From the sequence record PP496439.1: a stretch of DNA of 64,000 nucleotides; one strand, written 5' to 3'. The position numbers were made by a program, and so were the translations under genes. The notes beneath the pieces were generated by a model. The model was not told the DNA's origin. It was given only the letters and a program-made list of their open reading frames with translations, and made no database searches. Numbering within the stretch: the first letter of the stretch is position 1; each line of letters starts with the position of its first letter. This document shows, in pieces, positions 1-64,000 of the stretch.

Positions 1-144
1 CTGCTCGGAAGTCGTCAACTTCGCTTCTTCCTGCGACCCTCGCGGGGCACCTGGAAGTACGATTGCGCCGTAGACACCCGGCGAACTCGCAACCGAAGTC
101 GCGAGATTGATTTCCGAGAGGGTTACCTTTGCTGCACCACTCAT
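1..144 (-). CDS. Contractile tail sheath protein, N-terminus (runs off the window edge)
   Basis: Not in the ORF track. ATG at 144 with a GAGGG SD. Translates MSGAAKVTLSEINLATSVASSPGVYGAIVLPGAPRGSQEEAKLTTSEQ, a typical sheath N-terminal pattern. Lies downstream of the capsid genes. Confidence 0.65.
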   Translation of the reverse strand, partial: MSGAAKVTLSEINLATSVASSPGVYGAIVLPGAPRGSQEEAKLTTSEQ

Positions 145-165
145 AGTGATTCCCTCGATGGAGTG

Positions 166-354
166 TTAAGCCTGGACTTGTTCAGTAACCTTGCCCGGCA
201 ACGGGTAGGTCAACTGATCACGATCCAGACGTTTCAGGACGCCGAGCGGCGGCAGGGTAACGGAATCTTTTCCCTCTGGACCATAGGCCAGCTGGATGGG
301 GTGCTTCGCCGTCGAATACAGATTGACGTAAACTTTTTCTTGATCAGACATCAC
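166..354 (-). CDS. Small hypothetical protein in the structural operon
   Basis: 62-aa ORF packed between co-oriented structural genes. Confidence 0.6.
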   Translation of the reverse strand: MMSDQEKVYVNLYSTAKHPIQLAYGPEGKDSVTLPPLGVLKRLDRDQLTYPLPGKVTEQVQA

Positions 355-369
355 ATCGTCTCCTAACCG

Positions 370-1056
370 TTATGGCGTCGGGGTCAGATCTATTTCCTTG
401 CGGAACAGTACCTCGCCCTTACCGTTTTCACCTTCATCAAGCTGGGCAACGAAGATAATCTTCGAGCTGTTCTTGAGCTTCGTGTCGTACTTGCCCCCAT
501 CACTGGAGACATAACCGTGGACAGTGATGTCTACGTTGAACACGAACGCCGATACGTCCTGACCCGCCTTCGACTTGGGAGGCAATGTCAGTTCACCACC
601 GACTTGAGACTCAATCGTGAACGGGATACCTCGGTACTCCAGCGTGAAATCCAGCAGGCTGAAATGCTGCATGAACTTCGCGTCACTGATGAACTTTAGC
701 GCCTTCAGGTAATCGTCGGTAGCGAACTCCAGAACCATACCCATTGTAACCGGGATGATACTGATTGCGTACTCTCGATCCCCCTCGTTGATGGCAAAGC
801 GATTAACAATCCCTCGCGCTGTCACATTGGGGCGGTGTCGATTGGAATCACCTACGGTGCCGTAAGTCAGATAAGCGAAAGGGAACGTGGGTGCCTTTTC
901 CCTTTTCTGAACGAACACATCGTAAGCTTCTTCCCGCGTTCGAATCATGACGCTGCCTTTAGCTAGGTCCAGCCCTTCTTCGACACGACGGCATACACCC
1001 GCCAAGACGAACACCTCGATGGGCTTGATCCTTGTACTTGCTGAAGACTTAGCCAT
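370..1056 (-). CDS. Putative neck/tail-completion virion protein
   Basis: 228 aa with a GAGG SD, between capsid and sheath genes. Function inferred from synteny only. Confidence 0.5.
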   Translation of the reverse strand: MAKSSASTRIKPIEVFVLAGVCRRVEEGLDLAKGSVMIRTREEAYDVFVQKREKAPTFPFAYLTYGTVGDSNRHRPNVTARGIVNRFAINEGDREYAISIIPVTMGMVLEFATDDYLKALKFISDAKFMQHFSLLDFTLEYRGIPFTIESQVGGELTLPPKSKAGQDVSAFVFNVDITVHGYVSSDGGKYDTKLKNSSKIIFVAQLDEGENGKGEVLFRKEIDLTPTP

Positions 1057-1067
1057 TTTCTACCTCG

Positions 1068-1103
1068 AAAAAAGGGTGGGTGGGCGGTAACACCCACCCA
1101 CCC
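1068..1103 (-). terminator. Intrinsic terminator after the major capsid gene
   Basis: GGGTGGGTG/CACCCACCC stem followed by a T-tract on the minus strand. Confidence 0.8.
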
Positions 1104-1125
1104 TATATCACCTGACGTGCTGTGG

Positions 1126-2214
1126 TTACTGGCGGATAGCCTTGGTCACAGTGCGAGAGTTGATGATGGACATCGCGGTCAGCTGGCTCATGGTCCAACC
1201 ACGACCTGGGAAGCGCTCGGTGGTCTCGTCGATAGGGCGAGCCTCGATGCCATCACGGTCGGAGTACACACCATGGTTCTCTGGCGAGGAAACCACGTAC
1301 ATCTCGCCACGGCCCAGCACCTTGTGCTGCGAATGACGGAACTGGTCAGTGATCACTTCCAGGCCGTACACGTTGCCGATGTTGCCGGTTTGAATCAGCT
1401 CTTCGGCGTACGAGGTGGCGTTGAAAGTGTTGACCCAGCTTTCTTCGCTGATGATGTCGGTCAGGATGTCCGACGAGATCAACCAGAATGCCGCTGGCAG
1501 GCCCCACTGGGTGATGTTACTCACCATGTTGGCCAGAGCGCGGGTGGTCACTTGACCGGCGAGGATGGTCTGCTCGTTGGCTACGCCGACCGACGCATCG
1601 GCCAGACGTTTCCACAGGCGGTCTTCCGCAACCATGAACGCTTCCAGCGTGGAGATGTACGTACGGTCGAGCAGAGTGGCCGGGCCGCGAGCCAGGTCTT
1701 TCTGTTCGATGTACGGACGCGCTTGGAGGTAAAACTCTTGCGGGTAGTACACGTTGTCGCGAACCAGGTGGGTCGCAACTTGGGCAGGACCAGTCGAGAG
1801 GACAGCGACGGACTGCTTCATGTCCACGGTGACTTTCGGCTCTTGGCCTTGTTCCAGTTCCATGCGTTGCAGCAGACGACGTGCGAAGCCGTCACGGTTG
1901 CCGGTCACTTGCATCTCGGCGGCGAAAACTTCGCCCAGTGCAACCAGCTCTTCCTTGCTGGCGAATGCGGCTTCAACCATCTCACGCTTGCGAGCGGCAG
2001 CAGCCGAAGCAGTTTCAACCTGCTTCTCGGTGGTCAGCTGGTGGCCGCTCTTGGCCGCAGCTGCGAGGGTCTGGAGCATGCCGAACAGCTCTTTGTTCGA
2101 ACTGGCGTTGAACTCGCCGTTCTGGCCAACCAGCTTACCGCCGCCTGCCATGGACAGTTCGGTGATGATGCTCGGACGGCTGACGGACAGCCCTTTAAGT
2201 TGCAATGCTTTCAT
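1126..2214 (-). CDS. Major capsid protein (HK97-like fold)
   Basis: 362 aa with strong codon bias, a GAGG SD and its own terminator. GFARRLLQ and GNIGNVYGLEVITD segments are HK97-like. Follows the scaffold and decoration genes. Confidence 0.75.
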   Translation of the reverse strand: MKALQLKGLSVSRPSIITELSMAGGGKLVGQNGEFNASSNKELFGMLQTLAAAAKSGHQLTTEKQVETASAAAARKREMVEAAFASKEELVALGEVFAAEMQVTGNRDGFARRLLQRMELEQGQEPKVTVDMKQSVAVLSTGPAQVATHLVRDNVYYPQEFYLQARPYIEQKDLARGPATLLDRTYISTLEAFMVAEDRLWKRLADASVGVANEQTILAGQVTTRALANMVSNITQWGLPAAFWLISSDILTDIISEESWVNTFNATSYAEELIQTGNIGNVYGLEVITDQFRHSQHKVLGRGEMYVVSSPENHGVYSDRDGIEARPIDETTERFPGRGWTMSQLTAMSIINSRTVTKAIRQ

Positions 2215-2277
2215 GAGGTTTTAATCCTGTGCAGGAAAATCAGAAGACCTTGTCTGTATTGATAAGGCTAACTAGCC

Positions 2278-2985
2278 TTACAGCAGGACCAGTTTCAGGA
2301 ACGGATAGCCTTCATCCGGGCCTTTCAGAACAGCGACGCCTTGCAGCACGGTGCCGTTGCCACCGCTGGTGAACAGGCCGTTCGCGCCGAGGGTGACCAC
2401 GGTCTCAGGGGACCAGTCAACGTTGGTGTCGAATTCGGAAGTCGCCAGTTCGCCTTTGGTGATGGCGGTGGTAATCCCGAGGAAAGCGGCGGCGGTGCGA
2501 CCGGCAGACTGTTCGCCTTGCAGCGAAGCAGCTTCTACGACGGTCGGGGTGTAGCGATAGCCAGCCTGAATCGCTTGGTCTTTCTGTGCAGCGTTCAGCG
2601 TGACGGTCTTGCCGTCCGAAGCGAGGCTGAACTTGCCAGCGGTGGCAGCATCACCAGCGGCCAGAGTGGTCTTGGTGCCGTTGGCAGCAGTAGCTACCAG
2701 ACGCAGCGAACCGGCGTCGGCGACAGCCTTGTCCAGCACCAGAGTAGTGCTGTTACGGTTGGCTTCGAAACCTTGCAGCTTCGGCAGGAAGTCCGGGAAC
2801 TGGGTCTGATTGATGTTGATGCCGAAGAAGCGCTCACCGGCAACACCAGTGGAGGGCTTGACTGCCAACTCACCGTCAGCGCCGGTAGTGATAACCAGAG
2901 CGCAACCTTCGTTGGTCAATTCGATCCCTTCCGCCACTTGGACAGGTTGGGATTCGCGCAGATGAACGACGTCGAAACTGAGCAT
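2278..2985 (-). CDS. Putative head decoration/structural protein
   Basis: 235 aa, Ala/Gly/Thr-rich, directly upstream of the capsid gene. Confidence 0.55.
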   Translation of the reverse strand: MLSFDVVHLRESQPVQVAEGIELTNEGCALVITTGADGELAVKPSTGVAGERFFGININQTQFPDFLPKLQGFEANRNSTTLVLDKAVADAGSLRLVATAANGTKTTLAAGDAATAGKFSLASDGKTVTLNAAQKDQAIQAGYRYTPTVVEAASLQGEQSAGRTAAAFLGITTAITKGELATSEFDTNVDWSPETVVTLGANGLFTSGGNGTVLQGVAVLKGPDEGYPFLKLVLL

Positions 2986-3046
2986 GGTACGTTCCTCAAA
3001 GGAAGGATAGATAAAAACGGATGACTGTCTCGGGTTGAATCAACCC

Positions 3047-4576
3047 TTAACTGATGCGGAACAGTCCGCCTTGAGCGAGTTCACGCACACGCGAGTTACC
3101 CTTCTGAACAGGTTCATTCAGGAAGGAAGCGGTGGTTACCTGGCGCAACGGGGTCTCGAGTTGGTTTTCCAGCTGCGCAGTAGAAGCCTGACGGCCATTG
3201 CTGCGAGTCGAGGAACCTACCGGAGTGGTGGAAGCGATGGTTTCCGCCAGATCATTCAGGCTGCTCGGGTCACGGGCTGCCAGTGTCTGAGCCAGCGCGA
3301 GGACGTTTTGGTTATGTTCGTCTTCGGTTTCGGCCAAAGCGCTCTCAACCATGGCTTGCGCGTTCTGTACACCGGCGGTGGTCAGATCGGCAATCAGGCG
3401 TTCCTTCACTTTGTGTGGGGTGTTGCGGAAGAACCCACGGGTCATACCAGCTGTCGCCAGCTGAAGGCCATGCAGCAGTCGTTCGGTCTGATCGCCAACG
3501 GTGTCGGCGACTTCGGCGGCAGCGACAGCCTTAGCCTTTTCTTGCACGAATGCCATTGCCATCGCGGCAGGGGCCTTGAAGCTGTTACGCTGGAAGCCGT
3601 AGCTGGCCAGAGTTGCGTCCAAGCCGTCCTTGTTGAACGTCTGCGCGATTGCTTCCATGTACGCTGGCTCGCCGAAGATATCGGCGTTGGCGGTTTCTGC
3701 GGTCTTGTGCAGGACAGCCACGGTCTGATCGTTGACGTTAGCCAAGATCTTGCCGTTCAGCGGGATGAATTCAGCAGTCGCGTCTTCACTCAGGCCAACC
3801 GAGGACAGCGCTTCGAGAACGTCGATGTTCATATCTTCGGGCTCGTCACATTGGTCGGGATTCTGCGTGGACTGGATGACTTCGGCTTCTTCAACCGGTT
3901 CGTCTTCCGACTCCTCTTCTTCCTCGTCATCAGCTTCGGCGGATGCAACCACCGGCTTCTGCTTCGGCATGATGATCATCGGATTGTCCTCGGCGGAAGC
4001 TTCTTCCTCCAAGTCCTCGTCAGACTCATTCGATTCGTCGTCTTCCAGTTCTTCGTCGTCGGCGCTGGTGTCGTCATCGCTGAGATCCGAATCGTCTTCC
4101 GACTCTTCTTCCTCGGCGCTGGCTTCCTCGGCGGGTTGATCGCCGTCCCATGCCCAATCGGCGTTCGCATCTTCTTCGTCGGTGGCAGTGGTATCATCAT
4201 CTGCACCAGCGAGAGTTACGTTGGGGTTCAATACCATTCCCGTACCGCATTCAACACAGCAGATCTCTACGTGGCCTTCTTTGTTCACTGGCATTTGCGC
4301 CAGCTCTTCATCGAACATCACGTTAGCCACGGTGCACTGACGGCACTGCGCGCTGGTGAGACTATCTTCTGCTTCCGTCTGGTTAAAGACGGAAGCAGTG
4401 ATTGCCTCGGCACGCTGTTTCATGGCTGGACTGCCGCAGTGACCGCAGAACGGATCGCACCCCGCCAACGCTACCGTTTCCTCTTTGCAGTGACCGCACT
4501 GGTATGAAGCCAGTACAGCCTGCTTGAGGCTACGCATGGTTGGGGCGTGAGAAGCGATCATGGTGAGCTTCGGCAT
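3047..4576 (-). CDS. Putative prohead scaffold/core protein with Cys-rich N-terminus and acidic linker
   Basis: Start revised to ATG 4576 (GAGGAG SD). Has CxxC pairs, a long Asp/Glu tract and a helical C-terminus. Lies upstream of the decoration and capsid genes. Confidence 0.55.
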   Translation of the reverse strand: MPKLTMIASHAPTMRSLKQAVLASYQCGHCKEETVALAGCDPFCGHCGSPAMKQRAEAITASVFNQTEAEDSLTSAQCRQCTVANVMFDEELAQMPVNKEGHVEICCVECGTGMVLNPNVTLAGADDDTTATDEEDANADWAWDGDQPAEEASAEEEESEDDSDLSDDDTSADDEELEDDESNESDEDLEEEASAEDNPMIIMPKQKPVVASAEADDEEEEESEDEPVEEAEVIQSTQNPDQCDEPEDMNIDVLEALSSVGLSEDATAEFIPLNGKILANVNDQTVAVLHKTAETANADIFGEPAYMEAIAQTFNKDGLDATLASYGFQRNSFKAPAAMAMAFVQEKAKAVAAAEVADTVGDQTERLLHGLQLATAGMTRGFFRNTPHKVKERLIADLTTAGVQNAQAMVESALAETEDEHNQNVLALAQTLAARDPSSLNDLAETIASTTPVGSSTRSNGRQASTAQLENQLETPLRQVTTASFLNEPVQKGNSRVRELAQGGLFRIS

Positions 4577-4903
4577 GCGAAGTGCTCCTCTTGCTGTCAA
4601 TGGGCTGCTACACACTATAAGCATGAGCAGATCTTCGAGCAGGCCACCTCGACGGCCCCTGCTACGGTAAACTCGGATTCACCCCTCCACGCGTATATAA
4701 CGTTTTGGGAACAATTCAAATTACATACGACCAGAGTGCCATGGTGTCCATACCTGCGTCAAAACGCCCGTTTGCCATCATGTCGGGATATGCCCAGCCA
4801 TATGAGTGCTAAGTCATTGATTACCTTGACAATTAATTAGGGGGTATGTGGCCCCCTAATTCATGGAAATTAAGGTATTTTGGCTATATCTGCGTCAAAG
4901 TGC

Positions 4904-4932
4904 TTGACAAACGCCGCCAGGCACCGTATACT
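4904..4932 (+). promoter_or_regulatory. Consensus-like sigma70 promoter
   Basis: TTGACA (4904-4909), 17-bp spacer, TATACT (4927-4932). Confidence 0.85.
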
Positions 4933-4995
4933 GCACGGGCGGGCTACTATTCCAGCCCGCTACGTCCATGCCCACGGGGGCACCAAGGAACCAAC

Positions 4996-5472
4996 ATGAA
5001 GAGTATGATTCGCCGCAAAGATGGGTTTTACACGGAGTTGTTAGCCGGTGCAAAAGACCCTGTTGCCCTGTCCAAGACTGCATTCAACCGTGGACTGACC
5101 CGGATCGTTGCATCTATTACGAGCAGTGTTAAGCTGCGGTACGTAGTAGATTCCGAAACCGGTGATGCGGAATACCGGGTACGAGTGAAGTTCCAGAAAA
5201 GCCAGATGACCCGCAAGGGTACTCCGGCTATCAAGGTGGGAAGGGTACTGGTTCCCGTTGATCTCGACAGCATTGCAGTGCATTGCACGTGTCAGGACTT
5301 TCGATTCACCTGGTACACCTATTTGAAGAACTCGGGGCACGCTGCCGGTTGGTTCAAGCAGGTGGAGTTGAAAGGGTCGGGCCGCACTCGGGAAGCTGAC
5401 CATGCAGGTTGCTGCAAACACGTCGCCGGTGTACTGGCAATGGTTGAGCAGAACGTTATCGTCAAGCTGTGA
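4996..5472 (+). CDS. SWIM-type zinc-finger protein
   Basis: HCTCQDF...CCKH motif. Start revised to ATG 4996 (AAGGA SD). Confidence 0.7.
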   Translation: MKSMIRRKDGFYTELLAGAKDPVALSKTAFNRGLTRIVASITSSVKLRYVVDSETGDAEYRVRVKFQKSQMTRKGTPAIKVGRVLVPVDLDSIAVHCTCQDFRFTWYTYLKNSGHAAGWFKQVELKGSGRTREADHAGCCKHVAGVLAMVEQNVIVKL

Positions 5473-5506
5473 CCCAGATGCAGTGAGTGTTACATGATAG
5501 AGAAAA

Positions 5507-5542
5507 TAAAACCCCACCGGTTCGCGCCGTGTGGGGTTTTTT
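5507..5542. terminator. Bidirectional intrinsic terminator
   Basis: AAAACCCCAC...GTGGGGTTTTTT between convergent genes. Confidence 0.8.
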
Positions 5543-5559
5543 GTGTCTTCGATTCAATC

Positions 5560-8346
5560 TTAGGCAAAGTCTTTCTGTGCCAGCACCAATGGTACGCCGA
5601 CAGTATTCAGTGCTATCTGGGTGAACTCCTTCAATTCTGATCTGGTCAGCTTCCGGCTCAGCATCACCCCATCGTGCTCTTGTGCCACTACGATGTCTTT
5701 GTGTCGCATGTTGAACTCTATCATCACCGCTTGCTCCATACCGCAGGTGATGAAGTGCAGCAGCTTCGACTTCTCCTTTTGTGTCGTCCACCCATTCAGC
5801 ATCTTGTCCGTATAGAAGAAGGCCACTGACCCCAGCGCATTGCGAACGCTCACTGCGCTGGCGGTAGCATTGTCTGGATCAAGTCCAGCATCCTTGATTG
5901 ATCTGGACAGCGACTTGTACAGGAAGTAGTTCTGCTTGGCGATCAGGTCTCGATTGACCGGCAGCTTGACGTGTTCAGTTACCTTGTAGTCAGGGTGCGC
6001 AAGGATCATGCTGGGCAATGCCTGCATCGTCCTAATCACGGGGAAGATCAACCGGTTGGTGGTGTAGATCAAAGCGATTGCCAGTTCCATCATCTTAATC
6101 TTGAGGGCTTGCACGTGGCTCTCATTCAACTCCAGTTCAATCGGCGCAACCAGACCACGGATCAGTTTGTCTATGGTGTCGGGCACCACGGAAGATTTCA
6201 GGATGGACTCATGCGATGTCTTGAGGCTGGACCCGTACATGACGGACAGGAACATCAGCTTGCAGACTCCATCGATAACCCGGATGAACTCCCTCTCCTT
6301 GCGCCACGTTTGACCCATCGTCTGCCCCGCGCTTTTCCATACCTGATGCAGCGCCAGTCGGTCATTCCATCTTGACTCACTTCCAGACCACTTCGGTGCG
6401 CCGTATACCCCAGCTCTCCATGGGTTCCGTACCATGACCAGCGCCGACTCCAGCAGTCCTTTGAATCCAGAATCCTCCATCTCAGTCAGCACATGATCCG
6501 TCCACGTCTTGGATTCGTACATTCCGAAGATGGTCAACGCACTATCCACGTCCCGGTCCGTGAGAAACACCTTCCCGTATTCGTCTATCGTCTGGACCAG
6601 TTCCTTGCGATACTTCTTGACCAGCCCACCGATCAGCATCGGGTGGCAAGACTTGACATCGTAGTTGACGTACCCACTCTTGGTGAGGATCACCTGCTTG
6701 AGTTGGTTGGGCAGTGAACCAAAGCCCACCGGGGAGTTTATCCGGGGCGAGCGCAAGGTGGTGAAGTGATGTGCACGGTGCATTACTATCTGGTTGTGGC
6801 GGTCGCTGCTTCCTTGCTGACACCCCAAGTTCTCCGGGTTGATCATGCGGGCCAGCGTACGGAAGGCGCCGGAGGATATGGCATCACCTGACGTGTGGTG
6901 CATCCAGCTCAGCTCCGCAAGCAGGTCGTTGACGGGTAAGCGCACACTCTTGGTGGACAACATGCGTATGTATGCCTTCACATTGACCGGAACAACTGGC
7001 CGGGTGGACAGGTTTATGTTGTCGCTGATCTCCTTGTACGTCGGGTTGTTCACCACACAAGATTGCACCATGGAGACACGGCGTAACATCGTGCACGCCT
7101 TGATCGGCACGTTCTTATCATGGAACATGTACAGCTTGCCCGGCTGGCCGGTCAGGTTATCGTTCGCCACCAGAGACTCACTGTAGGGCAGCTGAGAACT
7201 GAATACCATGACAGCCTGCCCTCGTTCCGCGAACGCGTAGATCGCATTGGGCAGTACCCGGTTGCTACCCTTCAGATTGGTTAGCCAGCGGCCCAGCGGT
7301 TTAACGTCACGAGGCCGGCCCATCAAACGCCCATGCAGGTAGGCATCAACCTTATCCATGTACGAGTCAACGAACTGGGTGACCACAGGACCAGGTTCGA
7401 ACGTGAACGTCTTGTGCTTCCAGTAATCTGCTTCCGTGGTTACGGCCATCAGCCCCATGGTCTCCAGCACAGCGCGCACGGTATCCCAGTGATACGTCAT
7501 CTGACCTTTCTTCGATCCTTCGATGTTCCGCCAGTTGATCAGATTGTTGAACCGTTTTTCACCTTGATGCGAGCCGAGCCCGTAGCCTTCCTTGACCTGA
7601 TCCTTCTTGATCGCGAACTGGGTATCGTGGCTATGATCCAGATCAACGTGAAGGAACCGGGAAACAGACCGAGCGTGGTTCAGTTCCATGGGGAACGCCA
7701 GCTTGTTGGTCAGGTCCTTGGGGTTGAACGCAGGGTTCCATTGAAAGCCGTCCTTCGAGGTTCCCTTGTGTACGGCGGACACTAGATGCCGGGCCATTGA
7801 GTCGCGGGAGTCGAAGTGGCCTTTGTCGTTCACCTTATCCAGCAGCATGGGATATGCCACGACAAGGCGGGCGATCAGGAAGGCGAAGCAGTAGGCAGCA
7901 GACGGACCGGGCGCACAGTTGCGCTCCGCCATCTTCTGGAGGAAGGTTTCGTATTGATCAAGGATGAAGTAGCCCAGACCGGGGGTGACCGCTACCGGCA
8001 GGCCGACGACGCGGCTGTCCAGCCAGCTTTTGCCGCTAGGGTACAGGTTATGCTTGGGGTTCAGCGAAGGTTCAACCACCATCATCCGCACATAGGGGAC
8101 GTAGGACTGCACCCATTCAACGTTGGATTGATCTTTAGCTTCGGGGAAGTCACGGGTTACCTTTCCCACTTTGGCAATGAGATCAGTATTGAAGCGCCCT
8201 ACATCCTTTACCTCAGGGGCCAGTGCGGGGTTTAGTCGAGCCGTAGCCTTGATGATGGGTATTTGGTCATACACGGGATACAAGTCTAGGGGCTTGGACA
8301 GTATGCCTGCATATTCCTTTTCCGAGAGTGGGGTATAGTCAGCCAT
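5560..8346 (-). CDS. Divergent family-A-like (DNA/RNA polymerase superfamily) protein
   Basis: 928 aa. C-terminal motif A-like NYDVKSCHP, motif B-like KLMFLSVMYG (K-x7-YG), motif C-like QEHDG. No 3'-5' exonuclease motifs recognised. Confidence 0.65.
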   Translation of the reverse strand: MADYTPLSEKEYAGILSKPLDLYPVYDQIPIIKATARLNPALAPEVKDVGRFNTDLIAKVGKVTRDFPEAKDQSNVEWVQSYVPYVRMMVVEPSLNPKHNLYPSGKSWLDSRVVGLPVAVTPGLGYFILDQYETFLQKMAERNCAPGPSAAYCFAFLIARLVVAYPMLLDKVNDKGHFDSRDSMARHLVSAVHKGTSKDGFQWNPAFNPKDLTNKLAFPMELNHARSVSRFLHVDLDHSHDTQFAIKKDQVKEGYGLGSHQGEKRFNNLINWRNIEGSKKGQMTYHWDTVRAVLETMGLMAVTTEADYWKHKTFTFEPGPVVTQFVDSYMDKVDAYLHGRLMGRPRDVKPLGRWLTNLKGSNRVLPNAIYAFAERGQAVMVFSSQLPYSESLVANDNLTGQPGKLYMFHDKNVPIKACTMLRRVSMVQSCVVNNPTYKEISDNINLSTRPVVPVNVKAYIRMLSTKSVRLPVNDLLAELSWMHHTSGDAISSGAFRTLARMINPENLGCQQGSSDRHNQIVMHRAHHFTTLRSPRINSPVGFGSLPNQLKQVILTKSGYVNYDVKSCHPMLIGGLVKKYRKELVQTIDEYGKVFLTDRDVDSALTIFGMYESKTWTDHVLTEMEDSGFKGLLESALVMVRNPWRAGVYGAPKWSGSESRWNDRLALHQVWKSAGQTMGQTWRKEREFIRVIDGVCKLMFLSVMYGSSLKTSHESILKSSVVPDTIDKLIRGLVAPIELELNESHVQALKIKMMELAIALIYTTNRLIFPVIRTMQALPSMILAHPDYKVTEHVKLPVNRDLIAKQNYFLYKSLSRSIKDAGLDPDNATASAVSVRNALGSVAFFYTDKMLNGWTTQKEKSKLLHFITCGMEQAVMIEFNMRHKDIVVAQEHDGVMLSRKLTRSELKEFTQIALNTVGVPLVLAQKDFA

Positions 8347-8395
8347 TGGATAGCTCGCGTATTACCGGAGTGAATGGAATTGGACGTTATCAGCC

Positions 8396-8402
8396 CATTT
8401 AC
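8396..8402 (-). promoter_or_regulatory. GTAAATR putative phage promoter element
   Basis: GTAAATG about 50 nt upstream of the ATG at 8346. Confidence 0.5.
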
Positions 8403-8810
8403 CAGACTATATACAGAGTATCTTATGGGGGTTAAAAAGGACCATCTTGCAATTATTTGGGTCATTAATTCCCTTCCAGGCCATAAACCTCTATCTGTGG
8501 ATACGGGGGTAGTTAGCCCTAGATACATCCCTATTACCTGTGTATATTGCCCATGTAGACTCTATTCCCCTATCGGGAAGTATAACCTCGAAAAAGGTTC
8601 CTAGCTTGCATGGGCTGGCCCACCCACCCCGTGGCCCACCCGACCGCCCGGTTAAGGCCATACCTAGGGATTCCTTTCTCCCAGAGGGACCCCCAGCTGC
8701 CCATCCTTCCCCTGCTCCTTCCTTTCCTTCATCATCTACACCCACCCAGCTATTGACTTACCATCTAGTGATCCTCCTTCCTCCAGCTTCTACATAGGCA
8801 GTTAGCTTCC

Positions 8811-9072
8811 CCATGCCTCTAAGCTCCTCCGCTTCATCATGCACTTATGCTCTGTAGTACTGATTCCCCACATGCCCGTGACTTATGCTCTGGTGTCAGT
8901 ATTCCCAGCCTCCCAGGTGAAAAGGGTGTCCATGCGCTGGGGAGTTGTCCGGGGAATAGCGCCCGTGAATAGGGCTTCCAGGCGTGCGATATGGGGAGTT
9001 TTTCGGGGATGGATGAGTCAGTATGGCGGGGAATGGGGAATGAAGCGCCTGCGAGCTTGTAGGAGCCCATGG
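8811..9072. repeat. Degenerate inverted repeat (~70-nt arms) in the largest non-coding region
   Basis: Blocks CCATG, AAGCTC, GCTTCAT, TACTGAYTC and CATSCCCG at 8811-8879 recur in order on the reverse complement of ~9004-9072. Confidence 0.55.
8843..8892 (+). repeat. 12-bp direct repeat ACTTATGCTCTG, two copies
   Basis: Copies at 8843-8854 and 8881-8892, each followed by ATTCCC. Confidence 0.7.
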
Positions 9073-9119
9073 TTATTGACTGGATATGCGGGACTGGGGC
9101 GGGGTTTCCTGCGGAGGTG

Positions 9120-9153
9120 AAAAAGCCCGCACGGCTTGGGACCGATACGGGCT
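9120..9153 (-). terminator. Intrinsic terminator
   Basis: AGCCCG/CGGGCT stem with a T-tract on the minus strand, just past the stop at 9160. Confidence 0.7.
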
Positions 9154-9159
9154 CTGGTA

Positions 9160-9684
9160 TTACTTGACGTACTCGGGATTCGGACGTTGCCTATCCACAC
9201 CTGCCGTACAGAACCTGCGGGTGTCCGACTGATCCTCTGGTACGTCCGGCGTACCTTTCATCCTCATGCGATACATGCGGATCATCTCATGCAGTTCGCC
9301 ACCGGGCTTCAATGCGTCTGGGTCATCCGCGTGAATGAAGCCCAGCATGTCGATAGCGTCTATCTCAAAGCCCAGTTCCTCAGACGGTATCAGCTGGAAC
9401 TCCTGATACACGCCGGGGATCGGAGCTTGCGGTCGGTACAGCGCCACCACTCTGCCTTTGCCCGGCTCGACGCCGAGTGCGCTTTCGTCCCGGCCCACCC
9501 ACATCTCACGGGAGCCCGGCACACTAGCTGGCACGTATTCGATAGAACCTTCAGGGTAATGCGCGGAGAACGTGGCAACGAACCACCGCGAACTGCCCTT
9601 GTAGCAGCGGAACGGTTTGGTCTCTCTGGCGTGGCGGGTCAGTGGGTTGTTCAACGGTGTAGATTGTTCGACGATCAGTGACAT
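9160..9684 (-). CDS. Hypothetical protein
   Basis: 174 aa with a GAGG SD, in the minus-strand gene run. Confidence 0.7.
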   Translation of the reverse strand: MSLIVEQSTPLNNPLTRHARETKPFRCYKGSSRWFVATFSAHYPEGSIEYVPASVPGSREMWVGRDESALGVEPGKGRVVALYRPQAPIPGVYQEFQLIPSEELGFEIDAIDMLGFIHADDPDALKPGGELHEMIRMYRMRMKGTPDVPEDQSDTRRFCTAGVDRQRPNPEYVK

Positions 9685-9718
9685 GATGTGTTCCTCTTCG
9701 GGGTAGTGGGTGCTGCGG

Positions 9719-10045
9719 TTAGTCGTTGAATTCTTTGGGATCGAAGCCGTGCCGTTCGCACCAATCTCGGCGCTCCACGCTCAAGTCGCGGCCCTGATCT
9801 TTTTGCAATGCGCCCCGGCGGACCCACTCGACCAGGTCCCCCATACGCTCCCAGCGCTGGAAGCCTTGGTAGAAGTCCTCCAGATCCGCAGTGTTGTCCT
9901 TGATCAGTTGCGCGATGTGGACGGAAGGAGATGTCAGCGTCATCAGCTCGGCGTGGTCTTTCGCGAACTGGGCCAGCTTGTCGCCCACCCACTTGTCAGC
10001 TTTGATCTGCAATTCGGTTGGGCCAAGTTCTGCTTCGTCGATCAT
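9719..10045 (-). CDS. Hypothetical protein
   Basis: 108 aa with a GAGG SD. Confidence 0.7.
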   Translation of the reverse strand: MIDEAELGPTELQIKADKWVGDKLAQFAKDHAELMTLTSPSVHIAQLIKDNTADLEDFYQGFQRWERMGDLVEWVRRGALQKDQGRDLSVERRDWCERHGFDPKEFND

Positions 10046-10057
10046 GGTGTGTTCCTC

Positions 10058-10594
10058 TTAGTATTTCTTGCTGGCTTGCCGCACGAACGTGAGCGGCTCG
10101 AAGGGTGGTCTCTCAAACCACGATACCGGATTTCCGCGCTGCAATCCCTGCGACCACCCGGCGTAGAAGTCTTCCTTCACCGAAGACTGGCGGCGGTTGG
10201 TGATCTCAATGCGTCCGGTTGTCATCAAAGTCTTGATGTCCACGAAACCCGCACGCTCAACCTCGATGTCAACTTTGCTCCAGTGCTCTTTCGTCTTGGC
10301 GAAGTCGGACACGGCTTTCGGCTTGAACAGTTTCTTGTCGGTGAAGTACACAGCGGGGTTGTTGATCTTTCCCAGCTTCCTGTCGGCTTTGCGGGTTTGG
10401 TACACGGCCTCTCTAACTACACTGCCGATATCTGCTGCACCAATACGTGCACCCAGACATTGCCATACGGTCGGGGAGAAACACACGCGCAGCGTCTCGG
10501 CGCATTCATCGTGATTCCTCCCGGATGGCACCTTGGCTTTCAGGGTGACGTGCTTGCCAATGTCTTTTTCAGACACGTGATAAAAGCGTGGCAT
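10058..10594 (-). CDS. Hypothetical protein, possible ADP-ribosyltransferase-like fold
   Basis: N-terminal FYHVS and RVCFSPTVWQCL segments. Confidence 0.35.
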   Translation of the reverse strand: MPRFYHVSEKDIGKHVTLKAKVPSGRNHDECAETLRVCFSPTVWQCLGARIGAADIGSVVREAVYQTRKADRKLGKINNPAVYFTDKKLFKPKAVSDFAKTKEHWSKVDIEVERAGFVDIKTLMTTGRIEITNRRQSSVKEDFYAGWSQGLQRGNPVSWFERPPFEPLTFVRQASKKY

Positions 10595-10603
10595 GGGGAC
10601 TCC

Positions 10604-10828
10604 TTACTCTTGGCGCAGTTTAGCGTTGAGTGTGGCGGTCCCTCTGCTGAGAATTTTCACTCGATCAACGTGGTCTAGACCTTGCTCCACCCGACTGAGT
10701 GACTTGGGGTCTATGTCGATCAGGGTCGCTAACTGGCCGGAGCTTACGCCAGCCTTGATACGCAGCGCACGCAGTGCAGCACCATGGGCAATCTGACGCA
10801 TGCGGGCTGGGGTTTGGATAGATGGCAT
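10604..10828 (-). CDS. XRE/Cro-family helix-turn-helix protein
   Basis: LRALRIKAGVSSGQLATLIDIDPKSLSRVEQG matches the HTH_3 pattern. Confidence 0.75.
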   Translation of the reverse strand: MPSIQTPARMRQIAHGAALRALRIKAGVSSGQLATLIDIDPKSLSRVEQGLDHVDRVKILSRGTATLNAKLRQE

Positions 10829-10877
10829 ATTGCATTCCTCTCGGGATAGGGGTGCGCCGTCCGTGGCGCGTTGTCGC

Positions 10878-11039
10878 TTAGTTGATGGCCGGGAATTCGA
10901 TCAGCAAATCCTTCACCTCTTGCACCGACAGCGGCAAGCCGGTGATGGGGTGAACTCTCTCGTCCCGGATTATGTCGCGCAGCCGCTGGCGCTGCTCACG
11001 GGGCGATTGGGCCTTACTGGGGGTTTTGCGTGACGGCAT
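10878..11039 (-). CDS. Small hypothetical protein (53 aa, below the ORF-track cutoff)
   Basis: Hand-translated MPSRKTPSKAQSPREQRQRLRDIIRDERVHPITGLPLSVQEVKDLLIEFPAIN, with a GGAAG SD. Confidence 0.6.
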   Translation of the reverse strand: MPSRKTPSKAQSPREQRQRLRDIIRDERVHPITGLPLSVQEVKDLLIEFPAIN

Positions 11040-11135
11040 GGTGTGGCTTCCTATTGGACAGTGGGGCGGCAGTGTGCCGCACGTGCATGATATCAGACGG
11101 GAACTATGGGTGTCAACACCCGACCGCCGCAGGTG

Positions 11136-11170
11136 AAAAAGCCCACGCAGCGGTTAGGCAGGTGGGCTTT
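11136..11170 (-). terminator. Intrinsic terminator with CTAACC loop
   Basis: GCCCAC/GTGGGC stem plus TTTTT on the minus strand. Confidence 0.75.
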
Positions 11171-11172
11171 GG

Positions 11173-11463
11173 TCAAACTAATCTCAATACCGGCTTGGGT
11201 TTTTCACCTAAATCAACGGACGCGTGCAGTTCCAGATCAAGTGCGAGCCGTATCACGTCTGAGTAGGGTTCACGCGAATGCGCCCAAACGTCTGGCAGTG
11301 TCGTACGATAGATGTGGACAATCGTGTGAAGCTCTTCCTTGGCATAGACACCTGCCCGCATCAACTGAGTAACCCGTGCACGCACCTTGGGTGTGATCCA
11401 CGTGATAAGATCCTCATACGTTCCGGTCCAGATCATCACCTGATGATTAACGCGCTTCGCCAC
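11173..11463 (-). CDS. Hypothetical protein
   Basis: 96 aa with a GGAGG SD, overlapping the upstream gene. Confidence 0.65.
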   Translation of the reverse strand: MAKRVNHQVMIWTGTYEDLITWITPKVRARVTQLMRAGVYAKEELHTIVHIYRTTLPDVWAHSREPYSDVIRLALDLELHASVDLGEKPKPVLRLV

Positions 11464-11788
11464 TTGGCACCTCCTTGTCGGTCAGTACCCAGCCGATGCT
11501 CAGGACCAGACGTGGCCCATGGCAAAGAACTCGGTGTCGGTTGATGTCCGGTCGGAACAGGTTGAAGCGCCCCTTGATCTTGGCTTCGGGACATTGGAAT
11601 GCGGACGTTGATCCCTTGAGCACGATGTTCAGACGCCAGTGCAGTTTACCTTCCACTGGATCAACGTGCCACGCGATGCCTTGCTTGTCCATGTACCGGA
11701 TAAGATAGCAGTCACCTGAACGCCATTGGAACAGCAGCATCTTGCGGTATTGCCCGGCACGACCTTGAACCCACTTGGGCCAGTTCAT
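11447..11788 (-). CDS. Hypothetical protein
   Basis: 113 aa with an ATGA overlap. Confidence 0.65.
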   Translation of the reverse strand: MNWPKWVQGRAGQYRKMLLFQWRSGDCYLIRYMDKQGIAWHVDPVEGKLHWRLNIVLKGSTSAFQCPEAKIKGRFNLFRPDINRHRVLCHGPRLVLSIGWVLTDKEVPSGEAR

Positions 11789-12141
11789 TCCGAAGACTCA
11801 GTACATGACTGGGCGATTGCCTCTTCGCTTCGCGCATACTCATCTTCACCGCGTTCGAACGACTTGGCCGGACGAGGCTTGGGTAGGGACGTCCTCTTAC
11901 CTTTGGACACACGATTCATGAAGGTGGAGTAACGAACAGTACCCCGTGGGTCCCAACCTGCGTCCTTGGCCTTTTTAGTTTCGGCACGGAACGCCTCCAT
12001 TTCCTTTTCCGTGACCTCGACGAAGCCGTCGCGTTTGGCGTCGCGAATGTTCTTAAGATGATCCTCACCGTTCTCAGGGCCGGACAACATCTGAACTATG
12101 CGGGTCTTGGAGTTGACGAAATAAAGAATCTTGGCTGGCAT
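11785..12141 (-). CDS. Hypothetical protein
   Basis: Start revised to 12141 (MPAKIL), a TAATG overlap. Confidence 0.6.
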   Translation of the reverse strand: MPAKILYFVNSKTRIVQMLSGPENGEDHLKNIRDAKRDGFVEVTEKEMEAFRAETKKAKDAGWDPRGTVRYSTFMNRVSKGKRTSLPKPRPAKSFERGEDEYARSEEAIAQSCTESSE

Positions 12142-12464
12142 TACTTGATGCCTCCGGATACTGATTCGATGGCAATTATCTCGGCACCGATGAGCAGGCT
12201 CTTCAGCCATTCCTCACCACGCTCGTCTCCGTCTTCTACCCGAGTGTCTCCCATCATAATGAATGGGCAGTCGTTGTGCACCTCGAGCCGGTCGTAGACT
12301 ATACCCACGGCAGAATCGATGACATCCCAGCCAGTACAATTGCCGCCGATCTTCACTTCCATGACAGCGCGGAGCAACCCACATGCGAAGGTAAGCTGTA
12401 CGGTCTGGAGGCAATTGCCCATAGTGTAGAACTTACCCATCTGTTCGTGATCATAGTTCAACAT
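12141..12464 (-). CDS. Hypothetical protein
   Basis: Start revised to 12464 (MLNYDH), a TAATG overlap. Confidence 0.6.
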   Translation of the reverse strand: MLNYDHEQMGKFYTMGNCLQTVQLTFACGLLRAVMEVKIGGNCTGWDVIDSAVGIVYDRLEVHNDCPFIMMGDTRVEDGDERGEEWLKSLLIGAEIIAIESVSGGIK

Positions 12465-13288
12465 TAGTCTGTCCTCTTGATGTTGCCGGGTAGGGTGTAG
12501 GACCACGGCTTGACATAATCTGCCGGGCGGGTGTAACCGATCAGGTCGGTACCTTCGTACGGGCCGTGCTTCCACGGGTCGGTAATCTCTGCGCGTTCGA
12601 ACCCGATGGACTCGTACAGCTTGATCGCACCTTCGTTGTCCGGATCCACGTTGAGATGGTGTGGCAGTCCTTGGGTCAGTTCCCAAGACAGCAGGAAGTC
12701 CAGCATGCCGGTGGCGACACCGCGACGGCGGTAGTCTGGATCAACACTGATCTCCTTGACGAAGCACGCGTCCACCTTCTCGCTGTCTTCGTCTTCCTTG
12801 AACATCACAACGTCCATCAGCCCAACTACCTTGTTGTGCGCGGTAACTGACACCCTTATCTCTTCCTGATCCGGTATATCCCCGCTCCAGCCATTCCATC
12901 GAGCCATGGTCACCGTGTACAGATGGTGTTGCCCGTCGTGCTTGGGACTGTGCACCTGATGCAGTGCCCGTGCATTCTTCAACTCCATCTTGGCGCCGGG
13001 CTTGATGACCGGGAATTCCAGATGCTTAATTTCCTTTTCAAGCATGATACCAATCTCGGAGTCTTTCGCTTTCTTGTCTTTGATGGTGGCTCGGTACACT
13101 GTGTCTGTGTCCGTGTTGTAAACACCCACCTTATCCGTCATCACCGTAATAGACGGCACAGCGGACCAGATGTACTCTTTGCAATGAGCTTTATCTGGGA
13201 ATGCGAAGCCAACGGACTTTCCGTCTACAATGACCAGCCACGGGCAATGGCCGGGATGCGGAAACCGAAGGATCTTTTGTGTGGGCAT
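12464..13288 (-). CDS. GNAT acetyltransferase with unknown N-terminal domain
   Basis: ISVDPDYRRRGVATGML (acyl-CoA motif A) and NEGAIKLYESIGF (motif B). Confidence 0.85.
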   Translation of the reverse strand: MPTQKILRFPHPGHCPWLVIVDGKSVGFAFPDKAHCKEYIWSAVPSITVMTDKVGVYNTDTDTVYRATIKDKKAKDSEIGIMLEKEIKHLEFPVIKPGAKMELKNARALHQVHSPKHDGQHHLYTVTMARWNGWSGDIPDQEEIRVSVTAHNKVVGLMDVVMFKEDEDSEKVDACFVKEISVDPDYRRRGVATGMLDFLLSWELTQGLPHHLNVDPDNEGAIKLYESIGFERAEITDPWKHGPYEGTDLIGYTRPADYVKPWSYTLPGNIKRTD

Positions 13289-13293
13289 GACAC

Positions 13294-13626
13294 TTACCTC
13301 GAAGGGGCAGGGGATTTGATTGGTGTCACCAGCTTAAGACCGGGCGAACTGGCATTCAGACGTGGGACCGGGTTGATGGTCATCTTGGTCAACGGTGTCA
13401 ATCCCAGCACACGGACTACTTCTTCCGGCAGCTCGGCACGCGTCCACACAACTACGTCTGGAGACACAGTGGACATCACGTAGATGGGCAAGTCATTGAT
13501 CGCCCGTGCTTCCACTCGGTGCACGGTCTTCAGCCGGTCCAGTGCTTCCTTGGTCAGAAAGGTGGTGAGTGACTCGACGCTACCCATCCAGGTCATGATG
13601 GGGATGTTGCGGCTAGCAGAATTCAT
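13294..13626 (-). CDS. Hypothetical protein
   Basis: 110 aa in a coupled operon. Confidence 0.6.
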   Translation of the reverse strand: MNSASRNIPIMTWMGSVESLTTFLTKEALDRLKTVHRVEARAINDLPIYVMSTVSPDVVVWTRAELPEEVVRVLGLTPLTKMTINPVPRLNASSPGLKLVTPIKSPAPSR

Positions 13627-13832
13627 TGTTCAATCCCTTGATCGAGTGGAGTTTCAAGTCTGGCGATAACCGAGTTCAACCAGATGATGCGGTTGTTATA
13701 GCGCTGTTTCAGACGGCCTACCGGTGGATTATTCCCTTGCAGCACCCCGCACATTCTTTGCAGCTCAAGGCGAAGGGAAGCAATAGCCTGCTCGACGTGA
13801 TTGCGGTCAGGATTAGAGTTCTCAGTGCTCAT
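13623..13832 (-). CDS. Hypothetical protein
   Basis: 69 aa with an AAGGA SD and an ATGA overlap. Confidence 0.6.
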   Translation of the reverse strand: MSTENSNPDRNHVEQAIASLRLELQRMCGVLQGNNPPVGRLKQRYNNRIIWLNSVIARLETPLDQGIEQ

Positions 13833-13846
13833 GTATCTTTCCTTTA

Positions 13847-14188
13847 TTACGGTTGGGTCAATGCAGATTCAAGTTTCTTGTAGCATGCTGCGACGATGCC
13901 TCTGGACATGCGGTCAGCCGCCCAAGAGTTTTGTAGCAGCAAGTGACTGTAGTGGAACAGATCACCTTGGAGCAACAAGTCGGACAGTTCCATCCGGTTA
14001 GCCAGATGAATAGAATAGTCCTCGTCTGCCAGATCTGCCACCTTCGGACCCCATGTGGCAATCACAGCATCGAGATTGGTTGGAACGACGGCCAGTGTCA
14101 GCACCGTCTCTCCCTTCACAACACGCAGCCCCGCCAGCGTCTTGCTCACATACCGTTCAATGGTGATGCTCATATCAGATGTCCGCAA
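13847..14188 (-). CDS. Hypothetical protein
   Basis: 113 aa in an operon. Confidence 0.6.
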   Translation of the reverse strand: MRTSDMSITIERYVSKTLAGLRVVKGETVLTLAVVPTNLDAVIATWGPKVADLADEDYSIHLANRMELSDLLLQGDLFHYSHLLLQNSWAADRMSRGIVAACYKKLESALTQP

Positions 14189-14813
14189 TGATCTTCAGGA
14201 TGAACGAACGTGCTGCTTCGTTCAGTGTCTCGATACCCTCCAGTGCTTTCTTCTTGGCTGGCTTATACGGTGACAGACGTTGCTCGTCTACGTGTTCTAT
14301 TGCACCGTCATAGTCGAAGTCGATGAACTCTGCTGACAGCAACCAATAGGCACACGCACGAGACGCAGCGAAGTGGAACTCCAAGAGTCCAGCGGGGTAT
14401 TCTCTCATAACACCCTGACCCTCATCATCGTGAAGACAGTACAGGGTGTTGTAATCTTTGGGACCGCCAGTGGTGAACTGGTAAGTGCGTTCGCCGATGT
14501 CCATCTTCTCGAACTCAGCAAAGTCTGCTTCGTTGAACGGCCAGTCAACAGCCTCGATGGATTGAACGACGCCACCAATCGTCCAGGTGTAGGTGATTAT
14601 TGGAGAGTCACCCATCTTATTTATGCTGCCCTTGGAAACGGTAAGGACAGATACGTCTGGGTGCTGCATGGTCAGGAACAGGTTGCCGGTTTGCACATGA
14701 GACGGAACAAGTCCGATCTGCATGGCACGCTGATATTCGTGGCGGCAGTCCAACCTGATGTGCAGTTTCGGTTTGGGTTTGCTTACGGTTGACCTGGATA
14801 ACTTTGTGGGCAT
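14175..14813 (-). CDS. Hypothetical protein
   Basis: 212 aa with a GAGG SD. Confidence 0.7.
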   Translation of the reverse strand: MPTKLSRSTVSKPKPKLHIRLDCRHEYQRAMQIGLVPSHVQTGNLFLTMQHPDVSVLTVSKGSINKMGDSPIITYTWTIGGVVQSIEAVDWPFNEADFAEFEKMDIGERTYQFTTGGPKDYNTLYCLHDDEGQGVMREYPAGLLEFHFAASRACAYWLLSAEFIDFDYDGAIEHVDEQRLSPYKPAKKKALEGIETLNEAARSFILKIIADI

Positions 14814-14875
14814 GGTGTCTTCCTCGTTGGGTCAGTGGGCGGCTGCTTAGTGGCGCCGTGCTACCAGTATGGACT

Positions 14876-14882
14876 CATTTAC
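14876..14882 (-). promoter_or_regulatory. GTAAATR putative phage promoter element
   Basis: Lies between the terminator at 14904 and the gene start at 14813. Confidence 0.5.
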
Positions 14883-14903
14883 CCAGTCTGTCAAGCGCCC
14901 ACG

Positions 14904-14936
14904 AAAAAGCCCACCGCCGGTTAGGGTCAGTGGGCT
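14904..14936 (-). terminator. Intrinsic terminator with CTAACC loop
   Basis: AGCCCAC/GTGGGCT stem plus a T-tract after the RNase H gene. Confidence 0.75.
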
Positions 14937-14940
14937 CAGG

Positions 14941-15603
14941 TCAAAACAAACTATTCTTCGGTACACGTTGGGTCAATGCCTGTAACTCGTCAAACGTGAA
15001 CTGGAACCACTCATGGTCTCCGGACACCAGACTATCCGTAGGCTTGGCCTTCTTAGCCTGCTTCAAGATCAGCTTTCGCTGCTCCCCGGCCAGCACGTCT
15101 GCCCGTTCATTCCCCACGTTGCCTTTGTGACCTCTTACCCATGACACCTTGGCGTTGGTTTTCTCTTTCAACGCTTTGGCGCATAACCACAGATCAAAAT
15201 TGGCGACTGCTTCCCCGTTAGCCTTGAGTCCACCTCGACGCATCCAGCCATCCAGATGCTCGGTGAATCCCTTCTGCACGTATTGGCTGTCGGTGATCAC
15301 CTGAACGGGTCGTGGCACTTGCCCGAAGATCTGTCGGTGCAACATGTTGTAGCGGAAGGCGTCAGCCATGGCTGCGATAACACCTGACAGTTCCATGCGT
15401 GAGATCGTGGTGTCGTTGTACCCGGCGGCACGGTGACTGACCTCCAGTACATTGATCAGGTCATTGAACTGTGCACGCAGTGGAGAGAACACGGAGGCAT
15501 TCAGATCCACCATGCGGACAGCAGCCCAACCGCCGATACGATCTTTCGATCCACAAGACCCATCGGTGTAGTACGTCAACGGTATGTTCTTCTTGCCACG
15601 CAT
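14941..15603 (-). CDS. rnhA: Ribonuclease HI
   Basis: YTDGSC, RMELSGVI, TDSQYV and WVRGHKGNVGNERADVLA motifs. Confidence 0.92.
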   Translation of the reverse strand: MRGKKNIPLTYYTDGSCGSKDRIGGWAAVRMVDLNASVFSPLRAQFNDLINVLEVSHRAAGYNDTTISRMELSGVIAAMADAFRYNMLHRQIFGQVPRPVQVITDSQYVQKGFTEHLDGWMRRGGLKANGEAVANFDLWLCAKALKEKTNAKVSWVRGHKGNVGNERADVLAGEQRKLILKQAKKAKPTDSLVSGDHEWFQFTFDELQALTQRVPKNSLF

Positions 15604-15612
15604 GGTAGGACC

Positions 15613-16347
15613 TTACTTGGTGATTATCTTGTAGGTGAACAACGCGTCGGACAAGATGCGGTGAACCCCGTCGGCTTTGGTTACGAACAGGTCGGCAATA
15701 GCTTCCGCGTTGAGTGCGGGGTCGATCTGCCGAACGGCGCCGTCACCCATTACGTAGCCTTGATCCTGATCGCGAGTGCGTTCCTTGTCTTTCAGGATCG
15801 ACAGGTGTATTGTGCTGCCGTACCGAAACATGATCTGTGCACGTCCGTGTGTGGTGCTCTGGATACGATCAACGCTGTCCACTACCACCTGGCCGTACGT
15901 TTGTGCAGCTTCCATGACGTGGGCGATCATCGGAGACGCATAACCGGGAGTGCACGCATAGCTAGAACATTTCTGCCCCAAGGTATGTTTCAGTGGATTG
16001 AACAACTGGAGGACTGGCACGGTCTTGCTCATCGAGTGTAGACCGTTGTGGACATCAGTCTTGTCCGCCATCACATGCCAGTTGCGCAGGAAAATCTGGC
16101 TACTGGAATGGACAAGATACGGTAGTCGCATCAAGTCTTCCATCTGATCCACGAACAGGTGAATATCTATGAGGAACTTGTTCTCAATCTTAGTCCACCG
16201 ACCGGGGTTGGTACGCTCGATCTCGAGGAACCCAGTTAGGGTCAGGGCCTCTAGGATTACACCCTTGGCAAGCAGTGCGTCCCGGTCGGTCAGGTTGAAC
16301 AAAGATTCGGAATGATCCCTGTCGGTGATTAAGGTAATGTAATTCAT
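15613..16347 (-). CDS. Hypothetical protein
   Basis: 244 aa in an operon. Confidence 0.7.
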   Translation of the reverse strand: MNYITLITDRDHSESLFNLTDRDALLAKGVILEALTLTGFLEIERTNPGRWTKIENKFLIDIHLFVDQMEDLMRLPYLVHSSSQIFLRNWHVMADKTDVHNGLHSMSKTVPVLQLFNPLKHTLGQKCSSYACTPGYASPMIAHVMEAAQTYGQVVVDSVDRIQSTTHGRAQIMFRYGSTIHLSILKDKERTRDQDQGYVMGDGAVRQIDPALNAEAIADLFVTKADGVHRILSDALFTYKIITK

Positions 16348-16365
16348 GGTAGGGTACCTGGGTGT

Positions 16366-16674
16366 TTACAACTTCTGAGGGCTGACGGTGACGACGCGGA
16401 TGTCGGCCACGCCCGCACTGATCTGCAGCTCGACTTTGATGAACAGGCTCTTGTCCTCGTTGGTGTAGTAGAACACCCCGTTGGTGCGCTTGAGGAAGAA
16501 CTTGCCTTTGTTCTCACTGCGATACACAGTGAAGTCTTCCATGTTGTCTTTCTTGAACCGGGTGTAGATCATTTCACTGGTGATCTTGGCGACGGCTTTG
16601 GTGCCGAGGTCATCCAAGTCCCACTTGATGCCTACACCGGCGGACTGTTGCACGAAACTGGCGAGGGTAGTCAT
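16366..16674 (-). CDS. Hypothetical protein
   Basis: Start revised to 16674 (MTTLASF) with a GGAG SD. Confidence 0.6.
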   Translation of the reverse strand: MTTLASFVQQSAGVGIKWDLDDLGTKAVAKITSEMIYTRFKKDNMEDFTVYRSENKGKFFLKRTNGVFYYTNEDKSLFIKVELQISAGVADIRVVTVSPQKL

Positions 16675-16706
16675 TTGGTCTCCAATGGATCTTAGTTGGG
16701 AAGTGG

Positions 16707-16859
16707 TTAGCGAACCAACATCCACAGGCAGGTTGAAAAGCTGAAGGTATCCCGGCATTCAGCCCACGTGAAGTACTCCCAGGTGAAGGCGGTGATGATG
16801 ATCACCGCGATTGCGAGTAACCCGAGATTAGTAGTTAGCGCGGTATCTTTCTTACTCAT
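16707..16859 (-). CDS. Small membrane protein (50 aa, not in the ORF track)
   Basis: MSKKDTALTTNLGLLAIAVIIITAFTWEYFTWAECRDTFSFSTCLWMLVR, with an ATGA overlap at 16856-16859. Confidence 0.55.
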   Translation of the reverse strand: MSKKDTALTTNLGLLAIAVIIITAFTWEYFTWAECRDTFSFSTCLWMLVR

Positions 16860-17062
16860 GTTCGTCTCTCCACGCATTGGCTGAATGTTTCCTTACCTGT
16901 GTATTGAATGGCGGACCGTCCCTTGTTCTTAACAATGCGCTGCATTGCCTTGTCGATGGCTCGGTTGAAGAGTGCATAGGTTATACGCTGCCTCATCTCG
17001 TCCCGCAACTTGGGAGTGGCCCGCGCGGGTAGTGTCAACGTGTATCTGTCTGCCAGTTTCAT
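16856..17062 (-). CDS. Small basic hypothetical protein
   Basis: 68 aa with a GGAG SD and ATGA overlaps. Confidence 0.6.
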   Translation of the reverse strand: MKLADRYTLTLPARATPKLRDEMRQRITYALFNRAIDKAMQRIVKNKGRSAIQYTGKETFSQCVERRT

Positions 17063-17277
17063 AGTCTATCTCCAGTCATGGGTGTGACCCCAAGATAACG
17101 ACCGAGTGCCGGGATGAACAATGGGCAAGCGCTGACACAGACCCAAGCAACGGACATGGGAAGTGATACCTCGTTTAGCATCTGCCAACCACATGCGAAC
17201 AGGATGATCAGGCTGAGTATTGCGTAGTACGCGGACCAGATGATCAACCACCAAGCCTTACGGGACACGTTCTTCAT
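17059..17277 (-). CDS. Small membrane protein (about 2 TM segments)
   Basis: Start revised to 17277 (MKNVSRKAWW), overlapping the helicase stop. Hydrophobic. Confidence 0.6.
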   Translation of the reverse strand: MKNVSRKAWWLIIWSAYYAILSLIILFACGWQMLNEVSLPMSVAWVCVSACPLFIPALGRYLGVTPMTGDRL

Positions 17278-18881
17278 TTGTTCCACTCCTTGCGAGCCTT
17301 CAACTGGGCTTCGGTAGGGGCCACCCGAAACCGTGTGTTCTGGGGTGACAAGTTCTTGAGCAGTGTGGTGGTCACGCATTCGTGCGGCGTGATATGCAGC
17401 AGCAGGTCACTGGCTCGGGTGTACGAGACGTATTGCACGTGGGGCAACTGACCGTCTTCACAGTCGAACCAGTCATCGATCACCGCGACCCGTTCGCTCT
17501 CCATACCCTTCGCACCCCATGAGGTGTTCAGCTCCACACCTTTGCCATGGTCGTTGGCAATGATCTTGGTGATGAACGTCTTCACTTCGGCGGCGCTACC
17601 CAGGTCCCAGTTGGTGACGATGTACAGCGCAGCGTCTGCGGCATCCTTGATCAGTGGTTCCTTTGCCTCCTTACGCAAATCATCCAACGCTTTAACGAAG
17701 TCAAGAGTGGACTTGCGACCACAACGCATGGCGACACCGATCACTTGTTCCAGCACCTTGGCTTTCTTGAAGGTAACCTCCAGCCCCCGATCCATGTACT
17801 CCAGTGCGATACGGATCAGATGCTTGTTGCGAGCGCTGACCACACGTTGCACGTCGAACTTTATCATGCTCTTGATGCGGTACGGATCTTTCTTGGTGTG
17901 CGCCGTCAGCATCTTGACTTGCCCACCCTCGGCGAAGGCTTCCAGCGGCACATTGGGGAAGCGACCTTTGACGAATTCAACTATCTTCGACTTGGACCGG
18001 TATGTGGTGGTCGATGGCAGGCGCTTGGCGTTGAACTCTTTGAACATGTCAGCCATGCCCGCGCTCAACCCACCTCGGAACGCATAGATGGCCTGCCATG
18101 GATCACCAACGAAGACGAACAACATGCCCGGCTTCAATCGGCGGAATAGGCGAAGCGTGTCGTGCTGCACAAGGTTGAAGTCTTGGAACTCATCGACGAA
18201 CAACACGTCCGGCAGGATCTTCGCCAGCTTGGCGTACTGCGTGCGGATAAAGCTGTTGGCCAGAACCATGCGGCTCATATCGTTGAAGTCTACCGACGAC
18301 GTGGTCTCGTCACTGGCTTCCAGCGCCTCACAGATTTCAGGAAGCAGCGGCACCACCTTCTCATGTGGGATCAGGAAACGATACTTGCCGGTGATCAGTT
18401 CCCTGATCTGCTTCGCGTCGCTGTAGGGAATGCCCAATTCACGGATACGCTCTCCGTGCCAACGGATGTCCTTGTTCTTCCGGGGTCCATCTTGGGGGAA
18501 CAGTGCATCCACCACCTGGAACCACTTGTCGAACATGATCGGTACGGCCTTGGAACCCGTCAAGGTCTTGAACAACTCCAGGCCGTAGCTGTGCATGGTG
18601 GAACTGGAGACTGCCCGATCCTTAATACGCTGATCGAACACCTTGGCGTTGTCCGTGTTGAACACGATGGCGCGCATGGTCAGCTTCGGGCACTCCTTAC
18701 GAATGCGGCGGATAGTCTCGATGATCAGGGTGGTCTTACCCGATCCCGCACCGGCATCGATGCCCACTGCGTCTTGTGGCTTGCCAGTGTACAAGTCTTT
18801 AGGCATCGACTTGGCTTTCTTCAAGATCTCGTTGAAGATGTCATTCTGTTGCTTGGACCAAACTCTTTCAGTAGTGGACAT
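17274..18881 (-). CDS. SF1 UvrD/Rep-like DNA helicase
   Basis: AGAGSGKTT, VDEFQD, VGDPWQAIYAFRGG, YRS, AKGMESE and YVSYTRA motifs. Confidence 0.9.
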   Translation of the reverse strand: MSTTERVWSKQQNDIFNEILKKAKSMPKDLYTGKPQDAVGIDAGAGSGKTTLIIETIRRIRKECPKLTMRAIVFNTDNAKVFDQRIKDRAVSSSTMHSYGLELFKTLTGSKAVPIMFDKWFQVVDALFPQDGPRKNKDIRWHGERIRELGIPYSDAKQIRELITGKYRFLIPHEKVVPLLPEICEALEASDETTSSVDFNDMSRMVLANSFIRTQYAKLAKILPDVLFVDEFQDFNLVQHDTLRLFRRLKPGMLFVFVGDPWQAIYAFRGGLSAGMADMFKEFNAKRLPSTTTYRSKSKIVEFVKGRFPNVPLEAFAEGGQVKMLTAHTKKDPYRIKSMIKFDVQRVVSARNKHLIRIALEYMDRGLEVTFKKAKVLEQVIGVAMRCGRKSTLDFVKALDDLRKEAKEPLIKDAADAALYIVTNWDLGSAAEVKTFITKIIANDHGKGVELNTSWGAKGMESERVAVIDDWFDCEDGQLPHVQYVSYTRASDLLLHITPHECVTTTLLKNLSPQNTRFRVAPTEAQLKARKEWNK

Positions 18882-18912
18882 TGGTTTACCTTAACGCTTC
18901 ACGGTTTCCATC

Positions 18913-18946
18913 CATTTACACGAGGCCTATGCGCGTGGGGTAAATG
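18913..18946. promoter_or_regulatory. Divergent pair of GTAAATG elements at the strand switch
   Basis: 18913-18919 (minus) faces the helicase. 18940-18946 (plus) faces the ligase-like gene. Confidence 0.55.
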
Positions 18947-19008
18947 AGCGTATAGCAATCGAATGCGTGGAATTAGCCCTTAACGGCGTCCCCACTAGTG
19001 GAGAACAC

Positions 19009-20487
19009 ATGAAATCTGTAGCCGTTGACTACCAAAAGATAGCCAAGGAATGCCAGTGCACCGAGCTGCCTTCCAAGGTAAGAGTTACTCGTGCACGGGT
19101 CTATCCAAACTTGAGGACGTGCCTACTCTTCCTCAAGTACGATGCCAAAGGTGAACTGGTACAAGCCGAGATCACTGCGCCGTACGACACGTCCACCGAG
19201 CCAAAGGTGAGGGTGCTCAAACATCCTGACAAGAAGTCCGACTTCCTTTCATTATATAGGGCGCTGATCCGCCACCAGATCATACCCGAGTCTATTCCGA
19301 AGAAAGGTAACGGGATTGCACCAACGCTGGAGGTCATCGGCACACTGGTGAGCCTGCTGCCGGAACGGGATGTCGAAACCTTCCGTACGCTGACCCCGGC
19401 CATCCAGACTGGCAGCGTCATGTACGTCCCGCTGGTCACGTCCCGGCCAATGCCCATGGTGCAACACTGGATACCTGTTGACCAGCATTCAGAGCTGGGC
19501 ATGATCGAGCTGGTCGATACGGATAGCAAGCCTTTCCTTAATCAGTGGGTCAACAGGTTGAGCAACACCGCCACTGGTTATGTGATCTACACCCCCGAAG
19601 GCTCACACGGTCAGGAACTAGCCTGCTTCCGGGTGCCCAATGTGCAAGGGGAGGAACTGTGTGTGGTCAAGAAGGTTGACTTCACCCTGACTGTTGCTCG
19701 CACGCTCAAGCCGGTACTGACTGTATCCACCAAGAGTACTCGGGCAGTGTCCCGCATTCCCCTACCCCACTATCTGATGCTGCGCAATCACCACATAAAG
19801 GTGGGCACGGTTATTTCCCTGCGTCGTAACGACCGAGGTGGGTTGGTGTACCATGAGACGGTGGCCGAGGAAGGCATGACGCCCCTGCCACTGTGCCCAC
19901 ACTGCCACAGTGGCTCTGTGCTGAGAGGTAGTAGCAATGACGTGTACTGCAATAACGATTCATGCCGAGGCCTAGCCATCGTGCGACTTCGCTACATCTT
20001 GAACAACAAGCTGGACGTCAAGTACCTGAGCGACAATAAGGTAACAGCGCTGATCAATGACAAGCAGGACCTGTTCAGCTTGCTTAAGACACCGACTCAC
20101 CTATTGCGGCACAGAGCGGGCTTCGGTGCACGTACGGTGGATGCGCTGGAAGAGAAGCTGAACACTATCGCCGGTCTTCCACTGCACACGCTGGCCGAGA
20201 TGTCCTGCGCTTTCTACAACGTGGGTGTGCCCCCGCTGGATGAGATGGTGTTCAAGAAGATCTTTTCCGTTATGTCGATTGACTACCTGAAAGCACTGCC
20301 CTCCACCGGTAAGATGTACAGCCAGTTGCTCGACATCGAAGGTATCCGCAACAACCGCGCAGTGGCTTTCCTTGCTGGCTGGCCTGCATTTCAACAGTGG
20401 ATGATAGACCTGAACGCTGCCCTACAGTCTCGCAGCGCAATCTCCTCCACGGTAAATAACCCGAAACAAATTCGAGGTGTGAAATGA
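19009..20487 (+). CDS. NAD-dependent DNA ligase homolog, probably catalytically inactive
   Basis: OB-fold segment (LKPVL...IKVGTVISLRR), CPHC...CNNDSC zinc finger and HhH (AGFGARTV) are present. No KxDG adenylation motif. Start revised to ATG 19009. Confidence 0.65.
   Translation: MKSVAVDYQKIAKECQCTELPSKVRVTRARVYPNLRTCLLFLKYDAKGELVQAEITAPYDTSTEPKVRVLKHPDKKSDFLSLYRALIRHQIIPESIPKKGNGIAPTLEVIGTLVSLLPERDVETFRTLTPAIQTGSVMYVPLVTSRPMPMVQHWIPVDQHSELGMIELVDTDSKPFLNQWVNRLSNTATGYVIYTPEGSHGQELACFRVPNVQGEELCVVKKVDFTLTVARTLKPVLTVSTKSTRAVSRIPLPHYLMLRNHHIKVGTVISLRRNDRGGLVYHETVAEEGMTPLPLCPHCHSGSVLRGSSNDVYCNNDSCRGLAIVRLRYILNNKLDVKYLSDNKVTALINDKQDLFSLLKTPTHLLRHRAGFGARTVDALEEKLNTIAGLPLHTLAEMSCAFYNVGVPPLDEMVFKKIFSVMSIDYLKALPSTGKMYSQLLDIEGIRNNRAVAFLAGWPAFQQWMIDLNAALQSRSAISSTVNNPKQIRGVK
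20452..20458 (+). promoter_or_regulatory. GTAAATR element upstream of queC-1
   Basis: GTAAATA about 25 nt before the ATG at 20484. Confidence 0.45.
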
Positions 20488-21248
20488 ACAATCAAAACAG
20501 AACTCGTATCGCTGTGCTTGTCGGCGGCGGTCTGGACTCACATGCGTACATGGTATTGAAAGCCGACCAGCCTCAGACAGACTTCATTCATGTGGACTAC
20601 GGCCAGCGGGTTGCAGTAGCCGAGAGAAACGCCGTGTTGCAAATGGCTGAGAAGCTGGGCATTGCCCGCAGCCGGGTGTACACGCTGATCTGCAACAAGA
20701 AGAATCACATGCGCAAGGTCAATGACGGTGTGGGTGTGTTGTTTGGCACCGGCCCGGTCGAGATGGACAATGCGTTTGTTAAGGGACGTAACCTGTTCCT
20801 GATTCAGAAGGCCATCGAGCTGGGCTACGGTCACGTGCACTTGACGCTGACCCAAGAGCGTGGCCGGATGTTCCCCGATGCCGATCTGGCATTCGTCCAG
20901 CTGGTTGACAACCTGATGCACCGCAGTTATGACGTGAGGGTATCCGCCCCCTACATCATGGAAGACAAGCATCGGGTGATGTTCAAGGCGTATCGGCATT
21001 GCCCCGAGTTCCTCGATATGTCTTTCACGTGCTGGGTAGGTCCTTATGTGGAATGTGGCACGTGCCCGCACTGCGTCAAGAAGGAAAAGATTCGAGCCGA
21101 GATGATCGTTGAGAAGATTGAATACGATCTCAGCAAGGATGAACGTGAGGCGCAGTGGGAGCAAGTCAAGGCAGGCTACGGCGACGCGTTGAAGCCCGCT
21201 GAGACCATCAACATGAACATTCAGGTTGTTGACGGAGGACTGAAATGA
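20484..21248 (+). CDS. queC: QueC-family ATP pyrophosphatase (paralog 1)
   Basis: GGGLDS PP-loop, DYGQR, FVKGRNL, FPD and TC...CGTCPHC zinc motif. Confidence 0.8.
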   Translation: MNNQNRTRIAVLVGGGLDSHAYMVLKADQPQTDFIHVDYGQRVAVAERNAVLQMAEKLGIARSRVYTLICNKKNHMRKVNDGVGVLFGTGPVEMDNAFVKGRNLFLIQKAIELGYGHVHLTLTQERGRMFPDADLAFVQLVDNLMHRSYDVRVSAPYIMEDKHRVMFKAYRHCPEFLDMSFTCWVGPYVECGTCPHCVKKEKIRAEMIVEKIEYDLSKDEREAQWEQVKAGYGDALKPAETINMNIQVVDGGLK

Positions 21249-21955
21249 ACAAGTTCTTAGGTTGGTTCAAGCGTCTGCTGGATAAGAAGCACAAGTCGAT
21301 CACGATGACGTTGACCGACGCCGAAGGTAAGTTGGTCACCATCCACATACCGCAAGGTGCGGGTGTCGAATACACGCTCTCGAAGTCGGGCACCCACTTG
21401 AACGTCTCAGTTAAAGACGACGTCTTCATGTTGCGCACGAATGGCGCTGGAGTCGGTGGCAGTGGAAGTTCCAAGCCCGGTCTCAACGGTGGCCCCGGCC
21501 ATACACCTATCCCCCGGTCCCCAAGCTTCACGGGCGCTGGTACGCCGAACTACGGTCACGCAGGCGACCCGCCTGTTGGTGCTCAAGCTTCGTTCCCTAT
21601 CGGCGCCCGAGCAACTGTTTCTGGTGGTGGGCGCGTTGGTGGCCTGTCAGGTGGAAGCGCAAACGGCACAATGGCTGGTGGTGGAGATGGCTTCGTTCCC
21701 TCTCCAATCCGTAGCTCTGATCGAGCTTACCTGATTAGAGGTTTGTATTACGTCATCACGACGAAGAAGATAACGGGAGAGCAATACCCGATCCATGAGC
21801 TTCTGCATTGGGGTAAGAAGTCAATCGAACTCATGGGCAAGTTCTCCACCGTCCGAGACGCTATCGACGAACTCAAATTGAAGACGGGTATCCCATTCGA
21901 AGACCTGACGGACTATCAGGTTGATTCCCTTCCCAAACGACTGTGCAAGCCTTGA
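21245..21955 (+). CDS. Gly/Pro-rich hypothetical protein
   Basis: 236 aa with an ATGA overlap and a central low-complexity linker. Confidence 0.65.
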   Translation: MNKFLGWFKRLLDKKHKSITMTLTDAEGKLVTIHIPQGAGVEYTLSKSGTHLNVSVKDDVFMLRTNGAGVGGSGSSKPGLNGGPGHTPIPRSPSFTGAGTPNYGHAGDPPVGAQASFPIGARATVSGGGRVGGLSGGSANGTMAGGGDGFVPSPIRSSDRAYLIRGLYYVITTKKITGEQYPIHELLHWGKKSIELMGKFSTVRDAIDELKLKTGIPFEDLTDYQVDSLPKRLCKP

Positions 21956-21959
21956 TCGG

Positions 21960-21966
21960 GTAAATG
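21960..21966 (+). promoter_or_regulatory. GTAAATR element upstream of the second QueC-like gene
   Basis: GTAAATGGTCCGTAACT, about 27 nt before the ATG at 21994. Confidence 0.55.
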
Positions 21967-21993
21967 GTCCGTAACTAATCCGGAGACACCAGC

Positions 21994-22812
21994 ATGACCA
22001 CTGCGCCCCCAAAGATTATCGTTGCATTCAGCGCCGGTACAGATTCAACTACAGCGGCCTACTACTATCGCAAGCTCGGCTATCAGGTAACGCTGGCCGT
22101 GTTCGATGACGGCGCATGCAACGATCCACTTGGCCCTCTGTACGATCCGAACAAGCCGAAGGACTTGACCAACTTCTCGGATGAGTTCTACGATTACGTA
22201 CGGATTCACCAAGAGCACACGGAAGGCCATCTTCAGTTCGACTTCGTGGAGATTCGTTATCCGCAACTCGCATTGCTGGAAGCCAACAAGACAGCCAAGC
22301 CCGGTCGGGACAATGCAGCAGCAGCAGAGGCTGACGGCTTGGGCTTCTGGGTCGGCTTCAAGGGCCTGATGGCAATGTTGCTGATGAGCCACGGCGCCGC
22401 CAATGGTTACGAGGCAGTAGTCTTCGGCCACATGCCGTACAACAACCATTACGAAGATGAGCTGCCCCAGAACTTCGAGCTGCTGCGTCAGTACATGGTT
22501 ACGGCCTATGGCAGCCGAGTGGAAATTCCTCAGATCTACCACCCATTCTATCGACCGAATTTCGATACCAAGGAAAAGGTTATTGAGCTGGCTCAGGCAA
22601 TCGGCGTGCCCTTGCGAGATACCTATTCGTGCCGCCGAGGTGAAGTAGAAACCCGAGGTATCCTCCTGCCACTTCTGCGTGGCGGTAACTCCAACTACGT
22701 GAGCCCCACCTACCGTTGGAAGCATTGTGGTACGTGTGAGAACTGTGTCGAACGCAAGCGAGCCTTCGCGGCGCTGGGCATGAAAGATCCTGCCCCTTAT
22801 ATGGAACATTGA
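21994..22812 (+). CDS. QueC-like ATP pyrophosphatase (paralog 2, divergent)
   Basis: FSAGTDS PP-loop, TKEKVIELAQAIGVPLRDTYSC, and HCGTCENCVERKRAF. Confidence 0.75.
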   Translation: MTTAPPKIIVAFSAGTDSTTAAYYYRKLGYQVTLAVFDDGACNDPLGPLYDPNKPKDLTNFSDEFYDYVRIHQEHTEGHLQFDFVEIRYPQLALLEANKTAKPGRDNAAAAEADGLGFWVGFKGLMAMLLMSHGAANGYEAVVFGHMPYNNHYEDELPQNFELLRQYMVTAYGSRVEIPQIYHPFYRPNFDTKEKVIELAQAIGVPLRDTYSCRRGEVETRGILLPLLRGGNSNYVSPTYRWKHCGTCENCVERKRAFAALGMKDPAPYMEH

Positions 22813-22813
22813 T

Positions 22814-23830
22814 ATGGCCCTTTCAATCTGGCCGCTGACCGAAGGTGAACTCGGTCAGGGCCTCGTCAACGAACTGAATCGTACCAGCAAGGCGCTGGTG
22901 AACCGGAGTATGTGGTCTTTGCCATTGCTCCGGCGTTTGTTTTATCGGCGCACCGAGATTGGTGTCCCGGAGCTACTCCACGTCTGTACCAGCATTCATC
23001 GGGGCAAGACTTACTTCTGCCTGTTGGTGAACTTCCGAGATGTGGTGATGGGCAACCCCGAGCAATACGGATGGGACCTAGCTGGCCGGTGGTTGTTCTA
23101 CGATGTGGATCTGCTGGATACCCCGGAGTTTAAACAGGTAAACGCGGCTATTCGTAAGGTGGCTACGGTCAACACGGTTACCTACGGTCAAGCATTCGTT
23201 CCGGATGAAGGTGGTATGGGGGAGGAGCACTGGATCAAGAAACTGAAAGGTAACTACCGCCCCCACATCTTCGGCGAAAAGTCAAAACAGGTTATCGTCA
23301 GTCAGACCTGCGGACACGCGGCTACTCACGTTCTGACCGAGGCAGTGATGTCATTCGGTATCCAGCGCGCTGAGAGATTTCTCGCGGAAGGTCAGTCGGA
23401 TGTCATGCCGGAGTTGTATGACCTACCCATGCAGCTAGCCGGTCTAGGCTCGATCCCTGGAACCCGGATTGGCACCGTGTCGCTCACCTGCCGGGATACC
23501 CGTGCGCTGATCGGTACCCTGTCGTTCTACGTTGTGGCAGGCTTGGGTCACAGTGATATCTTGTATATGCACGAGATGCTGATTGATCCGGATCCGAAGT
23601 GGAAGCCTCTATCGGTGGCCGTCAACTTGCACATTCAGGCAATCATGTATGTGCGCTATCTAAACAGCCGATCTGATCGGGCTTCGGACTTGGTTATCAA
23701 CCTCGGATTCAACTTGGACGAGAAGTACAACACATACAAAGAGGTGTTCCGTCCGAACAAGTCCGAAATGGAAATCTATACCGGCATGCACACCGAGCCC
23801 GGCGTCCCACTGTCCTGTTTCAAGGGGTAA
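22814..23830 (+). CDS. FemABX/GNAT-like (putative aminoacyl/acyl transferase) protein 1
   Basis: WIKKLKGNYRPHI segment and C-terminal INLGFNLDEKYNTYKEVF, a Fem-like (D/N)LG...YK..F pattern. Confidence 0.5.
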   Translation: MALSIWPLTEGELGQGLVNELNRTSKALVNRSMWSLPLLRRLFYRRTEIGVPELLHVCTSIHRGKTYFCLLVNFRDVVMGNPEQYGWDLAGRWLFYDVDLLDTPEFKQVNAAIRKVATVNTVTYGQAFVPDEGGMGEEHWIKKLKGNYRPHIFGEKSKQVIVSQTCGHAATHVLTEAVMSFGIQRAERFLAEGQSDVMPELYDLPMQLAGLGSIPGTRIGTVSLTCRDTRALIGTLSFYVVAGLGHSDILYMHEMLIDPDPKWKPLSVAVNLHIQAIMYVRYLNSRSDRASDLVINLGFNLDEKYNTYKEVFRPNKSEMEIYTGMHTEPGVPLSCFKG

Positions 23831-23833
23831 GAC

Positions 23834-24835
23834 ATGTACACTCCGTATTCCCAAAACAGTCTGATGCAATCGATCCCGTTGGATGACCAAGGTACATTCG
23901 CCCATCCGCCGTATACGATGGAAGGAGAGTTAACCGACGTGTGGACGAACCCCAACCTATATGGGTTCGTCAGCCTGTTGAACGGCCAGAGCAATAGCCG
24001 GGCCTATCGAGACTGGATGACCACCCACAATCTTCCAGCACTGTTCCTCGGTCCGCATCATGAAGACAACTTCTGGTTTGAATTCAGCACTGGTCTCTAT
24101 TCCAACTGCACGCTGGATTACAACGAGATCAACGTCCAAGGCAACCTGCAGGACTTCCTTGGGAGATTGACGTCATCTCGCCGTCGCTCCGTGCTCAAGG
24201 CAAAGGAAACGGATACAATGATCCACAAGGCAGGCTCGGTAGCCAACTTCAACCTGTATCATCCGGTGGAGGGTAGGCTGTATAGTCTTACCGCGATTCA
24301 CGAACGCCGGGTGATGAAAGATATTTCAGAGTTTATCGAATCGAAACTTTGGAGTATGAAGCAGACGCCTACTGACCTCACGTACGGGGCATTCACCACT
24401 CTGATGGACTACATCCGGTTGAAGCAGCGAGAGGATACGCCACTCGGCCACCTACTGCGCGCCGTTCATCTATTGGTCATTCGAGACGAACGTTCAGGGT
24501 TTATCGTGTCGGTACACCTGGTGGCGATCAACACGTTGAAAGATGATCGCCATAATCCTATCAAGACCTACTTGCACTCCTTTGCGCGCATCACTGTTCT
24601 CCCTGCACGTATCGCCCTACTCGCGTTGATCAAGGTGGTTCAAGAGTTAAACGTCACTAGTCAGTACGCGTCCCGTACACTGGCGAAGATTGACTATCTT
24701 GACGTGAGCAACGTGGTGCTGTCCGAGCGAGAGCAGTACAAGTCGGACTTCTTCACCGGCAAATGCCAAGTGCGTGCGTGGGCATCCCCGGCGCTGCTGG
24801 AACGACAGTTACCTTTCGTTACGCCGATCCCGTAA
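23834..24835 (+). CDS. FemABX/GNAT-like protein 2
   Basis: LQDFLGRLTSSRRRSVLKA and C-terminal YLDVSNVVLSEREQYKSDFF. Confidence 0.55.
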   Translation: MYTPYSQNSLMQSIPLDDQGTFAHPPYTMEGELTDVWTNPNLYGFVSLLNGQSNSRAYRDWMTTHNLPALFLGPHHEDNFWFEFSTGLYSNCTLDYNEINVQGNLQDFLGRLTSSRRRSVLKAKETDTMIHKAGSVANFNLYHPVEGRLYSLTAIHERRVMKDISEFIESKLWSMKQTPTDLTYGAFTTLMDYIRLKQREDTPLGHLLRAVHLLVIRDERSGFIVSVHLVAINTLKDDRHNPIKTYLHSFARITVLPARIALLALIKVVQELNVTSQYASRTLAKIDYLDVSNVVLSEREQYKSDFFTGKCQVRAWASPALLERQLPFVTPIP

Positions 24836-24839
24836 CTCT

Positions 24840-24846
24840 GTAAATG
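24840..24846 (+). promoter_or_regulatory. GTAAATR element
   Basis: Intergenic, about 43 nt before the ATG at 24890. Confidence 0.5.
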
Positions 24847-24889
24847 ATGGGAACAGCCCCACCATCACTTCATCTCTAGGGTAGTTCCC

Positions 24890-25942
24890 ATGCAAGACTT
24901 CGATAAGATAATGATCGATAGTAGTTTGACATCCAATCTGGTGTACGCAGGGTTGGGTAACTTGATCACGCCCCGCGCACTTGACCTGCTGATCGAACAT
25001 CAGGCTGCACTGGAAAACGTATACGCCAATCTGGAAACAGCGTATCAGATTACCCCACCCTTCCCCTGTGAAGCTGCATTCAATTACCCTGACAAAGATC
25101 CTGTGCTGGTCGCCGACTATCTGAATGCTACTCCCGCCATCCGTTGCGGAGAGCTGGCTGGATTCGAGGCAAAGCCCGGCAGTTACTACCATGCGCCCGC
25201 CGCTGGTATCTCCCCGGAACATCGCATCGACGTACGTGGTATGTCTTTGCGTGAGTTCGACCACTATCTGGTTGAGCGTAAGGAAGTATCCCGTATCACT
25301 ACCAATCTGGTGGCCGACAAGTTCCGCTGTGAGACGCATGTGTACAAAGTGGATGAAGATCATATCCTGATCCATGACGCCGAACGAGTTGGGATCAGCC
25401 AGACGGACTTCCGCCGCATGTGGGCGCAGACCCGCCGCCGGGAAATCGCTGAAAACTATCTGCAGTACATGCCCATCGAAGACTCCGCCAAGGATGATCA
25501 GGTGGTGCGACTGATCAACGAAGACGTAGCACGGGTGTTAGCCCAGAACGTCGACTACGACCGCATGATTCCGCCCGAGCTGATCTTCGATGGTCAGGGC
25601 AAGCCGGTGCTGACCGTGCTGAAAGATTGCAACGCCAAGGTGTTGGGCATTGGTGTGTACGTCATCTACAAGTCAGCTGACCCAGAGCATGACAGCGAAC
25701 TGCACTGGCGTGGCGCTTTCTACGATCACGAAGATCCTCGCGTAGCATCCATGGGCATTGAACACGCTCTGGTTGCCAGCGCACTGCACACAGCGTACGC
25801 CTGCAACGCGGTCCTCTATCTGACCAAGGCACCTAAGTCCGTGTGTGACGCATGGAAGACGGAAGTGCACCAAGGTTACGGGCTGGTCCGTAATGCGATG
25901 CCGGAACTGTCTGACACCCCTTACATTCTGGCTATCCAGTAA
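24890..25942 (+). CDS. FemABX/GNAT-like protein 3 (weakest match)
   Basis: SLREFDHYLVERKE segment, and a C-terminal GNAT-like strand/helix pattern ending LYLTKAPKSVCDAWK. Confidence 0.4.
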   Translation: MQDFDKIMIDSSLTSNLVYAGLGNLITPRALDLLIEHQAALENVYANLETAYQITPPFPCEAAFNYPDKDPVLVADYLNATPAIRCGELAGFEAKPGSYYHAPAAGISPEHRIDVRGMSLREFDHYLVERKEVSRITTNLVADKFRCETHVYKVDEDHILIHDAERVGISQTDFRRMWAQTRRREIAENYLQYMPIEDSAKDDQVVRLINEDVARVLAQNVDYDRMIPPELIFDGQGKPVLTVLKDCNAKVLGIGVYVIYKSADPEHDSELHWRGAFYDHEDPRVASMGIEHALVASALHTAYACNAVLYLTKAPKSVCDAWKTEVHQGYGLVRNAMPELSDTPYILAIQ

Positions 25943-25955
25943 ATAGCCGGTAACT
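25939..25955 (+). promoter_or_regulatory. Extended GTAAATR element
   Basis: GTAAATAGCCGGTAACT, 16/17 identical to the copy at 55744. Confidence 0.6.
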
Positions 25956-25975
25956 CCATCCATTGAGGTACTTCC

Positions 25976-28060
25976 ATGAAATCCGTGAACCCCATCTTCA
26001 AACACGTTCCCCAGTTCGACTGGCCTGTCATTCCCCGTGCGCAGTGGGAAGAGATCGTCAAGGGAAAAGAGCATGTGATGTTCGACTCCTTCTCGCAGCT
26101 CGCTCAAGTGTTGGCTATCCCGGTGAGCAGTTACCAGTTCTACTTCGAAGATGGGTCCACGTTGTTCGCCGGTCCCGAAGCAACCTTCACCGCCGCGCCG
26201 TACCCGCTGTATCAGGACCTTGAATTCGTCCTGACCCCTGACGAGACGTTGGTGCCGGGTCTTGCACTGGATACCAAACCGTGGGGCCTGTACACCGACG
26301 AATGGGTGGACAACTACGAAGGTGCGGACAAGGAAGACATCGGCAACAAGACCGGGTTCGAATTCATTCCGCTGTCGGACGCCTTGAAACTGGTGGTCCT
26401 CAACACGGAGACCATGCAGCTCCAGTACACTGCAATCGAGAGCTTCACGTACGACGGCGTGACTTACGTATACCTGCTGGCCGATGGCGTGTGCTGGGTA
26501 CTGGCGGGCAAGTCCGGTGGTCTGGTTGCCAGCGAGCATGACAAAGGTGCTGCGTTCATCATGGTGTCCCATCCCGAGTTCGCCGGGTGCAGCGTAGACA
26601 ACATGTACCCAAGTGAGTTCGGTGAAGCGGAAGCGACGTTCTACGTTCAAGACGAGGAACACAATTACCTGGACGCGGCTAACCGCATCTTCGAGGAAGC
26701 CAAGGACGTAGGCGCTGGCACTTTCCTGACCATTGAGACCGGGGATGGACTGCCGACGGCACTGGCCTACAACCTGCGTTACAGTGACGTGGCCCACGTT
26801 AACCTGCCGATGCACAACATCCACCAGTTCACGTCTCTTCACGTACGACTGGGCGAGACGCCTAACTTCTCCGAGGCCCCGGAAGCGTGCCGCATGAAAG
26901 AGGTGATGGAGTACCTGGCGGACCCCGAGTCCCCGGTAGACCATTACTGGTCTGCCATCATGGTACTGGAGAAGAACTTCCCCGGTTTCGCCGACGCCCT
27001 GAAAGACTCCAGTGTCCCAACCCGTGACATCGTGCACTCCAAACAGGCGTTCAGCTTGGAGATCGATCGCCAGTTCGGCAAGGAAGTGGCAAGCAAGATC
27101 GGCCTGAACACTGGCGTATTCGCCCAAGTGAAAGACCGTGATGAGTGGCTGACCCGTCAAGACGATTTTCCTACCGACAAGGTGGCCGTCAAGTACAACA
27201 CCAAACACTTCATCGGCATCTTCGACAAGGACGAGGTATCGAATTCCATCAACATGTGGCTGGCCGGTCAACCCGGAGAGTCGCTGATGATCGAAGAGTA
27301 CTTCGGTGAGGGCAATCAGGAATTCAACCTGTGCTATGTGATCAACGAAGAGTTCGTGCAGCCGACGCTGTTCCTGTGCGAAGTCAACAAGATCCTCGGT
27401 AATGACACCGGCGGCAAAGGTGGCAACACGCTGGCCTGCCATGATGCTCGTATTAACAAGTACCCTGAGTTCTTTGAGCCGGTCAATGCTGCGCTTGCTA
27501 ACCTGCATGAGCACGTGGAAGGTGTGAAGGGCTGGGTTGACCTGAGCTTCATGGTCCGCGACGGCATCCCTTACTTCACAGAGTGGTGCATTCGAATTGG
27601 CTGCTCCAACAACGCCACCATCGTGCGCCAGATGGAGACCCCGCTCGACGTTCTGCTGACCAACGTGGTTAACAAGGTGCATACCGAGCTGTCTTGGAAG
27701 CACTCCATGTCTGTCAGCGTGGACATCTACAGCATGCCGCTGTCCGCAGGCAATGATGCCAACATGCAGTTCACCGAGTCGCTGACCACGCCGGTCGAGA
27801 TGGTGTCCCCGCTCAATCTGGAACTGGCGGCGGAGAGTTTCTTCGACCCGATTGATTCGGCCTGGAACGCGGTGTACGACGGCTACATTGTCGAGGCGTA
27901 CAACCGATATGGCACCGTCTCGGGGTATTCCACCAACTGGAACTTCGCCTGCAATGCGGCGTACAATCACTTGAAAGATCAGTCGGTGTTGTACGGGGCA
28001 TACCGCGAAGCGCCTGCCCACCACGACCCACTGACTCTGTTCCCTTTCCTCAAGGCGTAA
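25976..28060 (+). CDS. ATP-grasp amide ligase, PurD (GAR synthetase)-like C-terminal half, with unknown N-terminal domain
   Basis: VAVK, LMIEEYFGEGNQEF, NKILGNDTGGKGGNT, and GWVDLSFMVRDGIPYFTEWCIRIG (compare PurD V.EFN.RFG). Confidence 0.65.
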   Translation: MKSVNPIFKHVPQFDWPVIPRAQWEEIVKGKEHVMFDSFSQLAQVLAIPVSSYQFYFEDGSTLFAGPEATFTAAPYPLYQDLEFVLTPDETLVPGLALDTKPWGLYTDEWVDNYEGADKEDIGNKTGFEFIPLSDALKLVVLNTETMQLQYTAIESFTYDGVTYVYLLADGVCWVLAGKSGGLVASEHDKGAAFIMVSHPEFAGCSVDNMYPSEFGEAEATFYVQDEEHNYLDAANRIFEEAKDVGAGTFLTIETGDGLPTALAYNLRYSDVAHVNLPMHNIHQFTSLHVRLGETPNFSEAPEACRMKEVMEYLADPESPVDHYWSAIMVLEKNFPGFADALKDSSVPTRDIVHSKQAFSLEIDRQFGKEVASKIGLNTGVFAQVKDRDEWLTRQDDFPTDKVAVKYNTKHFIGIFDKDEVSNSINMWLAGQPGESLMIEEYFGEGNQEFNLCYVINEEFVQPTLFLCEVNKILGNDTGGKGGNTLACHDARINKYPEFFEPVNAALANLHEHVEGVKGWVDLSFMVRDGIPYFTEWCIRIGCSNNATIVRQMETPLDVLLTNVVNKVHTELSWKHSMSVSVDIYSMPLSAGNDANMQFTESLTTPVEMVSPLNLELAAESFFDPIDSAWNAVYDGYIVEAYNRYGTVSGYSTNWNFACNAAYNHLKDQSVLYGAYREAPAHHDPLTLFPFLKA

Positions 28061-28063
28061 TCC

Positions 28064-29227
28064 ATGAGCACTCCATTCCAAGAGTTCACCCTAGAAGGGT
28101 GGATTCGCTACATGAGAGATGAAAGCATCATCTGGCGCGCGTACGCTGATGGTCATCCGGATAAGGTCGAGTTCAGCCCGGAGTGGCGTGACGAGATGTA
28201 TCGGTTGATGGTGCAGTTCAAAGATCTGCTGCCGATGTCGTTTTCCAATCCGGTGTACGGCTTCACTGAAGGTTGGCTGGAAGGGCTCGGACTCCAGCCC
28301 TTTTATGGCGATGATCCGTTCAATCCGATGGTGCAACCGCTTAGCCACCCTCTGGTGCATGTGGGGCTTCCGTTTACTCTGAGCGAGCTGACGGCGGGCG
28401 TATGGGACTGTCAGTCCCTGAGCGCTCACCTGGAGCGTCCGCTGCTGGTCGATACATTCGAACCGATCCCAGTGCCATCTATTAGCCTGGACGCTTACAA
28501 AGCCGTCCTGACCGTACGGGACCGGGAAGAGATCGTGATGAGTGCGGGAACCCCGGTGAACTACTTCCTCTGGTTGAATAGTCCGATCACCGAACTCAAA
28601 GACGACTTCGACGTTTATCTGGCCAGCCTGACCAAGAAGCGCCGCTACAAAGTGAAGCAGGCACTGGCGACAGTGGGCACCGAAGAGAACCCGGCTATCA
28701 GCGTCAGTACTGGATCTCGTTTCGGCGAAGGGTTGTTGTCCGATCAGGTGAACAGCATCCTCGCGACTTTCGAAGATCCGGTGGACATCGAGTGCATGCT
28801 TCTTCAGCTGCTGTTCGGGGTGGCAACCTGCAATACCCATCCGCATCTTGTCGATCTGGTTTGTGCAGACCAGCAGTTGGGGATCTTCATCAAGCGCAAC
28901 GGCCACACGATGAATTTCCTCTACAACCGTGACCCGGACAACCGCGCTGACTCAGGCATCAACCTGCTGACCCAGTACGTGCGCCATCTGCACATGAACC
29001 GCCCGGAAGGTGTGATGTACGTGGACCCGACATGTCGATATCGGCCTGACGAGGACAGTATGAACACCTACAAGCGGGTGATCACCAACGAGAACCGGTA
29101 TCACCCAATGCCGTTCGTCTCGGCTGACCCTGCGCATATTGAAGGTGTGATTACCCCGGCGTTCATTGCAGGTCATTGGCAGATGTCGGCGTCCAATGGC
29201 CCGGCCAATCCTGAGATGATGGAGTAA
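28064..29227 (+). CDS. FemABX/GNAT-like protein 4
   Basis: DDFDVYLASLTKKRRYKVKQA is the clearest Fem-like motif. C-terminal YVDP...NTYKRVI. Confidence 0.6.
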   Translation: MSTPFQEFTLEGWIRYMRDESIIWRAYADGHPDKVEFSPEWRDEMYRLMVQFKDLLPMSFSNPVYGFTEGWLEGLGLQPFYGDDPFNPMVQPLSHPLVHVGLPFTLSELTAGVWDCQSLSAHLERPLLVDTFEPIPVPSISLDAYKAVLTVRDREEIVMSAGTPVNYFLWLNSPITELKDDFDVYLASLTKKRRYKVKQALATVGTEENPAISVSTGSRFGEGLLSDQVNSILATFEDPVDIECMLLQLLFGVATCNTHPHLVDLVCADQQLGIFIKRNGHTMNFLYNRDPDNRADSGINLLTQYVRHLHMNRPEGVMYVDPTCRYRPDEDSMNTYKRVITNENRYHPMPFVSADPAHIEGVITPAFIAGHWQMSASNGPANPEMME

Positions 29228-29229
29228 CC

Positions 29230-30177
29230 ATGGCAAAGCACAAGGTCAAAAGGTTGGAAATCAACCACATCTACGACTTCTACCCGTTGTATCAGGTGAT
29301 GTACGGGCGTGGCATGGAGACCAAAGCGTTCGAGGTCTCCAAGTTCGCCAAGATGGTGCTGGACTTCGAAGCATCAACCAGTACTCGCCGGAAGTGGGAC
29401 GTGCTGGAACCTTTCAGCGGTATCAGCGAGCATGAACACTTCTTCGCTGCGACCGGCCTGAACATCGAGCATTACACCGGCATGGACATCGTGGTTCCAG
29501 ATGGAGCCAAAAACGTCATTCAAGGCGACATCATCACCGACACCCTTCCGTTTCACGTCAACGCGGTGTTCGCCTTCTACTACAGCTTGCAGAATGTACG
29601 GGACGCCAAGACTGGCATGCACACGCGGGAAAAGCTGGTGGAGTTCTTCGACAACATCCTCGGCCATCTGCAAGTCAATGCGAACAAGAGCCGTATGCCC
29701 GCAGTGTTCGCTTTCCACCTTGACCAGCCTGAAGACCCTAATTACTATCTGACGTCCCGTGCCGACGTTGGAGGTGAACAGTCATGGACCGCACCCGCGT
29801 GTGGTCTGCTGGGGCAGTGGGTCAAGTGCAAACCGACTGACACTCTGGAAGTGAAGTGCAATCTGGACACCTGGTACAACCGTGTGCAGTGCACCGCGTA
29901 CGATCAGGCGGAGGATATCCAGATTCTGGTAAATGGGCGAGTAGTGGCGACCGTTGAGATCGAACAGCCGTTCACTCATCGGGTCTGGACCGAGCATGAG
30001 GTGATCGACATCCTGCGGGGTCTGGACTACAATCTGCACTTCCACATGTACAACGGCACCATCTCCAATTACGACTTCTTGATGACCCGTTTGGAAGACA
30101 AGCCCGTTCCCGGCTATGAAGAGGCTAATACTAATCAGATGACAACTGATATGCTGGTTGTCGTTAATCCGAGGTAA
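29230..30177 (+). CDS. Class I SAM-dependent methyltransferase-like protein A
   Basis: VLEPFSG (motif I), GMDI, IQGDI and AVFAFYYSL. Confidence 0.65.
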   Translation: MAKHKVKRLEINHIYDFYPLYQVMYGRGMETKAFEVSKFAKMVLDFEASTSTRRKWDVLEPFSGISEHEHFFAATGLNIEHYTGMDIVVPDGAKNVIQGDIITDTLPFHVNAVFAFYYSLQNVRDAKTGMHTREKLVEFFDNILGHLQVNANKSRMPAVFAFHLDQPEDPNYYLTSRADVGGEQSWTAPACGLLGQWVKCKPTDTLEVKCNLDTWYNRVQCTAYDQAEDIQILVNGRVVATVEIEQPFTHRVWTEHEVIDILRGLDYNLHFHMYNGTISNYDFLMTRLEDKPVPGYEEANTNQMTTDMLVVVNPR

Positions 30178-30179
30178 TA

Positions 30180-31097
30180 ATGGCTAAGCCCAAGATCCCT
30201 ACACGAACCATCCCCACGTTGTACCAAGACTGGGGGTTGTACAGCGCCATCTGCGAACTGCCGCAGGAGACGATGCTGATGATGTCGCGCTTCGTGGCAG
30301 ACCGGACCATCGAACATGCCGAGCGCCATGACCTGGAAAGTGTGGCGATCATGGAGCCCTTTAGCGGGCCGATCCCGTATTACGAGCCAGACATCCGAAG
30401 CTTCCTGACTCGCGCCCGTGTTGACCTGGATACGTACGATCATGTCGAGTACCTTGATCATGGTGGATTGTCGGAAGACAACAATATCATCATCGGTGAC
30501 ATCACCACCATCGACCTGAAACAGAAATACGACGTCATCTACGGCAGTTACGGCAGCTTGGCCTGCCTGCTGCTGGATCACACGCACAACAAAGCTTACG
30601 AGAAGTCGCACGCGGCGCTGGTCAACATTCGCGAGCACCTGAAACCCAACGGCATCTTCGTCCTGAACGCCAACGGATCCAGCGAAAGCCTGCTGAATAA
30701 CCTGTTGAACTCCGATGAGCCGGATCAAGAGATTCGCGTCCGTCCGGGATCGCAGTTGGGCAAGGCGTTCCGAATCAAACCAGACAGTAACGCGCTGCTT
30801 CGTTTCTCCTACAACGTGGAGTACGACCGACGCACCACCTGCACCATGTGCCACTACAGCGATATGGTGCTGTCTGTAAATGGAGTTGACATCCAGCGCT
30901 GGGAGGTGGAATCCCCGACGTATCTTGCGCCGCTGGATGAACCCGAACTAATTCGAATGGCAGGTATGGCTGGTTTCAATCTGGAAAACACTGAGTTCTA
31001 CGGATTGGACACCACCGGTTATCCTGCCTTCTTCAAAATGGATACGGTCTGCGACGGGTCATGGTCACCCGCCGAGTTCGTAGTCTTTCGCACCTAA
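30180..31097 (+). CDS. Class I SAM-dependent methyltransferase-like protein B
   Basis: IMEPFSG, IIGDI, YDVIYGSYGSL and HLKPNGIFVLN. Confidence 0.7.
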   Translation: MAKPKIPTRTIPTLYQDWGLYSAICELPQETMLMMSRFVADRTIEHAERHDLESVAIMEPFSGPIPYYEPDIRSFLTRARVDLDTYDHVEYLDHGGLSEDNNIIIGDITTIDLKQKYDVIYGSYGSLACLLLDHTHNKAYEKSHAALVNIREHLKPNGIFVLNANGSSESLLNNLLNSDEPDQEIRVRPGSQLGKAFRIKPDSNALLRFSYNVEYDRRTTCTMCHYSDMVLSVNGVDIQRWEVESPTYLAPLDEPELIRMAGMAGFNLENTEFYGLDTTGYPAFFKMDTVCDGSWSPAEFVVFRT

Positions 31098-31107
31098 CGA
31101 GGTTCCT

Positions 31108-32343
31108 ATGAGCGTTATCATCCCCACCGTAGCGATGGAGAGTGGTCAGCCAGACATGATCATTCAAGGCTGTTCCACGGGTCGCCTCTCTATGGCCGAG
31201 CCTAACGAGAGCGCCAAACCTAAGTCTTCCAAGAAGCTGTACGAACGTGAAGACCTGATGGCGTACGACAGCGAGTCGGAGCACTGGCAGAAGCAGTTGG
31301 CCCGCCGCTACGCTCACCACGGTGAGATGGTCGGTGTGTTGAACAACGTCGAGGTGGTGCCGGAAGCCACCTATCAGAACTTCGACATGAAGATCACCCC
31401 GTACACCGCGCAGTTGATGGACCAGAACGACCCCAACTGCCCGATCCGTTTGCAGTACATGCCGACCAATAAAGAGCTGGAGTCGATTCAGCGCGAAGAG
31501 ACCATGCACAACGAGCTGGGCGAGGAAGAGGACACCATCCCCGGTACCTCGGTCGTGCATCGCTACCCGCGTCGTGTCTTGTTCCTGACCACTACCCAAT
31601 GCGCCAGCTTCTGCCGTTACTGCACCCGTGCACGCATAGTCTCCCACGGCGGCGAAGCGGCGATCACCAAGAAGCACCTTGACGCCAGCATCGACTACAT
31701 CGCCGGGAACAAGGACATCGAAGACGTGCTGCTGTCCGGCGGTGACCCGTTCATCCTCCCAGACAACAAGCTCGACGAGATCCTCGGTCGTATCCGTGCT
31801 GAAGCACCTCACGTTCGCTTCCTGCGTATTGGTAGCCGACTGCCGGTCCAGATGCCGACTCGTATCACTCCAGAGCTGTGCGAGATTCTGGAACGCCACA
31901 ATGTCAACATGGTCAACATCCATGTGAACCATCCGAAAGAAGTAACCCCTCTGCTGGCCTCCCGGATGAAGATGTTGCGCAAAGCTGGCGTGATGATCGG
32001 CAATCAGGCCGTCATGCTGAAAGGCGTGAACGACTCCATCCAGGTGATGACCGAGCTGTGCTTGCGTATGGTCGAGATGGGCGTCCGTCCGTACTACGTC
32101 TACTCCAACGATCCGGTGGCCCAGGCCGCACACTTCACCGTGTCGCTGAAAGAGATGCTGAATATCAACGAGGGTATGCGTGGCTTCCTGTCTGGCCCGG
32201 CTATGCCAACCTTCGTGGTAGACGGCGTGGGTGGCTTGGGCAAGATGCCGGTGCAGAAAGAGTACGTCGGCTTCGATAAGAACGGCGGTATCTTCGCCCA
32301 GAACTTCGAAGGGAAAACGGCCCGCATGCCCCATCTGGAATAA
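31108..32343 (+). CDS. kamA: Lysine 2,3-aminomutase (radical SAM/PLP)
   Basis: HRYPRRV, CASFCRYCTR, SGGDP, RIGSR, NHPKE, NQAVMLKGVND, PYYVYSND and FVVDGVGGLGK. Confidence 0.92.
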   Translation: MSVIIPTVAMESGQPDMIIQGCSTGRLSMAEPNESAKPKSSKKLYEREDLMAYDSESEHWQKQLARRYAHHGEMVGVLNNVEVVPEATYQNFDMKITPYTAQLMDQNDPNCPIRLQYMPTNKELESIQREETMHNELGEEEDTIPGTSVVHRYPRRVLFLTTTQCASFCRYCTRARIVSHGGEAAITKKHLDASIDYIAGNKDIEDVLLSGGDPFILPDNKLDEILGRIRAEAPHVRFLRIGSRLPVQMPTRITPELCEILERHNVNMVNIHVNHPKEVTPLLASRMKMLRKAGVMIGNQAVMLKGVNDSIQVMTELCLRMVEMGVRPYYVYSNDPVAQAAHFTVSLKEMLNINEGMRGFLSGPAMPTFVVDGVGGLGKMPVQKEYVGFDKNGGIFAQNFEGKTARMPHLE

Positions 32344-32407
32344 GCGTTCCCAGACACTCCCTAGTTCCATTGTACAAGCTTCAAATGCCCCATTTGCGCT
32401 AGGTCCT

Positions 32408-32414
32408 GTAAATG
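32408..32414 (+). promoter_or_regulatory. GTAAATR element (within a CCCCATTT/AAATGGGG hairpin)
   Basis: Intergenic after kamA, about 80 nt before 32495. Confidence 0.35.
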
Positions 32415-32494
32415 GGGTTGCTTATCAGCGTTGCAATGTGTTACGCTGGATTGGACCCATATTATTCCGATAACCGAACCACCGAGGTATCACC

Positions 32495-32926
32495 ATGAGC
32501 TTCTCCGTAACCGTAGCTGCACAGACCATCGCTGCCCCCGAGTCGCTGGGTAGCCCGAAAGGCATCAGCGTCCTCGAAGCCAACGAAGGCTTTGCTGTCA
32601 TCGAATTCCAACGTCCTCGCGCCTCGAAGCGTGACCAGATTGCCGTCCCTCGCGTCCAGATCCTTTCCCTGAGCCACGGCAGCGCCGACGGCGACAGCGG
32701 TTACCTGATCGCTCAAGGCATGGCCGGTGTGGCCGACGAATTCGAAGCCGCAAGCTTCACCATCGAAGGCAACGTTGCCACGTTCGTGACCGCTGAAGGC
32801 GCCACTATCGAAACCGACGCACGTCTGACCCGTATCCTCGCTTACGGCGTGGAAGAGGGCGAAAACAGCCTGCTGGGTAAGCCGGAAAAGAAAGTAAAAC
32901 CGAAAGCAAGCACCAAGAAGAAGTAA
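32495..32926 (+). CDS. Hypothetical protein, likely abundant
   Basis: 143 aa with a GAGG SD, strong codon bias, a basic tail and its own terminator. Confidence 0.75.
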   Translation: MSFSVTVAAQTIAAPESLGSPKGISVLEANEGFAVIEFQRPRASKRDQIAVPRVQILSLSHGSADGDSGYLIAQGMAGVADEFEAASFTIEGNVATFVTAEGATIETDARLTRILAYGVEEGENSLLGKPEKKVKPKASTKKK

Positions 32927-32955
32927 TCAACACGGCCCGCGCCGGTTGAACTAAG

Positions 32956-32987
32956 AAAAAGCCCCTTCCGTTTGGTTGGGGCTTTTT
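32956..32987 (+). terminator. Intrinsic terminator (bidirectional form)
   Basis: AAAAAGCCCC...GGGGCTTTTT. Confidence 0.8.
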
Positions 32988-33006
32988 CGTTATACCGAGG
33001 TGTCCC

Positions 33007-33327
33007 ATGGCTAAAGACAGATTCCTGATCTACTCCAAAAACTGCTTAGGGTGTAAACACCTCGTTGATGGAGCCAAGAAGACCTACACTGCGTGTCACT
33101 ACAGTGAAGGCAACGAACGCTGCCCCGCGCAGTACGTCCAGATTATTACGGGTGTGGATATCCATGCCTTGGCTACTGAGTTGGCAGACGCCATCAGGGC
33201 TAACAATTCCAAGAAGTACGATCGGGTGAATGCCAAGATCGGTAAATTGGACACTGTGATTGCCAGCAGCGTGAAGCTGGCCGCAGACAACCTAATAGCA
33301 GGGGCCGGTGATGGCGAAGGTAAATAG
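33007..33327 (+). CDS. Small Cys/His-rich hypothetical protein
   Basis: CLGCKH...CHY...CP, with a GAGG SD. Confidence 0.65.
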   Translation: MAKDRFLIYSKNCLGCKHLVDGAKKTYTACHYSEGNERCPAQYVQIITGVDIHALATELADAIRANNSKKYDRVNAKIGKLDTVIASSVKLAADNLIAGAGDGEGK

Positions 33328-35281
33328 TAAGCAGGAAGGTTACAGCGCGGATAGCGTTCGGGCGCTGACCGGTCTGGAAGTAATCCGCAACAACATCTCG
33401 ATGTACATCGGGTCCACTGACTCTGACGCACTGTTCACTCTGGCTCGCGAACCGTTGGATAACGCGGTGGACGAGGCGCTGGCTGGTCGTAACGATGAAG
33501 TGTTCTTCCGTGCACACGGCACATGGAAAGGTTCAGCGTTCACGCCGACCGTCATGCTGATCGCAGACAATGGCACCGGTATCCCGATTGAGAAGCCGAA
33601 GGGTGAGACGCGTTCCGCACTGGAGATCGTGACCAGTCACGTGCACGGCGGCGGCAAGTTCAAAGACGCAGGCGCATACGCTGCATCGATTGGTACGCAC
33701 GGCGTTGGTATCAAGGCAACCAACGCCCTGTCCTCCTCGTTCTCGGCGTACACGTTCCGCAACAAGAAGTGGCACGTGATTCACTACAAAGATTCCAAGT
33801 TGGTCAAGCCGCCAGCGGAAGCCAGCGCACTAGAACTGAAGTCGCTGTGGGGTGAGCTGGGTGAGACCCGGAAGCGCGGCACCGTCATTCGCTTCTCTCC
33901 AGACTACAGCTTCTTCGACAAGGGCTCGTTCCTGTCCATTGCAGACCTGACCCACTGGTTCGAGCTGCGCGCCTACTTCAACTCAGGCATCAAGTTCCGC
34001 ATGGAGTATTCCCAGTCCAAGAAGGAAGACTTCAAGGTACTGGAGTTCTACCACGATGATGGTCTGAACGACTACATGAAGATGCGCTTGAAGGAACTCA
34101 AGTGTGAGCTGATGACCGACAACCACTTCTCGGTCCACACGCCGCATCTTGACGTGATCCTCGCATTCAGTGACGCCGATGGCTGCAAGGTGGACAGCTA
34201 CACCAACACCATGTACAACTCTGTAGGCGGCAACCACCAGCGCTCCACGTTCAACATGATCTCCGACGCGCTGGCGCCGTACGCAGGCAAGCACGACTTC
34301 CACAAGGACGACATTCGGGAAGGTGTGGTCGGCCTGATCAACTTCAAGATCGACACGCCGAAGTTCGCCAGTCAGACCAAGGAACGTTTGGCTGACCCCC
34401 GCTTTGAGATCCTGTGCACCGAGGAACTGGAGCAAGCACTCGCCAAGTTCTTCAAGAAGAACAAGGAGCTGGCACAGCAACTCTGTGAGCGTGCGGCTCG
34501 ACTGCGTAGTCTCAAGGAGCAGTTCAGCCTGACCAAGAAGGCAGCTGGCGCCCTCAAGAAGATGCGCACTGGTTCCAACCTCCTGCCGGGTAAGCTGACC
34601 GAGGTGAAGGAATGCCCGGTAGCTGAACGTGAACTGTTCACAGTGGAAGGTGACTCCGCTGCAGGTACTGCCAAGTCCGCCCGGATGAAGAGCCCGTATC
34701 GCTATCAGGAGACGTTGGCCCTCAAGGGTAAGATCCTGAACGTGATCAAGGAAGTCCAGAAGGGTAAGGGTGACGCTATCTGGGATTCCGTGGAGGTGCA
34801 GTGCATCTTGGTGTCCATGGGCTACAAGCCGGAATCCAAAGATCCTCTCAAGGACTTGCGCATCGGCAAGTTCATCATCATGGCAGACGCCGACGATGAC
34901 GGTGCCCACATCGCCATGCTGCAGATCGCCCTGATCGCCAAGTTCTTGCCCGCCATGTTCGACATGGGCATGGTGTACATCGCTGACCTGCCGAAGCGCA
35001 TGGTGACAATCAAGGAGAAGGGTCGGGACAAGATGTACTTCGGCAACACGGTCGATGAAATCCAAAAGCAGATCCCTCATATCAAGAACCCACCTATCGT
35101 GTACCTGAAAGGGCTGGGTGAGATGAGTGAAAACGCTTTGCGTGAGACGGCGTTCGACCCGGCCACCCGCAAGCTGATCAAGATCATGCCCGCGTCTGCC
35201 AGTGAACTGCTGGACATCGACCGACTCATGGGCGTAGATACGAGCGAGCGTAAGCGCTTGCTGGGCATCGAGTCGGAATAA
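33311..35281 (+). CDS. gyrB: Type IIA topoisomerase, GyrB/ParE-type subunit
   Basis: EPLDNAVDE, DNGTGIP, HGGGKF, GTHGVGIKATNALS, VEGDSA, LKGKILNV, ADADDDG and YLKGLGEM. Confidence 0.93.
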   Translation: MAKVNSKQEGYSADSVRALTGLEVIRNNISMYIGSTDSDALFTLAREPLDNAVDEALAGRNDEVFFRAHGTWKGSAFTPTVMLIADNGTGIPIEKPKGETRSALEIVTSHVHGGGKFKDAGAYAASIGTHGVGIKATNALSSSFSAYTFRNKKWHVIHYKDSKLVKPPAEASALELKSLWGELGETRKRGTVIRFSPDYSFFDKGSFLSIADLTHWFELRAYFNSGIKFRMEYSQSKKEDFKVLEFYHDDGLNDYMKMRLKELKCELMTDNHFSVHTPHLDVILAFSDADGCKVDSYTNTMYNSVGGNHQRSTFNMISDALAPYAGKHDFHKDDIREGVVGLINFKIDTPKFASQTKERLADPRFEILCTEELEQALAKFFKKNKELAQQLCERAARLRSLKEQFSLTKKAAGALKKMRTGSNLLPGKLTEVKECPVAERELFTVEGDSAAGTAKSARMKSPYRYQETLALKGKILNVIKEVQKGKGDAIWDSVEVQCILVSMGYKPESKDPLKDLRIGKFIIMADADDDGAHIAMLQIALIAKFLPAMFDMGMVYIADLPKRMVTIKEKGRDKMYFGNTVDEIQKQIPHIKNPPIVYLKGLGEMSENALRETAFDPATRKLIKIMPASASELLDIDRLMGVDTSERKRLLGIESE

Positions 35282-35340
35282 TCCGCCCCATTGCATACCC
35301 CGATCCGTTGCGCCCCGCCTGGAGCGTTATACGCGGTCGG

Positions 35341-35347
35341 GTAAATG
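35341..35347 (+). promoter_or_regulatory. GTAAATR element
   Basis: Intergenic, about 20 nt before 35367. Confidence 0.5.
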
Positions 35348-35366
35348 CTGGGTAGTGAGGTGAGTC

Positions 35367-35582
35367 TTGCGCAATACAACGATGAAGTCGGTCAAGTGCA
35401 CGACGTGCAAAGGTGAGGGATTCACGGTGGACACGTCTCGGTCCAAAGGATCGATGGATGAACAGATCAACAAGTGCTACACGTGCAAAGGCGAGAAAGT
35501 AGTAATCGTCAAGATTGTTGATCCGTCCCCGGAAGATCAAGTCAATCCGTACGCTGCCCTATACGAACAGGATAAGAAGTAA
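35367..35582 (+). CDS. DnaJ-type zinc-finger-like small protein
   Basis: CTTCKGEG and CYTCKGEK (CxxCxGxG repeats), with a GAGGTG SD. Confidence 0.6.
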   Translation: MRNTTMKSVKCTTCKGEGFTVDTSRSKGSMDEQINKCYTCKGEKVVIVKIVDPSPEDQVNPYAALYEQDKK

Positions 35583-37090
35583 TGGCGAAGGTAATCAGCA
35601 AGACGAAACTGGCCAAGGCTAAAAGTGGTATCGCGGCAGACCTGAACATCCGGGAAGTACCGCTTCTGGAATGGTCCATTGATGCCTACATCGGCACGTA
35701 CGCCACCATGACGTTGGCAGACCGAGCCATCCCGGATATGTACGATGGTCTGATGCCATCCGAGCGTCGAGCCATCTGGGCTGCTCACGTAGTAGGGGCC
35801 ACCCCGGATAAGAAGTTCATGAAGTCTGCCCGTGTGGTAGGTGACATGATCGGTAAGTTCCACCCGCATGGTGATACCTCAGCGTACGGCACCGTGGTCA
35901 AGAGCGTGAAGCATGTGAGCAATCCGTACTTCCTCGGCCAAGGTAACTGGGGCACGTTCGAAGATCCGAAGGGTTTCGCCGCAATGCGATACACCGAGAC
36001 TAAGTTGTCCAAGTACGCCATGCAGGTGTTGCTGGACAGTGACTATCTCGCGGTCACCGAGATGATCCCCAACTATGACGGATCGCTGGAAGAGCCATTC
36101 ATCCTGCCCGCACTGCTCCCCAACCTGCTGCTCAATGGTTCCTATGGCGTGGCTACCGGGGCCACCACCTACTGTCCGTCGTTCGAAGCGGAAGGCGTAA
36201 TCACGCTGATCCAGAAGCTGCTCAAAGGTCGTAAGCTCAAAGCCCGCGACTGCATGGCTAGCCTGGTGTTCGATAATCCGTACGGCGGCTACGCGGTCAT
36301 TGACGAAGATGACGAAGAGAGTACGGAGGAACTGGTCGCCCTGTTCGAAGGTGGGCAAGGACGGGTCTACTACTCTTGCGATTACGAGTTGCTGGAGGAT
36401 GAGCATGCCGCGTACATCCGAGGCTTCGTCCCCTACCAGTCGATCCTCAAGGGTGTTGAGAAGATCGCGGAGGACGAACGGGTAGCCAGCATCATCGATG
36501 ATTCAGATATCGATGACAACGGGAAAGGGTTCATCGCCTACAAGATCATTTTCAAGCGCAGCGTCAGCAAGATGATGTTGCAGGAAGTGGCGGATGATGT
36601 TCTGAGTGTCTTCGACAAGATGCAGAACTTCAAGATGAACGTCAACGAACGGGCCTGGAACGAGTACGAAGGAAAGGCCGACTGTAAATTCGGGATGATG
36701 GGCGTCGTCGGTATCCTCGAGAAGTGGGTCGCATGGCGACTGGCGTTGGAACAACGCTATCTGGAGTACAAGACCACAAGGCTGGAACAACGTAACTGGT
36801 CGCTTGACCTGTTGATCCTCGCGGGCAACTCCATTGACATCATCGCTGCTGGCCTGAAGCGTGACGACACCGAAGACTACATCAAGTCCAAGTTGAAGAT
36901 CGATGACGATCAGGTGGCCTACATCCTTGAACGTAAGGTGGCCCAACTCAAGAAGCTTAATCAGGACAAGTTGAAGGCAGAGCACAAAGCCAACTTGGCC
37001 CAGATGAAGCTGAACAAGGAGTGGATCAAGACTCCAGAGGTTCCTGTGGCGGCACAACTAAAAGACTTCGCCAAGACACTGGCTGAGTAA
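35582..37090 (+). CDS. gyrA: Type IIA topoisomerase, GyrA/ParC-type subunit lacking the C-terminal pinwheel
   Basis: DRAIPDMYDGL, KSARVVGDMIGKFHPHGD, AAMRYTE (catalytic Tyr) and PNYDG. Confidence 0.93.
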   Translation: MAKVISKTKLAKAKSGIAADLNIREVPLLEWSIDAYIGTYATMTLADRAIPDMYDGLMPSERRAIWAAHVVGATPDKKFMKSARVVGDMIGKFHPHGDTSAYGTVVKSVKHVSNPYFLGQGNWGTFEDPKGFAAMRYTETKLSKYAMQVLLDSDYLAVTEMIPNYDGSLEEPFILPALLPNLLLNGSYGVATGATTYCPSFEAEGVITLIQKLLKGRKLKARDCMASLVFDNPYGGYAVIDEDDEESTEELVALFEGGQGRVYYSCDYELLEDEHAAYIRGFVPYQSILKGVEKIAEDERVASIIDDSDIDDNGKGFIAYKIIFKRSVSKMMLQEVADDVLSVFDKMQNFKMNVNERAWNEYEGKADCKFGMMGVVGILEKWVAWRLALEQRYLEYKTTRLEQRNWSLDLLILAGNSIDIIAAGLKRDDTEDYIKSKLKIDDDQVAYILERKVAQLKKLNQDKLKAEHKANLAQMKLNKEWIKTPEVPVAAQLKDFAKTLAE

Positions 37091-37117
37091 CCCAATCCGA
37101 AACATGAGGCACATCCC

Positions 37118-37810
37118 ATGGCGAGCACGCTGGGCATTAAAGAAGCACAAGACATACTGGGGCTGGAACCGGGCGCTGACCTTGCCGATGTCAAAAAGGC
37201 CGTACGCAAGCTGTGTCAGAAGTTCCACCCGGACAAGGAAGGCGGCGACCCTGAGATGTTCCGGCGTGTGCGGGAAGCCGGGGAAGTGCTGGAGGAAATT
37301 CTGGCGGATCACGACATCATCCCAAATGAAGAATACCTGGACGCGCTCAGCTACGTCATCACCATGCTTGGCCAGAAGTACGTGGCGGCTGAGATGAACG
37401 GGATGAATGCCCGGCGTCGTGTCGCGATCAAGATGACCAACGACGTGTTCAGCTTCCACAACCTGCAGCAAGCGGCTTTCGCAGCGGCAGCACCACCCAG
37501 TGCAGAGTCCTACGTGTTGAACGAACTCGAACAAGAGATCAAAGTCAACATCGATGAGTTCGACGCCTCAATCGAACGGCACTCCGTTCAGGGTAAAGGG
37601 CTACGAATGCTGATGCAGAACATGCGGGCGCCTAAGATGGCGTACTCCGTGTGGCAAGACGCTCGGGACTCCTTGGCGCAGGCCATTCGCCAGCAACGCA
37701 ACAACATCCGCATGGCTAAGCTCAGGTTGCAAGCACTGCAAGAGTTCGAAGCCATCCAGCACAAGCGTAAGCAGGAAGCCATTCGTCTGGCTCACGGGGT
37801 GCGTTCATGA
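37118..37810 (+). CDS. J-domain protein
   Basis: ILGLEPGADLADVKKAVRKLCQKFHPDKEGG with an intact HPD motif, and a helical C-terminus. Confidence 0.85.
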   Translation: MASTLGIKEAQDILGLEPGADLADVKKAVRKLCQKFHPDKEGGDPEMFRRVREAGEVLEEILADHDIIPNEEYLDALSYVITMLGQKYVAAEMNGMNARRRVAIKMTNDVFSFHNLQQAAFAAAAPPSAESYVLNELEQEIKVNIDEFDASIERHSVQGKGLRMLMQNMRAPKMAYSVWQDARDSLAQAIRQQRNNIRMAKLRLQALQEFEAIQHKRKQEAIRLAHGVRS

Positions 37811-38418
37811 TCTCGGAACAGATGCTGCATTGGTTGAAGACCTCAGCCCCATGGAGACCTGTGCTGATCGTGGATATCGACGGTGTGATCTTGAACAACG
37901 AACATCGTCTGCATCATATCGTGCACACGGTGGACGGCGTTCAGGTTAACCGTACGGATGCGGACTGGGAAGCCTTCCACGCCAAAGGTTCCATGGATAC
38001 GCCGGGTGCGGCAGCAGCATTCATCGAGGCATGTTCCACTACATTCACTCCGATCTTCGTTACCGCCCGTGTGGCCTTTGGTGAGCAGCGCAAGCACGTG
38101 CACGATATGCTGGTTAAGACGTTGCCCAAGATCAAGGACAACAACTGGCGTACGGGTTGCCCGTCCAAGGATGAGATCTTCCCGTTGTTCATGCGGGCGC
38201 CCAACGAGAACTGGGACACGCAGAAGGTGGGCGGTGGGGACGCCATCGTGCACCACTCTGATTACAAGCGAGTGGCAATCCAGTGGCTTCGGACTCAAGG
38301 TATTAACCCCATGGCGGGTCTGGATGACTCCCTTACCATTTGCAAGATGTTCGCGGAGGAAGGCCTCCTGAGCTTGCGAGTTCACAACCACGTAGCAGAC
38401 GCGGCGCTGATGCGCTGA
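37807..38418 (+). CDS. HAD-family phosphatase (polynucleotide kinase phosphatase-like)
   Basis: DIDG, VTAR and LDD motifs. Confidence 0.8.
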   Translation: MISEQMLHWLKTSAPWRPVLIVDIDGVILNNEHRLHHIVHTVDGVQVNRTDADWEAFHAKGSMDTPGAAAAFIEACSTTFTPIFVTARVAFGEQRKHVHDMLVKTLPKIKDNNWRTGCPSKDEIFPLFMRAPNENWDTQKVGGGDAIVHHSDYKRVAIQWLRTQGINPMAGLDDSLTICKMFAEEGLLSLRVHNHVADAALMR

Positions 38419-38428
38419 GGATAAGAAC

Positions 38429-38710
38429 ATGAAGACTGAACAAGAAATGCAGCGCACCAAGGTTTCCCAATCAATGGCCGCTCTTCTGAACGATGCCGTC
38501 GGTGGATCGATAGGACCTTCGTTGCGTGACCTGGGCAATGCGGTCATGGGTAAACCGAAACACAAGCGCAAGGTGATGAACCGAGCGATCAAGCGGGTCA
38601 ATGCCATCGTCTCCAAACACGGCGTGTGCCCAAAGGTTCTGGCGCCGGTCCGCTTCGTGTCGTCCAAGAAGGACGTGTTCAAACTGGCTAAGATCAAATC
38701 GATCTGCTAA
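38429..38710 (+). CDS. Basic hypothetical protein
   Basis: 93 aa with a GAGGA SD. Confidence 0.65.
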   Translation: MKTEQEMQRTKVSQSMAALLNDAVGGSIGPSLRDLGNAVMGKPKHKRKVMNRAIKRVNAIVSKHGVCPKVLAPVRFVSSKKDVFKLAKIKSIC

Positions 38711-38724
38711 TCGAGGGCAAGACC

Positions 38725-38865
38725 ATGAATGACTATCCCGTGTATCCGTACCACTCTGCACAGGCAAAAGATTTTCGTAAGAACTTCGCAGAGGCACGTG
38801 CCGCTGGACTCCCTGAGTTCACGTGGGAAGGTCGACGTTACACCACCAAACGAGCAGACGATTAA
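38725..38865 (+). CDS. Small protein (46 aa, not in the ORF track)
   Basis: MNDYPVYPYHSAQAKDFRKNFAEARAAGLPEFTWEGRRYTTKRADD, with a GAGGG SD. Confidence 0.6.
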   Translation: MNDYPVYPYHSAQAKDFRKNFAEARAAGLPEFTWEGRRYTTKRADD

Positions 38866-38902
38866 ACCAATGCCCGGCCTAACCGTCGGGCATTGTCGCC
38901 TG

Positions 38903-38932
38903 TTGACATCCCGCTTCGACGTGTGGCATACT
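38903..38932 (+). promoter_or_regulatory. Sigma70-type promoter
   Basis: TTGACA, 18-bp spacer, extended -10 TGG-CATACT. Confidence 0.65.
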
Positions 38933-39001
38933 GGCACCATGGGGCTACCATGGCCCCGGAAATGCTGGACCGACCAGCCACTGTCCTAAGAGGAATGCAC
39001 C

Positions 39002-39424
39002 ATGCCCAAGCCCGTACCGACCCTGTTCATGAAGGCCCCGTTCGAACTCGTCTGGGGTAAACCGGAGGATGGCAACGAACTGCCGGGATCTCCGTTTGAC
39101 GGCATCAACGTCAAAGGCAATGACTACGCTGCCAGCGCACAAGATCTGATGCTGCTGCACACGATGGTCGATGACTGGGCCTTCGTTCGCTTCACCGTGT
39201 TCGGCTTCGAGTTGACTCTGGATCAGATGCTGATGCTTTGCTGGTGGGAAGACAAGTGCCCGGCACACTGGTCAATGGCAGAGCATGTGGACAATCCCCA
39301 GGTTAATACTGCCAGTCATAATGAGGCAACTCTCGCCCAGCGCTGTGCCCAGATTCTTTCAGTGGCATTGGGTAGCGCGGGAAATTGCATTCTTGATATC
39401 GAGTCAAATCCCAGCAAGGTCTAA
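39002..39424 (+). CDS. Hypothetical early protein
   Basis: 140 aa with a GAGGA SD. Confidence 0.6.
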   Translation: MPKPVPTLFMKAPFELVWGKPEDGNELPGSPFDGINVKGNDYAASAQDLMLLHTMVDDWAFVRFTVFGFELTLDQMLMLCWWEDKCPAHWSMAEHVDNPQVNTASHNEATLAQRCAQILSVALGSAGNCILDIESNPSKV

Positions 39425-39480
39425 TTCACACACGGACCTTTCGGGGTCCGTTCACTTTCTGTCCCAAAGAGGAATGCAAC

Positions 39481-39837
39481 ATGAGCAGAGCACCCGTCCG
39501 CAATAAGGTCTACACGTATGGCGAAATCATCGACGATCTGTTCCTGCGTGACACCCCGTGTCTTATGGTGTACGTCGGTGATGGGGGTAGCCCGATCAAG
39601 AGCTACTATCCCGTCAACTCTGATCTCACTTACGAGGAACTGCGTAAGCTGCCGGGCTGGGAAGACAGCCGCTGGACGTTCGTTCGTGAGACCAGTGAAT
39701 GGATTCCAGTCTTCCACTGGGACAATGATCAAGGTAGCCCGACGCAACTGGTGCAGGTGAACCGTAGTGAGTACTACGATCTGGAGCACACGTCCATGGA
39801 TCGTCTTATCGTAACACCGAAAGAGGCAGCTCGATGA
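39481..39837 (+). CDS. Hypothetical early protein
   Basis: 118 aa, with the same AGAGGAATGCA leader as 39002. Confidence 0.7.
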   Translation: MSRAPVRNKVYTYGEIIDDLFLRDTPCLMVYVGDGGSPIKSYYPVNSDLTYEELRKLPGWEDSRWTFVRETSEWIPVFHWDNDQGSPTQLVQVNRSEYYDLEHTSMDRLIVTPKEAAR

Positions 39838-40328
39838 AGATCCAACGGATTGAAAAGACTACAGTAACTGATCTGATGCTCCGTGCGTTGGATCAAGGGT
39901 TCTTAGTCAGCTCGTATCACGACAAGAAGAAACGTCCTGTGGTCATGGTGGTGCGTATCCATGAGGACAAGATGAAACTGGTCAGTCATACGACGGGCAA
40001 GAGCTACGTCCACATGCTGGTTCAGTCGCTCGCTGATTCGCACGCCCTGTTCCCCGGCGTTCGGGACGTAGATGCACCCGTGGCTAAGAAAGACCTTACC
40101 CCACTGCTGGTGCAGGCAATGGAACGCGGATTCCGTGTTCACGGCGGCGGTCCATGGGAGAAAGGTGACACCACCTATTCAGTGATGATCTCACGGGATA
40201 CTGACACCGAGGTCCTTATCCTCGCAGCTGCGACGGAACCAGATCACTGCGACGCGCTGGAGACGGCGTTGACACGGGCGCTGGAGCGCTTCGGCCAGGT
40301 AGTCCCGATCACCAAAAATAAAGTTTGA
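39834..40328 (+). CDS. Hypothetical protein
   Basis: 164 aa with an ATGA overlap. Confidence 0.7.
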   Translation: MKIQRIEKTTVTDLMLRALDQGFLVSSYHDKKKRPVVMVVRIHEDKMKLVSHTTGKSYVHMLVQSLADSHALFPGVRDVDAPVAKKDLTPLLVQAMERGFRVHGGGPWEKGDTTYSVMISRDTDTEVLILAAATEPDHCDALETALTRALERFGQVVPITKNKV

Positions 40329-40353
40329 CAGCCAAAACTGTCTCTGGTACAAT
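40325..40353 (+). promoter_or_regulatory. Sigma70-type promoter
   Basis: TTGACA, 17-bp spacer, TACAAT. Confidence 0.8.
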
Positions 40354-40403
40354 GTATGTGCCGCGCCGTAAAGCGGCACACTACCCGAAGTGAAGGAACC
40401 GAG

Positions 40404-41306
40404 ATGACCAAAACATTAGCGCTGGCTCCTATGGAGAAAGCAAACCTGATACAGGACGCTGAGTTCGCCGCGACCGCCATCAAAGAGTTGCTCACCCTGC
40501 TGATCGAGACCACTACCGAGTTGAAGAAAGAGCACGAAGACCCAATGTCTGCGGCCAAAGCTCGGTGTGATGAGTTGAATAAGACGGTGACCAAGATTGT
40601 GTCGTCGCACAACGCCAAGAACCCTGAATTCATGTTGGCTATCGAGTCTGTGACCCGAGTGATCAACCATACCGTCTCAATCATGGACTTGACCAAACGT
40701 CGAGGATTGAGAGTCGGTAAACCCTATCTCCTAAGCTACAAGAAAGAGCTGGCTGGCAAGCTAGTTCAACTCGTAGACTTTCATCAGTTCTCTAAAGGAC
40801 TGCCCGTAAAAGGGACGAAAGACGCCTTGTCTGATACCGTGGTAGCACTCGCCGCCGATGCCGACAGCATCGATGCAAAGGTGAAGGCTAGCTCGGACAA
40901 CTCCAAGAACCCTGTGTTCATGATGGAGATGAATATCGTCCCGCCGTTCAACTACTTCTACGTACAACCCCGCAAGTTCCTGCTCCACAAGCTCGCCTTC
41001 GACCGCATCGGCAAAGGTGACAACAGCGACTTCATCGTGCTGAAGAAGCAAAAGGTTCTGGTGGTGGACAACGTTGCCGCCGAGAACTACAAGATGGAAC
41101 CGCTGGAGCTGGCCGCTACGCTGATCGAAGCCATCAATCTGAAACGCCCCGCTGGCACATCAGAGCTGGCGATGGTGATGGAAGAACATGCGTCACTCAA
41201 AGGCAGTTCAGGCTACACGTTCTACTGGGTGGTTCCTCTGCCCACGCTTCACGTGCTGCAACCCATCATCGGCCAAGGTACCCTCGCTTGGGGCTTGGCA
41301 GTCTAA
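40404..41306 (+). CDS. Hypothetical protein
   Basis: Start revised to ATG 40404 (AAGGA SD). Helical N-terminus. Confidence 0.7.
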   Translation: MTKTLALAPMEKANLIQDAEFAATAIKELLTLLIETTTELKKEHEDPMSAAKARCDELNKTVTKIVSSHNAKNPEFMLAIESVTRVINHTVSIMDLTKRRGLRVGKPYLLSYKKELAGKLVQLVDFHQFSKGLPVKGTKDALSDTVVALAADADSIDAKVKASSDNSKNPVFMMEMNIVPPFNYFYVQPRKFLLHKLAFDRIGKGDNSDFIVLKKQKVLVVDNVAAENYKMEPLELAATLIEAINLKRPAGTSELAMVMEEHASLKGSSGYTFYWVVPLPTLHVLQPIIGQGTLAWGLAV

Positions 41307-41336
41307 TCCGTTCACCCACCATAAAGAGTAATTGAA

Positions 41337-41843
41337 ATGGCAAAAGGTAAAACCCCGCTGTATCTGAGCTACATTGACACCATCAATGGTCTGCTCAACT
41401 CCATCAAGTTCTCCGCAGAACTGCCGGTGCACAAGAAGTCCATCGACCGCTCGGGCCGTAACGTCGAGTGGTTGCGCAAGGGTATCAAACGTGGTAAGCT
41501 GACTATCCCCGGCGTCGATATCGGCAACGAGTTCTGGAAGCTGGCCCAACTGCTCGAGGTGGAAGCTCCGGTCTACGGCACAGACGTTGTTCCTGTGATG
41601 ACTGCTGTAGACCTTGGTAAGAAAGAGAGCGGTGGGTTGAAGCCTGGTGAGTTCGCCACCGTCTCGGCAACCACGGACCCGTCCAAGTCTGAAGTAGCTC
41701 TGAGCAGTATCGAGCAACGTGAAGGTCGTATCCCTGCGCATAAGCGTTCGATCAGCAAGAGCCGTCACTTCGCCGAGAACTACGGCACCAATGCAGACGT
41801 GACGGCTAGCACCAAGACCCTCGACAAGTATGAAACCCGCTAA
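41337..41843 (+). CDS. Hypothetical protein
   Basis: 168 aa with strong codon bias. Confidence 0.7.
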   Translation: MAKGKTPLYLSYIDTINGLLNSIKFSAELPVHKKSIDRSGRNVEWLRKGIKRGKLTIPGVDIGNEFWKLAQLLEVEAPVYGTDVVPVMTAVDLGKKESGGLKPGEFATVSATTDPSKSEVALSSIEQREGRIPAHKRSISKSRHFAENYGTNADVTASTKTLDKYETR

Positions 41844-42321
41844 TCTCAAAGCTCTCGGGATTGACACCCGACCCGGAGCGATGAACATTCCAGATGGAAC
41901 GTGCTGGGTGTGCCCGGCGGTAGCGGGGCTGGAAGACCATCACATCATTCCGCGACACTGTGGGGGTGAAGGTGGGCCACAAGTCAGATTGTGCGGCGTG
42001 TGCCATACGTCGATCCACAATCTGGCCAACAACAAGAAAGTGCTGGCGCAAGAGATTGAACCGCTGGAGATCCATGAGTACAACAAGGCTTGGTCCGACG
42101 CGCTGATGTTGCGTAAAGGTCATGCACTGGCGTATGTCATTGCGAAGTCCAACAAGGTGACGAAGGGGGACGCCAACAGGAAGGTTAAGTTCGCCACCAC
42201 GTTCGACGGACTCACCAGCAGGCAGTTGAAGCAACTCAAGAAGAGCATGGGCTGCACAAGCCTTGACCAAACAATAGTGACGTTGATAAAACAGGCCCAC
42301 GGGCGACTGTTTAGGGGATAG
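41830..42321 (+). CDS. HNH endonuclease-like protein with C-terminal DNA-binding-like extension
   Basis: CWVC...EDHHIIPRHCGG...LCGVCHTSIH. Confidence 0.75.
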   Translation: MKPANLKALGIDTRPGAMNIPDGTCWVCPAVAGLEDHHIIPRHCGGEGGPQVRLCGVCHTSIHNLANNKKVLAQEIEPLEIHEYNKAWSDALMLRKGHALAYVIAKSNKVTKGDANRKVKFATTFDGLTSRQLKQLKKSMGCTSLDQTIVTLIKQAHGRLFRG

Positions 42322-42323
42322 AG

Positions 42324-43247
42324 ATGACCAAAAGTACTTCAGCTAACCAGAAGCAATTGAAAGACGTAGTTAGCTCACCGAAGCCATTCAATACAAAGCT
42401 AGAGCTGTATGTAGAAGATCATTTGTATTTCGATACGAAGAAGCCGTCGATCAAGGCGTCTTTCTCCGAGCTGGGGTTACAGCCGTTCGCCAAGGCACCG
42501 TCCAAAGGGTTCATCCCTAATCTGTCCAAGCTGGCCCGCTCCACCAACGGACCCGAACTGTTCCAGCATCTGGGCTCCCTCACCCAGAACCTAGATGCCA
42601 GCCAACTACGGCTGCTGTCCGTGGTGTTCAACAACATGGCGAAGATGGAAGCCCATGGCTTGAATTTCGGCCAGAAGGTTTACGTCAACGTCTCAAGCCC
42701 GCGCATCGAGTTCGTCGAGTGCTACGTCGAGGCCATCGTGATCGGCGTCGAGTCGGAACATCCAGAGTCTCCGGTGTTCCTGAGCGTAGCCTTCGAGAAG
42801 ATGGCGGCAGATGCTCCGATGTGTTGGTCAATGCCCACCAGTTCTTTCCTGACCGAACGCCAGTTCCGGCTGCTACGTAAGAGGCTGCGTGCGGAAGGCA
42901 AGACCAGTGTACCGGACAAGATTCGCAAGGAACACTTGTGCTGGGAACGCGAGAACTTCGGTAAGCCGTCGAACCGGTTGTCCGTTGACGAGACTGTTCA
43001 AACCATCGACACCGTCTCGGAGGACTGGCTCAACAGCAACGTCCTCTCCCTGCTTGATCCGTATGTGGATCCGACAGCACTGGAAGAGACCGAAGTGGCC
43101 GATGTCGAAGTGGTTGAAGAGAAGAAGACGCGAACCCGTGGTCCACGGAATCGTCGTGCAGAAGATAAGCAGACGCTTAGCCAAACTAAGGTCAAGTCGT
43201 CTGGTTCAGTGAAGATGAGCAACAACAGCATCTCCATCGTTCACTGA
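42324..43247 (+). CDS. Hypothetical protein
   Basis: 307 aa in an operon. Confidence 0.7.
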   Translation: MTKSTSANQKQLKDVVSSPKPFNTKLELYVEDHLYFDTKKPSIKASFSELGLQPFAKAPSKGFIPNLSKLARSTNGPELFQHLGSLTQNLDASQLRLLSVVFNNMAKMEAHGLNFGQKVYVNVSSPRIEFVECYVEAIVIGVESEHPESPVFLSVAFEKMAADAPMCWSMPTSSFLTERQFRLLRKRLRAEGKTSVPDKIRKEHLCWERENFGKPSNRLSVDETVQTIDTVSEDWLNSNVLSLLDPYVDPTALEETEVADVEVVEEKKTRTRGPRNRRAEDKQTLSQTKVKSSGSVKMSNNSISIVH

Positions 43248-43311
43248 TACCGATCCGCTGTATACCTTAAGTTGCTTATACCTTCAATACAACGAACCGA
43301 GATTCTGATAC

Positions 43312-44391
43312 ATGAAGATTACAAATGTGCATTCCACCCTACTCAATCTTGGAGTTAACCGATCACTGCTGGAGCAAGCAGTTCAGGTTACATTGAGTGC
43401 GTTGATGCGACTGATCTCAGTTGACGCATACTGTAAGAAGATGAAGAAAGACTTCGGCATCGTGATGAACACTCAAGTGTTCAACGACACCTTCGACAAC
43501 GGCTACTATCTGAAACATGTCAAGCTTTATCTGGCGTGGTGTGTCGGCAAGAAGCTGACGGACAGCATCGACATCCGCCGGGCAGGTCGCCAGTTCGAAC
43601 TGGACGCCAAAGATCGTCAGCTGGTCAACCTGATGAAACCCGCCGACCACAAGATGGTACTGAGCAAGATCAATCCGGAAGTCGAACTGTACGCGTCACC
43701 CAAGGTGATGGACATCAAGATTGGTGCGGCCATCGACTCGCTGACAGATCACATCGGCAAGTTCACCAACAAGAAGTTGACCTTCACCACGAAGGGTACT
43801 GGCCGGGATAAGGATGACGTGCACAGTGATCTTCGTATCGCCGCGTTGCGTGCCGCCTACAAGACCTACCCGTTCCAGCTGTGTGACTTGCATCTCATCA
43901 ACTCGATGAAGTCTGCCATCCACAACGTCGGCATCAACCTGATCCAGTCCGCCACGACCAAGAGTCGTCAAGTGATGGTCAAGGAAGATGATGAGTTCAT
44001 CATGCTGCGCGAGAACTTCGACTTCTACGGCAGCCATAACGACGTGGCGTCGGTCGTGAGCAGTTGCGGGCTGGACGGGGGCGCCGCTATGGGCTCAGGC
44101 GGGTGTTCCACCACTGACAGCATTACGTATCAGCAGTTGGTGTCCCAAGTCAAAGGCCGGGCAGCACAGTTCCTCGTAATGCTGGCCGGTCACTACTCGG
44201 AAAGGTTCTCCGCGTACTTGCGACAGATCGGCATCAACAAAGACAATGATGAATGGTCCCAAGCAGTTCTCACCGGTCGGCGCACGTCCATCCAGCGCTA
44301 CTGTGAGATCATCGCAGACTATTGCAAAGTCCCCCACGAGATTGCCAACAAACTGCTAGCAGGTTATCGCCAGCAGATGGCCGTAATGTAA
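43312..44391 (+). CDS. Putative phage RNA polymerase sigma factor-like protein
   Basis: DKDDVHSDLRIAALRA...LINSMKSAIHNVGINLIQ resembles sigma region 2. Confidence 0.45.
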   Translation: MKITNVHSTLLNLGVNRSLLEQAVQVTLSALMRLISVDAYCKKMKKDFGIVMNTQVFNDTFDNGYYLKHVKLYLAWCVGKKLTDSIDIRRAGRQFELDAKDRQLVNLMKPADHKMVLSKINPEVELYASPKVMDIKIGAAIDSLTDHIGKFTNKKLTFTTKGTGRDKDDVHSDLRIAALRAAYKTYPFQLCDLHLINSMKSAIHNVGINLIQSATTKSRQVMVKEDDEFIMLRENFDFYGSHNDVASVVSSCGLDGGAAMGSGGCSTTDSITYQQLVSQVKGRAAQFLVMLAGHYSERFSAYLRQIGINKDNDEWSQAVLTGRRTSIQRYCEIIADYCKVPHEIANKLLAGYRQQMAVM

Positions 44392-44402
44392 GGAGAGCTG
44401 TC

Positions 44403-44618
44403 ATGCCCCGTATCGTAGTCCATCCCTCTGAGAGTCACTGGTTCAGGGGGTTAAAGTTCGCCGAGAAGTTGTATCTAAAAGATGGACTCACTTTAGAAGA
44501 AGTTGAGACGTGTCTGAATATCAACCGACGCGCCCTTCTCCGAGATGAAGAATACCTACGGGGCGTTGATGACTATCTGGGGTATGCCCGTGAGAAGCTC
44601 CGGGCTGTCCATCACTAA
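44403..44618 (+). CDS. Small hypothetical protein
   Basis: Start revised to 44403 (MPRIVV) with an AAGGAG SD. Confidence 0.6.
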   Translation: MPRIVVHPSESHWFRGLKFAEKLYLKDGLTLEEVETCLNINRRALLRDEEYLRGVDDYLGYAREKLRAVHH

Positions 44619-44635
44619 TAAAAGAGGAAACGACC

Positions 44636-44773
44636 ATGCGTCGAGCCCAACGTACATCGCAAGGTTTCAAGAATGGTTCCCACAATCGTAAGATGAAGGA
44701 CCACCGTAAACAACTCAACCAACCTCAGACCGAAGTACCGAAGGTTTGGGAAGCACTGGCGGAACTGGCATGA
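44636..44773 (+). CDS. Small basic protein (45 aa, not in the ORF track)
   Basis: AGAGG SD. Stop overlaps the kinase start (ATGA). Confidence 0.5.
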   Translation: MRRAQRTSQGFKNGSHNRKMKDHRKQLNQPQTEVPKVWEALAELA

Positions 44774-45459
44774 AAGACTACACACTGATCGTAATCTCCG
44801 GCACGCATCGCACCGGTAAGACCACCATGATGCAGGAGTTCGTCAAACAGAACCCTGAGTTCCAGATACTGCCGTTCACTGTGACCAACATCTGGCACAA
44901 TGTGTTCGGCGACCGTCCGTACACCATGGATCTGGAACCCTATGATCGTCTGCTGCTCCAGTTCGGTCTGCTTAATGCGTGGATTATGTGTGTTACAGAT
45001 CACGTTGCCAAAGGTGGAAAGTGGATCGTTGATCGAGGTCCACTTGACTTCGCCACATACATGCGTCTCGGATTGATCGACTGCATGAACCACGATGTCA
45101 ATCTGCAAGCCGAACAGTTCGTGCTCAACTGCATCCAGGCCACGGCGGGGCTTGTCAGTTACGAAATCTTGGTCAGTCCTGTTCTGCACCGGATCAACGG
45201 TGATATGGTAGAGGATGATGTCACGAAGCTCACCGGCAAGGTGGGGCTGATGAATCAGACGGTGTTCCATTCCATCCTGCGTGACGTGGCCCAAGACACC
45301 CTCCGGTCCAGCATCTGCAGCGGGTACTCGGTTGGGCAACTGATCAATCTGCAGGAGCTACCTACCGAGATCATTCATCTTGATGCTCGTGTCAATTGGC
45401 TTCGGGAGGTGATAGATGCCAAACAGAAAGGAAAGGCCCGCCTACAGCCAACCCGCTAA
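44770..45459 (+). CDS. P-loop nucleotide kinase (NadR/AAA_28-like, possible dNMP kinase)
   Basis: ISGTHRTGKTT Walker A and IVDRGPLD. Confidence 0.75.
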   Translation: MKDYTLIVISGTHRTGKTTMMQEFVKQNPEFQILPFTVTNIWHNVFGDRPYTMDLEPYDRLLLQFGLLNAWIMCVTDHVAKGGKWIVDRGPLDFATYMRLGLIDCMNHDVNLQAEQFVLNCIQATAGLVSYEILVSPVLHRINGDMVEDDVTKLTGKVGLMNQTVFHSILRDVAQDTLRSSICSGYSVGQLINLQELPTEIIHLDARVNWLREVIDAKQKGKARLQPTR

Positions 45460-46948
45460 GGCGTTCTCCGTCGGCGTACGGTTACTGGGGCGCCTGTGGT
45501 GGGAGCCTGCCAGCGGCAAGCATCGGCGGTTCGCCACGGTCAATCTGCCCCACGCCGCGCTCACGCTGTACATGGCAGATAGTGCGGGTGGTACGCAACT
45601 GAGTGTGACCACCCGTCTGAGCCGCCGCACATCCAAGAAAGAGAAGAAGCCCAAGTCCGCGTATATAGACCTTGGACACTATCTCGACTACCAACATGCC
45701 AGCAAGGCAGCGCTTGGGAAGCTCAAAGAGTTTCTCGACAATAATCCGGAGCACTGTGTCATGCCTGAAGTCAACACCGCAACAAAGCTGGACATCACGC
45801 TGGATCAGATGAAGTCGTTACTCGACGCTGCCGGGGTGAAAGAACATACTGCTGACACCCTGTGCCGCGTGTTCATGCCGGTCCCAATCAAAGGTGATCC
45901 TACCGATGGTCAGTCCAAACTCTCCATTGCGCTGGCAAAGCTGACCGACGACATCGACGCGATCTCCGGGATGTTCGACGCGGCAGAAGGTTTTACCGCC
46001 ATGGACTTCTGTCAGGCGGACGTGGCCTTCCAGAAGTTAATGCGACTGATCAACATCAAACCCCATGACCTGGACTCGGGTGGCGAAGAGATCAGCAAGT
46101 CGATCAATCGTTTGGTCACCAGCATGTGGCGGTTCAAGATTGATCCGGCGCCCTATCTGCTGGAACTGGGTTTGGACCCAGATCAGTCCACTGTGCTTGC
46201 CATGGAGAAGAAGCTGGTGGAAGTGTACGATGTTGAACCTGAGTTCACGCAGATGATGGAGTCCCAGTTGTCTAAGGCAGACATAGTTCGGGCTAACCAG
46301 CTTCGGTGGGGTTCAACAGACCTGAAACGTTACTTGCGAGACAACGGGTTACATATCCGTATGATCTTTAGCGACCCCGACAAAACCCCCTACGTAAAAC
46401 GGTCCGTGTTCGTGTGCGATCTTGATGTCGTCAGCGTGGACGCGTTGGTAGATTCAGGTATTCTTTCGGCCAGTACCACTGAGCCTGATCTCATGTACCG
46501 AGCTTTCAACAGTCAGACGTGGAACCGTAAGCAAGCTCGTTACCTAGTCATCCAGAAAGAGACGTGGGATTTCCTTGATGCCAAAGGGTTAGAGTCCTTG
46601 GAAATTGAGGTAGCAGGATTACAACCGCATGTACTGGAAGGGTATGTTACACCGGAAAATGGAGAGTGGCCGGAAGATGTTGCCAACTATTTGGTAGACC
46701 TGGGATTCCGGAAACACGGGCATGCAGGTAGTGAATGTTACGTCATGCGACAACCATCTGGGATTAGCAAGAACGATTTCATTCGTAATCTGATCGACGC
46801 CCGTGTACTTCGGGTCGACGGTACAGGGCACTATGCCAAAGTACGAGCCTTCACCGACGGTTTCAAGTCGAAGATTTACAAGTCCGACATCGATGAGTAT
46901 CTGATCCTCCACGTTGACAACTGGCAGACGTCGTCCACGGCGCGCTGA
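45416..46948 (+). CDS. Hypothetical protein
   Basis: 510 aa followed by a terminator. Confidence 0.7.
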   Translation: MPNRKERPAYSQPAKAFSVGVRLLGRLWWEPASGKHRRFATVNLPHAALTLYMADSAGGTQLSVTTRLSRRTSKKEKKPKSAYIDLGHYLDYQHASKAALGKLKEFLDNNPEHCVMPEVNTATKLDITLDQMKSLLDAAGVKEHTADTLCRVFMPVPIKGDPTDGQSKLSIALAKLTDDIDAISGMFDAAEGFTAMDFCQADVAFQKLMRLINIKPHDLDSGGEEISKSINRLVTSMWRFKIDPAPYLLELGLDPDQSTVLAMEKKLVEVYDVEPEFTQMMESQLSKADIVRANQLRWGSTDLKRYLRDNGLHIRMIFSDPDKTPYVKRSVFVCDLDVVSVDALVDSGILSASTTEPDLMYRAFNSQTWNRKQARYLVIQKETWDFLDAKGLESLEIEVAGLQPHVLEGYVTPENGEWPEDVANYLVDLGFRKHGHAGSECYVMRQPSGISKNDFIRNLIDARVLRVDGTGHYAKVRAFTDGFKSKIYKSDIDEYLILHVDNWQTSSTAR

Positions 46949-46961
46949 CCGAGTGACCAAG

Positions 46962-46992
46962 AGCCCTGTGCCAGTACGGACGGGGCTTTTTT
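46962..46992 (+). terminator. Intrinsic terminator
   Basis: AGCCC...GGGCT plus a T-tract. Confidence 0.7.
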
Positions 46993-47009
46993 GCATCTGA
47001 AAATAAATG

Positions 47010-47039
47010 TTGCACGCCGTAATGCCCATGTGCTATACT
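47010..47039 (+). promoter_or_regulatory. Sigma70-type promoter with extended -10
   Basis: TTGCAC, 18-bp spacer, TG-c-TATACT, preceded by A-rich UP-like AAAATAAA. Confidence 0.7.
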
Positions 47040-47084
47040 GGAATCACGGGAACTCCCCGCCACTATCCCACTGAGGAAAACGCC

Positions 47085-47348
47085 ATGACTACTACCCAGA
47101 TGAAAGCCCCAGCCCGCCCGGTCCAGTATCAGGTCGCTGTCGCCATTTTCATTACGTGCACCGCAATCTCCGTCGTGATCGGTTTGCACCACTTGTTCTG
47201 GATGATGGTGTTCGGCTTCACCCCGGCAGGTGTGGTTGACTTTTCTTCACCGATCATCTTCGGCCATGCCAACGTCACCGCCCCACTCCTGATCGTCACG
47301 GCTCTGGTTGCCGTGTTCACTTGGCAGCTCGTTGACGTGGAGGCTTGA
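47085..47348 (+). CDS. Small membrane protein
   Basis: Start revised to 47085 (GAGGA SD). Two hydrophobic segments. Confidence 0.65.
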   Translation: MTTTQMKAPARPVQYQVAVAIFITCTAISVVIGLHHLFWMMVFGFTPAGVVDFSSPIIFGHANVTAPLLIVTALVAVFTWQLVDVEA

Positions 47349-47350
47349 TC

Positions 47351-47692
47351 ATGGGCCATCGCAGCAAGTTCCCATCGCTGGACAAGCAGGCCCGTGAACT
47401 GGAAGCCATGCGCAAGTATCTGGGCTTGGGTACATCGGTCGTCACCCCGCTAGTCGAACAGAATCTGGTTCCAGTCACCACTGTCAAGCGGGCAGGTTGG
47501 AACGTGAGCATGTGGATCATGCCGAAAGATGGATACGTCCCCGAGTTTCTGGAAGTGTTCATTACCCTCATGGACAGACAGCTCGCTTGGGACTCGGCGA
47601 TTCAGTCGATCCCTAAGACCCACAAGCTGCACTTCATCGTTGACTGCATCTACGTTTACGAAGTCAAAGAATGGCACCCGGAGAACAACTGA
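47351..47692 (+). CDS. Hypothetical protein
   Basis: GGAGG SD, coupled to neighbours. Confidence 0.65.
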   Translation: MGHRSKFPSLDKQARELEAMRKYLGLGTSVVTPLVEQNLVPVTTVKRAGWNVSMWIMPKDGYVPEFLEVFITLMDRQLAWDSAIQSIPKTHKLHFIVDCIYVYEVKEWHPENN

Positions 47693-47949
47693 TGAATGCC
47701 CAAGAAAGAGCTGCACCCAAGTTCGTGATCAAGAAAGACGGAAAGTATCACGCCGGTTCTTCTTACGCCACGGGGTACGGCTACCGCAACAGCTGGAGCA
47801 AGACGATCGAGGGTGCACGAATCTTCGTCCCGGCAAACTCCCGTGTTAATAGTGACGCCGGTGCGCTTGAGAATATCACCGCCCGGTTGAAAGGCAAGAT
47901 CATTCAAGTTACCCTCAATGCAGCTAACCGATACGTAGAGGTACTCTGA
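47692..47949 (+). CDS. Hypothetical protein
   Basis: Start revised to 47692 (TGATG overlap). Confidence 0.65.
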   Translation: MNAQERAAPKFVIKKDGKYHAGSSYATGYGYRNSWSKTIEGARIFVPANSRVNSDAGALENITARLKGKIIQVTLNAANRYVEVL

Positions 47950-47950
47950 C

Positions 47951-48379
47951 ATGCAACTGACCAATCAGCAACTGACCGCCCGTGAAAAAGAGTACTGTGT
48001 GAACCGCTTGAAAGGTTACCGCAATGAGATCAAGACGCTGCGCAACTGGGAGCATCGGGACAAGGTCAAGCGGCCGCATCGCGTCCCTAGTCTTCGTGCA
48101 CAGCGCATCAATGACATCCGCCGGGCGGTGTTCTACCGAGGCATCCTGCGCGGCACCGTTGAACTGCCGCTTGCCAATCTGGGCCACAACCGATTCATCA
48201 CGCCCGCCGTGCCACTCGGATACACCATCACCCAGAACCGAGACGGCGTGTGGGGATGGGAGTCCGCCACTGCCCCCGAGTCGCATCGCAAGTCTGGCTT
48301 CGATATGTATCTAGTGGCGCTAATGGATTGCGTCCGGGCACAAGGTCCGACCTACGCCGCTGCCGCCGTATCGTACTAA
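47951..48379 (+). CDS. Hypothetical protein
   Basis: 142 aa with a GAGG SD. Confidence 0.65.
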   Translation: MQLTNQQLTAREKEYCVNRLKGYRNEIKTLRNWEHRDKVKRPHRVPSLRAQRINDIRRAVFYRGILRGTVELPLANLGHNRFITPAVPLGYTITQNRDGVWGWESATAPESHRKSGFDMYLVALMDCVRAQGPTYAAAAVSY

Positions 48380-48384
48380 CAGAC

Positions 48385-48415
48385 AGCCCATGTGGTTTCG
48401 GCCCATGGGCTTTTT
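48385..48415 (+). terminator. Intrinsic terminator
   Basis: AGCCCATG...CATGGGC plus TTTTT. Confidence 0.8.
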
Positions 48416-48422
48416 CCTCTTT

Positions 48423-48429
48423 GTAAATA
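48423..48429 (+). promoter_or_regulatory. GTAAATR element
   Basis: GTAAATAGTCCG right after the terminator, about 28 nt before 48458. Confidence 0.55.
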
Positions 48430-48457
48430 GTCCGCATAACCCAACGAGGTACCTGCT

Positions 48458-48949
48458 ATGAAATTTCCAACGACTAACGATGTGGTAGAGATGTTGACCA
48501 ACTCTGAATGGTATGTGATGACCATCGGATGGATACTTGTCTTCGTGATCGCCATGCAGTTCTCATGGATCCTCTGGAACGTGGTGCTCCGCTTCCTCAA
48601 GTGTTATGCTAGAGGGTTCAGCTTTGGGCTGATGACTACCTACGTGGCTATCCGTTCTGGCGCGCCGATCCAGTACGTCCTGTTCTATCTCTTGGTTGAG
48701 ACGATATTACTTGCACCTTTCCATTTTATACGAGAGGAGATGTTCTCTGGTGTTCATTACTCCAGTATGACTCTGGCCAACGGCGGTACATGGTCCGGGA
48801 CCTTCCAGTGGTACATCCGTAAGGAGATAACCCGCAAAAGCTGGAACCAATGGGAAGCAGAGACGCTGGAGGAAAAAGCCAAGCGGGCAGAGATCGCTAA
48901 GCGTAACCGTGAAGACTATCTGCGTGACCCTGACAACTTCGACGTGTGA
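48458..48949 (+). CDS. Membrane protein
   Basis: 163 aa with hydrophobic N-terminal segments and a GAGG SD. Confidence 0.7.
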   Translation: MKFPTTNDVVEMLTNSEWYVMTIGWILVFVIAMQFSWILWNVVLRFLKCYARGFSFGLMTTYVAIRSGAPIQYVLFYLLVETILLAPFHFIREEMFSGVHYSSMTLANGGTWSGTFQWYIRKEITRKSWNQWEAETLEEKAKRAEIAKRNREDYLRDPDNFDV

Positions 48950-48958
48950 GATCCCCGA

Positions 48959-49636
48959 GTGAATATATTCTTCGTCCACGCTGATCCTGTTATTGCCGCA
49001 AGCATGCTCTGCGACCAGCATGTGACTAAGATGATAACCGAGTCAATCCAGATGCTGTGTACGGCGCACCGATGGTTCGGTAACGAAGATATGCCGTATG
49101 CCTCGATGAACCCGAACCATCGGTGCAACATCTGGGTCCGGGAGTCCACTGAGAACTATCGGTGGTTATGGCGGCACGCCCATGCGCTGGCGCTGGTGGC
49201 AGCGTCCCGATACGGGGCTGTACGCTCGCAGGCGGTGACTTTGTTGTCCCGACTGATCGATGCCCCGGCTGGCGTCGAACGCGGCGCCTTGACGATCCCA
49301 GCGGCTGCTATAAGTGAGCCGCCCGGTTCCCCAATCCCACCGGAGTACTTGCAAGCATGGCGGGAGAGTGTGGTGTGCTTCGAGTCTGCCGTCGTTGCTT
49401 ATCGCCAATTCTATGTTCAACAGAAGTCGGTGTTTGCTCGTTGGTCTGGTTCGGCACCCGCATGGTATATCCAAGGTTTGCGGCAGTACAGACTCATGCA
49501 CCGACTTCGTGAACGAGACCCTAAACGACCGTGGCCGCGAGGCATGACCAAACCTGATACCTCAGTGCAATTTCGGTCGCACCCTACCCTAAGTGATTGG
49601 AAGCACTTCCCTAATGAACAAGAGGACCTTGTATGA
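48959..49636 (+). CDS. Pyrimidine-dimer DNA glycosylase (DenV/Pyr_excise-like family)
   Basis: MNIFFVHADP...LCDQHVTKMITESIQML...NHRCNIWVRES..NYRWL...AYRQFY..K. Confidence 0.75.
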   Translation: MNIFFVHADPVIAASMLCDQHVTKMITESIQMLCTAHRWFGNEDMPYASMNPNHRCNIWVRESTENYRWLWRHAHALALVAASRYGAVRSQAVTLLSRLIDAPAGVERGALTIPAAAISEPPGSPIPPEYLQAWRESVVCFESAVVAYRQFYVQQKSVFARWSGSAPAWYIQGLRQYRLMHRLRERDPKRPWPRGMTKPDTSVQFRSHPTLSDWKHFPNEQEDLV

Positions 49637-49908
49637 CGACCCCATTGACTGACGCCGAACTTCAGATGCTGGTTACGGCTGCACGTGATCAGATGGCTGA
49701 CGTGATCACCCGACACTTGCGCACCGTACTGCTACCCCAGCATACCGGAACAGAGGCGGAACAAGCTCGTATCGTGGCAGAGGACTCCGGGATCGATCTG
49801 ATCCAGCTGGTGTTTCTGCTGAATGGAGATTCGGCCAAGCTGTCCACGCACAAGCTGCTTGAGATCGCCATCCGCTTGCGGCTGCGTCCCGTGTTCACCC
49901 TGACCTGA
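49633..49908 (+). CDS. Degenerate XRE-like HTH protein
   Basis: SGIDLIQLVFLLNGDSAKLSTHKLLEIAIRL resembles the HigA/HTH_37 pattern. Confidence 0.45.
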   Translation: MTTPLTDAELQMLVTAARDQMADVITRHLRTVLLPQHTGTEAEQARIVAEDSGIDLIQLVFLLNGDSAKLSTHKLLEIAIRLRLRPVFTLT

Positions 49909-49922
49909 TCTAGCGTCACCCT

Positions 49923-49959
49923 AACCCCGCCCGGCCATTGTGCTGCGCGGGGTTTTCTT
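49923..49959 (+). terminator. Intrinsic terminator
   Basis: AACCCCGC...GCGGGGTT plus TTCTT. Confidence 0.7.
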
Positions 49960-50014
49960 GCCTCTAATCGCCTAATTATGGATACACTCAGGTAAGTTTA
50001 CTAGGAGTTTAATT

Positions 50015-51649
50015 ATGGCAACCCTTGGATTCAAAAGGACAGTGTCTGCCCCCGTAGGACTGGAACTTTCAGGCAACAAACTCAGTTACAACTGGTATTA
50101 CCCGGATGAAGATTATATCCGGGCTAATTTCCGTAGTCTGCAGGACATCGTGAAGAAAGGTTGGGCAGTTTGTTCCAATGCTTACCTAGTAAACTTCCCT
50201 TCGTTCGGGGAACTGGATGCGTACCATCCTACCTTGGGTGTATCTACAACACCCGTAGTGTCTATGGTAGAACTTACCACCACCCATCTGGCTGGGGATC
50301 ATAAGTACCTGCAAGCCGTCCTGCTAGGTAATATCCCGGTTCTTCTTCTTAGCGATGGCGTGAACTGGCGTAACATCTCGGCCAACAACGCCATTGTCGC
50401 CACGGACCCCGGCGGTGAAGTAACCCCGCCAGCCCCGTTGAACGCACTCAAGATGGCAACCCAGTGGAATGCTATTCACTGGTACGTCGAGACACCTACT
50501 GATATCGTTCCAGGTGCAACTGAAGCAAGGTACGTGTCCAACATGGTTCACTTCGTCGGCGGCGGCGCCCTGAAGACCATTGCGCTGAGTTTCCCGAACT
50601 GGTATCTGTACACGGGTGACGGTCCGGTTGCTAACGGAGGCAGCGCGTTGCCACTGGACAAGGCAGTTATCGAATACAACAGCATCGTTGTCCCCGTAAC
50701 CTTCAACGGTGCGCGGTCGAAGCTGATTCCAGACGGAGCTAGTGACGTAGTGTGCGATGAGATTCCTGCCAGTGCATTCGGCTTGGAAGAGATTCCTAAT
50801 CTGTCCAAGTTGCTGGTGCGAACACAGTTCACCTTTGCGGCGGGTGGAAAGATTGTATTCTCGGATCGGAAAGTAAGCGCGGTACCGGGAACTCAGGTAA
50901 TGGTCGGCAATACGGCCAATACCCAGTTCTCTGATATTGATTTGCCGGGTCAGATTACTTATAGTGGTACCTACCCTGAGATGCGGGTCTCAGGTTACTG
51001 TCCTTTCGTTATCGGACGGCATACCGATCCAGACGCAGTTGCCATCGCGGCCATTGGCGATTCGATCACCGTAGGCGTAGGTGATTATGAGGCCAACCCT
51101 TCCGGGACAGGCTGGTTCCAACGTGTCATTGGCAAGTTGCCGGGCAAACCCGCAGCAATCAACCTGTCAGTGGCCGGTACTATCTCACTGGCGGGTAGCA
51201 CGGATGATCGCCTTCAGGATTACTTCAAATACTGCAACAAGGGTATCGCGTTCTACGGGACCAACGATATGTCCTTTGGTGCAACCCCTGACGGAACCCG
51301 TGACCGTCTGAAGAATCGTGTACTGCAGATGAAATCTAAGGGCATTCAGACCGTAGGGGTTGCCAAGTGCCTGATGAAAACCACGTCTACCGACGCGTGG
51401 GCTACCGAGGATAACCAGACGCTGGAATCAGCTATCTGGGGTGCGGGTAACACCATCGAACAGTTCAATGACCTGTTGCCGTTGTCTGGCTTCGACTTCG
51501 TTATCCCTTTCCTCAGTGTTCGAGGCGTAACCGACAAATACAAGTGGAGACCAATGGGCACCGCTGATGGTATTCACCCCGCTGTTCAAGCGAACAAAGA
51601 CATGTGCGACGAAGCGCTTCCTCTTATGCAGTCAGCCTTCTATCCGTAA
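50015..51649 (+). CDS. SGNH/GDSL esterase-domain protein (possible virion-associated carbohydrate esterase)
   Basis: IGDSITVG (block I), NLSVAG (II), GTND (III) and DGIHP (V). Confidence 0.8.
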   Translation: MATLGFKRTVSAPVGLELSGNKLSYNWYYPDEDYIRANFRSLQDIVKKGWAVCSNAYLVNFPSFGELDAYHPTLGVSTTPVVSMVELTTTHLAGDHKYLQAVLLGNIPVLLLSDGVNWRNISANNAIVATDPGGEVTPPAPLNALKMATQWNAIHWYVETPTDIVPGATEARYVSNMVHFVGGGALKTIALSFPNWYLYTGDGPVANGGSALPLDKAVIEYNSIVVPVTFNGARSKLIPDGASDVVCDEIPASAFGLEEIPNLSKLLVRTQFTFAAGGKIVFSDRKVSAVPGTQVMVGNTANTQFSDIDLPGQITYSGTYPEMRVSGYCPFVIGRHTDPDAVAIAAIGDSITVGVGDYEANPSGTGWFQRVIGKLPGKPAAINLSVAGTISLAGSTDDRLQDYFKYCNKGIAFYGTNDMSFGATPDGTRDRLKNRVLQMKSKGIQTVGVAKCLMKTTSTDAWATEDNQTLESAIWGAGNTIEQFNDLLPLSGFDFVIPFLSVRGVTDKYKWRPMGTADGIHPAVQANKDMCDEALPLMQSAFYP

Positions 51650-51653
51650 AACC

Positions 51654-51686
51654 AACCCACTTCGGCTTCGGCTGGGGTGGGTTTTT
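51654..51686 (+). terminator. Intrinsic terminator with TTCG tetraloop
   Basis: AACCCAC...GC TTCG GC...GTGGGTTTTT. Confidence 0.8.
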
Positions 51687-51712
51687 CATCTTCGTCATTC
51701 GCTTTCGCTCTG

Positions 51713-51719
51713 GTAAATA
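51713..51719 (+). promoter_or_regulatory. GTAAATR element upstream of the DNA polymerase
   Basis: Follows the terminator, about 40 nt before GTG 51760. Confidence 0.55.
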
Positions 51720-51759
51720 GCACGCATGAAAGTCCCCGTTTTTGAAGAGGGTAACCTGT

Positions 51760-54700
51760 GTGTTAATATCCAGAGCGTCATTAGAGAAGTTTGATTTCGG
51801 AAGTCTGTTTGATGATCACGTCAACAACGTCGGCAAACCGTACAAGGTACAGTCAGTAAGATCCACCGATTGGTTCCAGTCCAAGGAACGTCTGCTGGTG
51901 ATCATGGGTCGTCCCAACTACCGGGATGCCAAAGACGAAGTGCGCTGCATGATGGGCGCAGATGAAACCCGCATGGTGTTCGATAACCTGCTGGACTTGG
52001 CTGCGTCCAACGCTGAGGTTTATGCGAAGAAGGCAGGAATCAAGCTACGGTCCCGTAACAAGCACGCGATCATGGTCACCAACTTCCAGATTGCTGACCT
52101 GAGTTCAGCGTCGGAGGAAACAGAGTCCATCGCCAACCACGCGGCAGCTAACCGCGTCTCCATGCTGATCCACGTTACCCGGCCCACCAAGGTATTGATC
52201 GTCGGGCTGTACGCCGAGTCGTACCTTATGGAACGCTCGGGAATCGAGTACCCGGCCAAGAAGCGCGGCAACCCGCATCAGGTTGAGTTCAAGGTTGAGT
52301 TCAAGCCCAACGAGAAAGAACTCAAGCGCATGCAGTCACTGGAAAAGATGCGCTCTAAGGCTTTGGTACGGGAACTGGAGAGCAACGAGTATCACCCATG
52401 GGTAAACTTCTTCCTTGAGGAAGTGGCGCACGAAGGTGCCAAGCTGGCTGACTTCGCCAAGAAGGGTGGCACGTACTCGCTGAGCAACACGGTCCAGACG
52501 TTCTCCACTATCGACTATGACCGGGCGTTCACCAGTGGTTCCGGCGAGAGCGACCTCGATGATGACGCGGTGGTAGAAGCCAACCTGCTCGGGTACGTGA
52601 GCCGTAACATCGCTAACTGCCTGCTGGGCTGCAATCCATTCAGCCTGCGTCATCTGTTCAGTGAGAAGCAACCGTCCGGGCCAAAGGGTAAGCCCACGAT
52701 TCAGTGCCACTATGTCGATACGCTGAAGAAGTTCGACACCCTGTGGGATAAAGTGATGGAAGCGGACCTGGTGTCCCTCGACGTTGAGACGACCGGCTTC
52801 TACCCGCACACTAACCGGTTGCTGTCACTTCAGGTAGCCACTCGTAAGGAGGAAGGTTTCTTCGTCCCGCTCTATCACAAGGACACCCCGTTCACCAAGA
52901 AGGAACTGGAGCACATCCGTCTGCGCGTCAAAGCGTTGCTGGAACTCAAGGTTACCTATCACAAGAACCAGCGCCGCAAGCGCATGATGCTCGGCCAGAA
53001 CTTCGGCTTCGACAAGAAGTGGCTGATGCACTGGTGCGACGTACGCTATCTGTACTGGCCGGTGTGGGACACTATCGCCGGTGAGTTCTGCCTCGACGAC
53101 AACCTCAAGGGTCTGGTGGGTAAAGCCCTCGGCTACAAGTACACCCCGTTCTCGTTGGACTCCATTGTGGCGTCGTACGAGAACTACCACTATTTGGAAT
53201 CGGAGTTCGGTAAGGAAGATCGGACGACCATTGAACATGTCAAGTTTGGTCCAGGTGAACCAGTGGTAACCTATGGTTGCATGGACGTTGTCTTCCCCAT
53301 CGCCGCCATGGAACAGCAACTGAACCGTGCAGAGTGTGAGCACTGGCCGACCGGTAACTACCGAGACACCATGTTCAACTTCATGCTGGCCCAGATGTCG
53401 AACATGATCAAGGTGCAGTCGGGTATGTCGCACCGAGGCATCATGATGGACCAAGGTTACATGGAGTTCCAGCTGAGCGAAGAAGGTGTGTTTGCCAAGG
53501 ACGTGGAACGCCTGACTCGCGAGTTGTACGCGTCCAAGAACGTGAAGAAAGCATCCGAGATGCTCAGGGGAAAGAAAGGTATCCCTCAAGGTTCCCTGTT
53601 CGGTAATGCGGGTGGTGACGCTGCGGGCTTCAACCACGCCAAGCAGGAACACTTGGAGATCCTCTTCTTCGACGTGCTCAAGCTGGCACCGGTCAACGTC
53701 AAGAAGGAGACCGATAAGCGCTCGCTGGACGATGACTTCAAGAAGGCGTACAAAGCCGTACCAGAGGTTGCGTGCTGGGCGCAGATGGGTAAGATGCAGC
53801 GGTTGCTCGATACGTTCATTCGCGCCATCTACAACCACATGAACAACGACCCAGACTACTCGGTGCACAACAGGCTCCATCCCGGCTACGGGTTCAAGGA
53901 GGTTGTGACCGGTCGATCCAACAGTAGCAAGCCGTCGCTCCAGCAGATCCCGGTGCACAGTGCCGAGGCCAAGTACGTCAAGCGGCAGTTCGTGGCCCCG
54001 ATGTGGACCTTGTTCGATGACGCTGACTATAGCTCTCACGAGGTTCGCTGCGCGGGTATCACGGCGTTCGACGAAGCTTCATGCTCGGGCTTCCGCAAGA
54101 TTCACAACATCGTACTGGATCACAGGCTGTATCCATCGAAGGACAACAAGATCGTCCTGCTCACAGCGGGCGACAGCCACAAGCAGAACTACTCCCGCTT
54201 CACCGGTCTGGATATCAAGGAATGGATCACCTTCGACTTGACCGAGGAAGGCAAGAAGAAGGCAAAGGCACTGCGACAAATCGCCAAGACCATCGTGTTC
54301 GGTGCGATCTATGGTAAGTCGGCACCCTCGCTGGCCGCAGAACTGGGTATCAGCGTCGAGGAAGCAGAAGAGCTGCTGTTCAACTTCTTCAAGGAGTTCG
54401 CGGACCTCAAGGACTGGCTGGAGTGGACCAAAGACTATTCCAACAAGCACTTGTACACCTTCGGCCCCCACGGTCGCAAGCGCCGTCTGTTCGGCTACAT
54501 CACCGGCATCAAGCGTACCCAGTCTGCGATGGAACGTCGTGCGCAGAACTCGCCAATTCAAGGCTTCGCATCGGACGTTATGTTCGACGCCGCTGAGATG
54601 TATGCGCAAAAGCAGCATGAGGTGTACGCACTGATCGAAGCCAACCGTAGCCTGCGCAAGATGCTGAGCAAGGAGCTGGAGATTGTCAATCAGTTCCCTA

Positions 54701-55161
54701 CTGGCGCCAACGTTCTGGTTCACGACTCCAGCAAGTCAGAGTCTCCGTTCAACTTCCTGCTGATGAACATGCACATCAAAGAGTGGTGTATGACCACGGG
54801 CGTCCAGAACTATCTTGAGTCCAACTTTGACATGCAGTTCTTGACCCCGTTCGGTATCGACTTCGACATCGGCGCATCGTGGGCAGACATGGAAGGCTGG
54901 GACTTCAACCCGACCACCCTGATCGGACCTCAGCCCAAGGACAAAGATGGTAAGCCGGGTATGGGCATCATTGAGACGGCACTGGAGAACAGTCAGAAGA
55001 TTCACAACTACTCGTTCAACACCGACAAGGTGGCGCAGGGTATGTTCACCAGCTACCACATGCTGCGAGACGAGCTGAAGCTGGATGAACTCTTCCCGTT
55101 GAACATGAAGTACTGCGTGGACAAGGACTGGCAGGTGCCTACTCCGAAACTTCCAAAGTGA
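51760..55161 (+). CDS. polA: Replicative family A DNA polymerase with 3'-5' exonuclease and N-terminal UDG-like domain
   Basis: LDVETTG (ExoI), QNFGFD (ExoII), YGCMD (ExoIII), TGRSNSSKPSLQQIP, DADYSSHEVR, AKTIVFGAIYG, NSPIQG and VHD. Likely start is GTG 51760 after an AAGAGG SD. Confidence 0.92.
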   Translation: MLISRASLEKFDFGSLFDDHVNNVGKPYKVQSVRSTDWFQSKERLLVIMGRPNYRDAKDEVRCMMGADETRMVFDNLLDLAASNAEVYAKKAGIKLRSRNKHAIMVTNFQIADLSSASEETESIANHAAANRVSMLIHVTRPTKVLIVGLYAESYLMERSGIEYPAKKRGNPHQVEFKVEFKPNEKELKRMQSLEKMRSKALVRELESNEYHPWVNFFLEEVAHEGAKLADFAKKGGTYSLSNTVQTFSTIDYDRAFTSGSGESDLDDDAVVEANLLGYVSRNIANCLLGCNPFSLRHLFSEKQPSGPKGKPTIQCHYVDTLKKFDTLWDKVMEADLVSLDVETTGFYPHTNRLLSLQVATRKEEGFFVPLYHKDTPFTKKELEHIRLRVKALLELKVTYHKNQRRKRMMLGQNFGFDKKWLMHWCDVRYLYWPVWDTIAGEFCLDDNLKGLVGKALGYKYTPFSLDSIVASYENYHYLESEFGKEDRTTIEHVKFGPGEPVVTYGCMDVVFPIAAMEQQLNRAECEHWPTGNYRDTMFNFMLAQMSNMIKVQSGMSHRGIMMDQGYMEFQLSEEGVFAKDVERLTRELYASKNVKKASEMLRGKKGIPQGSLFGNAGGDAAGFNHAKQEHLEILFFDVLKLAPVNVKKETDKRSLDDDFKKAYKAVPEVACWAQMGKMQRLLDTFIRAIYNHMNNDPDYSVHNRLHPGYGFKEVVTGRSNSSKPSLQQIPVHSAEAKYVKRQFVAPMWTLFDDADYSSHEVRCAGITAFDEASCSGFRKIHNIVLDHRLYPSKDNKIVLLTAGDSHKQNYSRFTGLDIKEWITFDLTEEGKKKAKALRQIAKTIVFGAIYGKSAPSLAAELGISVEEAEELLFNFFKEFADLKDWLEWTKDYSNKHLYTFGPHGRKRRLFGYITGIKRTQSAMERRAQNSPIQGFASDVMFDAAEMYAQKQHEVYALIEANRSLRKMLSKELEIVNQFPTGANVLVHDSSKSESPFNFLLMNMHIKEWCMTTGVQNYLESNFDMQFLTPFGIDFDIGASWADMEGWDFNPTTLIGPQPKDKDGKPGMGIIETALENSQKIHNYSFNTDKVAQGMFTSYHMLRDELKLDELFPLNMKYCVDKDWQVPTPKLPK

Positions 55162-55168
55162 GACAACC

Positions 55169-55420
55169 ATGACTCAGATTACCAAGATGGACTTCGAGCA
55201 GGACCTGCTGGTGTTCTACCATTTCGTCAAGACAACGCAGGATAGTGAAAGCGCATCTTCCGTATGGGACAGCTTCCGTTACGCCTATCTTCGTCTAATC
55301 CTCCTGAAGGGTATGACATTGCCACCGGCCACGAACTGGACCGAGCAGGGGATCGACAGCGCAGTTGATCTGCAGCTGGAAAGGATCCTCGGCGTGTACC
55401 GGCCACCAAAGGAGGCGTGA
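55169..55420 (+). CDS. Hypothetical protein (paralog of the next gene)
   Basis: Shares W..RY and ID.A.DL.LE..LGV.RP.K with 55425. Confidence 0.65.
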   Translation: MTQITKMDFEQDLLVFYHFVKTTQDSESASSVWDSFRYAYLRLILLKGMTLPPATNWTEQGIDSAVDLQLERILGVYRPPKEA

Positions 55421-55424
55421 CGCC

Positions 55425-55751
55425 ATGATAGGTAACGGACAAGCCTTCAATGTAAGTCAGGAACTTAAAGACGCTACTTCCAAGTATCTAGCTAGCCGGG
55501 GTCATGGCACGTCGCAAGACTGTGAGACTTCGTGGGGTGTGATGCGCTACGAGTTCCTCAAGGCTCAAGTAAAGTTCGAAGGGGAGGCACTAATAACGGA
55601 GATTACCCCGAATACCCGAATGCATCGGGGCGCCAACTTCTGGTACGACTTGACGATGCGTATTCCCGCAGCTCACCCCGGTGAGACGATTGATGACGCT
55701 ATTGACCTGTGGCTGGAAACGCTGCTAGGCGTCAAGCGACCGGGTAAATAG
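55425..55751 (+). CDS. Hypothetical protein (paralog of the previous gene)
   Basis: Start revised to 55425 (GGAGG SD). Confidence 0.65.
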   Translation: MIGNGQAFNVSQELKDATSKYLASRGHGTSQDCETSWGVMRYEFLKAQVKFEGEALITEITPNTRMHRGANFWYDLTMRIPAAHPGETIDDAIDLWLETLLGVKRPGK

Positions 55752-55760
55752 CCGGTGACT
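55744..55760 (+). promoter_or_regulatory. Extended GTAAATR element upstream of queE
   Basis: GTAAATAGCCGGTGACT. Confidence 0.6.
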
Positions 55761-55789
55761 AACTACGTATCTATAGGGATACCGCAAAC

Positions 55790-56761
55790 ATGAAAGATAT
55801 GCGCTATACCGAACTGTTCTATTCCCTCCAAGGTGAGGGGTTGCGCGTTGGGGTGCCTTCGGTATTCTTCCGCATGTTCGGTTGCAACTTCGAGTGCAAG
55901 GGATTCTCCAATCCTGAAATGAAAGATCCCAACGTGATCCCGGCCATCAATCTGCTGGCAATCAACGACGCCGATCTGGAACTGGGCTGTGACTCTCGTT
56001 ACAGCTGGCACAAGGACTATCGCAACCTGGCCATCAAAGCTGCTCCCCATGAGGTGGCCAACACTTTGATCGACTTCACGAAAGAGAAGCACTTGGCGGC
56101 GGTGGCTCGCTGGCCCAAGCGCAATCGAGCAGGTAATGTCGTCCGCTTGATCCCCGGACTTCCTATAGATGGAGTCCTTCAGATTGCCACGATGGCTCAT
56201 GTGCCTGACTGGGTCTTCACCGGCGGTGAACCGTTCATGCAGCAAGAGCAGCTGGAAGGTCTGCTGCGTCACGCCATGTACGTTGTGGAAGAGGAGGACG
56301 TTAACTTTGGCCTGCTTGGCCTGCCAATGCTGACTTTCGAGACCAACGCCAGTATTTCGATGAGAGACTCCATGCTGGATTGTCTCAAAGATTACAACGA
56401 TGGCTTCGGCGACGTGCACTTCTCTAACAGCCCCAAGCTGTCATTCACGGGAGAGCATCGCAACGCGGCTCTGAAGCCCTACGTTATCGAGCAACAATGC
56501 TCTATCGGGGGCTCCAGTTCGTTCAAATTCGTGGTGCGCCCTGCTCGCGAAGACTTCGATGAGCTGATGGAGTTCATGCAAGAGTATCAACCCTACATGG
56601 ATGAAGGTAGTATCGAGAACATATACGTCATGCCGGTCGGTGCCAGCCTACATCAACAGCAGGCCATCGCCACACAGGTTGCCGAGCTGGCACTGGAATA
56701 CGGCCTGTCCTACAGCCCCCGACTCCAGTGTGACCTGTGGGCCAACAAGATAGGGACGTGA
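55790..56761 (+). CDS. queE: 7-carboxy-7-deazaguanine synthase (radical SAM)
   Basis: ELFYSLQGEG...FFRMFGCNFEC...CDS, TGGEP, ETN, SPK, KFVV and SPRLQ. Confidence 0.9.
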   Translation: MKDMRYTELFYSLQGEGLRVGVPSVFFRMFGCNFECKGFSNPEMKDPNVIPAINLLAINDADLELGCDSRYSWHKDYRNLAIKAAPHEVANTLIDFTKEKHLAAVARWPKRNRAGNVVRLIPGLPIDGVLQIATMAHVPDWVFTGGEPFMQQEQLEGLLRHAMYVVEEEDVNFGLLGLPMLTFETNASISMRDSMLDCLKDYNDGFGDVHFSNSPKLSFTGEHRNAALKPYVIEQQCSIGGSSSFKFVVRPAREDFDELMEFMQEYQPYMDEGSIENIYVMPVGASLHQQQAIATQVAELALEYGLSYSPRLQCDLWANKIGT

Positions 56762-56763
56762 TC

Positions 56764-57108
56764 ATGGATTCCTTTCAAGAGTGGTTCATTTACGACGTGA
56801 TGTTTTGGGTGACGACAGGTGCCATGTTACTCGGTGCCTTGATGAGCTTACTGGTGACACTGGTACTGGTCAAGATGGACCAGCGCAGGGTAAATAAAGG
56901 TTACTGGAGTGCACCCCAAAATCGGGGTGATCCGGCCTTCCTGTGGTTCCACATAACCATGACCGTGATCTTCTTTCTCCTTGTCATCACGGACCTCATA
57001 AACGCCAGACTTTTCACTATCATCGGAACCCTTGGGTACTGCGCTATCTCTATATACGCGCTGATCCTCAGGTTCCCCACAACTACCAACAAGGACACCC
57101 CGCAATGA
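56764..57108 (+). CDS. Membrane protein (about 3 TM segments)
   Basis: Start revised to 56764. Hydrophobic segments. Confidence 0.65.
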   Translation: MDSFQEWFIYDVMFWVTTGAMLLGALMSLLVTLVLVKMDQRRVNKGYWSAPQNRGDPAFLWFHITMTVIFFLLVITDLINARLFTIIGTLGYCAISIYALILRFPTTTNKDTPQ

Positions 57109-58331
57109 CGATCAAAGACCGTAAACGCCGTGAGAAGCGCAGCAACCGCGACAGCCGACTGGTTAAGTCTGCCAAATCCCGCACCTCCAGCTGGAAGTTG
57201 CACATCAACCCCGGCACGCTGGTCAAGAGCATGCAGAACGCCCTGACCATGACCAAGAGTGAGCACGTGCTGCTGACCGTCGAGACGTCGCCGGAGGGTA
57301 ATGCCCAGATCGTCATCGTCGCCACGGGTAACGACGTGCAATTCAAGCAGGTGGTAGTTGGCACCATCGATCAGCTCGGCCCAGAGCCGGGGCTGGGGCT
57401 GGACGTCAATGTTCTTACCGGTATCGCCCGTGGCCGGAAAGAGATGTGTCTGTTTACCGAGCCAGATGACACCCGCATCCACTTCTCGTCGAAGGGCGCC
57501 AATGGCCGTGCCTACTCCGGAGATGTGTGTTCGGTCCCTGATATAGCCTTCGCCGTGGACAGCATCGCCCCGAGTAAAGACGATGTGATCCTCGATCAGA
57601 GCATCCGTACCGCGCTACAGACGGCCGTCAACCGTGTGGGACTGACCGACGTGGTGGAGGGCAAGGAACTCGACCTGTGGGTACAAGCCAACATGAAGGG
57701 CTTGACCGTGGCGTGCTTCGACACTCTGCACGTAGCAACCCTGCATTTCTCTGAACTCAAGGTTAAGCGTGACTTCAACCTTAACTTGCCGCTGTCCACG
57801 TTCACTACCATTCAAGGCCTTACCGAGAGCGGTGAGTTCACCATCGGCATTGCAGACAACACCATCACGGCGTATAGCGACGAGTTCTTCGTGAGCATGC
57901 CACTGCTGCAAGAGACGGCGCGTACCCAATCGCTGGCCGACGTGTTGAGCCTGCTGCAAACCATCACCAGCAACGGCAGTCCGGAAGCCAGCTTCACGTG
58001 TTCGGTGGAAGATCTGAACACCGCGCTAGGCTCGACCAACGCGGTCTTTGAAACGGGTGCCAAGACCCGACTGACCGTCGAGAAGAAAACCGGGGTAACG
58101 ATCAACATCAAGACCAGCTACGGTCAAGTAAATGACCAAGTGGCGAACGACAACTTCACAGGCAGCGGCGAGTTCGTAATCTCGCAACCGTTGCTGGAAG
58201 ATATCCTGCGGGTGTACAGCGACGACAAGATCACCCTCAAGCTGTATAACGATAAGCCGGCCTCGCTGCTGTCGGCCACGGGTAAGGTAAAGGACTATAC
58301 CTATACCTACATCGCACTGTTGATGGATTGA
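57105..58331 (+). CDS. dnaN: DNA sliding clamp, beta-clamp-like
   Basis: 408 aa with a repeated beta-alpha pattern of clamp size, in the replication module. Start ATG 57105 with an AAGGA SD. Confidence 0.6.
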   Translation: MTIKDRKRREKRSNRDSRLVKSAKSRTSSWKLHINPGTLVKSMQNALTMTKSEHVLLTVETSPEGNAQIVIVATGNDVQFKQVVVGTIDQLGPEPGLGLDVNVLTGIARGRKEMCLFTEPDDTRIHFSSKGANGRAYSGDVCSVPDIAFAVDSIAPSKDDVILDQSIRTALQTAVNRVGLTDVVEGKELDLWVQANMKGLTVACFDTLHVATLHFSELKVKRDFNLNLPLSTFTTIQGLTESGEFTIGIADNTITAYSDEFFVSMPLLQETARTQSLADVLSLLQTITSNGSPEASFTCSVEDLNTALGSTNAVFETGAKTRLTVEKKTGVTINIKTSYGQVNDQVANDNFTGSGEFVISQPLLEDILRVYSDDKITLKLYNDKPASLLSATGKVKDYTYTYIALLMD

Positions 58332-58720
58332 TGAAACCCTCGGACATCAAGCACATACCGTTGCATACGTTCGTCAAGGTGGGAGTGGCCGAATACCTGT
58401 TCCTGAACCGCAGCGCAGTTTCAGGTATCAAGCTGACCACCACCAAGATGGCGTTGGATGAGATTCCGAGCATCCATGTCCACGAGATTACCATGGGTAA
58501 AGACGGCATCCACGTAGGGTATCTGTTCAAGACACCCAAGCGAGTTGCCCACTCGGCGAAGTCGCTGATCTTCGCCCCCGCTATTTCCATAGATGCAGCC
58601 AAGCGGTGTGAGGCTGTGTTCCAAGAATTCTTTGTCGGCTTAGACTGCTGGGTGACTTCCGAAGGGGGTACGTTGTTCAACGCCCAGAAGTACGATGCCT
58701 CATTACTCAAACCATTATAA
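58331..58720 (+). CDS. Hypothetical protein
   Basis: TGATG overlap with the clamp stop. Confidence 0.6.
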   Translation: MKPSDIKHIPLHTFVKVGVAEYLFLNRSAVSGIKLTTTKMALDEIPSIHVHEITMGKDGIHVGYLFKTPKRVAHSAKSLIFAPAISIDAAKRCEAVFQEFFVGLDCWVTSEGGTLFNAQKYDASLLKPL

Positions 58721-58729
58721 GGGCCTACC

Positions 58730-59470
58730 ATGGCTATTGATGCACATAAGTATCCGTTGTTGGCGGCGGCTCAAGACCGACTCATCGAGTCTGGTCAGCG
58801 CTATTTTGCGAATGACAATATCCATCCGGTATTTGAATACCTGGACAACATGGCATTGCCTATGCCAGTCGGGGCTCAGACACTGGAGCAGATGAAGGAG
58901 GCTGTTCAAGAGAAGTACGGCGAGCTGCTGGAACTCCTCTTGATCGATTGGGCTGCGGATCATAACTCCGAAGGTACCCCGCGCCGTGTCGCCAAGATGC
59001 TGGTCGAGGAAACCTACAAGGGTCGCTATCAGCCGACGCCGAAGATCACCGCGTTCCCCAACGACAGCAAGCGTACCCAGATGATCGTGATCGGGCCGCT
59101 GCGCGTTGAGAGCCAGTGCAGCCATCACCATCAGAACATCCGGGGCTGGGCATGGGTCGGTGTTATGCCGTCGGAAGATGGTACACTGATCGGTCTGTCG
59201 AAGTTCAGCCGCCTACTTGATCATATCTGCCGCCGTCCTCAGATCCAAGAGGAAATGGTTGCTCAGGTGTGTCACCAGTTGAACGATCTGGTCAAGGACA
59301 ACCTCGGTGTCGCGGTCGTGATCAACGCAGAGCACCAGTGCATGGCCGTTCGGGGCGTGCAAGAGCCGTGTGCCCAAACCGTTACGTCGGAGATGCTGGG
59401 TGCGTTCCTCGAACCTGGTGTTCGTCAGGAGTTCCTGACCTACGTGCAAATGAACCCAGCCCCGTGCTAA
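58730..59470 (+). CDS. folE: GTP cyclohydrolase I
   Basis: TPRRVAKM, SQCSHHH, GLSKFSR, RRPQIQEE and AEHQCMAVRGV. Confidence 0.93.
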   Translation: MAIDAHKYPLLAAAQDRLIESGQRYFANDNIHPVFEYLDNMALPMPVGAQTLEQMKEAVQEKYGELLELLLIDWAADHNSEGTPRRVAKMLVEETYKGRYQPTPKITAFPNDSKRTQMIVIGPLRVESQCSHHHQNIRGWAWVGVMPSEDGTLIGLSKFSRLLDHICRRPQIQEEMVAQVCHQLNDLVKDNLGVAVVINAEHQCMAVRGVQEPCAQTVTSEMLGAFLEPGVRQEFLTYVQMNPAPC

Positions 59471-59479
59471 GGTGACATC

Positions 59480-60061
59480 ATGGCAGTCAAGTCCACACCA
59501 AAGAAACCGGAGAGGCCACCCAAGACGGATCGGGTAGCTCGGGGCTTCTCCGCCAAGACGGAAGATCCGTACAAGGACATTAACTACATCTCCCTCGGGA
59601 AGATCCTCAAGTCGGTGCGGATCGATCCTGCTGGAATGAAAGTGGAAATCCGCCGGATCCACAAGGACCGTAGTTCTCGAAAACTGGTCAGTATCAACGT
59701 GACAGGTGATGAGTTGTCCGCAACGGGTCGTCGGGATAACTCTCGCCGGTCCCGACTGGTGGAGATTGCCAGTGACTGCCGTGAAGCGCGCAACGAAGTG
59801 GCTAAGGCCTACGACGCCGTGCACATGCACATCGCGGTCACCTACGGCAAGACGTACTTCACGGAGTTCAAGGCCATTGCATCGCTCAACTCGGCGGTGT
59901 ACAACATGGAGAACTTCGTGAAGGCGGCGGATCTGCTGGGAACGCTGGACTCGGTTATCCAGATGGCAACCTTCGCCATTGAGGACATCGACAAGTCCGG
60001 CATGAACCTGACCATGGCATTGAAAGCGCTTGAACTGAAAGCGCGAGGGAAGGACTTCTAA
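59480..60061 (+). CDS. Hypothetical helical protein
   Basis: 193 aa with an AAGGTG SD. Confidence 0.7.
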   Translation: MAVKSTPKKPERPPKTDRVARGFSAKTEDPYKDINYISLGKILKSVRIDPAGMKVEIRRIHKDRSSRKLVSINVTGDELSATGRRDNSRRSRLVEIASDCREARNEVAKAYDAVHMHIAVTYGKTYFTEFKAIASLNSAVYNMENFVKAADLLGTLDSVIQMATFAIEDIDKSGMNLTMALKALELKARGKDF

Positions 60062-61650
60062 TGAGGCGTACTCGGCGGCGGGTGTTCAAGCCGTTCATTG
60101 AGTGCAATGCCATCTGGCTGCCGAAAAGCCAGGTGTACATGAGCACCGTGAAGCGGCTCTTCACGCTGGAGCTGGAGGACAAGCAAGTCAAGTCCAAGAA
60201 GCGTGAAGACCGGATGTACGAAGTGCAGGTGTTCCGTACGAGGAACTGGCACGGGGAAGAGATCGTCGGCCTGCCACTGGGTGACAAGAAGCGTGTGCGT
60301 CAGTGTCTGATGGACAAGCACGCGGTCAACGACGCGATAGATATGCGTCCGAAGTTCGACGATGTAAGAATCAAGGCGTGCTCAACCAGTATCGTGCTGC
60401 GGGACTACCAAGATCCCGCCGTTCGCACCTTCACGACAAAGGAAATGGTCAGCGGCGTACTGCGTGCACGCCCTCGTTCCGGCAAGACGGTGATGGGTGT
60501 CGAGATCGCCATCCGTAACCGGGTGAAGACTCTGGTGCTGGTTCACCAGTCCGATCTGCTCAAGCAGTTCAAGCGTGACACCTTCGACGCACTGACTGCT
60601 GCGGGTATGCGTTCCAAGATCTGCAAGACGTGGAAAGACTTTCGGGAAACCGATTTCTGTCTGGCCACGTATCAGTCGTTCCTGAGTCCCGGCGGCAAGA
60701 AGCTACTGCGCCGGATCGCGAACATGTTCGGCCTCGTCCTGACCGATGAGATTCACCGAGCGGCATCCAAGGAATACAACAACGTTCTCTGCCAGCTGAA
60801 CGCACTCCAGTACATCGGTCTGACCGGTACCCCGGATCGTAAAGACGGCAAGTACGACATGATCAACGTGTGCGTAGGTCCTATTCGGATCACGTGCAAG
60901 GCTCCGGCACTCAAGCCGAAAGTCCAGATGGTGTACACCGATCTTCCACAGCGGCACTTCGGCGGCAACGGCTGGACCTACATGGTCAAGTACATCGCCA
61001 CCAACAAGGCTCGCAACGAACTGATCGCAGACCATGCGGTCCGGGATATGCTGGCAGGTCATCACGTGGTTATTCCGATCACCATGATCGAACATGGCAA
61101 CCTGTTGGAAGCGCTGATCAGCAAGAAATGGGAGGCCCTTGGCAAGCAATTGCCTGTGGCTGCACGCTTCGATGGACGACTGCAAGGCAACAAGCGTGAC
61201 GCCGTGCTGGACGACATCCGAGACGGTAAATATGGTTGCACCATTGCCATGCGTTCGATGCTCACAGGCGTAAACGTTCCGCGCTGGTCTATGATCTATA
61301 CGGTCATTCCTATTGCCAACGCCCCGACGTACACTCAGGAGGTAACCCGAGTCGGTACTCCAATGGAAGGTAAGAACCGTCCAGTGGTCAAGTGCTTCCT
61401 CGATACCGAGATGACTGCGTGCGTGGCGTGCTTCCGCAAGATGTTCTTTGCGGTCCTCAACATTCGGTCTGACTTCACCGTGTCGTACGGTGTTCTCAAG
61501 TACTTTCACATGTCCGGTCGCACGATTGAGCAGGTGGCGTCAACCCCGGCGTCCAGTGCCCGTGACCCAAGCTATACCAGAAGCTCGCAGGCCATTACCC
61601 GGACAGCCACTGCTCGGGGTGGGAAGATGCGTGGCTTCGGTGGGAGATAG
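60061..61650 (+). CDS. SF2 DExH helicase (UvsW-like)
   Basis: RPRSGKT, LVLVH, TDEIHR and GLTGTPDRKDG. Confidence 0.88.
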   Translation: MRRTRRRVFKPFIECNAIWLPKSQVYMSTVKRLFTLELEDKQVKSKKREDRMYEVQVFRTRNWHGEEIVGLPLGDKKRVRQCLMDKHAVNDAIDMRPKFDDVRIKACSTSIVLRDYQDPAVRTFTTKEMVSGVLRARPRSGKTVMGVEIAIRNRVKTLVLVHQSDLLKQFKRDTFDALTAAGMRSKICKTWKDFRETDFCLATYQSFLSPGGKKLLRRIANMFGLVLTDEIHRAASKEYNNVLCQLNALQYIGLTGTPDRKDGKYDMINVCVGPIRITCKAPALKPKVQMVYTDLPQRHFGGNGWTYMVKYIATNKARNELIADHAVRDMLAGHHVVIPITMIEHGNLLEALISKKWEALGKQLPVAARFDGRLQGNKRDAVLDDIRDGKYGCTIAMRSMLTGVNVPRWSMIYTVIPIANAPTYTQEVTRVGTPMEGKNRPVVKCFLDTEMTACVACFRKMFFAVLNIRSDFTVSYGVLKYFHMSGRTIEQVASTPASSARDPSYTRSSQAITRTATARGGKMRGFGGR

Positions 61651-61652
61651 TT

Positions 61653-61916
61653 ATGCGTATGCTCGTTGTCAAAGGTTACAAGGTTGAACGTGACTTAGTG
61701 CAGGTGGGACCCGTTGGTCAAGAGTTCGGAGCTAACGACGTATACGCCTATTCGTCGGGTCATCCCGGAGATAGCAATATCGAAGCCACGATAAAGGCGG
61801 CCGTTGAGACCCTTGGCTTGACCGAAGCCGACATCATCTCGATCAGCATGGTGCCATGGCAGGTTAACGGACGTGATCGCGGCAGCAACGACTATCACAT
61901 CTTCCTTCGGGGATAA
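61653..61916 (+). CDS. Small hypothetical protein
   Basis: 87 aa with a GGGAG SD. Confidence 0.6.
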   Translation: MRMLVVKGYKVERDLVQVGPVGQEFGANDVYAYSSGHPGDSNIEATIKAAVETLGLTEADIISISMVPWQVNGRDRGSNDYHIFLRG

Positions 61917-61928
61917 GGAAAGCAGGCC

Positions 61929-62576
61929 ATGGCTGTCAATAGCAGTATGATCAAACTCCCCAAGATGGGGAGTGTCACGTTCAAGAAGATGCAAGCGGTT
62001 AACGTGCCGATCCATCGTCTGGCCCAGTCCAACATTCAGTTTAACCTGCGAGAGAACTTGCAGGAAGATGTGTTCGTTGAACGAAACAAGGCCAAGGAAG
62101 TAAAAGACATCGTTCGACACACTGCTGCGTCTCAACTCCGGGCGTGGCAGTTGTTGATGCAAGAACCCTTTGGTGAGCCGTACAGCATGTGCGTGTCCAC
62201 CTACGAGTCCGATTTCCTGCCCAAGATGGTAGCCGCCACACTGGTTGCTGCTGCCTTCGATCAGGGCGCCACCGTCAATCAGGTGGCTTGGCACACGATC
62301 ACCGGAGACGCGGTTGACTACATGCTGGTAGATCATCACGCACGGAAGAAAGACCTGAAGCTGATCGTGCTTGCCAACCTGCCAACGTCCTACGACCACA
62401 CGACCCGGATGGACAGCTCTTTGCTGAAGTATGAGAAGGTGCGGGACATCATCGAGGTGTTCCCCAATGCGGCGGTGTGCGTGGTGTCAACAGGCACCAG
62501 CCCGTCGGACCTGTTCCATAAACTTCAACTTCCTCTGGACATCGCCATCCGCCTGATGGATAAGAGACAACTATGA
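61929..62576 (+). CDS. Hypothetical protein, possibly a degenerate DnaC/IstB-like helicase loader
   Basis: Alpha/beta pattern (DLKLIVLANL) and coupled to dnaB. No Walker A. Confidence 0.35.
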   Translation: MAVNSSMIKLPKMGSVTFKKMQAVNVPIHRLAQSNIQFNLRENLQEDVFVERNKAKEVKDIVRHTAASQLRAWQLLMQEPFGEPYSMCVSTYESDFLPKMVAATLVAAAFDQGATVNQVAWHTITGDAVDYMLVDHHARKKDLKLIVLANLPTSYDHTTRMDSSLLKYEKVRDIIEVFPNAAVCVVSTGTSPSDLFHKLQLPLDIAIRLMDKRQL

Positions 62577-64000
62577 AACTGGTTAACCAACCCGCAGAAG
62601 TACGTGCAGTTGTGTCCATCTGTAAGAGCCCAACAAAGCTTCGCTACAAGCTGTTGGCTAACCTCAATGAAACTCACTTCGACTCAGACATCGCCAGCCG
62701 GGCATTCAGTCGTATCTCCACACTGGCCCGGAAGCGCGCTACACTGGTGAGCTGGGAAGACCTGTGTGAAGACCCTACGCTGCCGGACGCTACCAAGGCT
62801 GCGCTGCGGAATGCCAAAGTCAGGCCGATCAAGACCGACAAGGATATGTCCTCGCTGGTAGAGAACCTGACTTACTATCGCAAGTGCCGACTGACCTTCG
62901 AAGCAGCGCAAGCGGCCATCACCTCTTTTCAGACTGATGCGCCGAACGTAGACAACATCGTGGTAAGTCTGGCCAACGCTGTGACTGCTGCGAACACCTC
63001 CATGGCCGTGGACAGCGAACTGCTCGTCTTTGGTAAGGGTTCCAACTCCAAGGAGATGATCGACGAACTGCTGGACGGTGAAGCACCCGAGGTTATTCCG
63101 TTGGGATTCTCCGGGTTCGATGACCGCAACGGTGGCCTGTTCCCCGGCTCGCTGGTAATCGTGGCCGGTCCATCTGGTGGGGGTAAGTCGCTGACGGCTG
63201 GTCAGATGGCGATCAACTTCACGGAAGGTGGGTATTCAACCGCTATCGTGCCGTTGGAGATGACCAAGCGTGAGCAGACTGCGCGTATCGTCGCCAACCT
63301 TGCGGACATCCCGGTCAACAAGATTCTCACGGGCAAGCTGACGCTCAACGAGAAGAAAAAGATTCGCAAGGCGATGAAGGACTACGAGCGCCGCTGCAAG
63401 AAGCTCGGTTCCTCGTACGCCATCTACGAGCCGGAAGAAGACGTCACCATCGAAAACGTGTTGGGCAACCTTCGCCCGTTCGGCCATCGCGTTGTTATCA
63501 TCGACTACGTGGGTCTGCTGGATGGTGTCGACGGCGATGATTCTTGGAGACAGCTGGGTAAAGCGGCACGCTACGCCAAGATCTGGGCCAAGCAGAACAA
63601 CGTGCTGGTCATCCTGCTGGCGCAAGCGGCAGAAGATGGTACGCTGCGTTACTCCAAGGTAATGACCGACCATGCCAACAACGCCTTCGTGTGGGTGACC
63701 ACGGAAGAGATGAAGGATCACGGCATCATTCGCGTCATGCAGCCTAAGGCACGTAACCATGACCCGGCGCCGTTCTACATCAAGATGCATTGGGGCAGTA
63801 TGAAGTGCGTCGGCCTCACGGATCAGGAAGCCGAGGAACAGATGTCGGCCAGCGGGCATCGCAACGTGGTCAATACGGAACGGCGAGGTGCACGACAAGG
63901 CGGGGATAATTCCGGGAAAGCTGGACGGACCAATAACTTGCGCCGTGAACTGCAAAACCGCAGGCAGCAAATGGGCGGCGGACAGAGACGCGCCGCGTAA
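62573..64000 (+). CDS. dnaB: DnaB-like replicative helicase
   Basis: LVIVAGPSGGGKS, LEMT, IIDYVGLL and ILLAQ. The stop codon ends at 64000. Confidence 0.9.
   Translation: MKLVNQPAEVRAVVSICKSPTKLRYKLLANLNETHFDSDIASRAFSRISTLARKRATLVSWEDLCEDPTLPDATKAALRNAKVRPIKTDKDMSSLVENLTYYRKCRLTFEAAQAAITSFQTDAPNVDNIVVSLANAVTAANTSMAVDSELLVFGKGSNSKEMIDELLDGEAPEVIPLGFSGFDDRNGGLFPGSLVIVAGPSGGGKSLTAGQMAINFTEGGYSTAIVPLEMTKREQTARIVANLADIPVNKILTGKLTLNEKKKIRKAMKDYERRCKKLGSSYAIYEPEEDVTIENVLGNLRPFGHRVVIIDYVGLLDGVDGDDSWRQLGKAARYAKIWAKQNNVLVILLAQAAEDGTLRYSKVMTDHANNAFVWVTTEEMKDHGIIRVMQPKARNHDPAPFYIKMHWGSMKCVGLTDQEAEEQMSASGHRNVVNTERRGARQGGDNSGKAGRTNNLRRELQNRRQQMGGGQRRAA

What the first reader, a model, noticed from the sequence alone, without database searches (positions are those of the whole stretch)
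8347..9119. ~770-bp non-coding region with a skew flip and degenerate inverted repeat: candidate origin or packaging/terminus site
Seen: the plus strand is C/T-rich from ~8600 to ~8920 and G-rich from ~8935 to ~9115. Five sequence blocks at 8811-8879 recur in order, inverted, at ~9004-9072, centred near 8940. A 12-bp direct repeat (8843, 8881) lies in the left arm. Flanking genes are both on the minus strand, so transcription direction does not explain the flip, and a terminator at 9120 insulates the region. Inference: a bidirectional origin with symmetric protein-binding sites, a pac site, or a structured ncRNA.
Basis: partly seen in the sequence, partly recalled or inferred. Interest (0 to 1): 0.65.

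Follow-up and report, generated by a model that had tools for sequence, protein, structure and literature searches.

The report
Conserved skew-flip gap in jumbo phage
The largest gene-free gap of a 202-kb Pseudomonas putida phage holds a conserved, single-copy DNA element whose two halves have the most lopsided base composition in the whole genome; it is not the inverted repeat or folded RNA first suspected, and it may be a replication start site or a transcription barrier, which only experiments can settle.

Summary
The window is the last 64 kb of Pseudomonas phage vB_PpuM-Amme-1, a 202-kb P. putida jumbo myophage. The 813-nt gap at 8347-9159 is the largest annotated intergenic region and is non-coding.

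Confirmed:
- The skew flip. The gap holds both the most C-rich and the most G-rich 200-nt windows of the genome.
- The 12-bp direct repeat, plus a second 18-nt direct repeat in the right arm.
- The minus-strand terminator next to 9120.

Not confirmed:
- The "degenerate inverted repeat". Arm-to-arm complementarity is no better than arm-wise shuffles.
- Any structured RNA. There is no Rfam hit, no excess folding stability on either strand, and no covariation.

New findings:
- The block 8783-9166 is an island of conservation. Its core is 96.5% identical in the divergent phage Peetri, between variable modules on both sides.
- It is single-copy and has no relatives outside the genus.
- The syntenic gaps of two distant Vibrio jumbo phages are also skew-flip outliers, with the same polarity.

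Best reading (about 0.3): a unique cis-acting DNA site, most likely a replication-initiation zone. Main rival (about 0.2): a terminator plus Rho-type insulator between the early/middle and late operons. Function remains untested, and no reads or RNA data were available.

The parts
9119..9150 (-). Intrinsic terminator of the upstream (early/middle) minus-strand operon: a 9-bp-plus hairpin at 9124-9150 followed by TTTTT on the minus strand.
   Evidence: Sequence read. Folded as a hairpin (window 9040-9159 minus). The same hairpin sequence recurs at about 6 other sites of the genome. Invariant in all 9 phages.
8946..9115 (.). Right arm: G-run-rich on the plus strand (G 41.8%, C 17.1%). It carries an 18-nt direct repeat (8938-8955 and 8992-9009, 54-nt spacing) and GGGGAAT at 8951, 9027 and 9035. 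This is the most conserved part of the gap.
   Evidence: repeat: 1 of 200 shuffles as good; top G4Hunter window of the genome, +0.85 over 180 nt; 96.5% identical to Peetri, top 5% of 200-nt windows.
8927..8945 (.). Skew switch point and indel hot spot. There are four different length and sequence variants among the 9 phages.
   Evidence: Alignment A1 columns 644-672.
8783..8926 (.). Conserved part of the left arm: C/T-rich on the plus strand. It carries a tandem direct repeat with a 38-nt period (8843-8868 and 8881-8906; 12 nt exact, 26 nt at 77%).
   Evidence: about 90-92% identical to Peetri; 0 of 200 shuffles as good.
8600..8782 (.). Lineage-specific part of the left arm: the extreme C-rich, G-poor tract. 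The best 78-nt C/G window of the genome (C 37, G 5) starts at 8690. TGGCCCACCC occurs twice, at 8616 and 8632. This part is diverged and partly deleted in Peetri, together with the 928-aa gene.
8347..8599 (.). AT-richer tract (GC about 0.42, lowest 0.5% of 150-nt windows in the genome). It holds the likely promoter of the 928-aa gene: GGTAAATG on the minus strand at 8396-8403, 56 nt upstream of the ATG.
   Evidence: the motif recurs 25-110 nt upstream of about 25 phage genes; weak sigma-70-like hits in both directions.
5560..8346 (-). 928-aa ORFan immediately downstream of the gap. Its only relatives are in this phage genus. The Peetri ortholog is 32-38% identical, while the rest of the genome is about 80-92% identical at DNA level.
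9160..9684 (-). 174-aa gene ending the upstream operon. The gene content here varies among the 9 phages.

Best explanation
The gap holds a single-copy, sequence-conserved, cis-acting DNA site at the border between the early/middle operon and the late structural operon. My best guess is that it is a replication-initiation zone.

Shown:
- Two arms whose outward-reading strands are the most G-run-rich stretches of the genome.
- A pair of direct repeats in each arm.
- An adjacent AT-rich tract.
- Conservation of the block 8783-9166 as an island between two variable modules.
- The same skew polarity (C-rich then G-rich on either strand, the sign seen at origins) in the syntenic gap of two distant Vibrio jumbo phages.

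Inferred:
- The repeats are binding sites for an initiator. This may be the adjacent fast-evolving 928-aa protein, whose gene co-diverges with the left part of the gap.
- The AT-rich tract melts.
- Transcripts running outward through the G-rich arms would form stable RNA-DNA hybrids. The phage's own RNase H and family-A DNA polymerase could turn these into primers, as at ColE1 or T4 oriF/oriG.
For: - Largest intergenic gap of the genome.
- Skew extremes and flip rank first in 202 kb.
- Both arms are the top G4Hunter windows on their strands.
- The 8343-8520 tract is in the lowest 0.5% for GC.
- Direct repeats exceed shuffles.
- GGGGAAT/ATTCCCC: 5 of the 20 genome copies lie in the gap, with orientation switching at the centre.
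- The block is single-copy in the genome.
- The core is 96.5% identical to Peetri, although the 928-aa gene and 8347-8782 are unalignable and the genes to the right vary.
- The analogous gaps upstream of a large ORFan in Vibrio phages are also outliers with the same sign: GR11A flip ranks first, and GR7B flip is in the top 0.05%.
- The phage encodes RNase H, a family-A DNA polymerase, a DnaB-like helicase and a primase.
Against: - There is no replication data of any kind.
- Cumulative GC skew of the genome shows no V at this site.
- Each repeat has only two copies, not an iteron array.
- No promoter was found inside the conserved block.
- DnaA-box-like sites are not enriched.
- The gap sits beside structural genes, not in the main replication module.
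- Another gap next to the polymerase region has a cleaner binding-site array.
- The 928-aa protein could not be assigned any fold or family.
- The same composition is equally what Rho loading sites look like.
- Conservation is judged mainly against one divergent genome.
Confidence: 0.3

Rival explanations
1. Transcription insulator. The intrinsic terminator at 9119-9150 is backed by Rho loading (rut-like) tracts for RNA entering from either side. This would keep early/middle transcription out of the late 928-aa/capsid operon, which has its own GGTAAATG promoter at about 8400.
For: - RNA entering on the minus strand is C 41.8%, G 17.1% over 170 nt directly after the terminator. RNA entering on the plus strand is C 38.5%, G 17.7% over 330 nt. 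These include the best and fifth-best 78-nt C/G windows of the genome.
- These C-rich RNAs are almost unstructured, at -10 to -12 kcal/mol per 120 nt, and fold no better than shuffles; the plus-strand tract folds markedly worse (z = +1.95), the minus-strand one about as expected (z = +0.55).
- The site is a co-directional early-to-late boundary.
- The C-rich tract after a terminator is also present in both Vibrio phages.
Against: - Rut sites need composition, not sequence, so 96.5% identity and conserved direct repeats are unexplained.
- Other operon borders of this genome manage with 60-130-nt gaps and the common terminator.
- No plus-strand gene feeds transcripts into the left arm.
- Whether Rho is used during this infection is unknown.
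Confidence: 0.2
2. Protein-binding control region for transcription, for example operators or an enhancer for the phage sigma factor or a timing regulator. The direct repeats and GGGGAAT motifs would be the binding sites.
For: Conserved direct repeats and motif enrichment. Position directly upstream of the first late operon. The phage encodes its own sigma factor.
Against: The block lies 380-770 nt from the nearest promoter-like motif. The motifs occur nowhere else as a regulon would. This reading does not explain the extreme skew over 500 nt.
Confidence: 0.15
3. A non-coding RNA gene, on either strand, that acts through sequence rather than a stable fold. One example is a sponge rich in GGA or anti-Shine-Dalgarno-like motifs.
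For: Conserved, non-coding, about 340 nt. The purine-rich minus-strand RNA of the left arm carries about 17 GGA motifs by my count on the sequence. A weak sigma-70-like plus-strand promoter lies at 8520-8548.
Against: - No Rfam match at E <= 10 in the gap.
- Folding z-scores are about 0 on both strands, and there is no covariation.
- No promoter or terminator brackets the block. The plus-strand -10 is hit by a substitution in two relatives.
- The motif counts are what the composition alone predicts.
Confidence: 0.1
4. Packaging (pac) site or a physical genome end.
For: Unique, conserved, repeat-bearing non-coding site. The genome termini are unknown.
Against: It lies about 56 kb from the terminase genes. 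The genomes assembled as circles with no reliable termini reported (PMC7616413). T4-like replication and recombination genes suggest headful packaging without a pac site.
Confidence: 0.05
5. A relic without present function, such as a decayed gene or local mutational bias, that looks conserved because of recent recombination among these phages.
For: Identity between Amme-1 and Peetri varies from 78% to 99.5% by segment, so a 96.5% patch could be a recent exchange. Among the 8 close relatives the block is no better conserved than the rest of the gap.
Against: It does not explain rank-first skew on both arms, the repeats, or the recurrence of the skew flip in Vibrio phages with no sequence similarity. 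Another non-coding gap (11040-11446) is only about 81% identical.
Confidence: 0.1

Closest known systems
R-loop-primed origins (ColE1 ori; phage T4 oriF/oriG)
   Same: A non-coding zone of several hundred nt with G-rich and C-rich stretches that favour a persistent RNA-DNA hybrid, next to an easily melted tract. The replicon has RNase H and a family-A polymerase.
   Different: No promoter was found that would feed the G-rich arms. There is no sequence similarity. T4 origins are not strongly skewed (from my own knowledge). Nothing was tested experimentally.
Iteron-type origins next to their initiator gene (phage lambda ori/O, plasmids P1, pSC101)
   Same: Direct repeats, an AT-rich tract, and an adjacent large gene that co-diverges with part of the non-coding region.
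   Different: There are only two copies of each repeat, at spacings of 38 and 54 nt. The adjacent protein has no recognisable initiator domain.
Rho-dependent terminators (rut sites such as lambda tR1, trp t')
   Same: C-rich, G-poor, unstructured RNA over more than 78 nt, here for both incoming directions.
   Different: Far longer and far more conserved in sequence than rut sites need to be. It is placed after an already good intrinsic terminator and occurs only once in the genome.
Skew-flip gaps of Vibrio phages vB_VcorM_GR11A and GR7B
   Same: A gene-free gap of 750-1100 nt after a terminator and upstream of a large ORFan, lying between a helicase-containing early region and the ATPase/capsid genes. 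It is an outlier C-to-G skew flip in its own genome.
   Different: No DNA similarity to the Amme-1 element. The G-rich arm is weak in GR7B. Homology of the ORFans rests on a weak C-terminal match (hhalign E 0.004, probability 8%) and on shared columns in a forced alignment.

Membership tests
Structured non-coding RNA (any Rfam family) | Match to a covariance model | tested here: not met
   cmscan at E <= 10 on 7500-10000, both strands: the only hit is a chance lncRNA match outside the gap. No tRNA or tmRNA in the window.
Structured non-coding RNA (any Rfam family) | Folding energy below shuffles and/or compensatory base changes | tested here: not met
   z = -0.18 (plus) and +0.08 (minus) for the block. 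Eleven 120-nt windows per strand give z between -1.1 and +1.95. RNAalifold finds 0 and 1 compensatory pairs. No covarying pair sits in a helix. Power is low because the 9 sequences are more than 90% alike.
Inverted repeat / cruciform or symmetric site array | Arm-to-arm complementarity above composition | tested here: not met
   Local alignment scores of 16-17 equal the arm-wise shuffle means. MFE against arm-wise shuffles gives z = -1.5 and -1.7.
Iteron-type origin | Array of three or more phased direct repeats | tested here: not met
   There are two significant repeat pairs, each with two copies: 12/26 nt at 38-nt spacing and 18 nt at 54-nt spacing.
Iteron-type origin | Adjacent AT-rich unwinding tract | tested here: met
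   8343-8520 has GC 0.42, in the lowest 0.5% of 150-nt windows. The same tract also holds the promoter of the next gene.
Iteron-type origin | Cognate initiator protein encoded nearby | tested here: inconclusive
   The 928-aa neighbour co-diverges with the left part of the gap. It has no family, fold or solved relative.
R-loop origin (T4 oriF/G, ColE1 type) | Promoter directing transcription into the hybrid-forming region | tested here: not met
   There are no phage-type (GGTAAAT, CTAATTAC) or good sigma-70 promoters in or facing the conserved block.
R-loop origin (T4 oriF/G, ColE1 type) | G-rich non-template strand; RNase H and polymerase to process the primer | tested here: met
   Both outward-reading strands are the top G-run windows of the genome. 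RNase H is annotated and a family-A polymerase is confirmed by Pfam.
Any replication origin | Replication starts there (copy-number peak, bubble arcs) | not testable with these tools
   No sequencing run was listed for this DNA.
Rho-dependent terminator | C>G, unstructured tract of 78 nt or more on the transcript | tested here: met
Rho-dependent terminator | Rho-dependent 3' ends | not testable with these tools
   No RNA data.
pac site / genome terminus | Located at or beside the terminase genes; defined DNA ends | tested here: not met
   The terminase is at record 757-3138 and the element at record 146.5-147.4 kb. Termini are unknown and the assemblies are circular.

The most novel reading that the evidence does not exclude
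Distant jumbo phage genera (the Pseudomonas Amme-1 group and Vibrio GR11A/GR7B) share an undescribed replication-start module. It would consist of a gene-free zone with an extreme local C-to-G skew flip, paired with a fast-evolving large ORFan that keeps K-x7-Y-G and EHDG motifs reminiscent of family-A/T7-type polymerases and acts on that zone as a dedicated initiator or primer-maker.
Probability: 0.12. Interest if true: 0.7.

Novelty: new variant of a known kind. Interest (0 to 1): 0.42.

Why it matters
Where and how jumbo phages outside the T4 and phiKZ models start DNA replication, and how they separate their transcription programmes, is largely unknown. This element is a concrete, easily deletable candidate in a phage of the biotechnology host P. 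putida KT2440. It comes with a simple computational signature, the top-ranked local skew flip in a large gap upstream of a big ORFan, which can be looked for in other jumbo phages. If it proves to be only a strong terminator or insulator, it would still be a useful genetic part. If it is an origin, it would allow phage-dependent replicons and marker-frequency studies.

Tried and rejected
- **Coding potential:** the 93-aa plus-strand ORF (8839-9120) and the others are interrupted by frameshifts or stops in relatives.
- **Rfam, tRNA and tmRNA:** nothing.
- **Homologs of the element outside the genus:** four exact-pattern scans of viral, metagenome and genome contigs found nothing. blastn against plasmids gave only chance hits.
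- **Relatives through the neighbouring ATPase or the 928-aa protein:** nothing in viral or metagenome contigs.
- **Sequencing runs:** none was listed.
- **Whole-genome cumulative skew:** no V or peak at the site.
- **DnaA boxes:** 11 near-matches against 10.5 expected in the window.
- **Identity of the 928-aa protein:**
  - Pfam, PHROGs, NCBIfam and PDB searches (sequence and profile), the word search and the full HMMER search found only its own genus.
  - AlphaFold2 of the whole protein gave pLDDT 39, and of the C-terminal 389 residues pLDDT 50. Both were too poor to use, and Foldseek found no match.
  - hhalign against the phage's own family-A polymerase gave probability 0.4%.
  - The ESM atlas gave only a sub-threshold DNA_pol_A lead.
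  - The PolA/T7-RNAP reading therefore rests on motifs seen by eye (K696-x7-Y704-G705, H891-D892) and is not established.
- **Pairwise covariation scan:** dominated by Peetri-specific substitutions and uninformative.
- **Literature search** for comparable jumbo-phage origins: nothing relevant.

Full report
**Identity and setting**

The window is identical to the last 64 kb of Pseudomonas phage vB_PpuM-Amme-1 (PP496439.1; window position = record position minus 138198). This is a 202-kb lytic myophage of P. putida, cluster G3 of the CEPEST collection (PMC7616413). Eight relatives are in GenBank. Seven are 93-95% identical over the region, and Peetri is the divergent one.

The genome has plus-strand genes at 1-68 kb, mostly minus-strand genes at 68-157 kb, and plus-strand genes at 157-202 kb. 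It encodes its own sigma factor, a family-A DNA polymerase, RNase H, primase, helicases, UvsX and SSB.

The finding is the gap between the 174-aa gene, which ends a long minus-strand operon of small early/middle-type genes, and the 928-aa gene. The 928-aa gene is followed by an ATPase, a virion protein and the major head protein. At 813 nt it is the largest annotated intergenic region of the genome.

**Checking the observation**

- **Skew flip.** It is real and extreme. The left arm holds the most negative and the right arm the most positive 200-nt GC-skew window of all 202 kb (-0.49 and +0.44; genome sd 0.095). The flip ranks first, with z = 6.6. The arms are also the top G-run (G4Hunter) windows of their strands.
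- **Non-coding.** Every ORF of 45 aa or more in the gap is broken by 1-nt indels or a stop in one or more relatives.
- **Direct repeats.** The 12-bp repeat (8843, 8881) exceeds all 200 composition-matched shuffles. It is the core of a 38-nt tandem duplication. The right arm has its own 18-nt repeat (8938, 8992), matched by 1 of 200 shuffles.
- **Terminator.** The terminator next to 9120 is a minus-strand hairpin plus T-run. Its sequence recurs at about six other operon ends.
- **Inverted repeat.** This claim fails. Alignment of the left arm with the reverse complement of the right arm scores no better than arm-wise shuffles. The long fold-back predicted for the plus strand (-130 kcal/mol) is what the composition alone gives: z = -0.18 against whole-sequence shuffles and -1.5 against arm-wise shuffles.

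**What else the sequence shows**

*Conservation island.* Between Amme-1 and Peetri, the 928-aa gene (all but its last 66 codons) and 8347-8782 cannot be aligned at DNA level; the proteins are 32-38% identical. From 8783 to 9166, identity jumps to 90-96.5%. The 200-nt core is in the top 5% of windows over 40 kb, at the level of the capsid genes. Another non-coding gap (11040-11446) is only about 81% identical. To the right of the block, the gene content differs among the nine phages. The block is therefore a conserved island between two variable modules. The indel hot spot at 8927-8945 sits exactly at the skew switch.

*Uniqueness.* Only the terminator part recurs in the genome. No copy was found in viral, metagenome or prokaryote contigs, or in plasmids.

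*Motifs.* Five of the genome's 20 copies of ATTCCCC/GGGGAAT lie in the gap. They appear as ATTCCC left of about 8930 and as GGGAAT right of it.

*Promoters.* Two motifs are enriched upstream of phage genes: GGTAAAT(G/A) and CTAATTAC-N3-CAT. One GGTAAATG lies 56 nt upstream of the 928-aa start, inside the AT-rich tract 8347-8599, which is in the lowest 0.5% of the genome for GC. Neither motif, nor a convincing sigma-70 promoter, lies in or faces the conserved block.

*RNA structure.* Rfam finds nothing. No 120-nt window on either strand folds better than shuffles. There is no covariation, although the nine sequences give little power. The C-rich RNAs that would be made by transcription entering the gap from either side are almost unstructured, at -10 to -12 kcal/mol per 120 nt.

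**Distant comparison**

The nearest phages outside the genus are Vibrio phages GR11A and GR7B (ATPase 40% identical). In both, a 750-1100-nt gene-free gap follows a terminator and precedes a 617-aa ORFan. The gap lies between a helicase-containing region and the ATPase/capsid genes.

Without any DNA similarity to Amme-1, the GR11A gap holds the strongest skew flip of its 195-kb genome (z = 5.3). The GR7B gap holds a flip in the top 0.05% of its genome. Both have the same C-then-G polarity. The two Vibrio gaps are themselves barely alignable.

The 617-aa protein aligns weakly with the C-terminus of the 928-aa protein (GMExA...EHDG; hhalign E 0.004 but probability 8%). In a forced four-sequence alignment, K696, G705, G869-M-E, and E890-H-D-G stay invariant. 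An Erwinia phage relative of the Vibrio protein has no large gap. I take this as moderate evidence that the skew flip is a functional or mechanistic signature rather than an accident of one genome.

**The 928-aa neighbour**

An earlier first-stage note (s1-159383) read this protein as a PolA/T7-RNAP-superfamily protein. By eye it has K-x7-Y-G and HD motifs with T7-RNAP-like spacing. Nothing I could run confirms this:
- no Pfam, PHROGs, NCBIfam or PDB match;
- no relatives beyond the genus in 1.8 billion representatives;
- no similarity to the phage's own family-A polymerase;
- two AlphaFold2 models too poor to search, at pLDDT 39 and 50;
- only a sub-threshold atlas lead.

Its function stays open.

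**Interpretation**

- **Structured ncRNA and symmetric inverted site array.** The evidence argues against both.
- **pac site.** It could not be tested and is unlikely from position. The genomes were assembled as circles and reordered to the terminase, and no runs were listed.
- **Two readings fit the strand asymmetry equally well**, because the pattern is unchanged by reverse complementation:
  - **Origin-like site.** Outward-reading strands are G-rich. This is the polarity of replication origins and of R-loop-prone divergent transcription. It fits an initiation zone with an AT-rich melting tract, repeats as binding sites, and RNase H plus PolA for primer processing.
  - **Insulator.** Inward-reading RNAs are C-rich, G-poor and unstructured, which is the textbook make-up of Rho loading sites. 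It fits a bidirectional insulator behind the intrinsic terminator, at an early-to-late border.
- **Why I rank the origin-like reading first (0.3).** Uniqueness in the genome, sequence-level conservation and conserved direct repeats are expected of a single specific cis site. They are not expected of a composition-driven terminator, and other operon borders here do without such a zone.
- **Why confidence is low.** There is no promoter, no iteron array, no global skew signal and no data. A second gap near the polymerase genes carries a cleaner binding-site array.
- **Other rivals.** Insulator 0.2; a transcription-control region 0.15; a sequence-acting RNA 0.1; a relic 0.1; pac 0.05.

**Novelty and verdict**

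The element belongs to no described family and has no relatives outside one phage genus. Its likely roles are of known kinds. It is a well-defined, testable candidate, not a demonstrated origin. Interest is moderate.

Noticed in passing
window 48950-49632 (record 187148-187830): The second-largest gene-free gap lies in the replication module upstream of the family-A polymerase region. It has a perfect 15-nt inverted repeat (49066-49080 / 49112-49126, 31-nt spacer) and a third copy of GAACCATCGGTG at 49153. This looks like a protein-binding site array and is an alternative origin or operator candidate.
   Followed up: partly
whole Amme-1 genome; e.g. window 8396-8403 (-), 18919 (-) and 18940 (+), 14882 (-): Two motifs are strongly enriched upstream of genes: GGTAAAT(G/A), 25-110 nt before about 25 start codons, and CTAATTAC-N3-CAT(G/A), often just after terminators and before structural genes. 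They are probably two phage promoter classes. Back-to-back GGTAAAT motifs mark the divergent junction at record 157.1 kb.
   Followed up: partly
window 5760-8782 versus Peetri (L010 19128-22238): The 928-aa gene (all but its last 66 codons) plus 436 nt upstream is replaced or hyper-diverged in Peetri. The protein is 32-38% identical and 1010 aa long, while the flanks are about 90% identical at DNA level. This is either a module swap or very fast evolution of an ORFan beside the capsid genes.
   Followed up: partly
window 9160-10050 and loci L002, L004-L009: The gene or genes just upstream of the conserved block differ among the nine phages: 174 aa in Amme-1; 96 + 279 aa in Lauda, SKa-4, Aura and Illi-2; 147 or 165 aa in others. 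This is a small hyperplastic spot.
   Followed up: no
record 35291, 73650, 112304, 134761, 134938, 149326: The terminator hairpin AAAAAGCCCGCACGGC... is reused at several operon ends, so the phage has a family of near-identical intrinsic terminators.
   Followed up: no
L030 5560-5860 (Vibrio phage GR11A) and L045 2400-2900 (GR7B): The Vibrio phage gaps share only short islands: two to three AGATA repeats, CCTATAAG, and CACAAAAGTGAGTTTTTT..CGTTTTT. They show the same C-then-G skew polarity. GR11A also has a second 1.1-kb gap containing a tRNA-Cys.
   Followed up: partly
window 4625-4995: The 370-nt gap between the ATPase gene and a plus-strand 158-aa gene holds a palindromic pair of CTAATT motifs (4840 minus, 4856 plus). 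This is probably a pair of divergent promoters.
   Followed up: no

Follow-up and report, generated by a model that had tools for sequence, protein, structure and literature searches.

Paired QueC subfamilies in an operon of Pseudomonas phage vB_PpuM-Amme-1 and their proposed part in 7-deazaguanine DNA hypermodification

The Pseudomonas putida phage vB_PpuM-Amme-1 encodes two non-identical QueC-family proteins, which raises the question of whether both serve one pathway and, if so, at which step each would act. The window analyzed here is the final 64 kb of its 202-kb genome (PP496439.1). A preliminary description of this DNA had reported two reading frames with the PP-loops GGGLDS and SAGTDS and a Cys zinc motif in each, and our analysis confirms all of these features, placing both frames on the plus strand and identifying the zinc motifs as Cys4. 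Both genes belong to an operon of twelve genes on one strand, from 19009 to 32343, in which neighboring frames overlap or are separated by gaps of at most 54 nt (Table 1). The dN/dS values of 0.07-0.25 across all twelve genes indicate purifying selection.

Table 1 Features of the operon and of the deazaguanine genes. Positions refer to the window, or to the full record where marked.
Feature	Position	Strand	Evidence or remark
LigA-like protein: OB fold, Zn finger, HhH region	19009..20487	+	NCBIfam LigA 4.8e-6, residues 309-408 only
QueC1, QueC1-type PP-loop ATP pyrophosphatase, 254 aa	20484..21248	+	Pfam QueC PF06508 6.9e-19, full length
QueC1 PP-loop GGGLDS, residues 14-19	20523..20540	+	read off sequence
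QueC1 zinc motif C183-x7-C191-x2-C194-x2-C197 (TCW...ECGTCPHC)	21030..21074	+	
236-aa ORF, Gly/Ser/Pro-rich middle	21245..21955	+	between both QueC genes
QueC2, QueC2-type PP-loop ATPase, 272 aa	21994..22812	+	Pfam QueC 2.8e-12, C-terminal half only
QueC2 PP-loop SAGTDS, residues 13-18	22030..22047	+	read off sequence
QueC2 zinc motif C213-x31-C245-x2-C248-x2-C251 (SCRRG...HCGTCENC)	22630..22746	+	
A_338, conserved third member of the triad	22814..23830	+	homologues 3' of QueC pair in L020, L022, L023, L015
A_333, cluster protein	23834..24835	+	L022 homologue 8e-11; dN/dS 0.10
A_350, cluster protein	24890..25942	+	dN/dS 0.14
PurD-like ATP-grasp ligase, 694 aa, ligase region about 227-690	25976..28060	+	NCBIfam purD 3.7e-7
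A_387	28064..29227	+	homologue GR7B_00115: hhalign 99.1%, phmmer 7e-20
A_315, A_305 paralogue	29230..30177	+	hhalign 94.9% to A_305; L022 homologue 2e-24
A_305, A_315 paralogue	30180..31097	+	faint methyltransferase-like hints
KamA-family radical-SAM/PLP 2,3-aminomutase	31108..32343	+	Pfam Radical_SAM + LAM_C; PDB 2A5H 7.5e-79
QueE-like radical-SAM protein, CDG synthase candidate	55790..56761	+	phrog_2076 2.3e-41
Clamp	57105-58331		phrog_947
FolE, GTP cyclohydrolase I	58730..59470	+	Pfam 3.8e-39; NCBIfam 5.7e-43
QueD-like gene	record 18255-19457		PTPS 9.7e-8; 1.4e-30 to phage nt-1 QueD-like protein
TGT/DpdA-like gene	record 81781-83151	minus	Pfam TGT 4.7e-8, 32.9 bits, cut-off 26.3

Canonical QueC (PF06508 cluster 1, TIGR00364), the 7-cyano-7-deazaguanine synthase, shares with both paralogs the fold, the Pfam family, the PP-loop, an equivalent of Lys165, the C-terminal Cys4 zinc site, and co-encoded FolE, QueD, and QueE. 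Neither paralog, however, reaches the TIGR00364 equivalog cut-off of 150.3 bits, QueC1 scoring 61.8 bits and QueC2 23.7 bits. The earlier suggestion that one of the two makes preQ0/ADG is not borne out by these scores, and neither protein has the canonical QueC signature. QueC1 departs from that signature in its GGGLDS loop, a YGQ(x)5E motif without the His, FPDA for YPDC, and CW for CY, and it retains equivalents of Y35, Q37, E42, and D133 as well as the RN pair, with position 131 still aromatic. In a PDB search, the sole match to QueC1 at E ≤ 1 was Cap9 (9nto_B, 2.6e-8), and no canonical QueC structure matched at that threshold. By these comparisons QueC1 resembles the amide-forming Cap9 more closely than any solved canonical QueC, and we propose that it adenylates the carboxyl group of 7-carboxy-7-deazaguanine (CDG) and then forms an amide. 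When 1.84 billion representatives were searched exhaustively, 498 matched at E ≤ 1e-3 and 46 at E ≤ 1e-10, which marks the QueC1-type proteins as a small, distinct clade; the dN/dS of QueC1 itself is 0.13.

QueC2 has diverged further from the canonical motifs, with both YxQxHxxE and VPxRN gone. In their place stand DDGP.N, accompanied by an insert of ≈20-25 residues, VGFK, HY[KE]DE, and SCRRG; these motifs, conserved in the QueC2-type, together with a dN/dS of 0.09, argue that the protein is not a relic. Its ESM Atlas model aligns with QueC folds at TM 0.68-0.71 normalized by query, and with single-domain QueC clusters at 0.75-0.85 normalized by match. The members of its family (P0153-P0159) are 32-50% identical. 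In E. coli QueC, Y35, R99, and Y189 are each essential (PMC13329287), and QueC2 has equivalents of none of them. We propose that its substrate pocket has been remodeled and that it acts on the C7 substituent in a further ATP-dependent step. A phylogeny, put forward in the preliminary description as a check, bears out the distinctness of the paralogs: the QueC1-type forms a clade of its own (support 100/97), and the QueC2-type clade (100/97) is sister to the QueC domain of Gat-QueC (97/89), the dPreQ0/archaeosine synthase of 9g-like Queuovirinae and archaea. Gat-QueC and QueC2 also share HCGTC in the zinc motif, and both are QueC-derived and thought to work past preQ0 synthesis, in amidine formation. 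Unlike Gat-QueC, QueC2 has no glutaminase domain, and VPARN and YPDN are kept by Gat-QueC only. The PP-loop departures from SGGxDS are likewise conserved within each subfamily, GGGxDS being the QueC1-type consensus and SAGxDS occurring in six of the nine QueC2-type sequences, and so are not due to chance. By sequence, then, the paralogs are two old, separately conserved QueC subfamilies rather than the result of a recent duplication.

The two subfamilies travel together. A tandem of a QueC1-type gene, a QueC2-type gene, and a gene for a partner of ≈310-340 residues occurs in at least six lineages of phages from metagenomes (contigs L015/L016, L017, L019, L020/L021, L022, and L023/L024), the A_338-type gene usually being the next one, and reading frames within the tandem often overlap. 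Such strict recurrence with overlapping frames argues for a single pathway. In the other lineages the two QueC genes overlap or abut without an intervening frame; the 236-aa ORF between them, which had no match in family searches, is an insertion confined to the genus of Amme-1 and varies more than any other gene in the cluster (77.5% amino acid identity, dN/dS 0.19). The LigA-like frame, in which no adenylation domain was detected, overlaps the start of QueC1 by 4 nt at its 3′ end, and homologues lie 5′ of the QueC genes in the relative GR7B and in contig L022; by this synteny we regard it as context and do not claim it as a pathway member. A_338-type proteins conserve the motifs PHFFGEKSK and GxNFDxxGxYK. 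Atlas feature matches, which we treat as leads only, score 0.92-0.95 for A_338 (Mig-14, Acetyltransf_6, FemAB, LPG_synthase_C) and 0.91-0.93 for A_387. With language-model similarity as the one basis, A_338 is possibly a tandem-GNAT, FemAB/Acetyltransf_6-like protein, and A_387 possibly a FemAB/Acetyltransf_6-like GNAT. Two weaker candidate copies of A_387 in L022 match GR7B_00115 at 4.3e-6 and gave no phmmer match to A_387 directly at E ≤ 1e-3. Family searches returned no match for A_333 or A_350, and for A_305 only Pfam Methyltransf_31 and Methyltransf_12 below the cut-off (E 0.04-0.09).

A role for one paralog in coupling an amine, raised on first reading, gains plausibility from its operon context, in which a KamA-family enzyme and a PurD-like ATP-grasp ligase accompany the Cap9-like QueC1. 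The KamA-family protein retains CxxxCxxC and equivalents of the lysine- and PLP-binding residues R134, D293, D330, and K337, exceeds the TIGR00238 cut-off (275.5 versus 199.2 bits), and is 51% identical to GR7B_00113. It is most likely a lysine 2,3-aminomutase supplying beta-lysine, on a family assignment in which the HMMs do not fix the substrate: models for lysine, glutamate, and arginine give it similar scores, and none of the three equivalog cut-offs is reached. The ATP-grasp protein, 38% identical to GR7B_00114, has homologues in L014 and L015, and a profile built from four homologues gave nine significant PDB matches (E 0.13 or better), all to PurD, the best at 1.1e-10. The tenth row of that search was FliG, at an insignificant E of 0.45. 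From its similarity to PurD we propose a role in amide-bond formation.

Genes that would supply the base itself are also present. As previously noted, a queE-like gene and folE lie 35-38 kb downstream of the QueC pair amid DNA polymerase, clamp, and helicase genes, and phrog and Pfam matches support both; the NCBIfam QueE models cover only the N-terminus of the QueE-like protein. The order polA-queE-x-clamp-x-folE recurs in GR7B and in phage NCTB, and three phage lineages distant from one another have their deazaguanine genes among those for replication. The reported absence of queD, tgt, and dpdA holds for the 64-kb window but not for the whole genome, which contains a QueD-like and a TGT/DpdA-like gene. 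The TGT-like protein has intact catalytic and zinc motifs (DSGGFQ, TSDAS, CxCxxC...HN), and in L015, L020, and the P0005 contigs a TGT-like gene lies immediately 5′ of the QueC1-type gene (E-values against the Amme-1 protein, 3.1e-57 in L015 and 5.2e-29 in L020). This linkage strengthens the previously favored DNA destination. Amme-1 has the full gene set of the FolE-QueD-QueE-QueC-DpdA clusters of phages with DpdA1-4, and in Queuovirinae, as here, these genes lie among polymerase, clamp, and helicase genes. The likeness of the TGT-like protein to known DpdA enzymes is nevertheless weak (nt-1 DpdA2 5e-4 pairwise; bacterial DpdA 7UI4 0.14), and tblastn against Queuovirinae, nt-1/KVP40-like, Campylobacter, Cellulophaga, and halovirus records found nothing at E ≤ 1e-3. 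Its best matches are archaeosine tRNA enzymes (arcTGT; PDB 1IQ8 at 1.5e-3 with the single sequence and 4.6e-5 with the profile; TIGR00432 at 4.6e-10). Because of this weak DpdA similarity and these tRNA-enzyme matches, we can only infer a DNA substrate; the putative DNA-active protein may be a further DpdA subfamily.

We consider it somewhat better than an even chance that the paired QueC subfamilies serve 7-deazaguanine DNA hypermodification, in which an amine, here probably beta-lysine, is joined to the C7 carboxyl. From these genes we infer the following chemistry. The phage FolE, QueD-like, and QueE-like enzymes would make CDG, and QueC1, with the residues common to Cap9 and QueC, would adenylate its C7 carboxyl and hand it to an amine to give an amide, a reaction that Cap9 performs on the N-terminus of a protein. 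In Amme-1 the amine would probably be beta-lysine from the operon's aminomutase. QueC2 would then activate the C7 substituent a second time at the expense of ATP, converting the amide to an amidine or extending it. The PurD-like ATP-grasp and GNAT/FemAB-like proteins could add or extend amide bonds, the conserved ≈310-340-aa partner would be a further pathway member, and the transglycosylase would swap the deazaguanine into phage DNA in place of guanine, with decoration either preceding or following this exchange. Joining a lysine amine to a base has precedents in the ArcS-RaSEA archaeosine route, whose intermediate is a lysine adduct of preQ0, and in the lysidine synthase TilS, a PP-loop enzyme that attaches lysine through an amine. 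Amme-1 differs from the former in lacking an ArcS-like protein and in that its radical-SAM enzyme is a KamA-type aminomutase instead of RaSEA. If this reading is true, the product would be a new amino-acid-decorated 7-deazaguanine base in phage DNA. Against it, no public run was listed for Amme-1, and the phage's own paper mentions neither these genes nor restriction resistance. We found no description of the module in the literature searched.

Several other explanations were weighed against this one. QueC1 could be a divergent but working preQ0/ADG synthase in an ordinary pathway with DpdA-like insertion, as in CAjan, CP220, and 9g-type phages, with QueC2 redundant or serving an unrelated purpose together with the aminomutase and ligases. 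We regard this as unlikely, even though the residues retained by QueC1, the CDG genes and transglycosylase in the genome, and the fully canonical QueC of GR7B (204 bits) all fit it, and the Y131F variant of E. coli QueC is partly active (PMC13329287). The low equivalog score of QueC1, its match to Cap9 instead of canonical structures, the strict tandem with QueC2-type and A_338-type genes, and the motifs and selection of QueC2 weigh the other way. Cap9 itself suggests another explanation. Cap9 and QatC are QueC-family ligases whose reaction links CDG to the N-terminal amine of a protein. QueC1 and the TGT-like protein might be a counterpart of the Cap9-Cap10 pair of type IV CBASS, or of QatC, and attach CDG to the N-terminus of a protein from the phage or its host, for instance as counter-defense or a regulatory switch. 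Besides being the best solved-structure match, Cap9 has the YxQ(x)5E and C(x)7C variants in common with QueC1 (PMC13329287), as well as the RN pair, and the TGT-like neighbor in relatives parallels the Cap9-Cap10 arrangement (bioRxiv 10.1101/2025.04.06.647259). Attack on CDG-AMP by an amine other than ammonia has been shown for Cap9, and it is by analogy that we propose the same for QueC1. The Amme-1 genome, however, has no CD-NTase gene, no QatA/B/D partner, and no protein with a Gly-rich (M[GS]G[GS]G) N-terminus. The TGT-like protein drew no PADLOC match, and its PDB matches do not include Cap10. The QueC1-type is a separate clade, and this lytic phage encodes the whole CDG pathway amid replication genes, as is typical of DNA-modifying phages, all of which makes protein deazaguanylation improbable.

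A tRNA target, with translation reprogrammed by a phage-made deazaguanine derivative that the TGT-like enzyme would place in host tRNA, seems very improbable to us. The enzyme's best sequence matches are indeed archaeosine tRNA-guanine transglycosylases, but known DpdA enzymes are TGT relatives as well, and the protein carries a lysine-rich basic tail where PUA or C-terminal tRNA-binding domains were not detectable. Queuosine is already made by the host's own pathway, and the sole predicted tRNA in the genome is a Gly(GCC) call within a CDS. Moreover, all phages so far found with 7-deazaguanine synthesis genes modify DNA (PMC10516641). We see only a slim chance that the product is a free deazapurine-amino-acid conjugate, similar to a nucleoside antibiotic, that is made during infection and enters no polymer. 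A QueC homologue with a 2,3-aminomutase, an ATP-grasp protein, and aminoacyl-transferase-like proteins does recall peptidyl-nucleoside antibiotic clusters, but a gene for a base-exchange enzyme of the TGT family, with its catalytic motifs intact, stays linked to this set, and the location in replication modules of lytic phages also speaks against it.

Hypermodification by the paired QueC subfamilies, which we favor, has an organizational parallel in the thymidine hypermodification clusters of phages ViI, M6, SP10, and phiW-14, where a conserved core is joined by lineage-variable amino-acid or polyamine enzymes that decorate the base; base, core enzymes, and chemistry differ, and the analogy goes no further than organization. 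In GR7B, an ArcS-like DUF5591 protein accompanies the canonical QueC and stands where QueC2 would be, while a distant QueC1-type gene, the ATP-grasp gene, and kamA are retained. The proposed division of labor between QueC1 and QueC2 is therefore provisional, which we count against our preferred explanation. Amine-related partners differ by lineage: KamA is found in Amme-1, GR7B, and L015, a GNAT in L023, and the L020 pair is instead accompanied by genes for an AdoMet decarboxylase (AdoMet_dc) and a spermine-synthase-like protein (Spermine_synth).

The two QueC-family ORFs of the preliminary description, QueC1 and QueC2, are both real and lie on the plus strand, with PP-loops and four-Cys motifs as reported there. 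Both PP-loops indeed depart from SGGxDS while keeping the D and S, and that of QueC2 still fits a looser SxGxDS. The paralogs are also non-identical, their sole mutual alignment being a 17-residue match around the CGTC motif. QueC1 matches the Pfam QueC model over its full length (6.9e-19) and QueC2 over its C-terminal half only (2.8e-12); the Atlas model of QueC2 aligns with QueC folds at TM-scores of 0.68-0.71 (query) and 0.75-0.85 (match, single-domain QueC clusters). Both proteins score below the 150.3-bit cut-off of TIGR00364, the canonical QueC equivalog model (61.8 bits for QueC1 and 23.7 bits for QueC2); for comparison, the canonical QueC of Vibrio phage GR7B reaches 204 bits on Pfam QueC. 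For the active-site comparison we used the motif set and mutagenesis data of Libby et al. 2026 (PMC13329287), according to which Y35, R99, Y131, and Y189 are essential in Escherichia coli QueC. QueC1 carries YGQ(x)5E (with no His), GRN, FPDA for YPDC, and CW for CY, and QueC2 carries DDGA..., VGFK, YEDE, and CRRG. Equivalents of Y35, Q37, R99/N100, and Y189 are absent from QueC2, and three of these are essential in the E. coli enzyme. The zinc site retains four Cys in both proteins, with a first spacing of x7 in QueC1 and x31 in QueC2 (canonical, C(x)8CxxCxxC). Judged by these motifs and scores, neither protein is a canonical QueC.

The single PDB match of QueC1 at E ≤ 1 is Cap9 (2.6e-8), the QueC-like ligase of type IV CBASS, with which it shares YGQ(x)5E, RN, and the C(x)7C spacing. 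QueC1 differs from the Cap9 motif set, however, in having GGGLDS rather than LxSGGxDS, FPDA rather than YxDC, and CW rather than CE, and it is longer (254 aa with a core of ~205 aa, compared with ~185 aa). The PADLOC QueC model matches all of the QueC-family proteins considered here and does not tell Cap9 apart from the canonical enzyme. Unlike Gat-QueC, the glutaminase-QueC fusion that has an N-terminal class-II glutamine amidotransferase domain, QueC2 consists of the QueC domain only.

A word-indexed homologue search with QueC1 returned same-genus proteins only, and HMMER, run exhaustively over 1.84 billion cluster representatives, gave 498 matches at E ≤ 1e-3 (46 at E ≤ 1e-10), the nearest being 189-213 aa long and 33-42% identical. 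The QueC1-type signature is GGGLDS / YGQ(x)5E / GRN / FPD[AC] / TCW...ECGxCxHC. A profile search with QueC2 and one metagenomic homologue delineated a QueC2-type family (P0153-P0159) at 32-50% identity, beyond which identity falls sharply to ordinary QueCs at ≤26%; its signature is S[AG]GxDS / DDGP.N plus an insert of ~20-25 residues / VGFK / HY[KE]DE / SCRRG / HCGTCENC. A maximum-likelihood tree built from 58 sequences separates the two paralogs, with the QueC1-type proteins in one clade (100/97) and the QueC2-type proteins in another (100/97). The latter is nested among canonical QueCs, its sister group being the Gat-QueC QueC domain (97/89); the second QueC-like protein of GR7B sits on a long branch within the QueC1-type clade. 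The 2026 survey of the QueC family (Libby et al., PMC13329287) describes canonical QueC, QatC, Cap9, LarE, a purine-salvage cluster, WbpG-like enzymes, GMP synthase, and three archaeal clusters; neither the phage GGGLDS subfamily nor the QueC2-type subfamily is among the clusters it analysed. By signature and tree position, the QueC1-type and QueC2-type proteins are conserved subfamilies.

The window is identical in sequence to positions 138199-202198 of PP496439.1, the genome of vB_PpuM-Amme-1, a lytic 202-kb myovirus of Pseudomonas putida from the Estonian CEPEST collection, and the region is common to eight sister phages at 86-99% DNA identity. In GenBank both ORFs carry the label 'QueC-like queuosine biosynthesis protein', and no public sequencing run is listed. 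The paper on the CEPEST collection makes no mention of QueC, queuosine, or deazaguanine, and restriction and modification appear in it only as general background on restriction-modification defence, not in connection with Amme-1 DNA. Twelve genes (19009-32343) share a strand and either overlap or are separated by ≤54 nt. Between Amme-1 and Peetri, dN/dS is 0.07-0.25 for all twelve (0.13 for QueC1 and 0.09 for QueC2). Promoter and terminator counts across 18.5-33.5 kb are no higher than in shuffled sequence and add nothing about operon structure to the tight spacing.

The last of these genes encodes a KamA-family aminomutase that, by alignment with 2A5H, keeps the equivalents of C125/C129/C132, R134, D293, D330, and K337, the PLP lysine among them. 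It scores 275.5 bits on TIGR00238, above the 199.2-bit cut-off, and reaches none of the equivalog cut-offs (AblA, 311 with a cut-off of 525; glutamate mutase, 300 with 650; arginine mutase, 291 with 600); lysine is favoured as its substrate only because of the two conserved Asp that bind the lysine epsilon-amine. In the profile search with the ATP-grasp ligase, the one row outside the PurD matches is an insignificant match to FliG (E 0.45). Single-sequence hhalign comparison of the unassigned cluster proteins recovered only the A_387/GR7B_00115 and A_315/A_305 pairs. AlphaFold models of the A_338 and TGT-like families are of low confidence (pLDDT 42 and 44, respectively), because their alignments are shallow. 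The 236-aa ORF inserted between the QueC genes is confined to the Amme-1 genus and overlaps the QueC1 stop codon; within the cluster it varies most, with 77.5% amino acid identity and indels relative to Peetri. In Amme-1, GR7B, and contig L022 alike, the LigA-like gene is positioned upstream of the QueC genes; the Amme-1 genome also encodes a full NAD-dependent ligase.

Features and gene orders in Amme-1 and related phages (positions refer to the window unless marked record, for the whole genome, or contig; x, other gene)
Feature	Coordinates	Description
LigA-like protein	19009-20487 (alternative GTG start 18967)	OB, Zn-finger, and HhH regions; no adenylation domain detected
QueC1	20484-21248	PP-loop GGGLDS, residues 14-19
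236-aa ORF	21245-21955	Small N- and C-terminal domains; ~100-residue Gly/Ser/Pro-rich middle (27 Gly/105 residues)
QueC2	21994-22812	272 aa; PP-loop SAGTDS, residues 13-18
A_338	22814-23830	Likeness to FemAB/Acetyltransf_6/Mig-14-type tandem GNATs, language-model features only
A_333	23834-24835	
ATP-grasp ligase	25976-28060	Family profile: nine significant PDB matches (E 0.13 or better), all PurD, best 1.1e-10
A_387	28064-29227	Same likeness as A_338, language-model features only
Two paralogues	29230-30177 and 30180-31097	Faint methyltransferase hints
KamA-family aminomutase	31108-32343	PDB 2A5H, 7.5e-79; radical-SAM CxxxCxxC conserved
GDSL-domain protein	50015-51649	544 aa; C-terminal GDSL lipase/acylhydrolase domain (4.3e-12)
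QueE-like	55790-56761	phrog_2076, 2.3e-41
Small ORFs	56764-57108, 58331-58720, 59480-60061	Interleaved with queE, clamp, and folE
FolE	58730-59470	Pfam, 3.8e-39
tRNA-Gly(GCC) call (ARAGORN)	record 8184-8261 (L003)	Inside CDS Amme1_00006
QueD-like, Amme1_00020	record 18255-19457	Phage nt-1 QueD-like, 1.4e-30; Pfam PTPS, 9.7e-8
Thymidylate-synthase homologue, dUTPase_2/MazG-like protein, HD-domain 5'-deoxynucleotidase-like protein	record 26809-27906, 42363-42962, 47741-48829	
TGT-like, Amme1_00106	record 81781-83151, minus strand	455 aa
Full NAD-dependent ligase	record 122868-124847	
GR7B_00119	L012 (MT366760) 6503-7510	DUF5591, 2e-6; PCAPDKPY motif like ArcS catalytic domain; annotated as hypothetical
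L014	contig 1-3022	PurD-like ATP-grasp, Amidoligase_2-like, QueC1-type; reading frames overlap
L015/L016		FolE, TGT-like (3.1e-57 to Amme-1 protein), QueC1-type, QueC2-type, amidoligase-like, A_338-type, x, ATP-grasp-like, KamA-like
L017		QueC1-type gene overlaps QueC2-type gene
L019 (GCA_015232735.1, JADFZC010000695.1)	contig 451-2390	Three consecutive QueC-family genes: QueC1-type x2, then QueC2-like
L020/L021		QueE-like, AdoMet decarboxylase, HNH, x, TGT-like (5.2e-29), QueC1-type, QueC2-type, spermine-synthase-like, A_338-type, helicase
AdoMet-decarboxylase-like, L020	contig 5898-6266	
Spermine/spermidine-synthase-like, L020	contig 10745-11425	
L022		Helicase, DHFR, x, LigA-like, QueC1-type, QueC2-type, A_338-type, A_333-type, ..., topoisomerase II
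L023/L024		QueD, x, x, FolE, QueE, x, PP-loop protein, GNAT, QueC1-type, QueC2-type, A_338-type
529-aa protein, L023	contig 7419-9008	Third PP-loop (SGGKES) and Cys-rich motif
P0005 contigs		FolE, ..., TGT, QueC1-type

As the preliminary description had it, queE-like and folE genes lie among those for polymerase, clamp, and helicases; the order polA-queE-x-clamp-x-folE is also found in GR7B and phage NCTB. Its statement that queD, tgt, and dpdA are missing holds within the window but not for the rest of the genome, where a genome-wide search located QueD-like and TGT-like genes. Two nearer candidates were rejected: the 129-aa ORF at 58331-58720 beside folE gives no PTPS signal as a QueD, and the 408-aa ORF between queE and folE, considered as a DpdA, is the sliding clamp. 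GR7B and NCTB have similar-sized ORFs at the positions of the small ORFs of this region, the 193-aa one of which matches phrog_17451 (function not assigned); these small ORFs may encode further pathway or replication accessory proteins.

Phmmer searches of all ORFs with DpdA1, DpdA2, and QueD as queries missed the TGT-like gene (best E 0.53), which was found by a scan for the CxCxxC TGT zinc motif. Its product, Amme1_00106, scores 32.9 bits on Pfam TGT, above the 26.3 cut-off, and combines the TGT-family fold and catalytic Asp motifs with the CxCxxC...H zinc site. It contains DSGGFQ, TSDAS, and CNCPVC...HN, and three homologues show no variation in DSGGFQ, LD(I/V)P, TSD(A/S)S, and CxCPxC...HN. 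Similarity to the archaeosine TGT 1IQ8 (1.5e-3 with a single sequence and 4.6e-5 with the family profile) is accompanied by weak similarity to known DpdA proteins (bacterial DpdA 7UI4, 0.14; nt-1 DpdA2, 5e-4 in pairwise comparison only), and DpdA1 from three phages gave no phmmer match. Conserved at 97-100% within the genus, the protein has homologues in Vibrio phages GR7B and GR11A (51-53% identical), in 228-kb Xanthomonas and Erwinia phages (35%), in NCTB (29%), and in Achromobacter and Burkholderia phages (23-25%); tblastn at E ≤ 1e-3 found none in Queuovirinae, nt-1-like, Campylobacter, Cellulophaga, or halovirus records. A 2023 survey found DpdA to be encoded by every virus having 7-deazaguanine synthesis genes, a rule to which Amme-1 conforms only when this divergent TGT-like family is taken to be DpdA. 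Amme1_00106 ends in a tail of ~55 residues in which Lys, Arg, and Ser abound; the tail is absent from the L015 homologue and could bind nucleic acid.

The QueC1-type/QueC2-type tandem recurs in metagenomic phage contigs, of which L022 is syntenic with Amme-1. Their gene orders point to a core of TGT-like, QueC1-type, QueC2-type, and A_338-type genes together with the CDG (7-carboxy-7-deazaguanine) genes, and the amine-related partner genes differ between lineages. Compared with these relatives, the TGT-like gene of Amme-1 has, on gene order, moved ~77 kb away from the QueC pair. In L020, AdoMet-decarboxylase-like and spermine/spermidine-synthase-like genes flank the QueC pair and no aminomutase is present; polyamine genes in its place suggest a polyamine-type decoration. 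In L014 an amidoligase-like gene is next to a QueC1-type gene, and in L015 one comes after the QueC pair. The 529-aa protein encoded upstream of the pair in L023 was considered as a TGT-like protein and rejected in view of its SGGKES PP-loop and weak match to QueC1-type proteins (5e-4).

GR7B shares with Amme-1 the LigA-like gene, a distant QueC1-type gene, the A_387 homologue, the ATP-grasp protein (38% identical), and KamA (51%), but in the place of the QueC2-type gene it has the canonical QueC and a DUF5591 protein with an ArcS-type PCxxxKPY motif. This protein, GR7B_00119, is encoded next to both the canonical QueC gene and the divergent QueC-like gene. ArcS, Gat-QueC, and QueF-L are interchangeable amidine-forming enzymes of archaeosine synthesis (PMC10516641). 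Taken with the sister relationship of the QueC2-type clade to the Gat-QueC domain, the exchange in GR7B hints that a QueC2-type protein and the combination of QueC with an ArcS-like protein may be alternative routes to a similar late step.

The most economical reading of these observations is a DNA 7-deazaguanine hypermodification pathway, whose chemical steps and DNA target we infer from the sequences. CDG would be made by the FolE, QueD-like, and QueE-like proteins. QueC1 would activate its carboxyl and transfer it to an amine by the chemistry shown for Cap9, which ligates CDG to the N-terminus of a protein (bioRxiv 10.1101/2025.04.06.647259). QueC2 would carry out a second adenylation-dependent conversion. 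The likely amine is beta-lysine from the aminomutase, further amide bonds would be built by the PurD-like ligase and GNAT-like proteins, and the TGT-like enzyme would install the base in DNA. To our knowledge, eight 7-deazaguanine DNA bases are known, all derived from CDG, preQ0, or preQ1 through small changes, and there is a real chance that the chemistry of the bases predicted here is new. Full-text literature searches returned nothing relevant linking an aminomutase or beta-lysine with deazaguanine in phages. We tentatively propose, at somewhat short of an even chance, a new class of DNA base in which the C7 carboxyl of 7-deazaguanine is joined to beta-lysine (in other lineages a polyamine) and possibly extended further, built by two new QueC subfamilies through Cap9-like amide ligation and a second adenylation, and installed by a new DpdA-type subfamily.

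Several rival explanations can be set against DNA hypermodification. The genes could constitute an ordinary preQ0/ADG pathway with unrelated neighbours, or the product could be destined for tRNA or remain a free metabolite. A further rival, protein deazaguanylation like that by Cap9/Cap10, has the likeness of QueC1 to Cap9 on its side. The Cap9 partner, however, is a CD-NTase with the N-terminus M(G/S)G(G/S)GG, and Amme-1 has no such partner: no M[GS]G[GS]G N-terminus occurs among all ORFs of the genome, and no CD-NTase was found in Amme-1 or in the contig contexts examined. That the TGT-like protein matches no PADLOC model also argues against this rival.

If the DNA hypermodification reading is correct, the pathway would be a nucleic-acid counterpart of bacterial protein deazaguanylation, and an amino acid or polyamine joined to the C7 carboxyl would add new DNA-base chemistry. 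It would give a function to two QueC subfamilies outside the surveyed clusters, tie a phage counter-measure to the just-discovered amide-ligase chemistry of Cap9 and QatC, which are bacterial defence proteins, and, on comparison with bacterial DpdA, DpdA1, and DpdA2, probably define a further DpdA subfamily. The TGT-like family occurs widely among myoviruses of 200-260 kb whose hosts are Pseudomonas, Vibrio, Xanthomonas, Erwinia, Achromobacter, and Burkholderia. In practical terms, such bases influence restriction and CRISPR sensitivity as well as the sequencing and cloning of these phages, with a bearing on their use against or in P. putida, and the pathway enzymes could serve as DNA-labelling tools.

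Elsewhere in the Amme-1 genome, the ARAGORN tRNA-Gly(GCC) call is probably a false positive, and no other tRNA genes were found. The GDSL-domain protein is encoded just upstream of the DNA polymerase. The thymidylate-synthase homologue (365 aa) is ~100 aa longer than usual and the dUTPase_2/MazG-like protein has 362 aa; together with the HD-domain protein, these genes prompt one to ask whether there is a second DNA modification, on a pyrimidine.

Follow-up and report, generated by a model that had tools for sequence, protein, structure and literature searches.

A phage family of Fem-type double-GNAT transferases encoded beside QueC-like, ATP-grasp and aminomutase genes

Four tightly packed reading frames in a jumbo phage

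In the Pseudomonas putida jumbo phage vB_PpuM-Amme-1 (PP496439.1), whose harmless laboratory host is P. putida KT2440/PaW85, four ORFs of similar length are tightly packed on the plus strand, and GenBank lists their products as hypothetical proteins (Amme1_00193-195 and 00197). An earlier note on this DNA took all four for Fem-like paralogs, which raises the question of whether the phage encodes a stepwise line of peptide-bond-forming enzymes. The window analysed here is the last 64 kb of the genome, and the four ORFs, named A to D, are as follows.

A, 22814..23830, + strand, 338 aa: probable divergent Fem-type (double-GNAT) transferase; helix WIKKLKGNYR at aa 140-149, aromatic-Lys TYK at aa 307-309
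B, 23834..24835, + strand, 333 aa: protein of this phage lineage only; helix DFLGRLTSSRR at aa 107-117, aromatic-Lys QYK at aa 301-303
C, 24890..25942, + strand, 350 aa: protein of this phage lineage only; helix FDHYLVERKE at aa 123-132, aromatic-Lys AWK at aa 321-323
D, 28064..29227, + strand, 387 aa: Fem-type double-GNAT transferase, founder of its family; helix FDVYLASLTKKRR at aa 182-194, aromatic-Lys TYK at aa 335-337

Coordinates, strand, and lengths (333-387 aa) are exactly those first claimed, and the helix strings quoted for the four proteins are all present in the translations. A, B, C, and D are kept in 9 of 9 related P. putida phages with dN/dS values of 0.09-0.28, indicating purifying selection and therefore that they are real genes. 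Purifying selection is likewise seen on all genes of the cluster described below.

The consensus by which the four had been grouped, (F/W)xx(Y/F)LxxLxxxxR, was searched in the 193 stop-to-stop ORFs of at least 100 aa within the window. Taken literally, it is present in D and in one unrelated ORF, and absent from A, B, and C. A looser expression that also requires [YW]K within the final 15% of the sequence selects A, B, C, and D only, and shuffling each protein 2000 times reproduced it no more than 5 times; since it was fitted post hoc to these four proteins, this is weak evidence. No mutual alignment of A, B, C, and D was obtained by BLASTP or with profiles of close orthologs, and none of the four matches Pfam at E ≤ 0.1, PF13480, PF04339, and PF02388 included.

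D is a FemX-type double-GNAT protein

D is the founding member of a family without a name that comprises at least 84 homologous proteins. Eight of 77 family members match PF13480 (Acetyltransf_6, BioF2/CelD-like) and two match PF04339 (FemAB_like), with a best E value of 3.8e-8; the other 69, including D, reach neither, and PF02388 (FemAB) is matched by none of the 77.

The AlphaFold model of D (pLDDT 87.9, pTM 0.88) and its Foldseek matches define two tandem GNAT-like domains. Against the PDB, the model has 23 matches at E ≤ 1e-3, with about 300 aligned columns across both domains. The E values are 2.8e-6 for Sbb17, 9.6e-6 for FemX, about 2e-5 for the aminoacyl-phosphatidylglycerol synthases (A-PGS/MprF), 1.2e-3 for FemA, and 3e-3 for Ate1, and the best matches also take in Sba18, a double-GNAT aminoacyl-tRNA transferase. 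The Fem-type tRNA-dependent transferases that match best (FemX/FemABX, Sbb17/Sba18, BD-12 Orf11, PacB, VlmA, and DhpH-C) are similar to D in size. They differ from it in sequence, with 9-15% identity to the solved structures, modest TM-scores of 0.36-0.50, and no PF02388 match for D. They differ also in context, which is cell-wall or antibiotic synthesis for these enzymes and a phage cluster of deazapurine, ATP-grasp, and aminomutase genes for D.

Fem-type double-GNAT enzymes use an aminoacyl-tRNA donor and have a basic tRNA-binding helix and a C-terminal catalytic lysine, which follows an aromatic residue near the end of domain 2, as with Lys305 of FemX and Phe328-Lys329 of DhpH-C (PMC12945691). 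D carries the basic helix KKRRYKVK (aa 191-198) at the start of its second domain and the pair Tyr336-Lys337, of which Lys337 is at least 90% conserved in the D-family alignment. The strongest conservation in the D family falls on the helix and the YK, the marks picked in the earlier note. By analogy with FemX and DhpH-C, which likewise combine a basic helix with an aromatic-Lys near the C-terminus, they plausibly correspond to the tRNA-binding helix and catalytic lysine of FemX. The motifs in which they lie, YLxSLxxKRRxK and DPTC...YKR, presumably resemble the signatures of PF13480 and PF04339. The family also has marks of its own, WxNSP and DPTC, and its own conserved neighbours.

Double-GNAT proteins that use acetyl-CoA (2wpw and VipF) are also among the structural matches of D and count against a firm assignment of its donor. 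These two proteins, both solved with acetyl-CoA and the former a clavulanate protein, would suit an alternative in which D and A are N-acyltransferases with acyl-CoA, not aminoacyl-tRNA, as donor. So would the Pfam-reaching members of the D family, whose match, Acetyltransf_6, is named as an acetyltransferase, and the window, in which no tRNA genes were found. We consider this alternative unlikely. The best 21 PDB matches of D are aminoacyl-tRNA-dependent enzymes or uncharacterised proteins, whereas CoA users appear from rank 30 on, their E values being weaker than that of the top match by a factor of about 1000. The near-invariant Lys337 and the KRRYKVK helix fit the Fem mechanism (PMC12945691), and host tRNAs would do as donors. 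Judged from the predicted structure, D is clearly a FemX-type transferase, and its dependence on aminoacyl-tRNA is probable.

A is a probable homolog of D, and B and C are lineage-specific

HMMER found no match between A and the D family. With deeper profiles, hhalign aligned the A family (alignment A5) with the D family (A3) over 163 collinear columns (E 9.3e-5, probability 59%), placing the helix and YK of A on those of D. The basic helix of A spans aa 140-160, its Tyr308-Lys309 is invariant in the A family, and A5 also has an invariant FGxKS. In the phage contig L013, an A-like domain is fused in one ORF to a QueC-like domain homologous to Q2, the product of the gene preceding A. The profile alignment suggests that A is probably a divergent homolog of D.

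B aligns with D through its helix only (aa 99-127 with D 176-204; 29 columns, E 1.1e-3, probability 20%), and a second weak match, collinear with the first, spans the GNAT core. In a search of the 193 window ORFs with a joint A+D profile, B was the top match outside the two families at E 0.08, where a spurious ORF scored equally well; this value and the 0.67 of the other HMM search are at noise level. No homologs of B outside the nine phages were found in the phage genome collection. We regard B as possibly a very divergent Fem-like protein. For C, orthologs were the only relatives found, with no significant family, PDB, or profile match, including against A, B, and D, and its AlphaFold model, with a mean pLDDT of 31.3, is too poor to show or exclude any fold. 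In hhalign, C gave a weak match to the joint profile (aa 242-285, E 0.11) at the expected place.

Profile alignment and structure prediction with Foldseek, two of the checks suggested in the earlier note, bear out its proposal in part: D is Fem-type by fold and family and A is probably so, while B has its short helix match and C has none. It is rather doubtful that all four are Fem-type double-GNAT paralogs, acting in sequence like FemX, FemA, and FemB or as a hetero-oligomer to make a short peptide without an NRPS. Besides the fold of D, the alignment of A, and the weak matches of B and C, this reading can call on the likeness of the four proteins in length, basic segment at 30-50% of the length, and C-terminal aromatic-Lys, a combination unique in the window according to the post hoc expression. 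It is opposed by the 29 columns and 20% probability of the B match, by the lack of any significant match of C to the other three proteins, to families, or to structures, and by related clusters in other phages, which manage with one or two such genes and not four. Four paralogs, or a four-step line, are therefore not established, because the match of B covers 29 columns and C has none.

A conserved neighbourhood of ligase and aminomutase genes

The four ORFs belong to a co-directional block with the following further genes.

LigA-like protein, 18967..20487, + strand, 506 aa: first gene of the block, with a LigA-like OB/Zn-finger/HhH region
Q1, 20484..21248, + strand: QueC-family PP-loop ATPase (PF06508, E 6.9e-19)
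X, 21245..21955, + strand, 236 aa: between Q1 and Q2 (dN/dS about 0.2)
Q2, 21994..22812, + strand: divergent QueC-family protein (PF06508, E 2.8e-12)
G, 25976..28060, + strand, 694 aa: C-terminal PurD-like ATP-grasp amide ligase domain at about aa 354-586
E, 29230..30177, + strand: class-I SAM-methyltransferase-like protein
F, 30180..31097, + strand: paralog of E (Methyltransf_31, E 0.042)
KamA-type aminomutase, 31108..32343, + strand: radical SAM amino acid 2,3-aminomutase (Radical_SAM and LAM_C in Pfam)

The first protein is matched by NCBIfam LigA residues 394-496 (E 4.8e-6) and has no recognisable adenylation domain and no Pfam match. Its Vibrio homolog matches DNA_ligase_OB and HHH_5, and the Amme-1 annotation places a full NAD-dependent ligase in another part of the genome. 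The protein is possibly the DNA-binding component. Q1 keeps the GGGLDS PP-loop, YGQx5E, GRN, and the zinc motif Cx8CxxCxxC, and lacks YPDC. In Q2, most of the canonical QueC motifs are gone: a variant PP-loop (SAGTDS) and a C-terminal CxxCxxC are present, and YxQ, RN, and YPDC are absent. X has no match in Pfam, PHROG, or NCBIfam.

G matches NCBIfam purD (E 3.7e-7) and, weakly, GARS_A, and its N-terminal half is uncharacterised; a shorter homolog in contig L012 matches GARS_A at E 2e-7 and also GARS_C. E, which contains the motif ILEPFSGxSEH, has orthologs in contigs L003, L012, L013, and L017. Support for a methyltransferase is weak (Methyltransf_31, E 0.03 in two of eight members), and E and F are related to each other by BLASTP (E 5e-8) and hhalign (E 3.9e-11). 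The aminomutase scores 275.5 bits against TIGR00238, above the cutoff of 199.2, and belongs to the KamA family; it matches the lysine, glutamate, and arginine aminomutase models at E 1e-86 to 1e-93, below their cutoffs. As a KamA-family enzyme, it has a beta-amino acid as its predicted product.

The D family recurs in large phage contigs beside QueC-like enzymes and a PurD-like ATP-grasp ligase, the G gene being conserved next to D-family genes, and often adjoins genes for an E-like SAM-methyltransferase-like protein and a KamA-type aminomutase. Such clusters are found in distant phages, among them several large uncultured ones and the Vibrio phages GR11A and GR7B. Phage-like contigs 167 and 182 kb long carry them as well. 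They sit in replication modules, with helicase, DNA polymerase, and gyrase/topoisomerase II genes as neighbours. The Vibrio relative also encodes FolE and QueE, and its cluster has an extra near-canonical QueC and an ArcS-type DUF5591 protein; contig L014 carries a Gat-QueC fusion. In the literature, we found no published description of this gene set. A parallel exists with bacterial operons that pair an ATP-dependent amide ligase with a GNAT-fold peptide-bond enzyme (Iyer et al. 2009, as described in PMC7824862). For these operons, that account gives small peptides or protein tags as the predicted products, whereas the Amme-1 set is tied to phage deazapurine genes.

Deazaguanine genes in the window

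Two further genes of the window encode enzymes of 7-deazaguanine synthesis, of which GTP cyclohydrolase I catalyses the first step.

QueE-like protein, 55790..56761, + strand: radical SAM protein of the 7-carboxy-7-deazaguanine synthase type (phrog_2076, E 2.3e-41; Fer4_12, E 1.7e-6)
FolE (GTP cyclohydrolase I), 58730..59470, + strand: PF01227, E 3.8e-39; phrog_2197, E 2.3e-46

The QueE-like protein is homologous to phiST CGPG_00070 and to GR7B_00075. Of the CDG (7-carboxy-7-deazaguanine)/preQ0 set, the window thus has FolE, a QueE-like protein, and two QueC-family genes with a partial canonical signature, and QueD was not recognised among the window genes searched with Pfam and PHROG. These genes, together with the QueC-like enzymes, the ATP-grasp ligase, and the KamA aminomutase, form a context that the earlier note did not mention.

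The cluster genes and the neighbours of FolE and QueE gave no match to DpdA/TGT (PF01702, PHROG), a search that remote members could escape, and phiST DpdA3 has no detectable homolog among the window ORFs. All phages in which 7-deazaguanines are known to occur in the DNA have a DpdA gene (10.1101/2023.04.13.536721). Known phage systems combine FolE, QueD, QueE, and QueC with DpdA and yield dPreQ0, dADG, dG+, dCDG, mdPreQ1, fdPreQ1, or dDG. Amme-1 shares FolE, QueE-like, and QueC-family genes with them, and relatives of its cluster carry the near-canonical QueC, Gat-QueC, or ArcS-type domain. It differs in having two divergent QueC paralogs and no recognised DpdA or QueD, and in its Fem-type, ATP-grasp, KamA, and methyltransferase-like genes, which are unreported for known 7-deazaguanine systems in the papers searched.

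The missing DpdA-like function bears on B and C. Rather than being transferases, one or both may supply it, as a highly divergent base-exchange enzyme, or may act as a scaffold or as an immunity or regulatory protein, their likeness to the motif being coincidental. We hold this as a tentative possibility. The related clusters in L003, L012, L013, and the Vibrio phages lack both proteins, which have no significant similarity to GNAT families; yet neither matches TGT/DpdA families or phiST DpdA3, and their sole signals, weak as they are, point to the Fem-like profile. Being additions of this lineage, B and C could represent extra copies that have diverged strongly, partners without catalysis, or unrelated enzymes.

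A proposed pathway

We infer, with about even confidence, that the conserved phage gene set around the four ORFs makes a CDG derivative that bears amino acids. FolE and QueE from the window, with a QueD activity from the host or from an unrecognised protein, would provide CDG. Q1 and Q2 would convert a carboxyl group to the acyl-adenylate and link it to an amine. The QueC-family defence enzymes Cap9 (type IV CBASS) and QatC ligate CDG to amines (PMC13329287), and share the PP-loop ATPase scaffold and zinc motif with Q1 and Q2. We propose by analogy that this carboxyl-to-amine chemistry carries over to the phage proteins. Cap9 and QatC belong to bacterial defence and act on the N-terminus of a partner protein (PMC13329287), whereas Q1 and Q2 are phage-encoded and have other partners.

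The product of the aminomutase would enter as the beta-amino acid, G would form a further amide bond, and D would move an amino acid, probably from aminoacyl-tRNA, to a free amine on the growing side chain. A would be a second, divergent Fem-type enzyme and the partner of Q2, and E and F would methylate. A deazapurine derivative is a more likely acceptor than a free peptide, and the product is probably bound for phage DNA, its putative target. Several observations count against this pathway: the searches above recognised neither DpdA nor QueD, Q2 has lost motifs, D lies below Pfam thresholds and has modest TM-scores, acetyl-CoA users are among its structural matches, and B and C lack a supported fold. 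Moreover, a shared direction of phage genes does not amount to joint action.

The product might also bypass DNA, either as a diffusible small molecule (such as a peptidyl-deazapurine or a compound resembling a nucleoside antibiotic) or as a deazaguanine or amino acid conjugated to protein, for example in host takeover or against CBASS/Qat. No DpdA was found among the genes searched, Sbb17 and Sba18, the closest solved relatives of D, act on the antibiotic intermediate streptothrisamine, and EpmB, a KamA relative, serves protein modification. The Sbb17/Sba18 pathway family also uses beta-lysine. For the QueC-family enzymes Cap9 and QatC, the modified targets are proteins and not nucleic acids (PMC13329287). 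We nevertheless judge a target other than DNA improbable, as the cluster sits in replication modules and beside the LigA-like, possibly DNA-binding protein in several unrelated phages, a divergent transglycosylase could hide among the unassigned proteins, and DNA modification is the role of all the phage FolE, QueE, and QueC sets studied so far (10.1101/2023.04.13.536721).

Implications

With DNA as the preferred target, a more specific and speculative picture is that Amme-1 and its relatives replace or decorate guanine with a 7-deazaguanine bearing a short chain that contains a beta-amino acid. QueC-type, ATP-grasp, and tRNA-dependent Fem-type ligases would assemble this chain on the base, and A, B, C, and F would lengthen or vary it in Amme-1. 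If true, aminoacyl-tRNA would for the first time be seen to serve in building a nucleobase modification, and DNA hypermodification would gain a new class.

The known settings of Fem-type enzymes are cell-wall cross-bridges, lipid aminoacylation, and a few antibiotics. If the link to the deazapurine genes holds, the phage family would join tRNA-dependent peptide-bond formation to nucleobase chemistry, and would point to an unseen hypermodification of phage DNA (or nucleotides) that bears on evasion of restriction and CRISPR and on DNA-labelling enzymes. Even if the chemistry proves to be another, the analysis defines a new family of at least 84 proteins with a confident fold, and a conserved neighbourhood for genes that databases now list as hypothetical.

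Organisation and conservation of the gene block

The window corresponds, with 100% identity, to the last 64 kb of the 202-kb genome of vB_PpuM-Amme-1 (PP496439.1), a jumbo myovirus of Pseudomonas putida. The four ORFs in which the earlier note had seen Fem/GNAT-like paralogs, here A, B, C, and D, have the coordinates and lengths reported there, and all are labelled only as hypothetical proteins in GenBank. They belong to a series of closely spaced genes that all point the same way, with intergenic gaps of 2–54 nt, calculated from the ORF coordinates.

Gene block in Amme-1 (window coordinates)
18967–20487, + strand: LigA-like OB/Zn/HhH protein
20484–21248, + strand: Q1, QueC-like protein
21245–21955, + strand: X, 236-aa protein
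21994–22812, + strand: Q2, QueC-like protein
22814–23830, + strand: A
23834–24835, + strand: B
24890–25942, + strand: C
25976–28060, + strand: G, with a PurD-like ATP-grasp domain as its C-terminal half
28064–29227, + strand: D
29230–30177 and 30180–31097, + strand: E and F, tandem paralogs resembling class-I SAM-methyltransferases
31108–32343, + strand: KamA-family 2,3-aminomutase
Downstream: two small ORFs, then topoisomerase II

All four ORFs are kept in eight related phages, and their dN/dS values of 0.09–0.28 against the two most divergent relatives show that purifying selection acts on A–D and that they are real genes. When the sequence was scanned for promoters and terminators, no signal exceeded that of shuffled sequence, and no tRNA genes were found in the window.

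The protein encoded at 18967–20487 contains the OB, Zn-finger, and HhH parts of an NAD-dependent ligase, with no recognisable adenylation domain; a separate full-length NAD-dependent ligase is present in Amme-1 (Amme1_00146). E and F align with each other (hhalign E-value 3.9e-11) and share the motif ILEPFSGxSEH, which resembles that of class-I SAM-methyltransferases and points weakly to methyltransferase activity.

Predicted Fem-type fold of D

No match was found for any of the four proteins in Pfam, PHROGs, NCBIfam, or PDB sequences. A word-indexed search yielded five relatives of D, and an exhaustive HMMER search with a five-sequence D profile expanded the family to 84 proteins, mostly of 300–370 aa, 60 of them at E-values ≤1e-10. 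Scans of IMG/VR contigs with the G and D profiles gave no relatives. A scan of JGI metagenomes gave one locus. Members of the D family carry the motifs WxNSP, YLxSLxxKRRYKVKxA, and DPTC(x10–11)YKRxxxN. When members were scanned singly against Pfam, 8 of 77 reached Acetyltransf_6 (best E-value 3.8e-8) and 2 of 77 reached FemAB_like.

With a 77-sequence alignment as input, AlphaFold produced a confident model of D (pLDDT 87.9, pTM 0.88). Its top neighbours in the PDB are the aminoacyl-tRNA-dependent peptide synthases Sbb17/Sba18 and FemX of Weissella viridescens; alanyl- and lysyl-phosphatidylglycerol synthases and the MprF C-domain are also among the best, followed by FemA and Ate1, and CoA-using double-GNAT proteins rank further down. 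The alignments span about 300 columns and cover both GNAT domains, with modest TM-scores of 0.36–0.50. A confident model with such structural neighbours leaves us certain of the predicted assignment of D as a Fem-type double-GNAT protein, as the earlier note had guessed.

The most conserved features of the family are the two marks singled out in that note, a basic helix and an aromatic-Lys pair. FemX and DhpH-C have a basic tRNA-binding helix and a catalytic lysine (PMC12945691), to which the two marks of D plausibly correspond by analogy, equivalent residues included.

Relationship of A, B, and C to D

The motif strings quoted in support of four paralogs are present in the ORFs. The literal helix consensus proposed with them fits D and otherwise only one unrelated ORF. 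A looser helix pattern, combined with an aromatic-Lys pair within the C-terminal 15% of the sequence, selects exactly A–D among 193 ORFs and is rare in shuffles, but counts for little because it was fitted after the fact. Pairwise comparison of A–D by BLASTP and by hhalign on shallow close-ortholog profiles detected no significant similarity.

For A, as for C, the word-indexed search returned only close orthologs, and tblastn against phage genomes found none of A, B, or C outside nine P. putida phages. The relatives of A are few, and three are informative: a C-terminal fragment directly upstream of a G homolog (L003), a 310-aa protein whose gene lies downstream of one encoding a G homolog (L016), and a single metagenomic ORF of which 492 aa are seen before the contig end cuts it (L013:2-1480). 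In the last of these, a Q2-type QueC-like part takes up the first ~195 residues and an A-like part the rest, and G-like, E-like, and D-like genes follow the ORF; this fusion argues that A works with the QueC-like enzyme.

A profile of seven A sequences aligned with the D family over 163 collinear columns (hhalign E-value 9.3e-5, probability 59%), placing WIKKLKGNYR of A on YLASLTKKRRYK of D and TYK of A on TYK of D. Across the A family, FGxKS and YK show no variation. These profile data make A a probable divergent homolog of D.

Gene A is also mosaic across the nine phages, with 65–69% protein identity between subgroups, while B and C beside it retain 91–99% in the same phage pairs. This pattern suggests recombination or fast evolution confined to gene A.

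B matches the D family only over 29 columns of the basic helix (E-value 1.1e-3, probability 20%), and a further match over the GNAT core, collinear with the first, does not rise above noise. C aligned with neither the D-family and other profiles nor anything else searched, and an attempt to model its structure with three near-identical sequences as input failed at a pLDDT of 31.3. On this evidence B and C may or may not be Fem-like. The earlier observation is partly confirmed and its interpretation as four Fem-type paralogs partly supported, the assignment being certain for D and probable for A.

Related clusters in other phages

Genes of the D family have the same kinds of neighbours in Amme-1 and elsewhere.

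Clusters containing D-like genes
Vibrio coralliilyticus phages GR11A and GR7B: LigA-like, DUF5591 (ArcS-type) protein, two QueC, unassigned 351-aa protein, D-like, G-like, KamA, small GNAT, topoisomerase II
167-kb contig (L012): QueC, QueC, 281-aa protein (weak ATE_C match), D-like, ATP-grasp, E-like, with DNA polymerase and gyrase nearby
182-kb contig (L014): Gat-QueC and further genes, then D-like, ATP-grasp
Shorter contigs: E-like, D-like, KamA; or ATP-grasp, D-like

The shared neighbours define a recurring core of QueC-like, D, and ATP-grasp genes, which is often accompanied by a KamA gene or one of the A or E type. The Amme-1 lineage has added B, C, and, as it appears, F to this set; the E type is present in the clusters of L003, L012, L013, and L017. 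In the Vibrio phages, as in Amme-1, the LigA-like gene comes first in the cluster. The DUF5591 protein of GR11A (GR11A_00054, L002:8224-9186, 320 aa, E-value 3.3e-7) lies between the LigA-like and QueC genes, and no counterpart was found in Amme-1.

Deazaguanine genes and a proposed pathway

Q1 retains the QueC PP-loop, YGQx5E, and zinc motifs, and Q2 little besides the PP-loop and CxxCxxC. Two further genes of deazaguanine synthesis lie downstream of DNA polymerase, with the same local synteny in Vibrio phage GR7B.

Deazaguanine genes outside the block (window coordinates)
55790–56761: QueE-like radical SAM enzyme
58730–59470: GTP cyclohydrolase I (FolE)

Around them are ORFs of 114, 408, 129, and 193 aa without assignment, the 408-aa one weakly resembling a sliding clamp. 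Elsewhere in the window (50015–51649), a 544-aa protein carries a C-terminal GDSL lipase/acylhydrolase domain (E-value 4e-12).

The analysis shows the predicted fold of D, links between the families, and the gene associations; the following pathway is our inference. The phage would make 7-carboxy-7-deazaguanine (CDG), and the QueC-type enzymes would join a carboxyl group to an amine, a reaction that Cap9 and QatC carry out with CDG (PMC13329287). KamA may supply a beta-amino acid, and G may form a further amide bond. Aminoacyl-tRNA would be the donor of the amino acids added by D, and probably also by A; methylation would fall to E and F, and the product would finally reside in DNA.

The chief weakness of this pathway is that neither DpdA, the TGT-family DNA transglycosylase, nor QueD was recognised among the cluster genes and the FolE/QueE neighbours of Amme-1, and every phage known to carry 7-deazaguanines in its DNA encodes DpdA (10.1101/2023.04.13.536721). 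B, C, X, and the LigA-like protein showed no similarity to phiST DpdA3 or the TGT Pfam model; a transglycosylase hidden among them is unsupported. A small molecule or protein as the target instead of DNA therefore stays a serious rival.

Thymidine hypermodification, prompted by the radical SAM gene and a long thymidylate synthase, was dropped after the QueC, FolE, and QueE link emerged. The annotated synthase, encoded in the Amme-1 genome outside the window (L010:26809-27906), has 365 aa, about 100 residues more than the matching Pfam model (E-value 1e-55).

The paper on these phages reports that a standard phage DNA kit gave very low yields in some cases, and that for the jumbo phages, whose DNA proved difficult to obtain in this way, a different column was more efficient (10.1101/2024.03.26.586772). 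This difficulty is suggestive at most. The phages were also strongly blocked by prophages of the host (10.1101/2024.03.26.586772).

Our literature searches found neither the gene set nor the D family described anywhere. The Fem-type fold is already known; what appears to be new is the D family, together with its occurrence in this phage context and its association with deazapurine genes. We find the pathway around these genes of greater interest than the question of paralogy, and it offers a testable chance of a new class of nucleobase modification.
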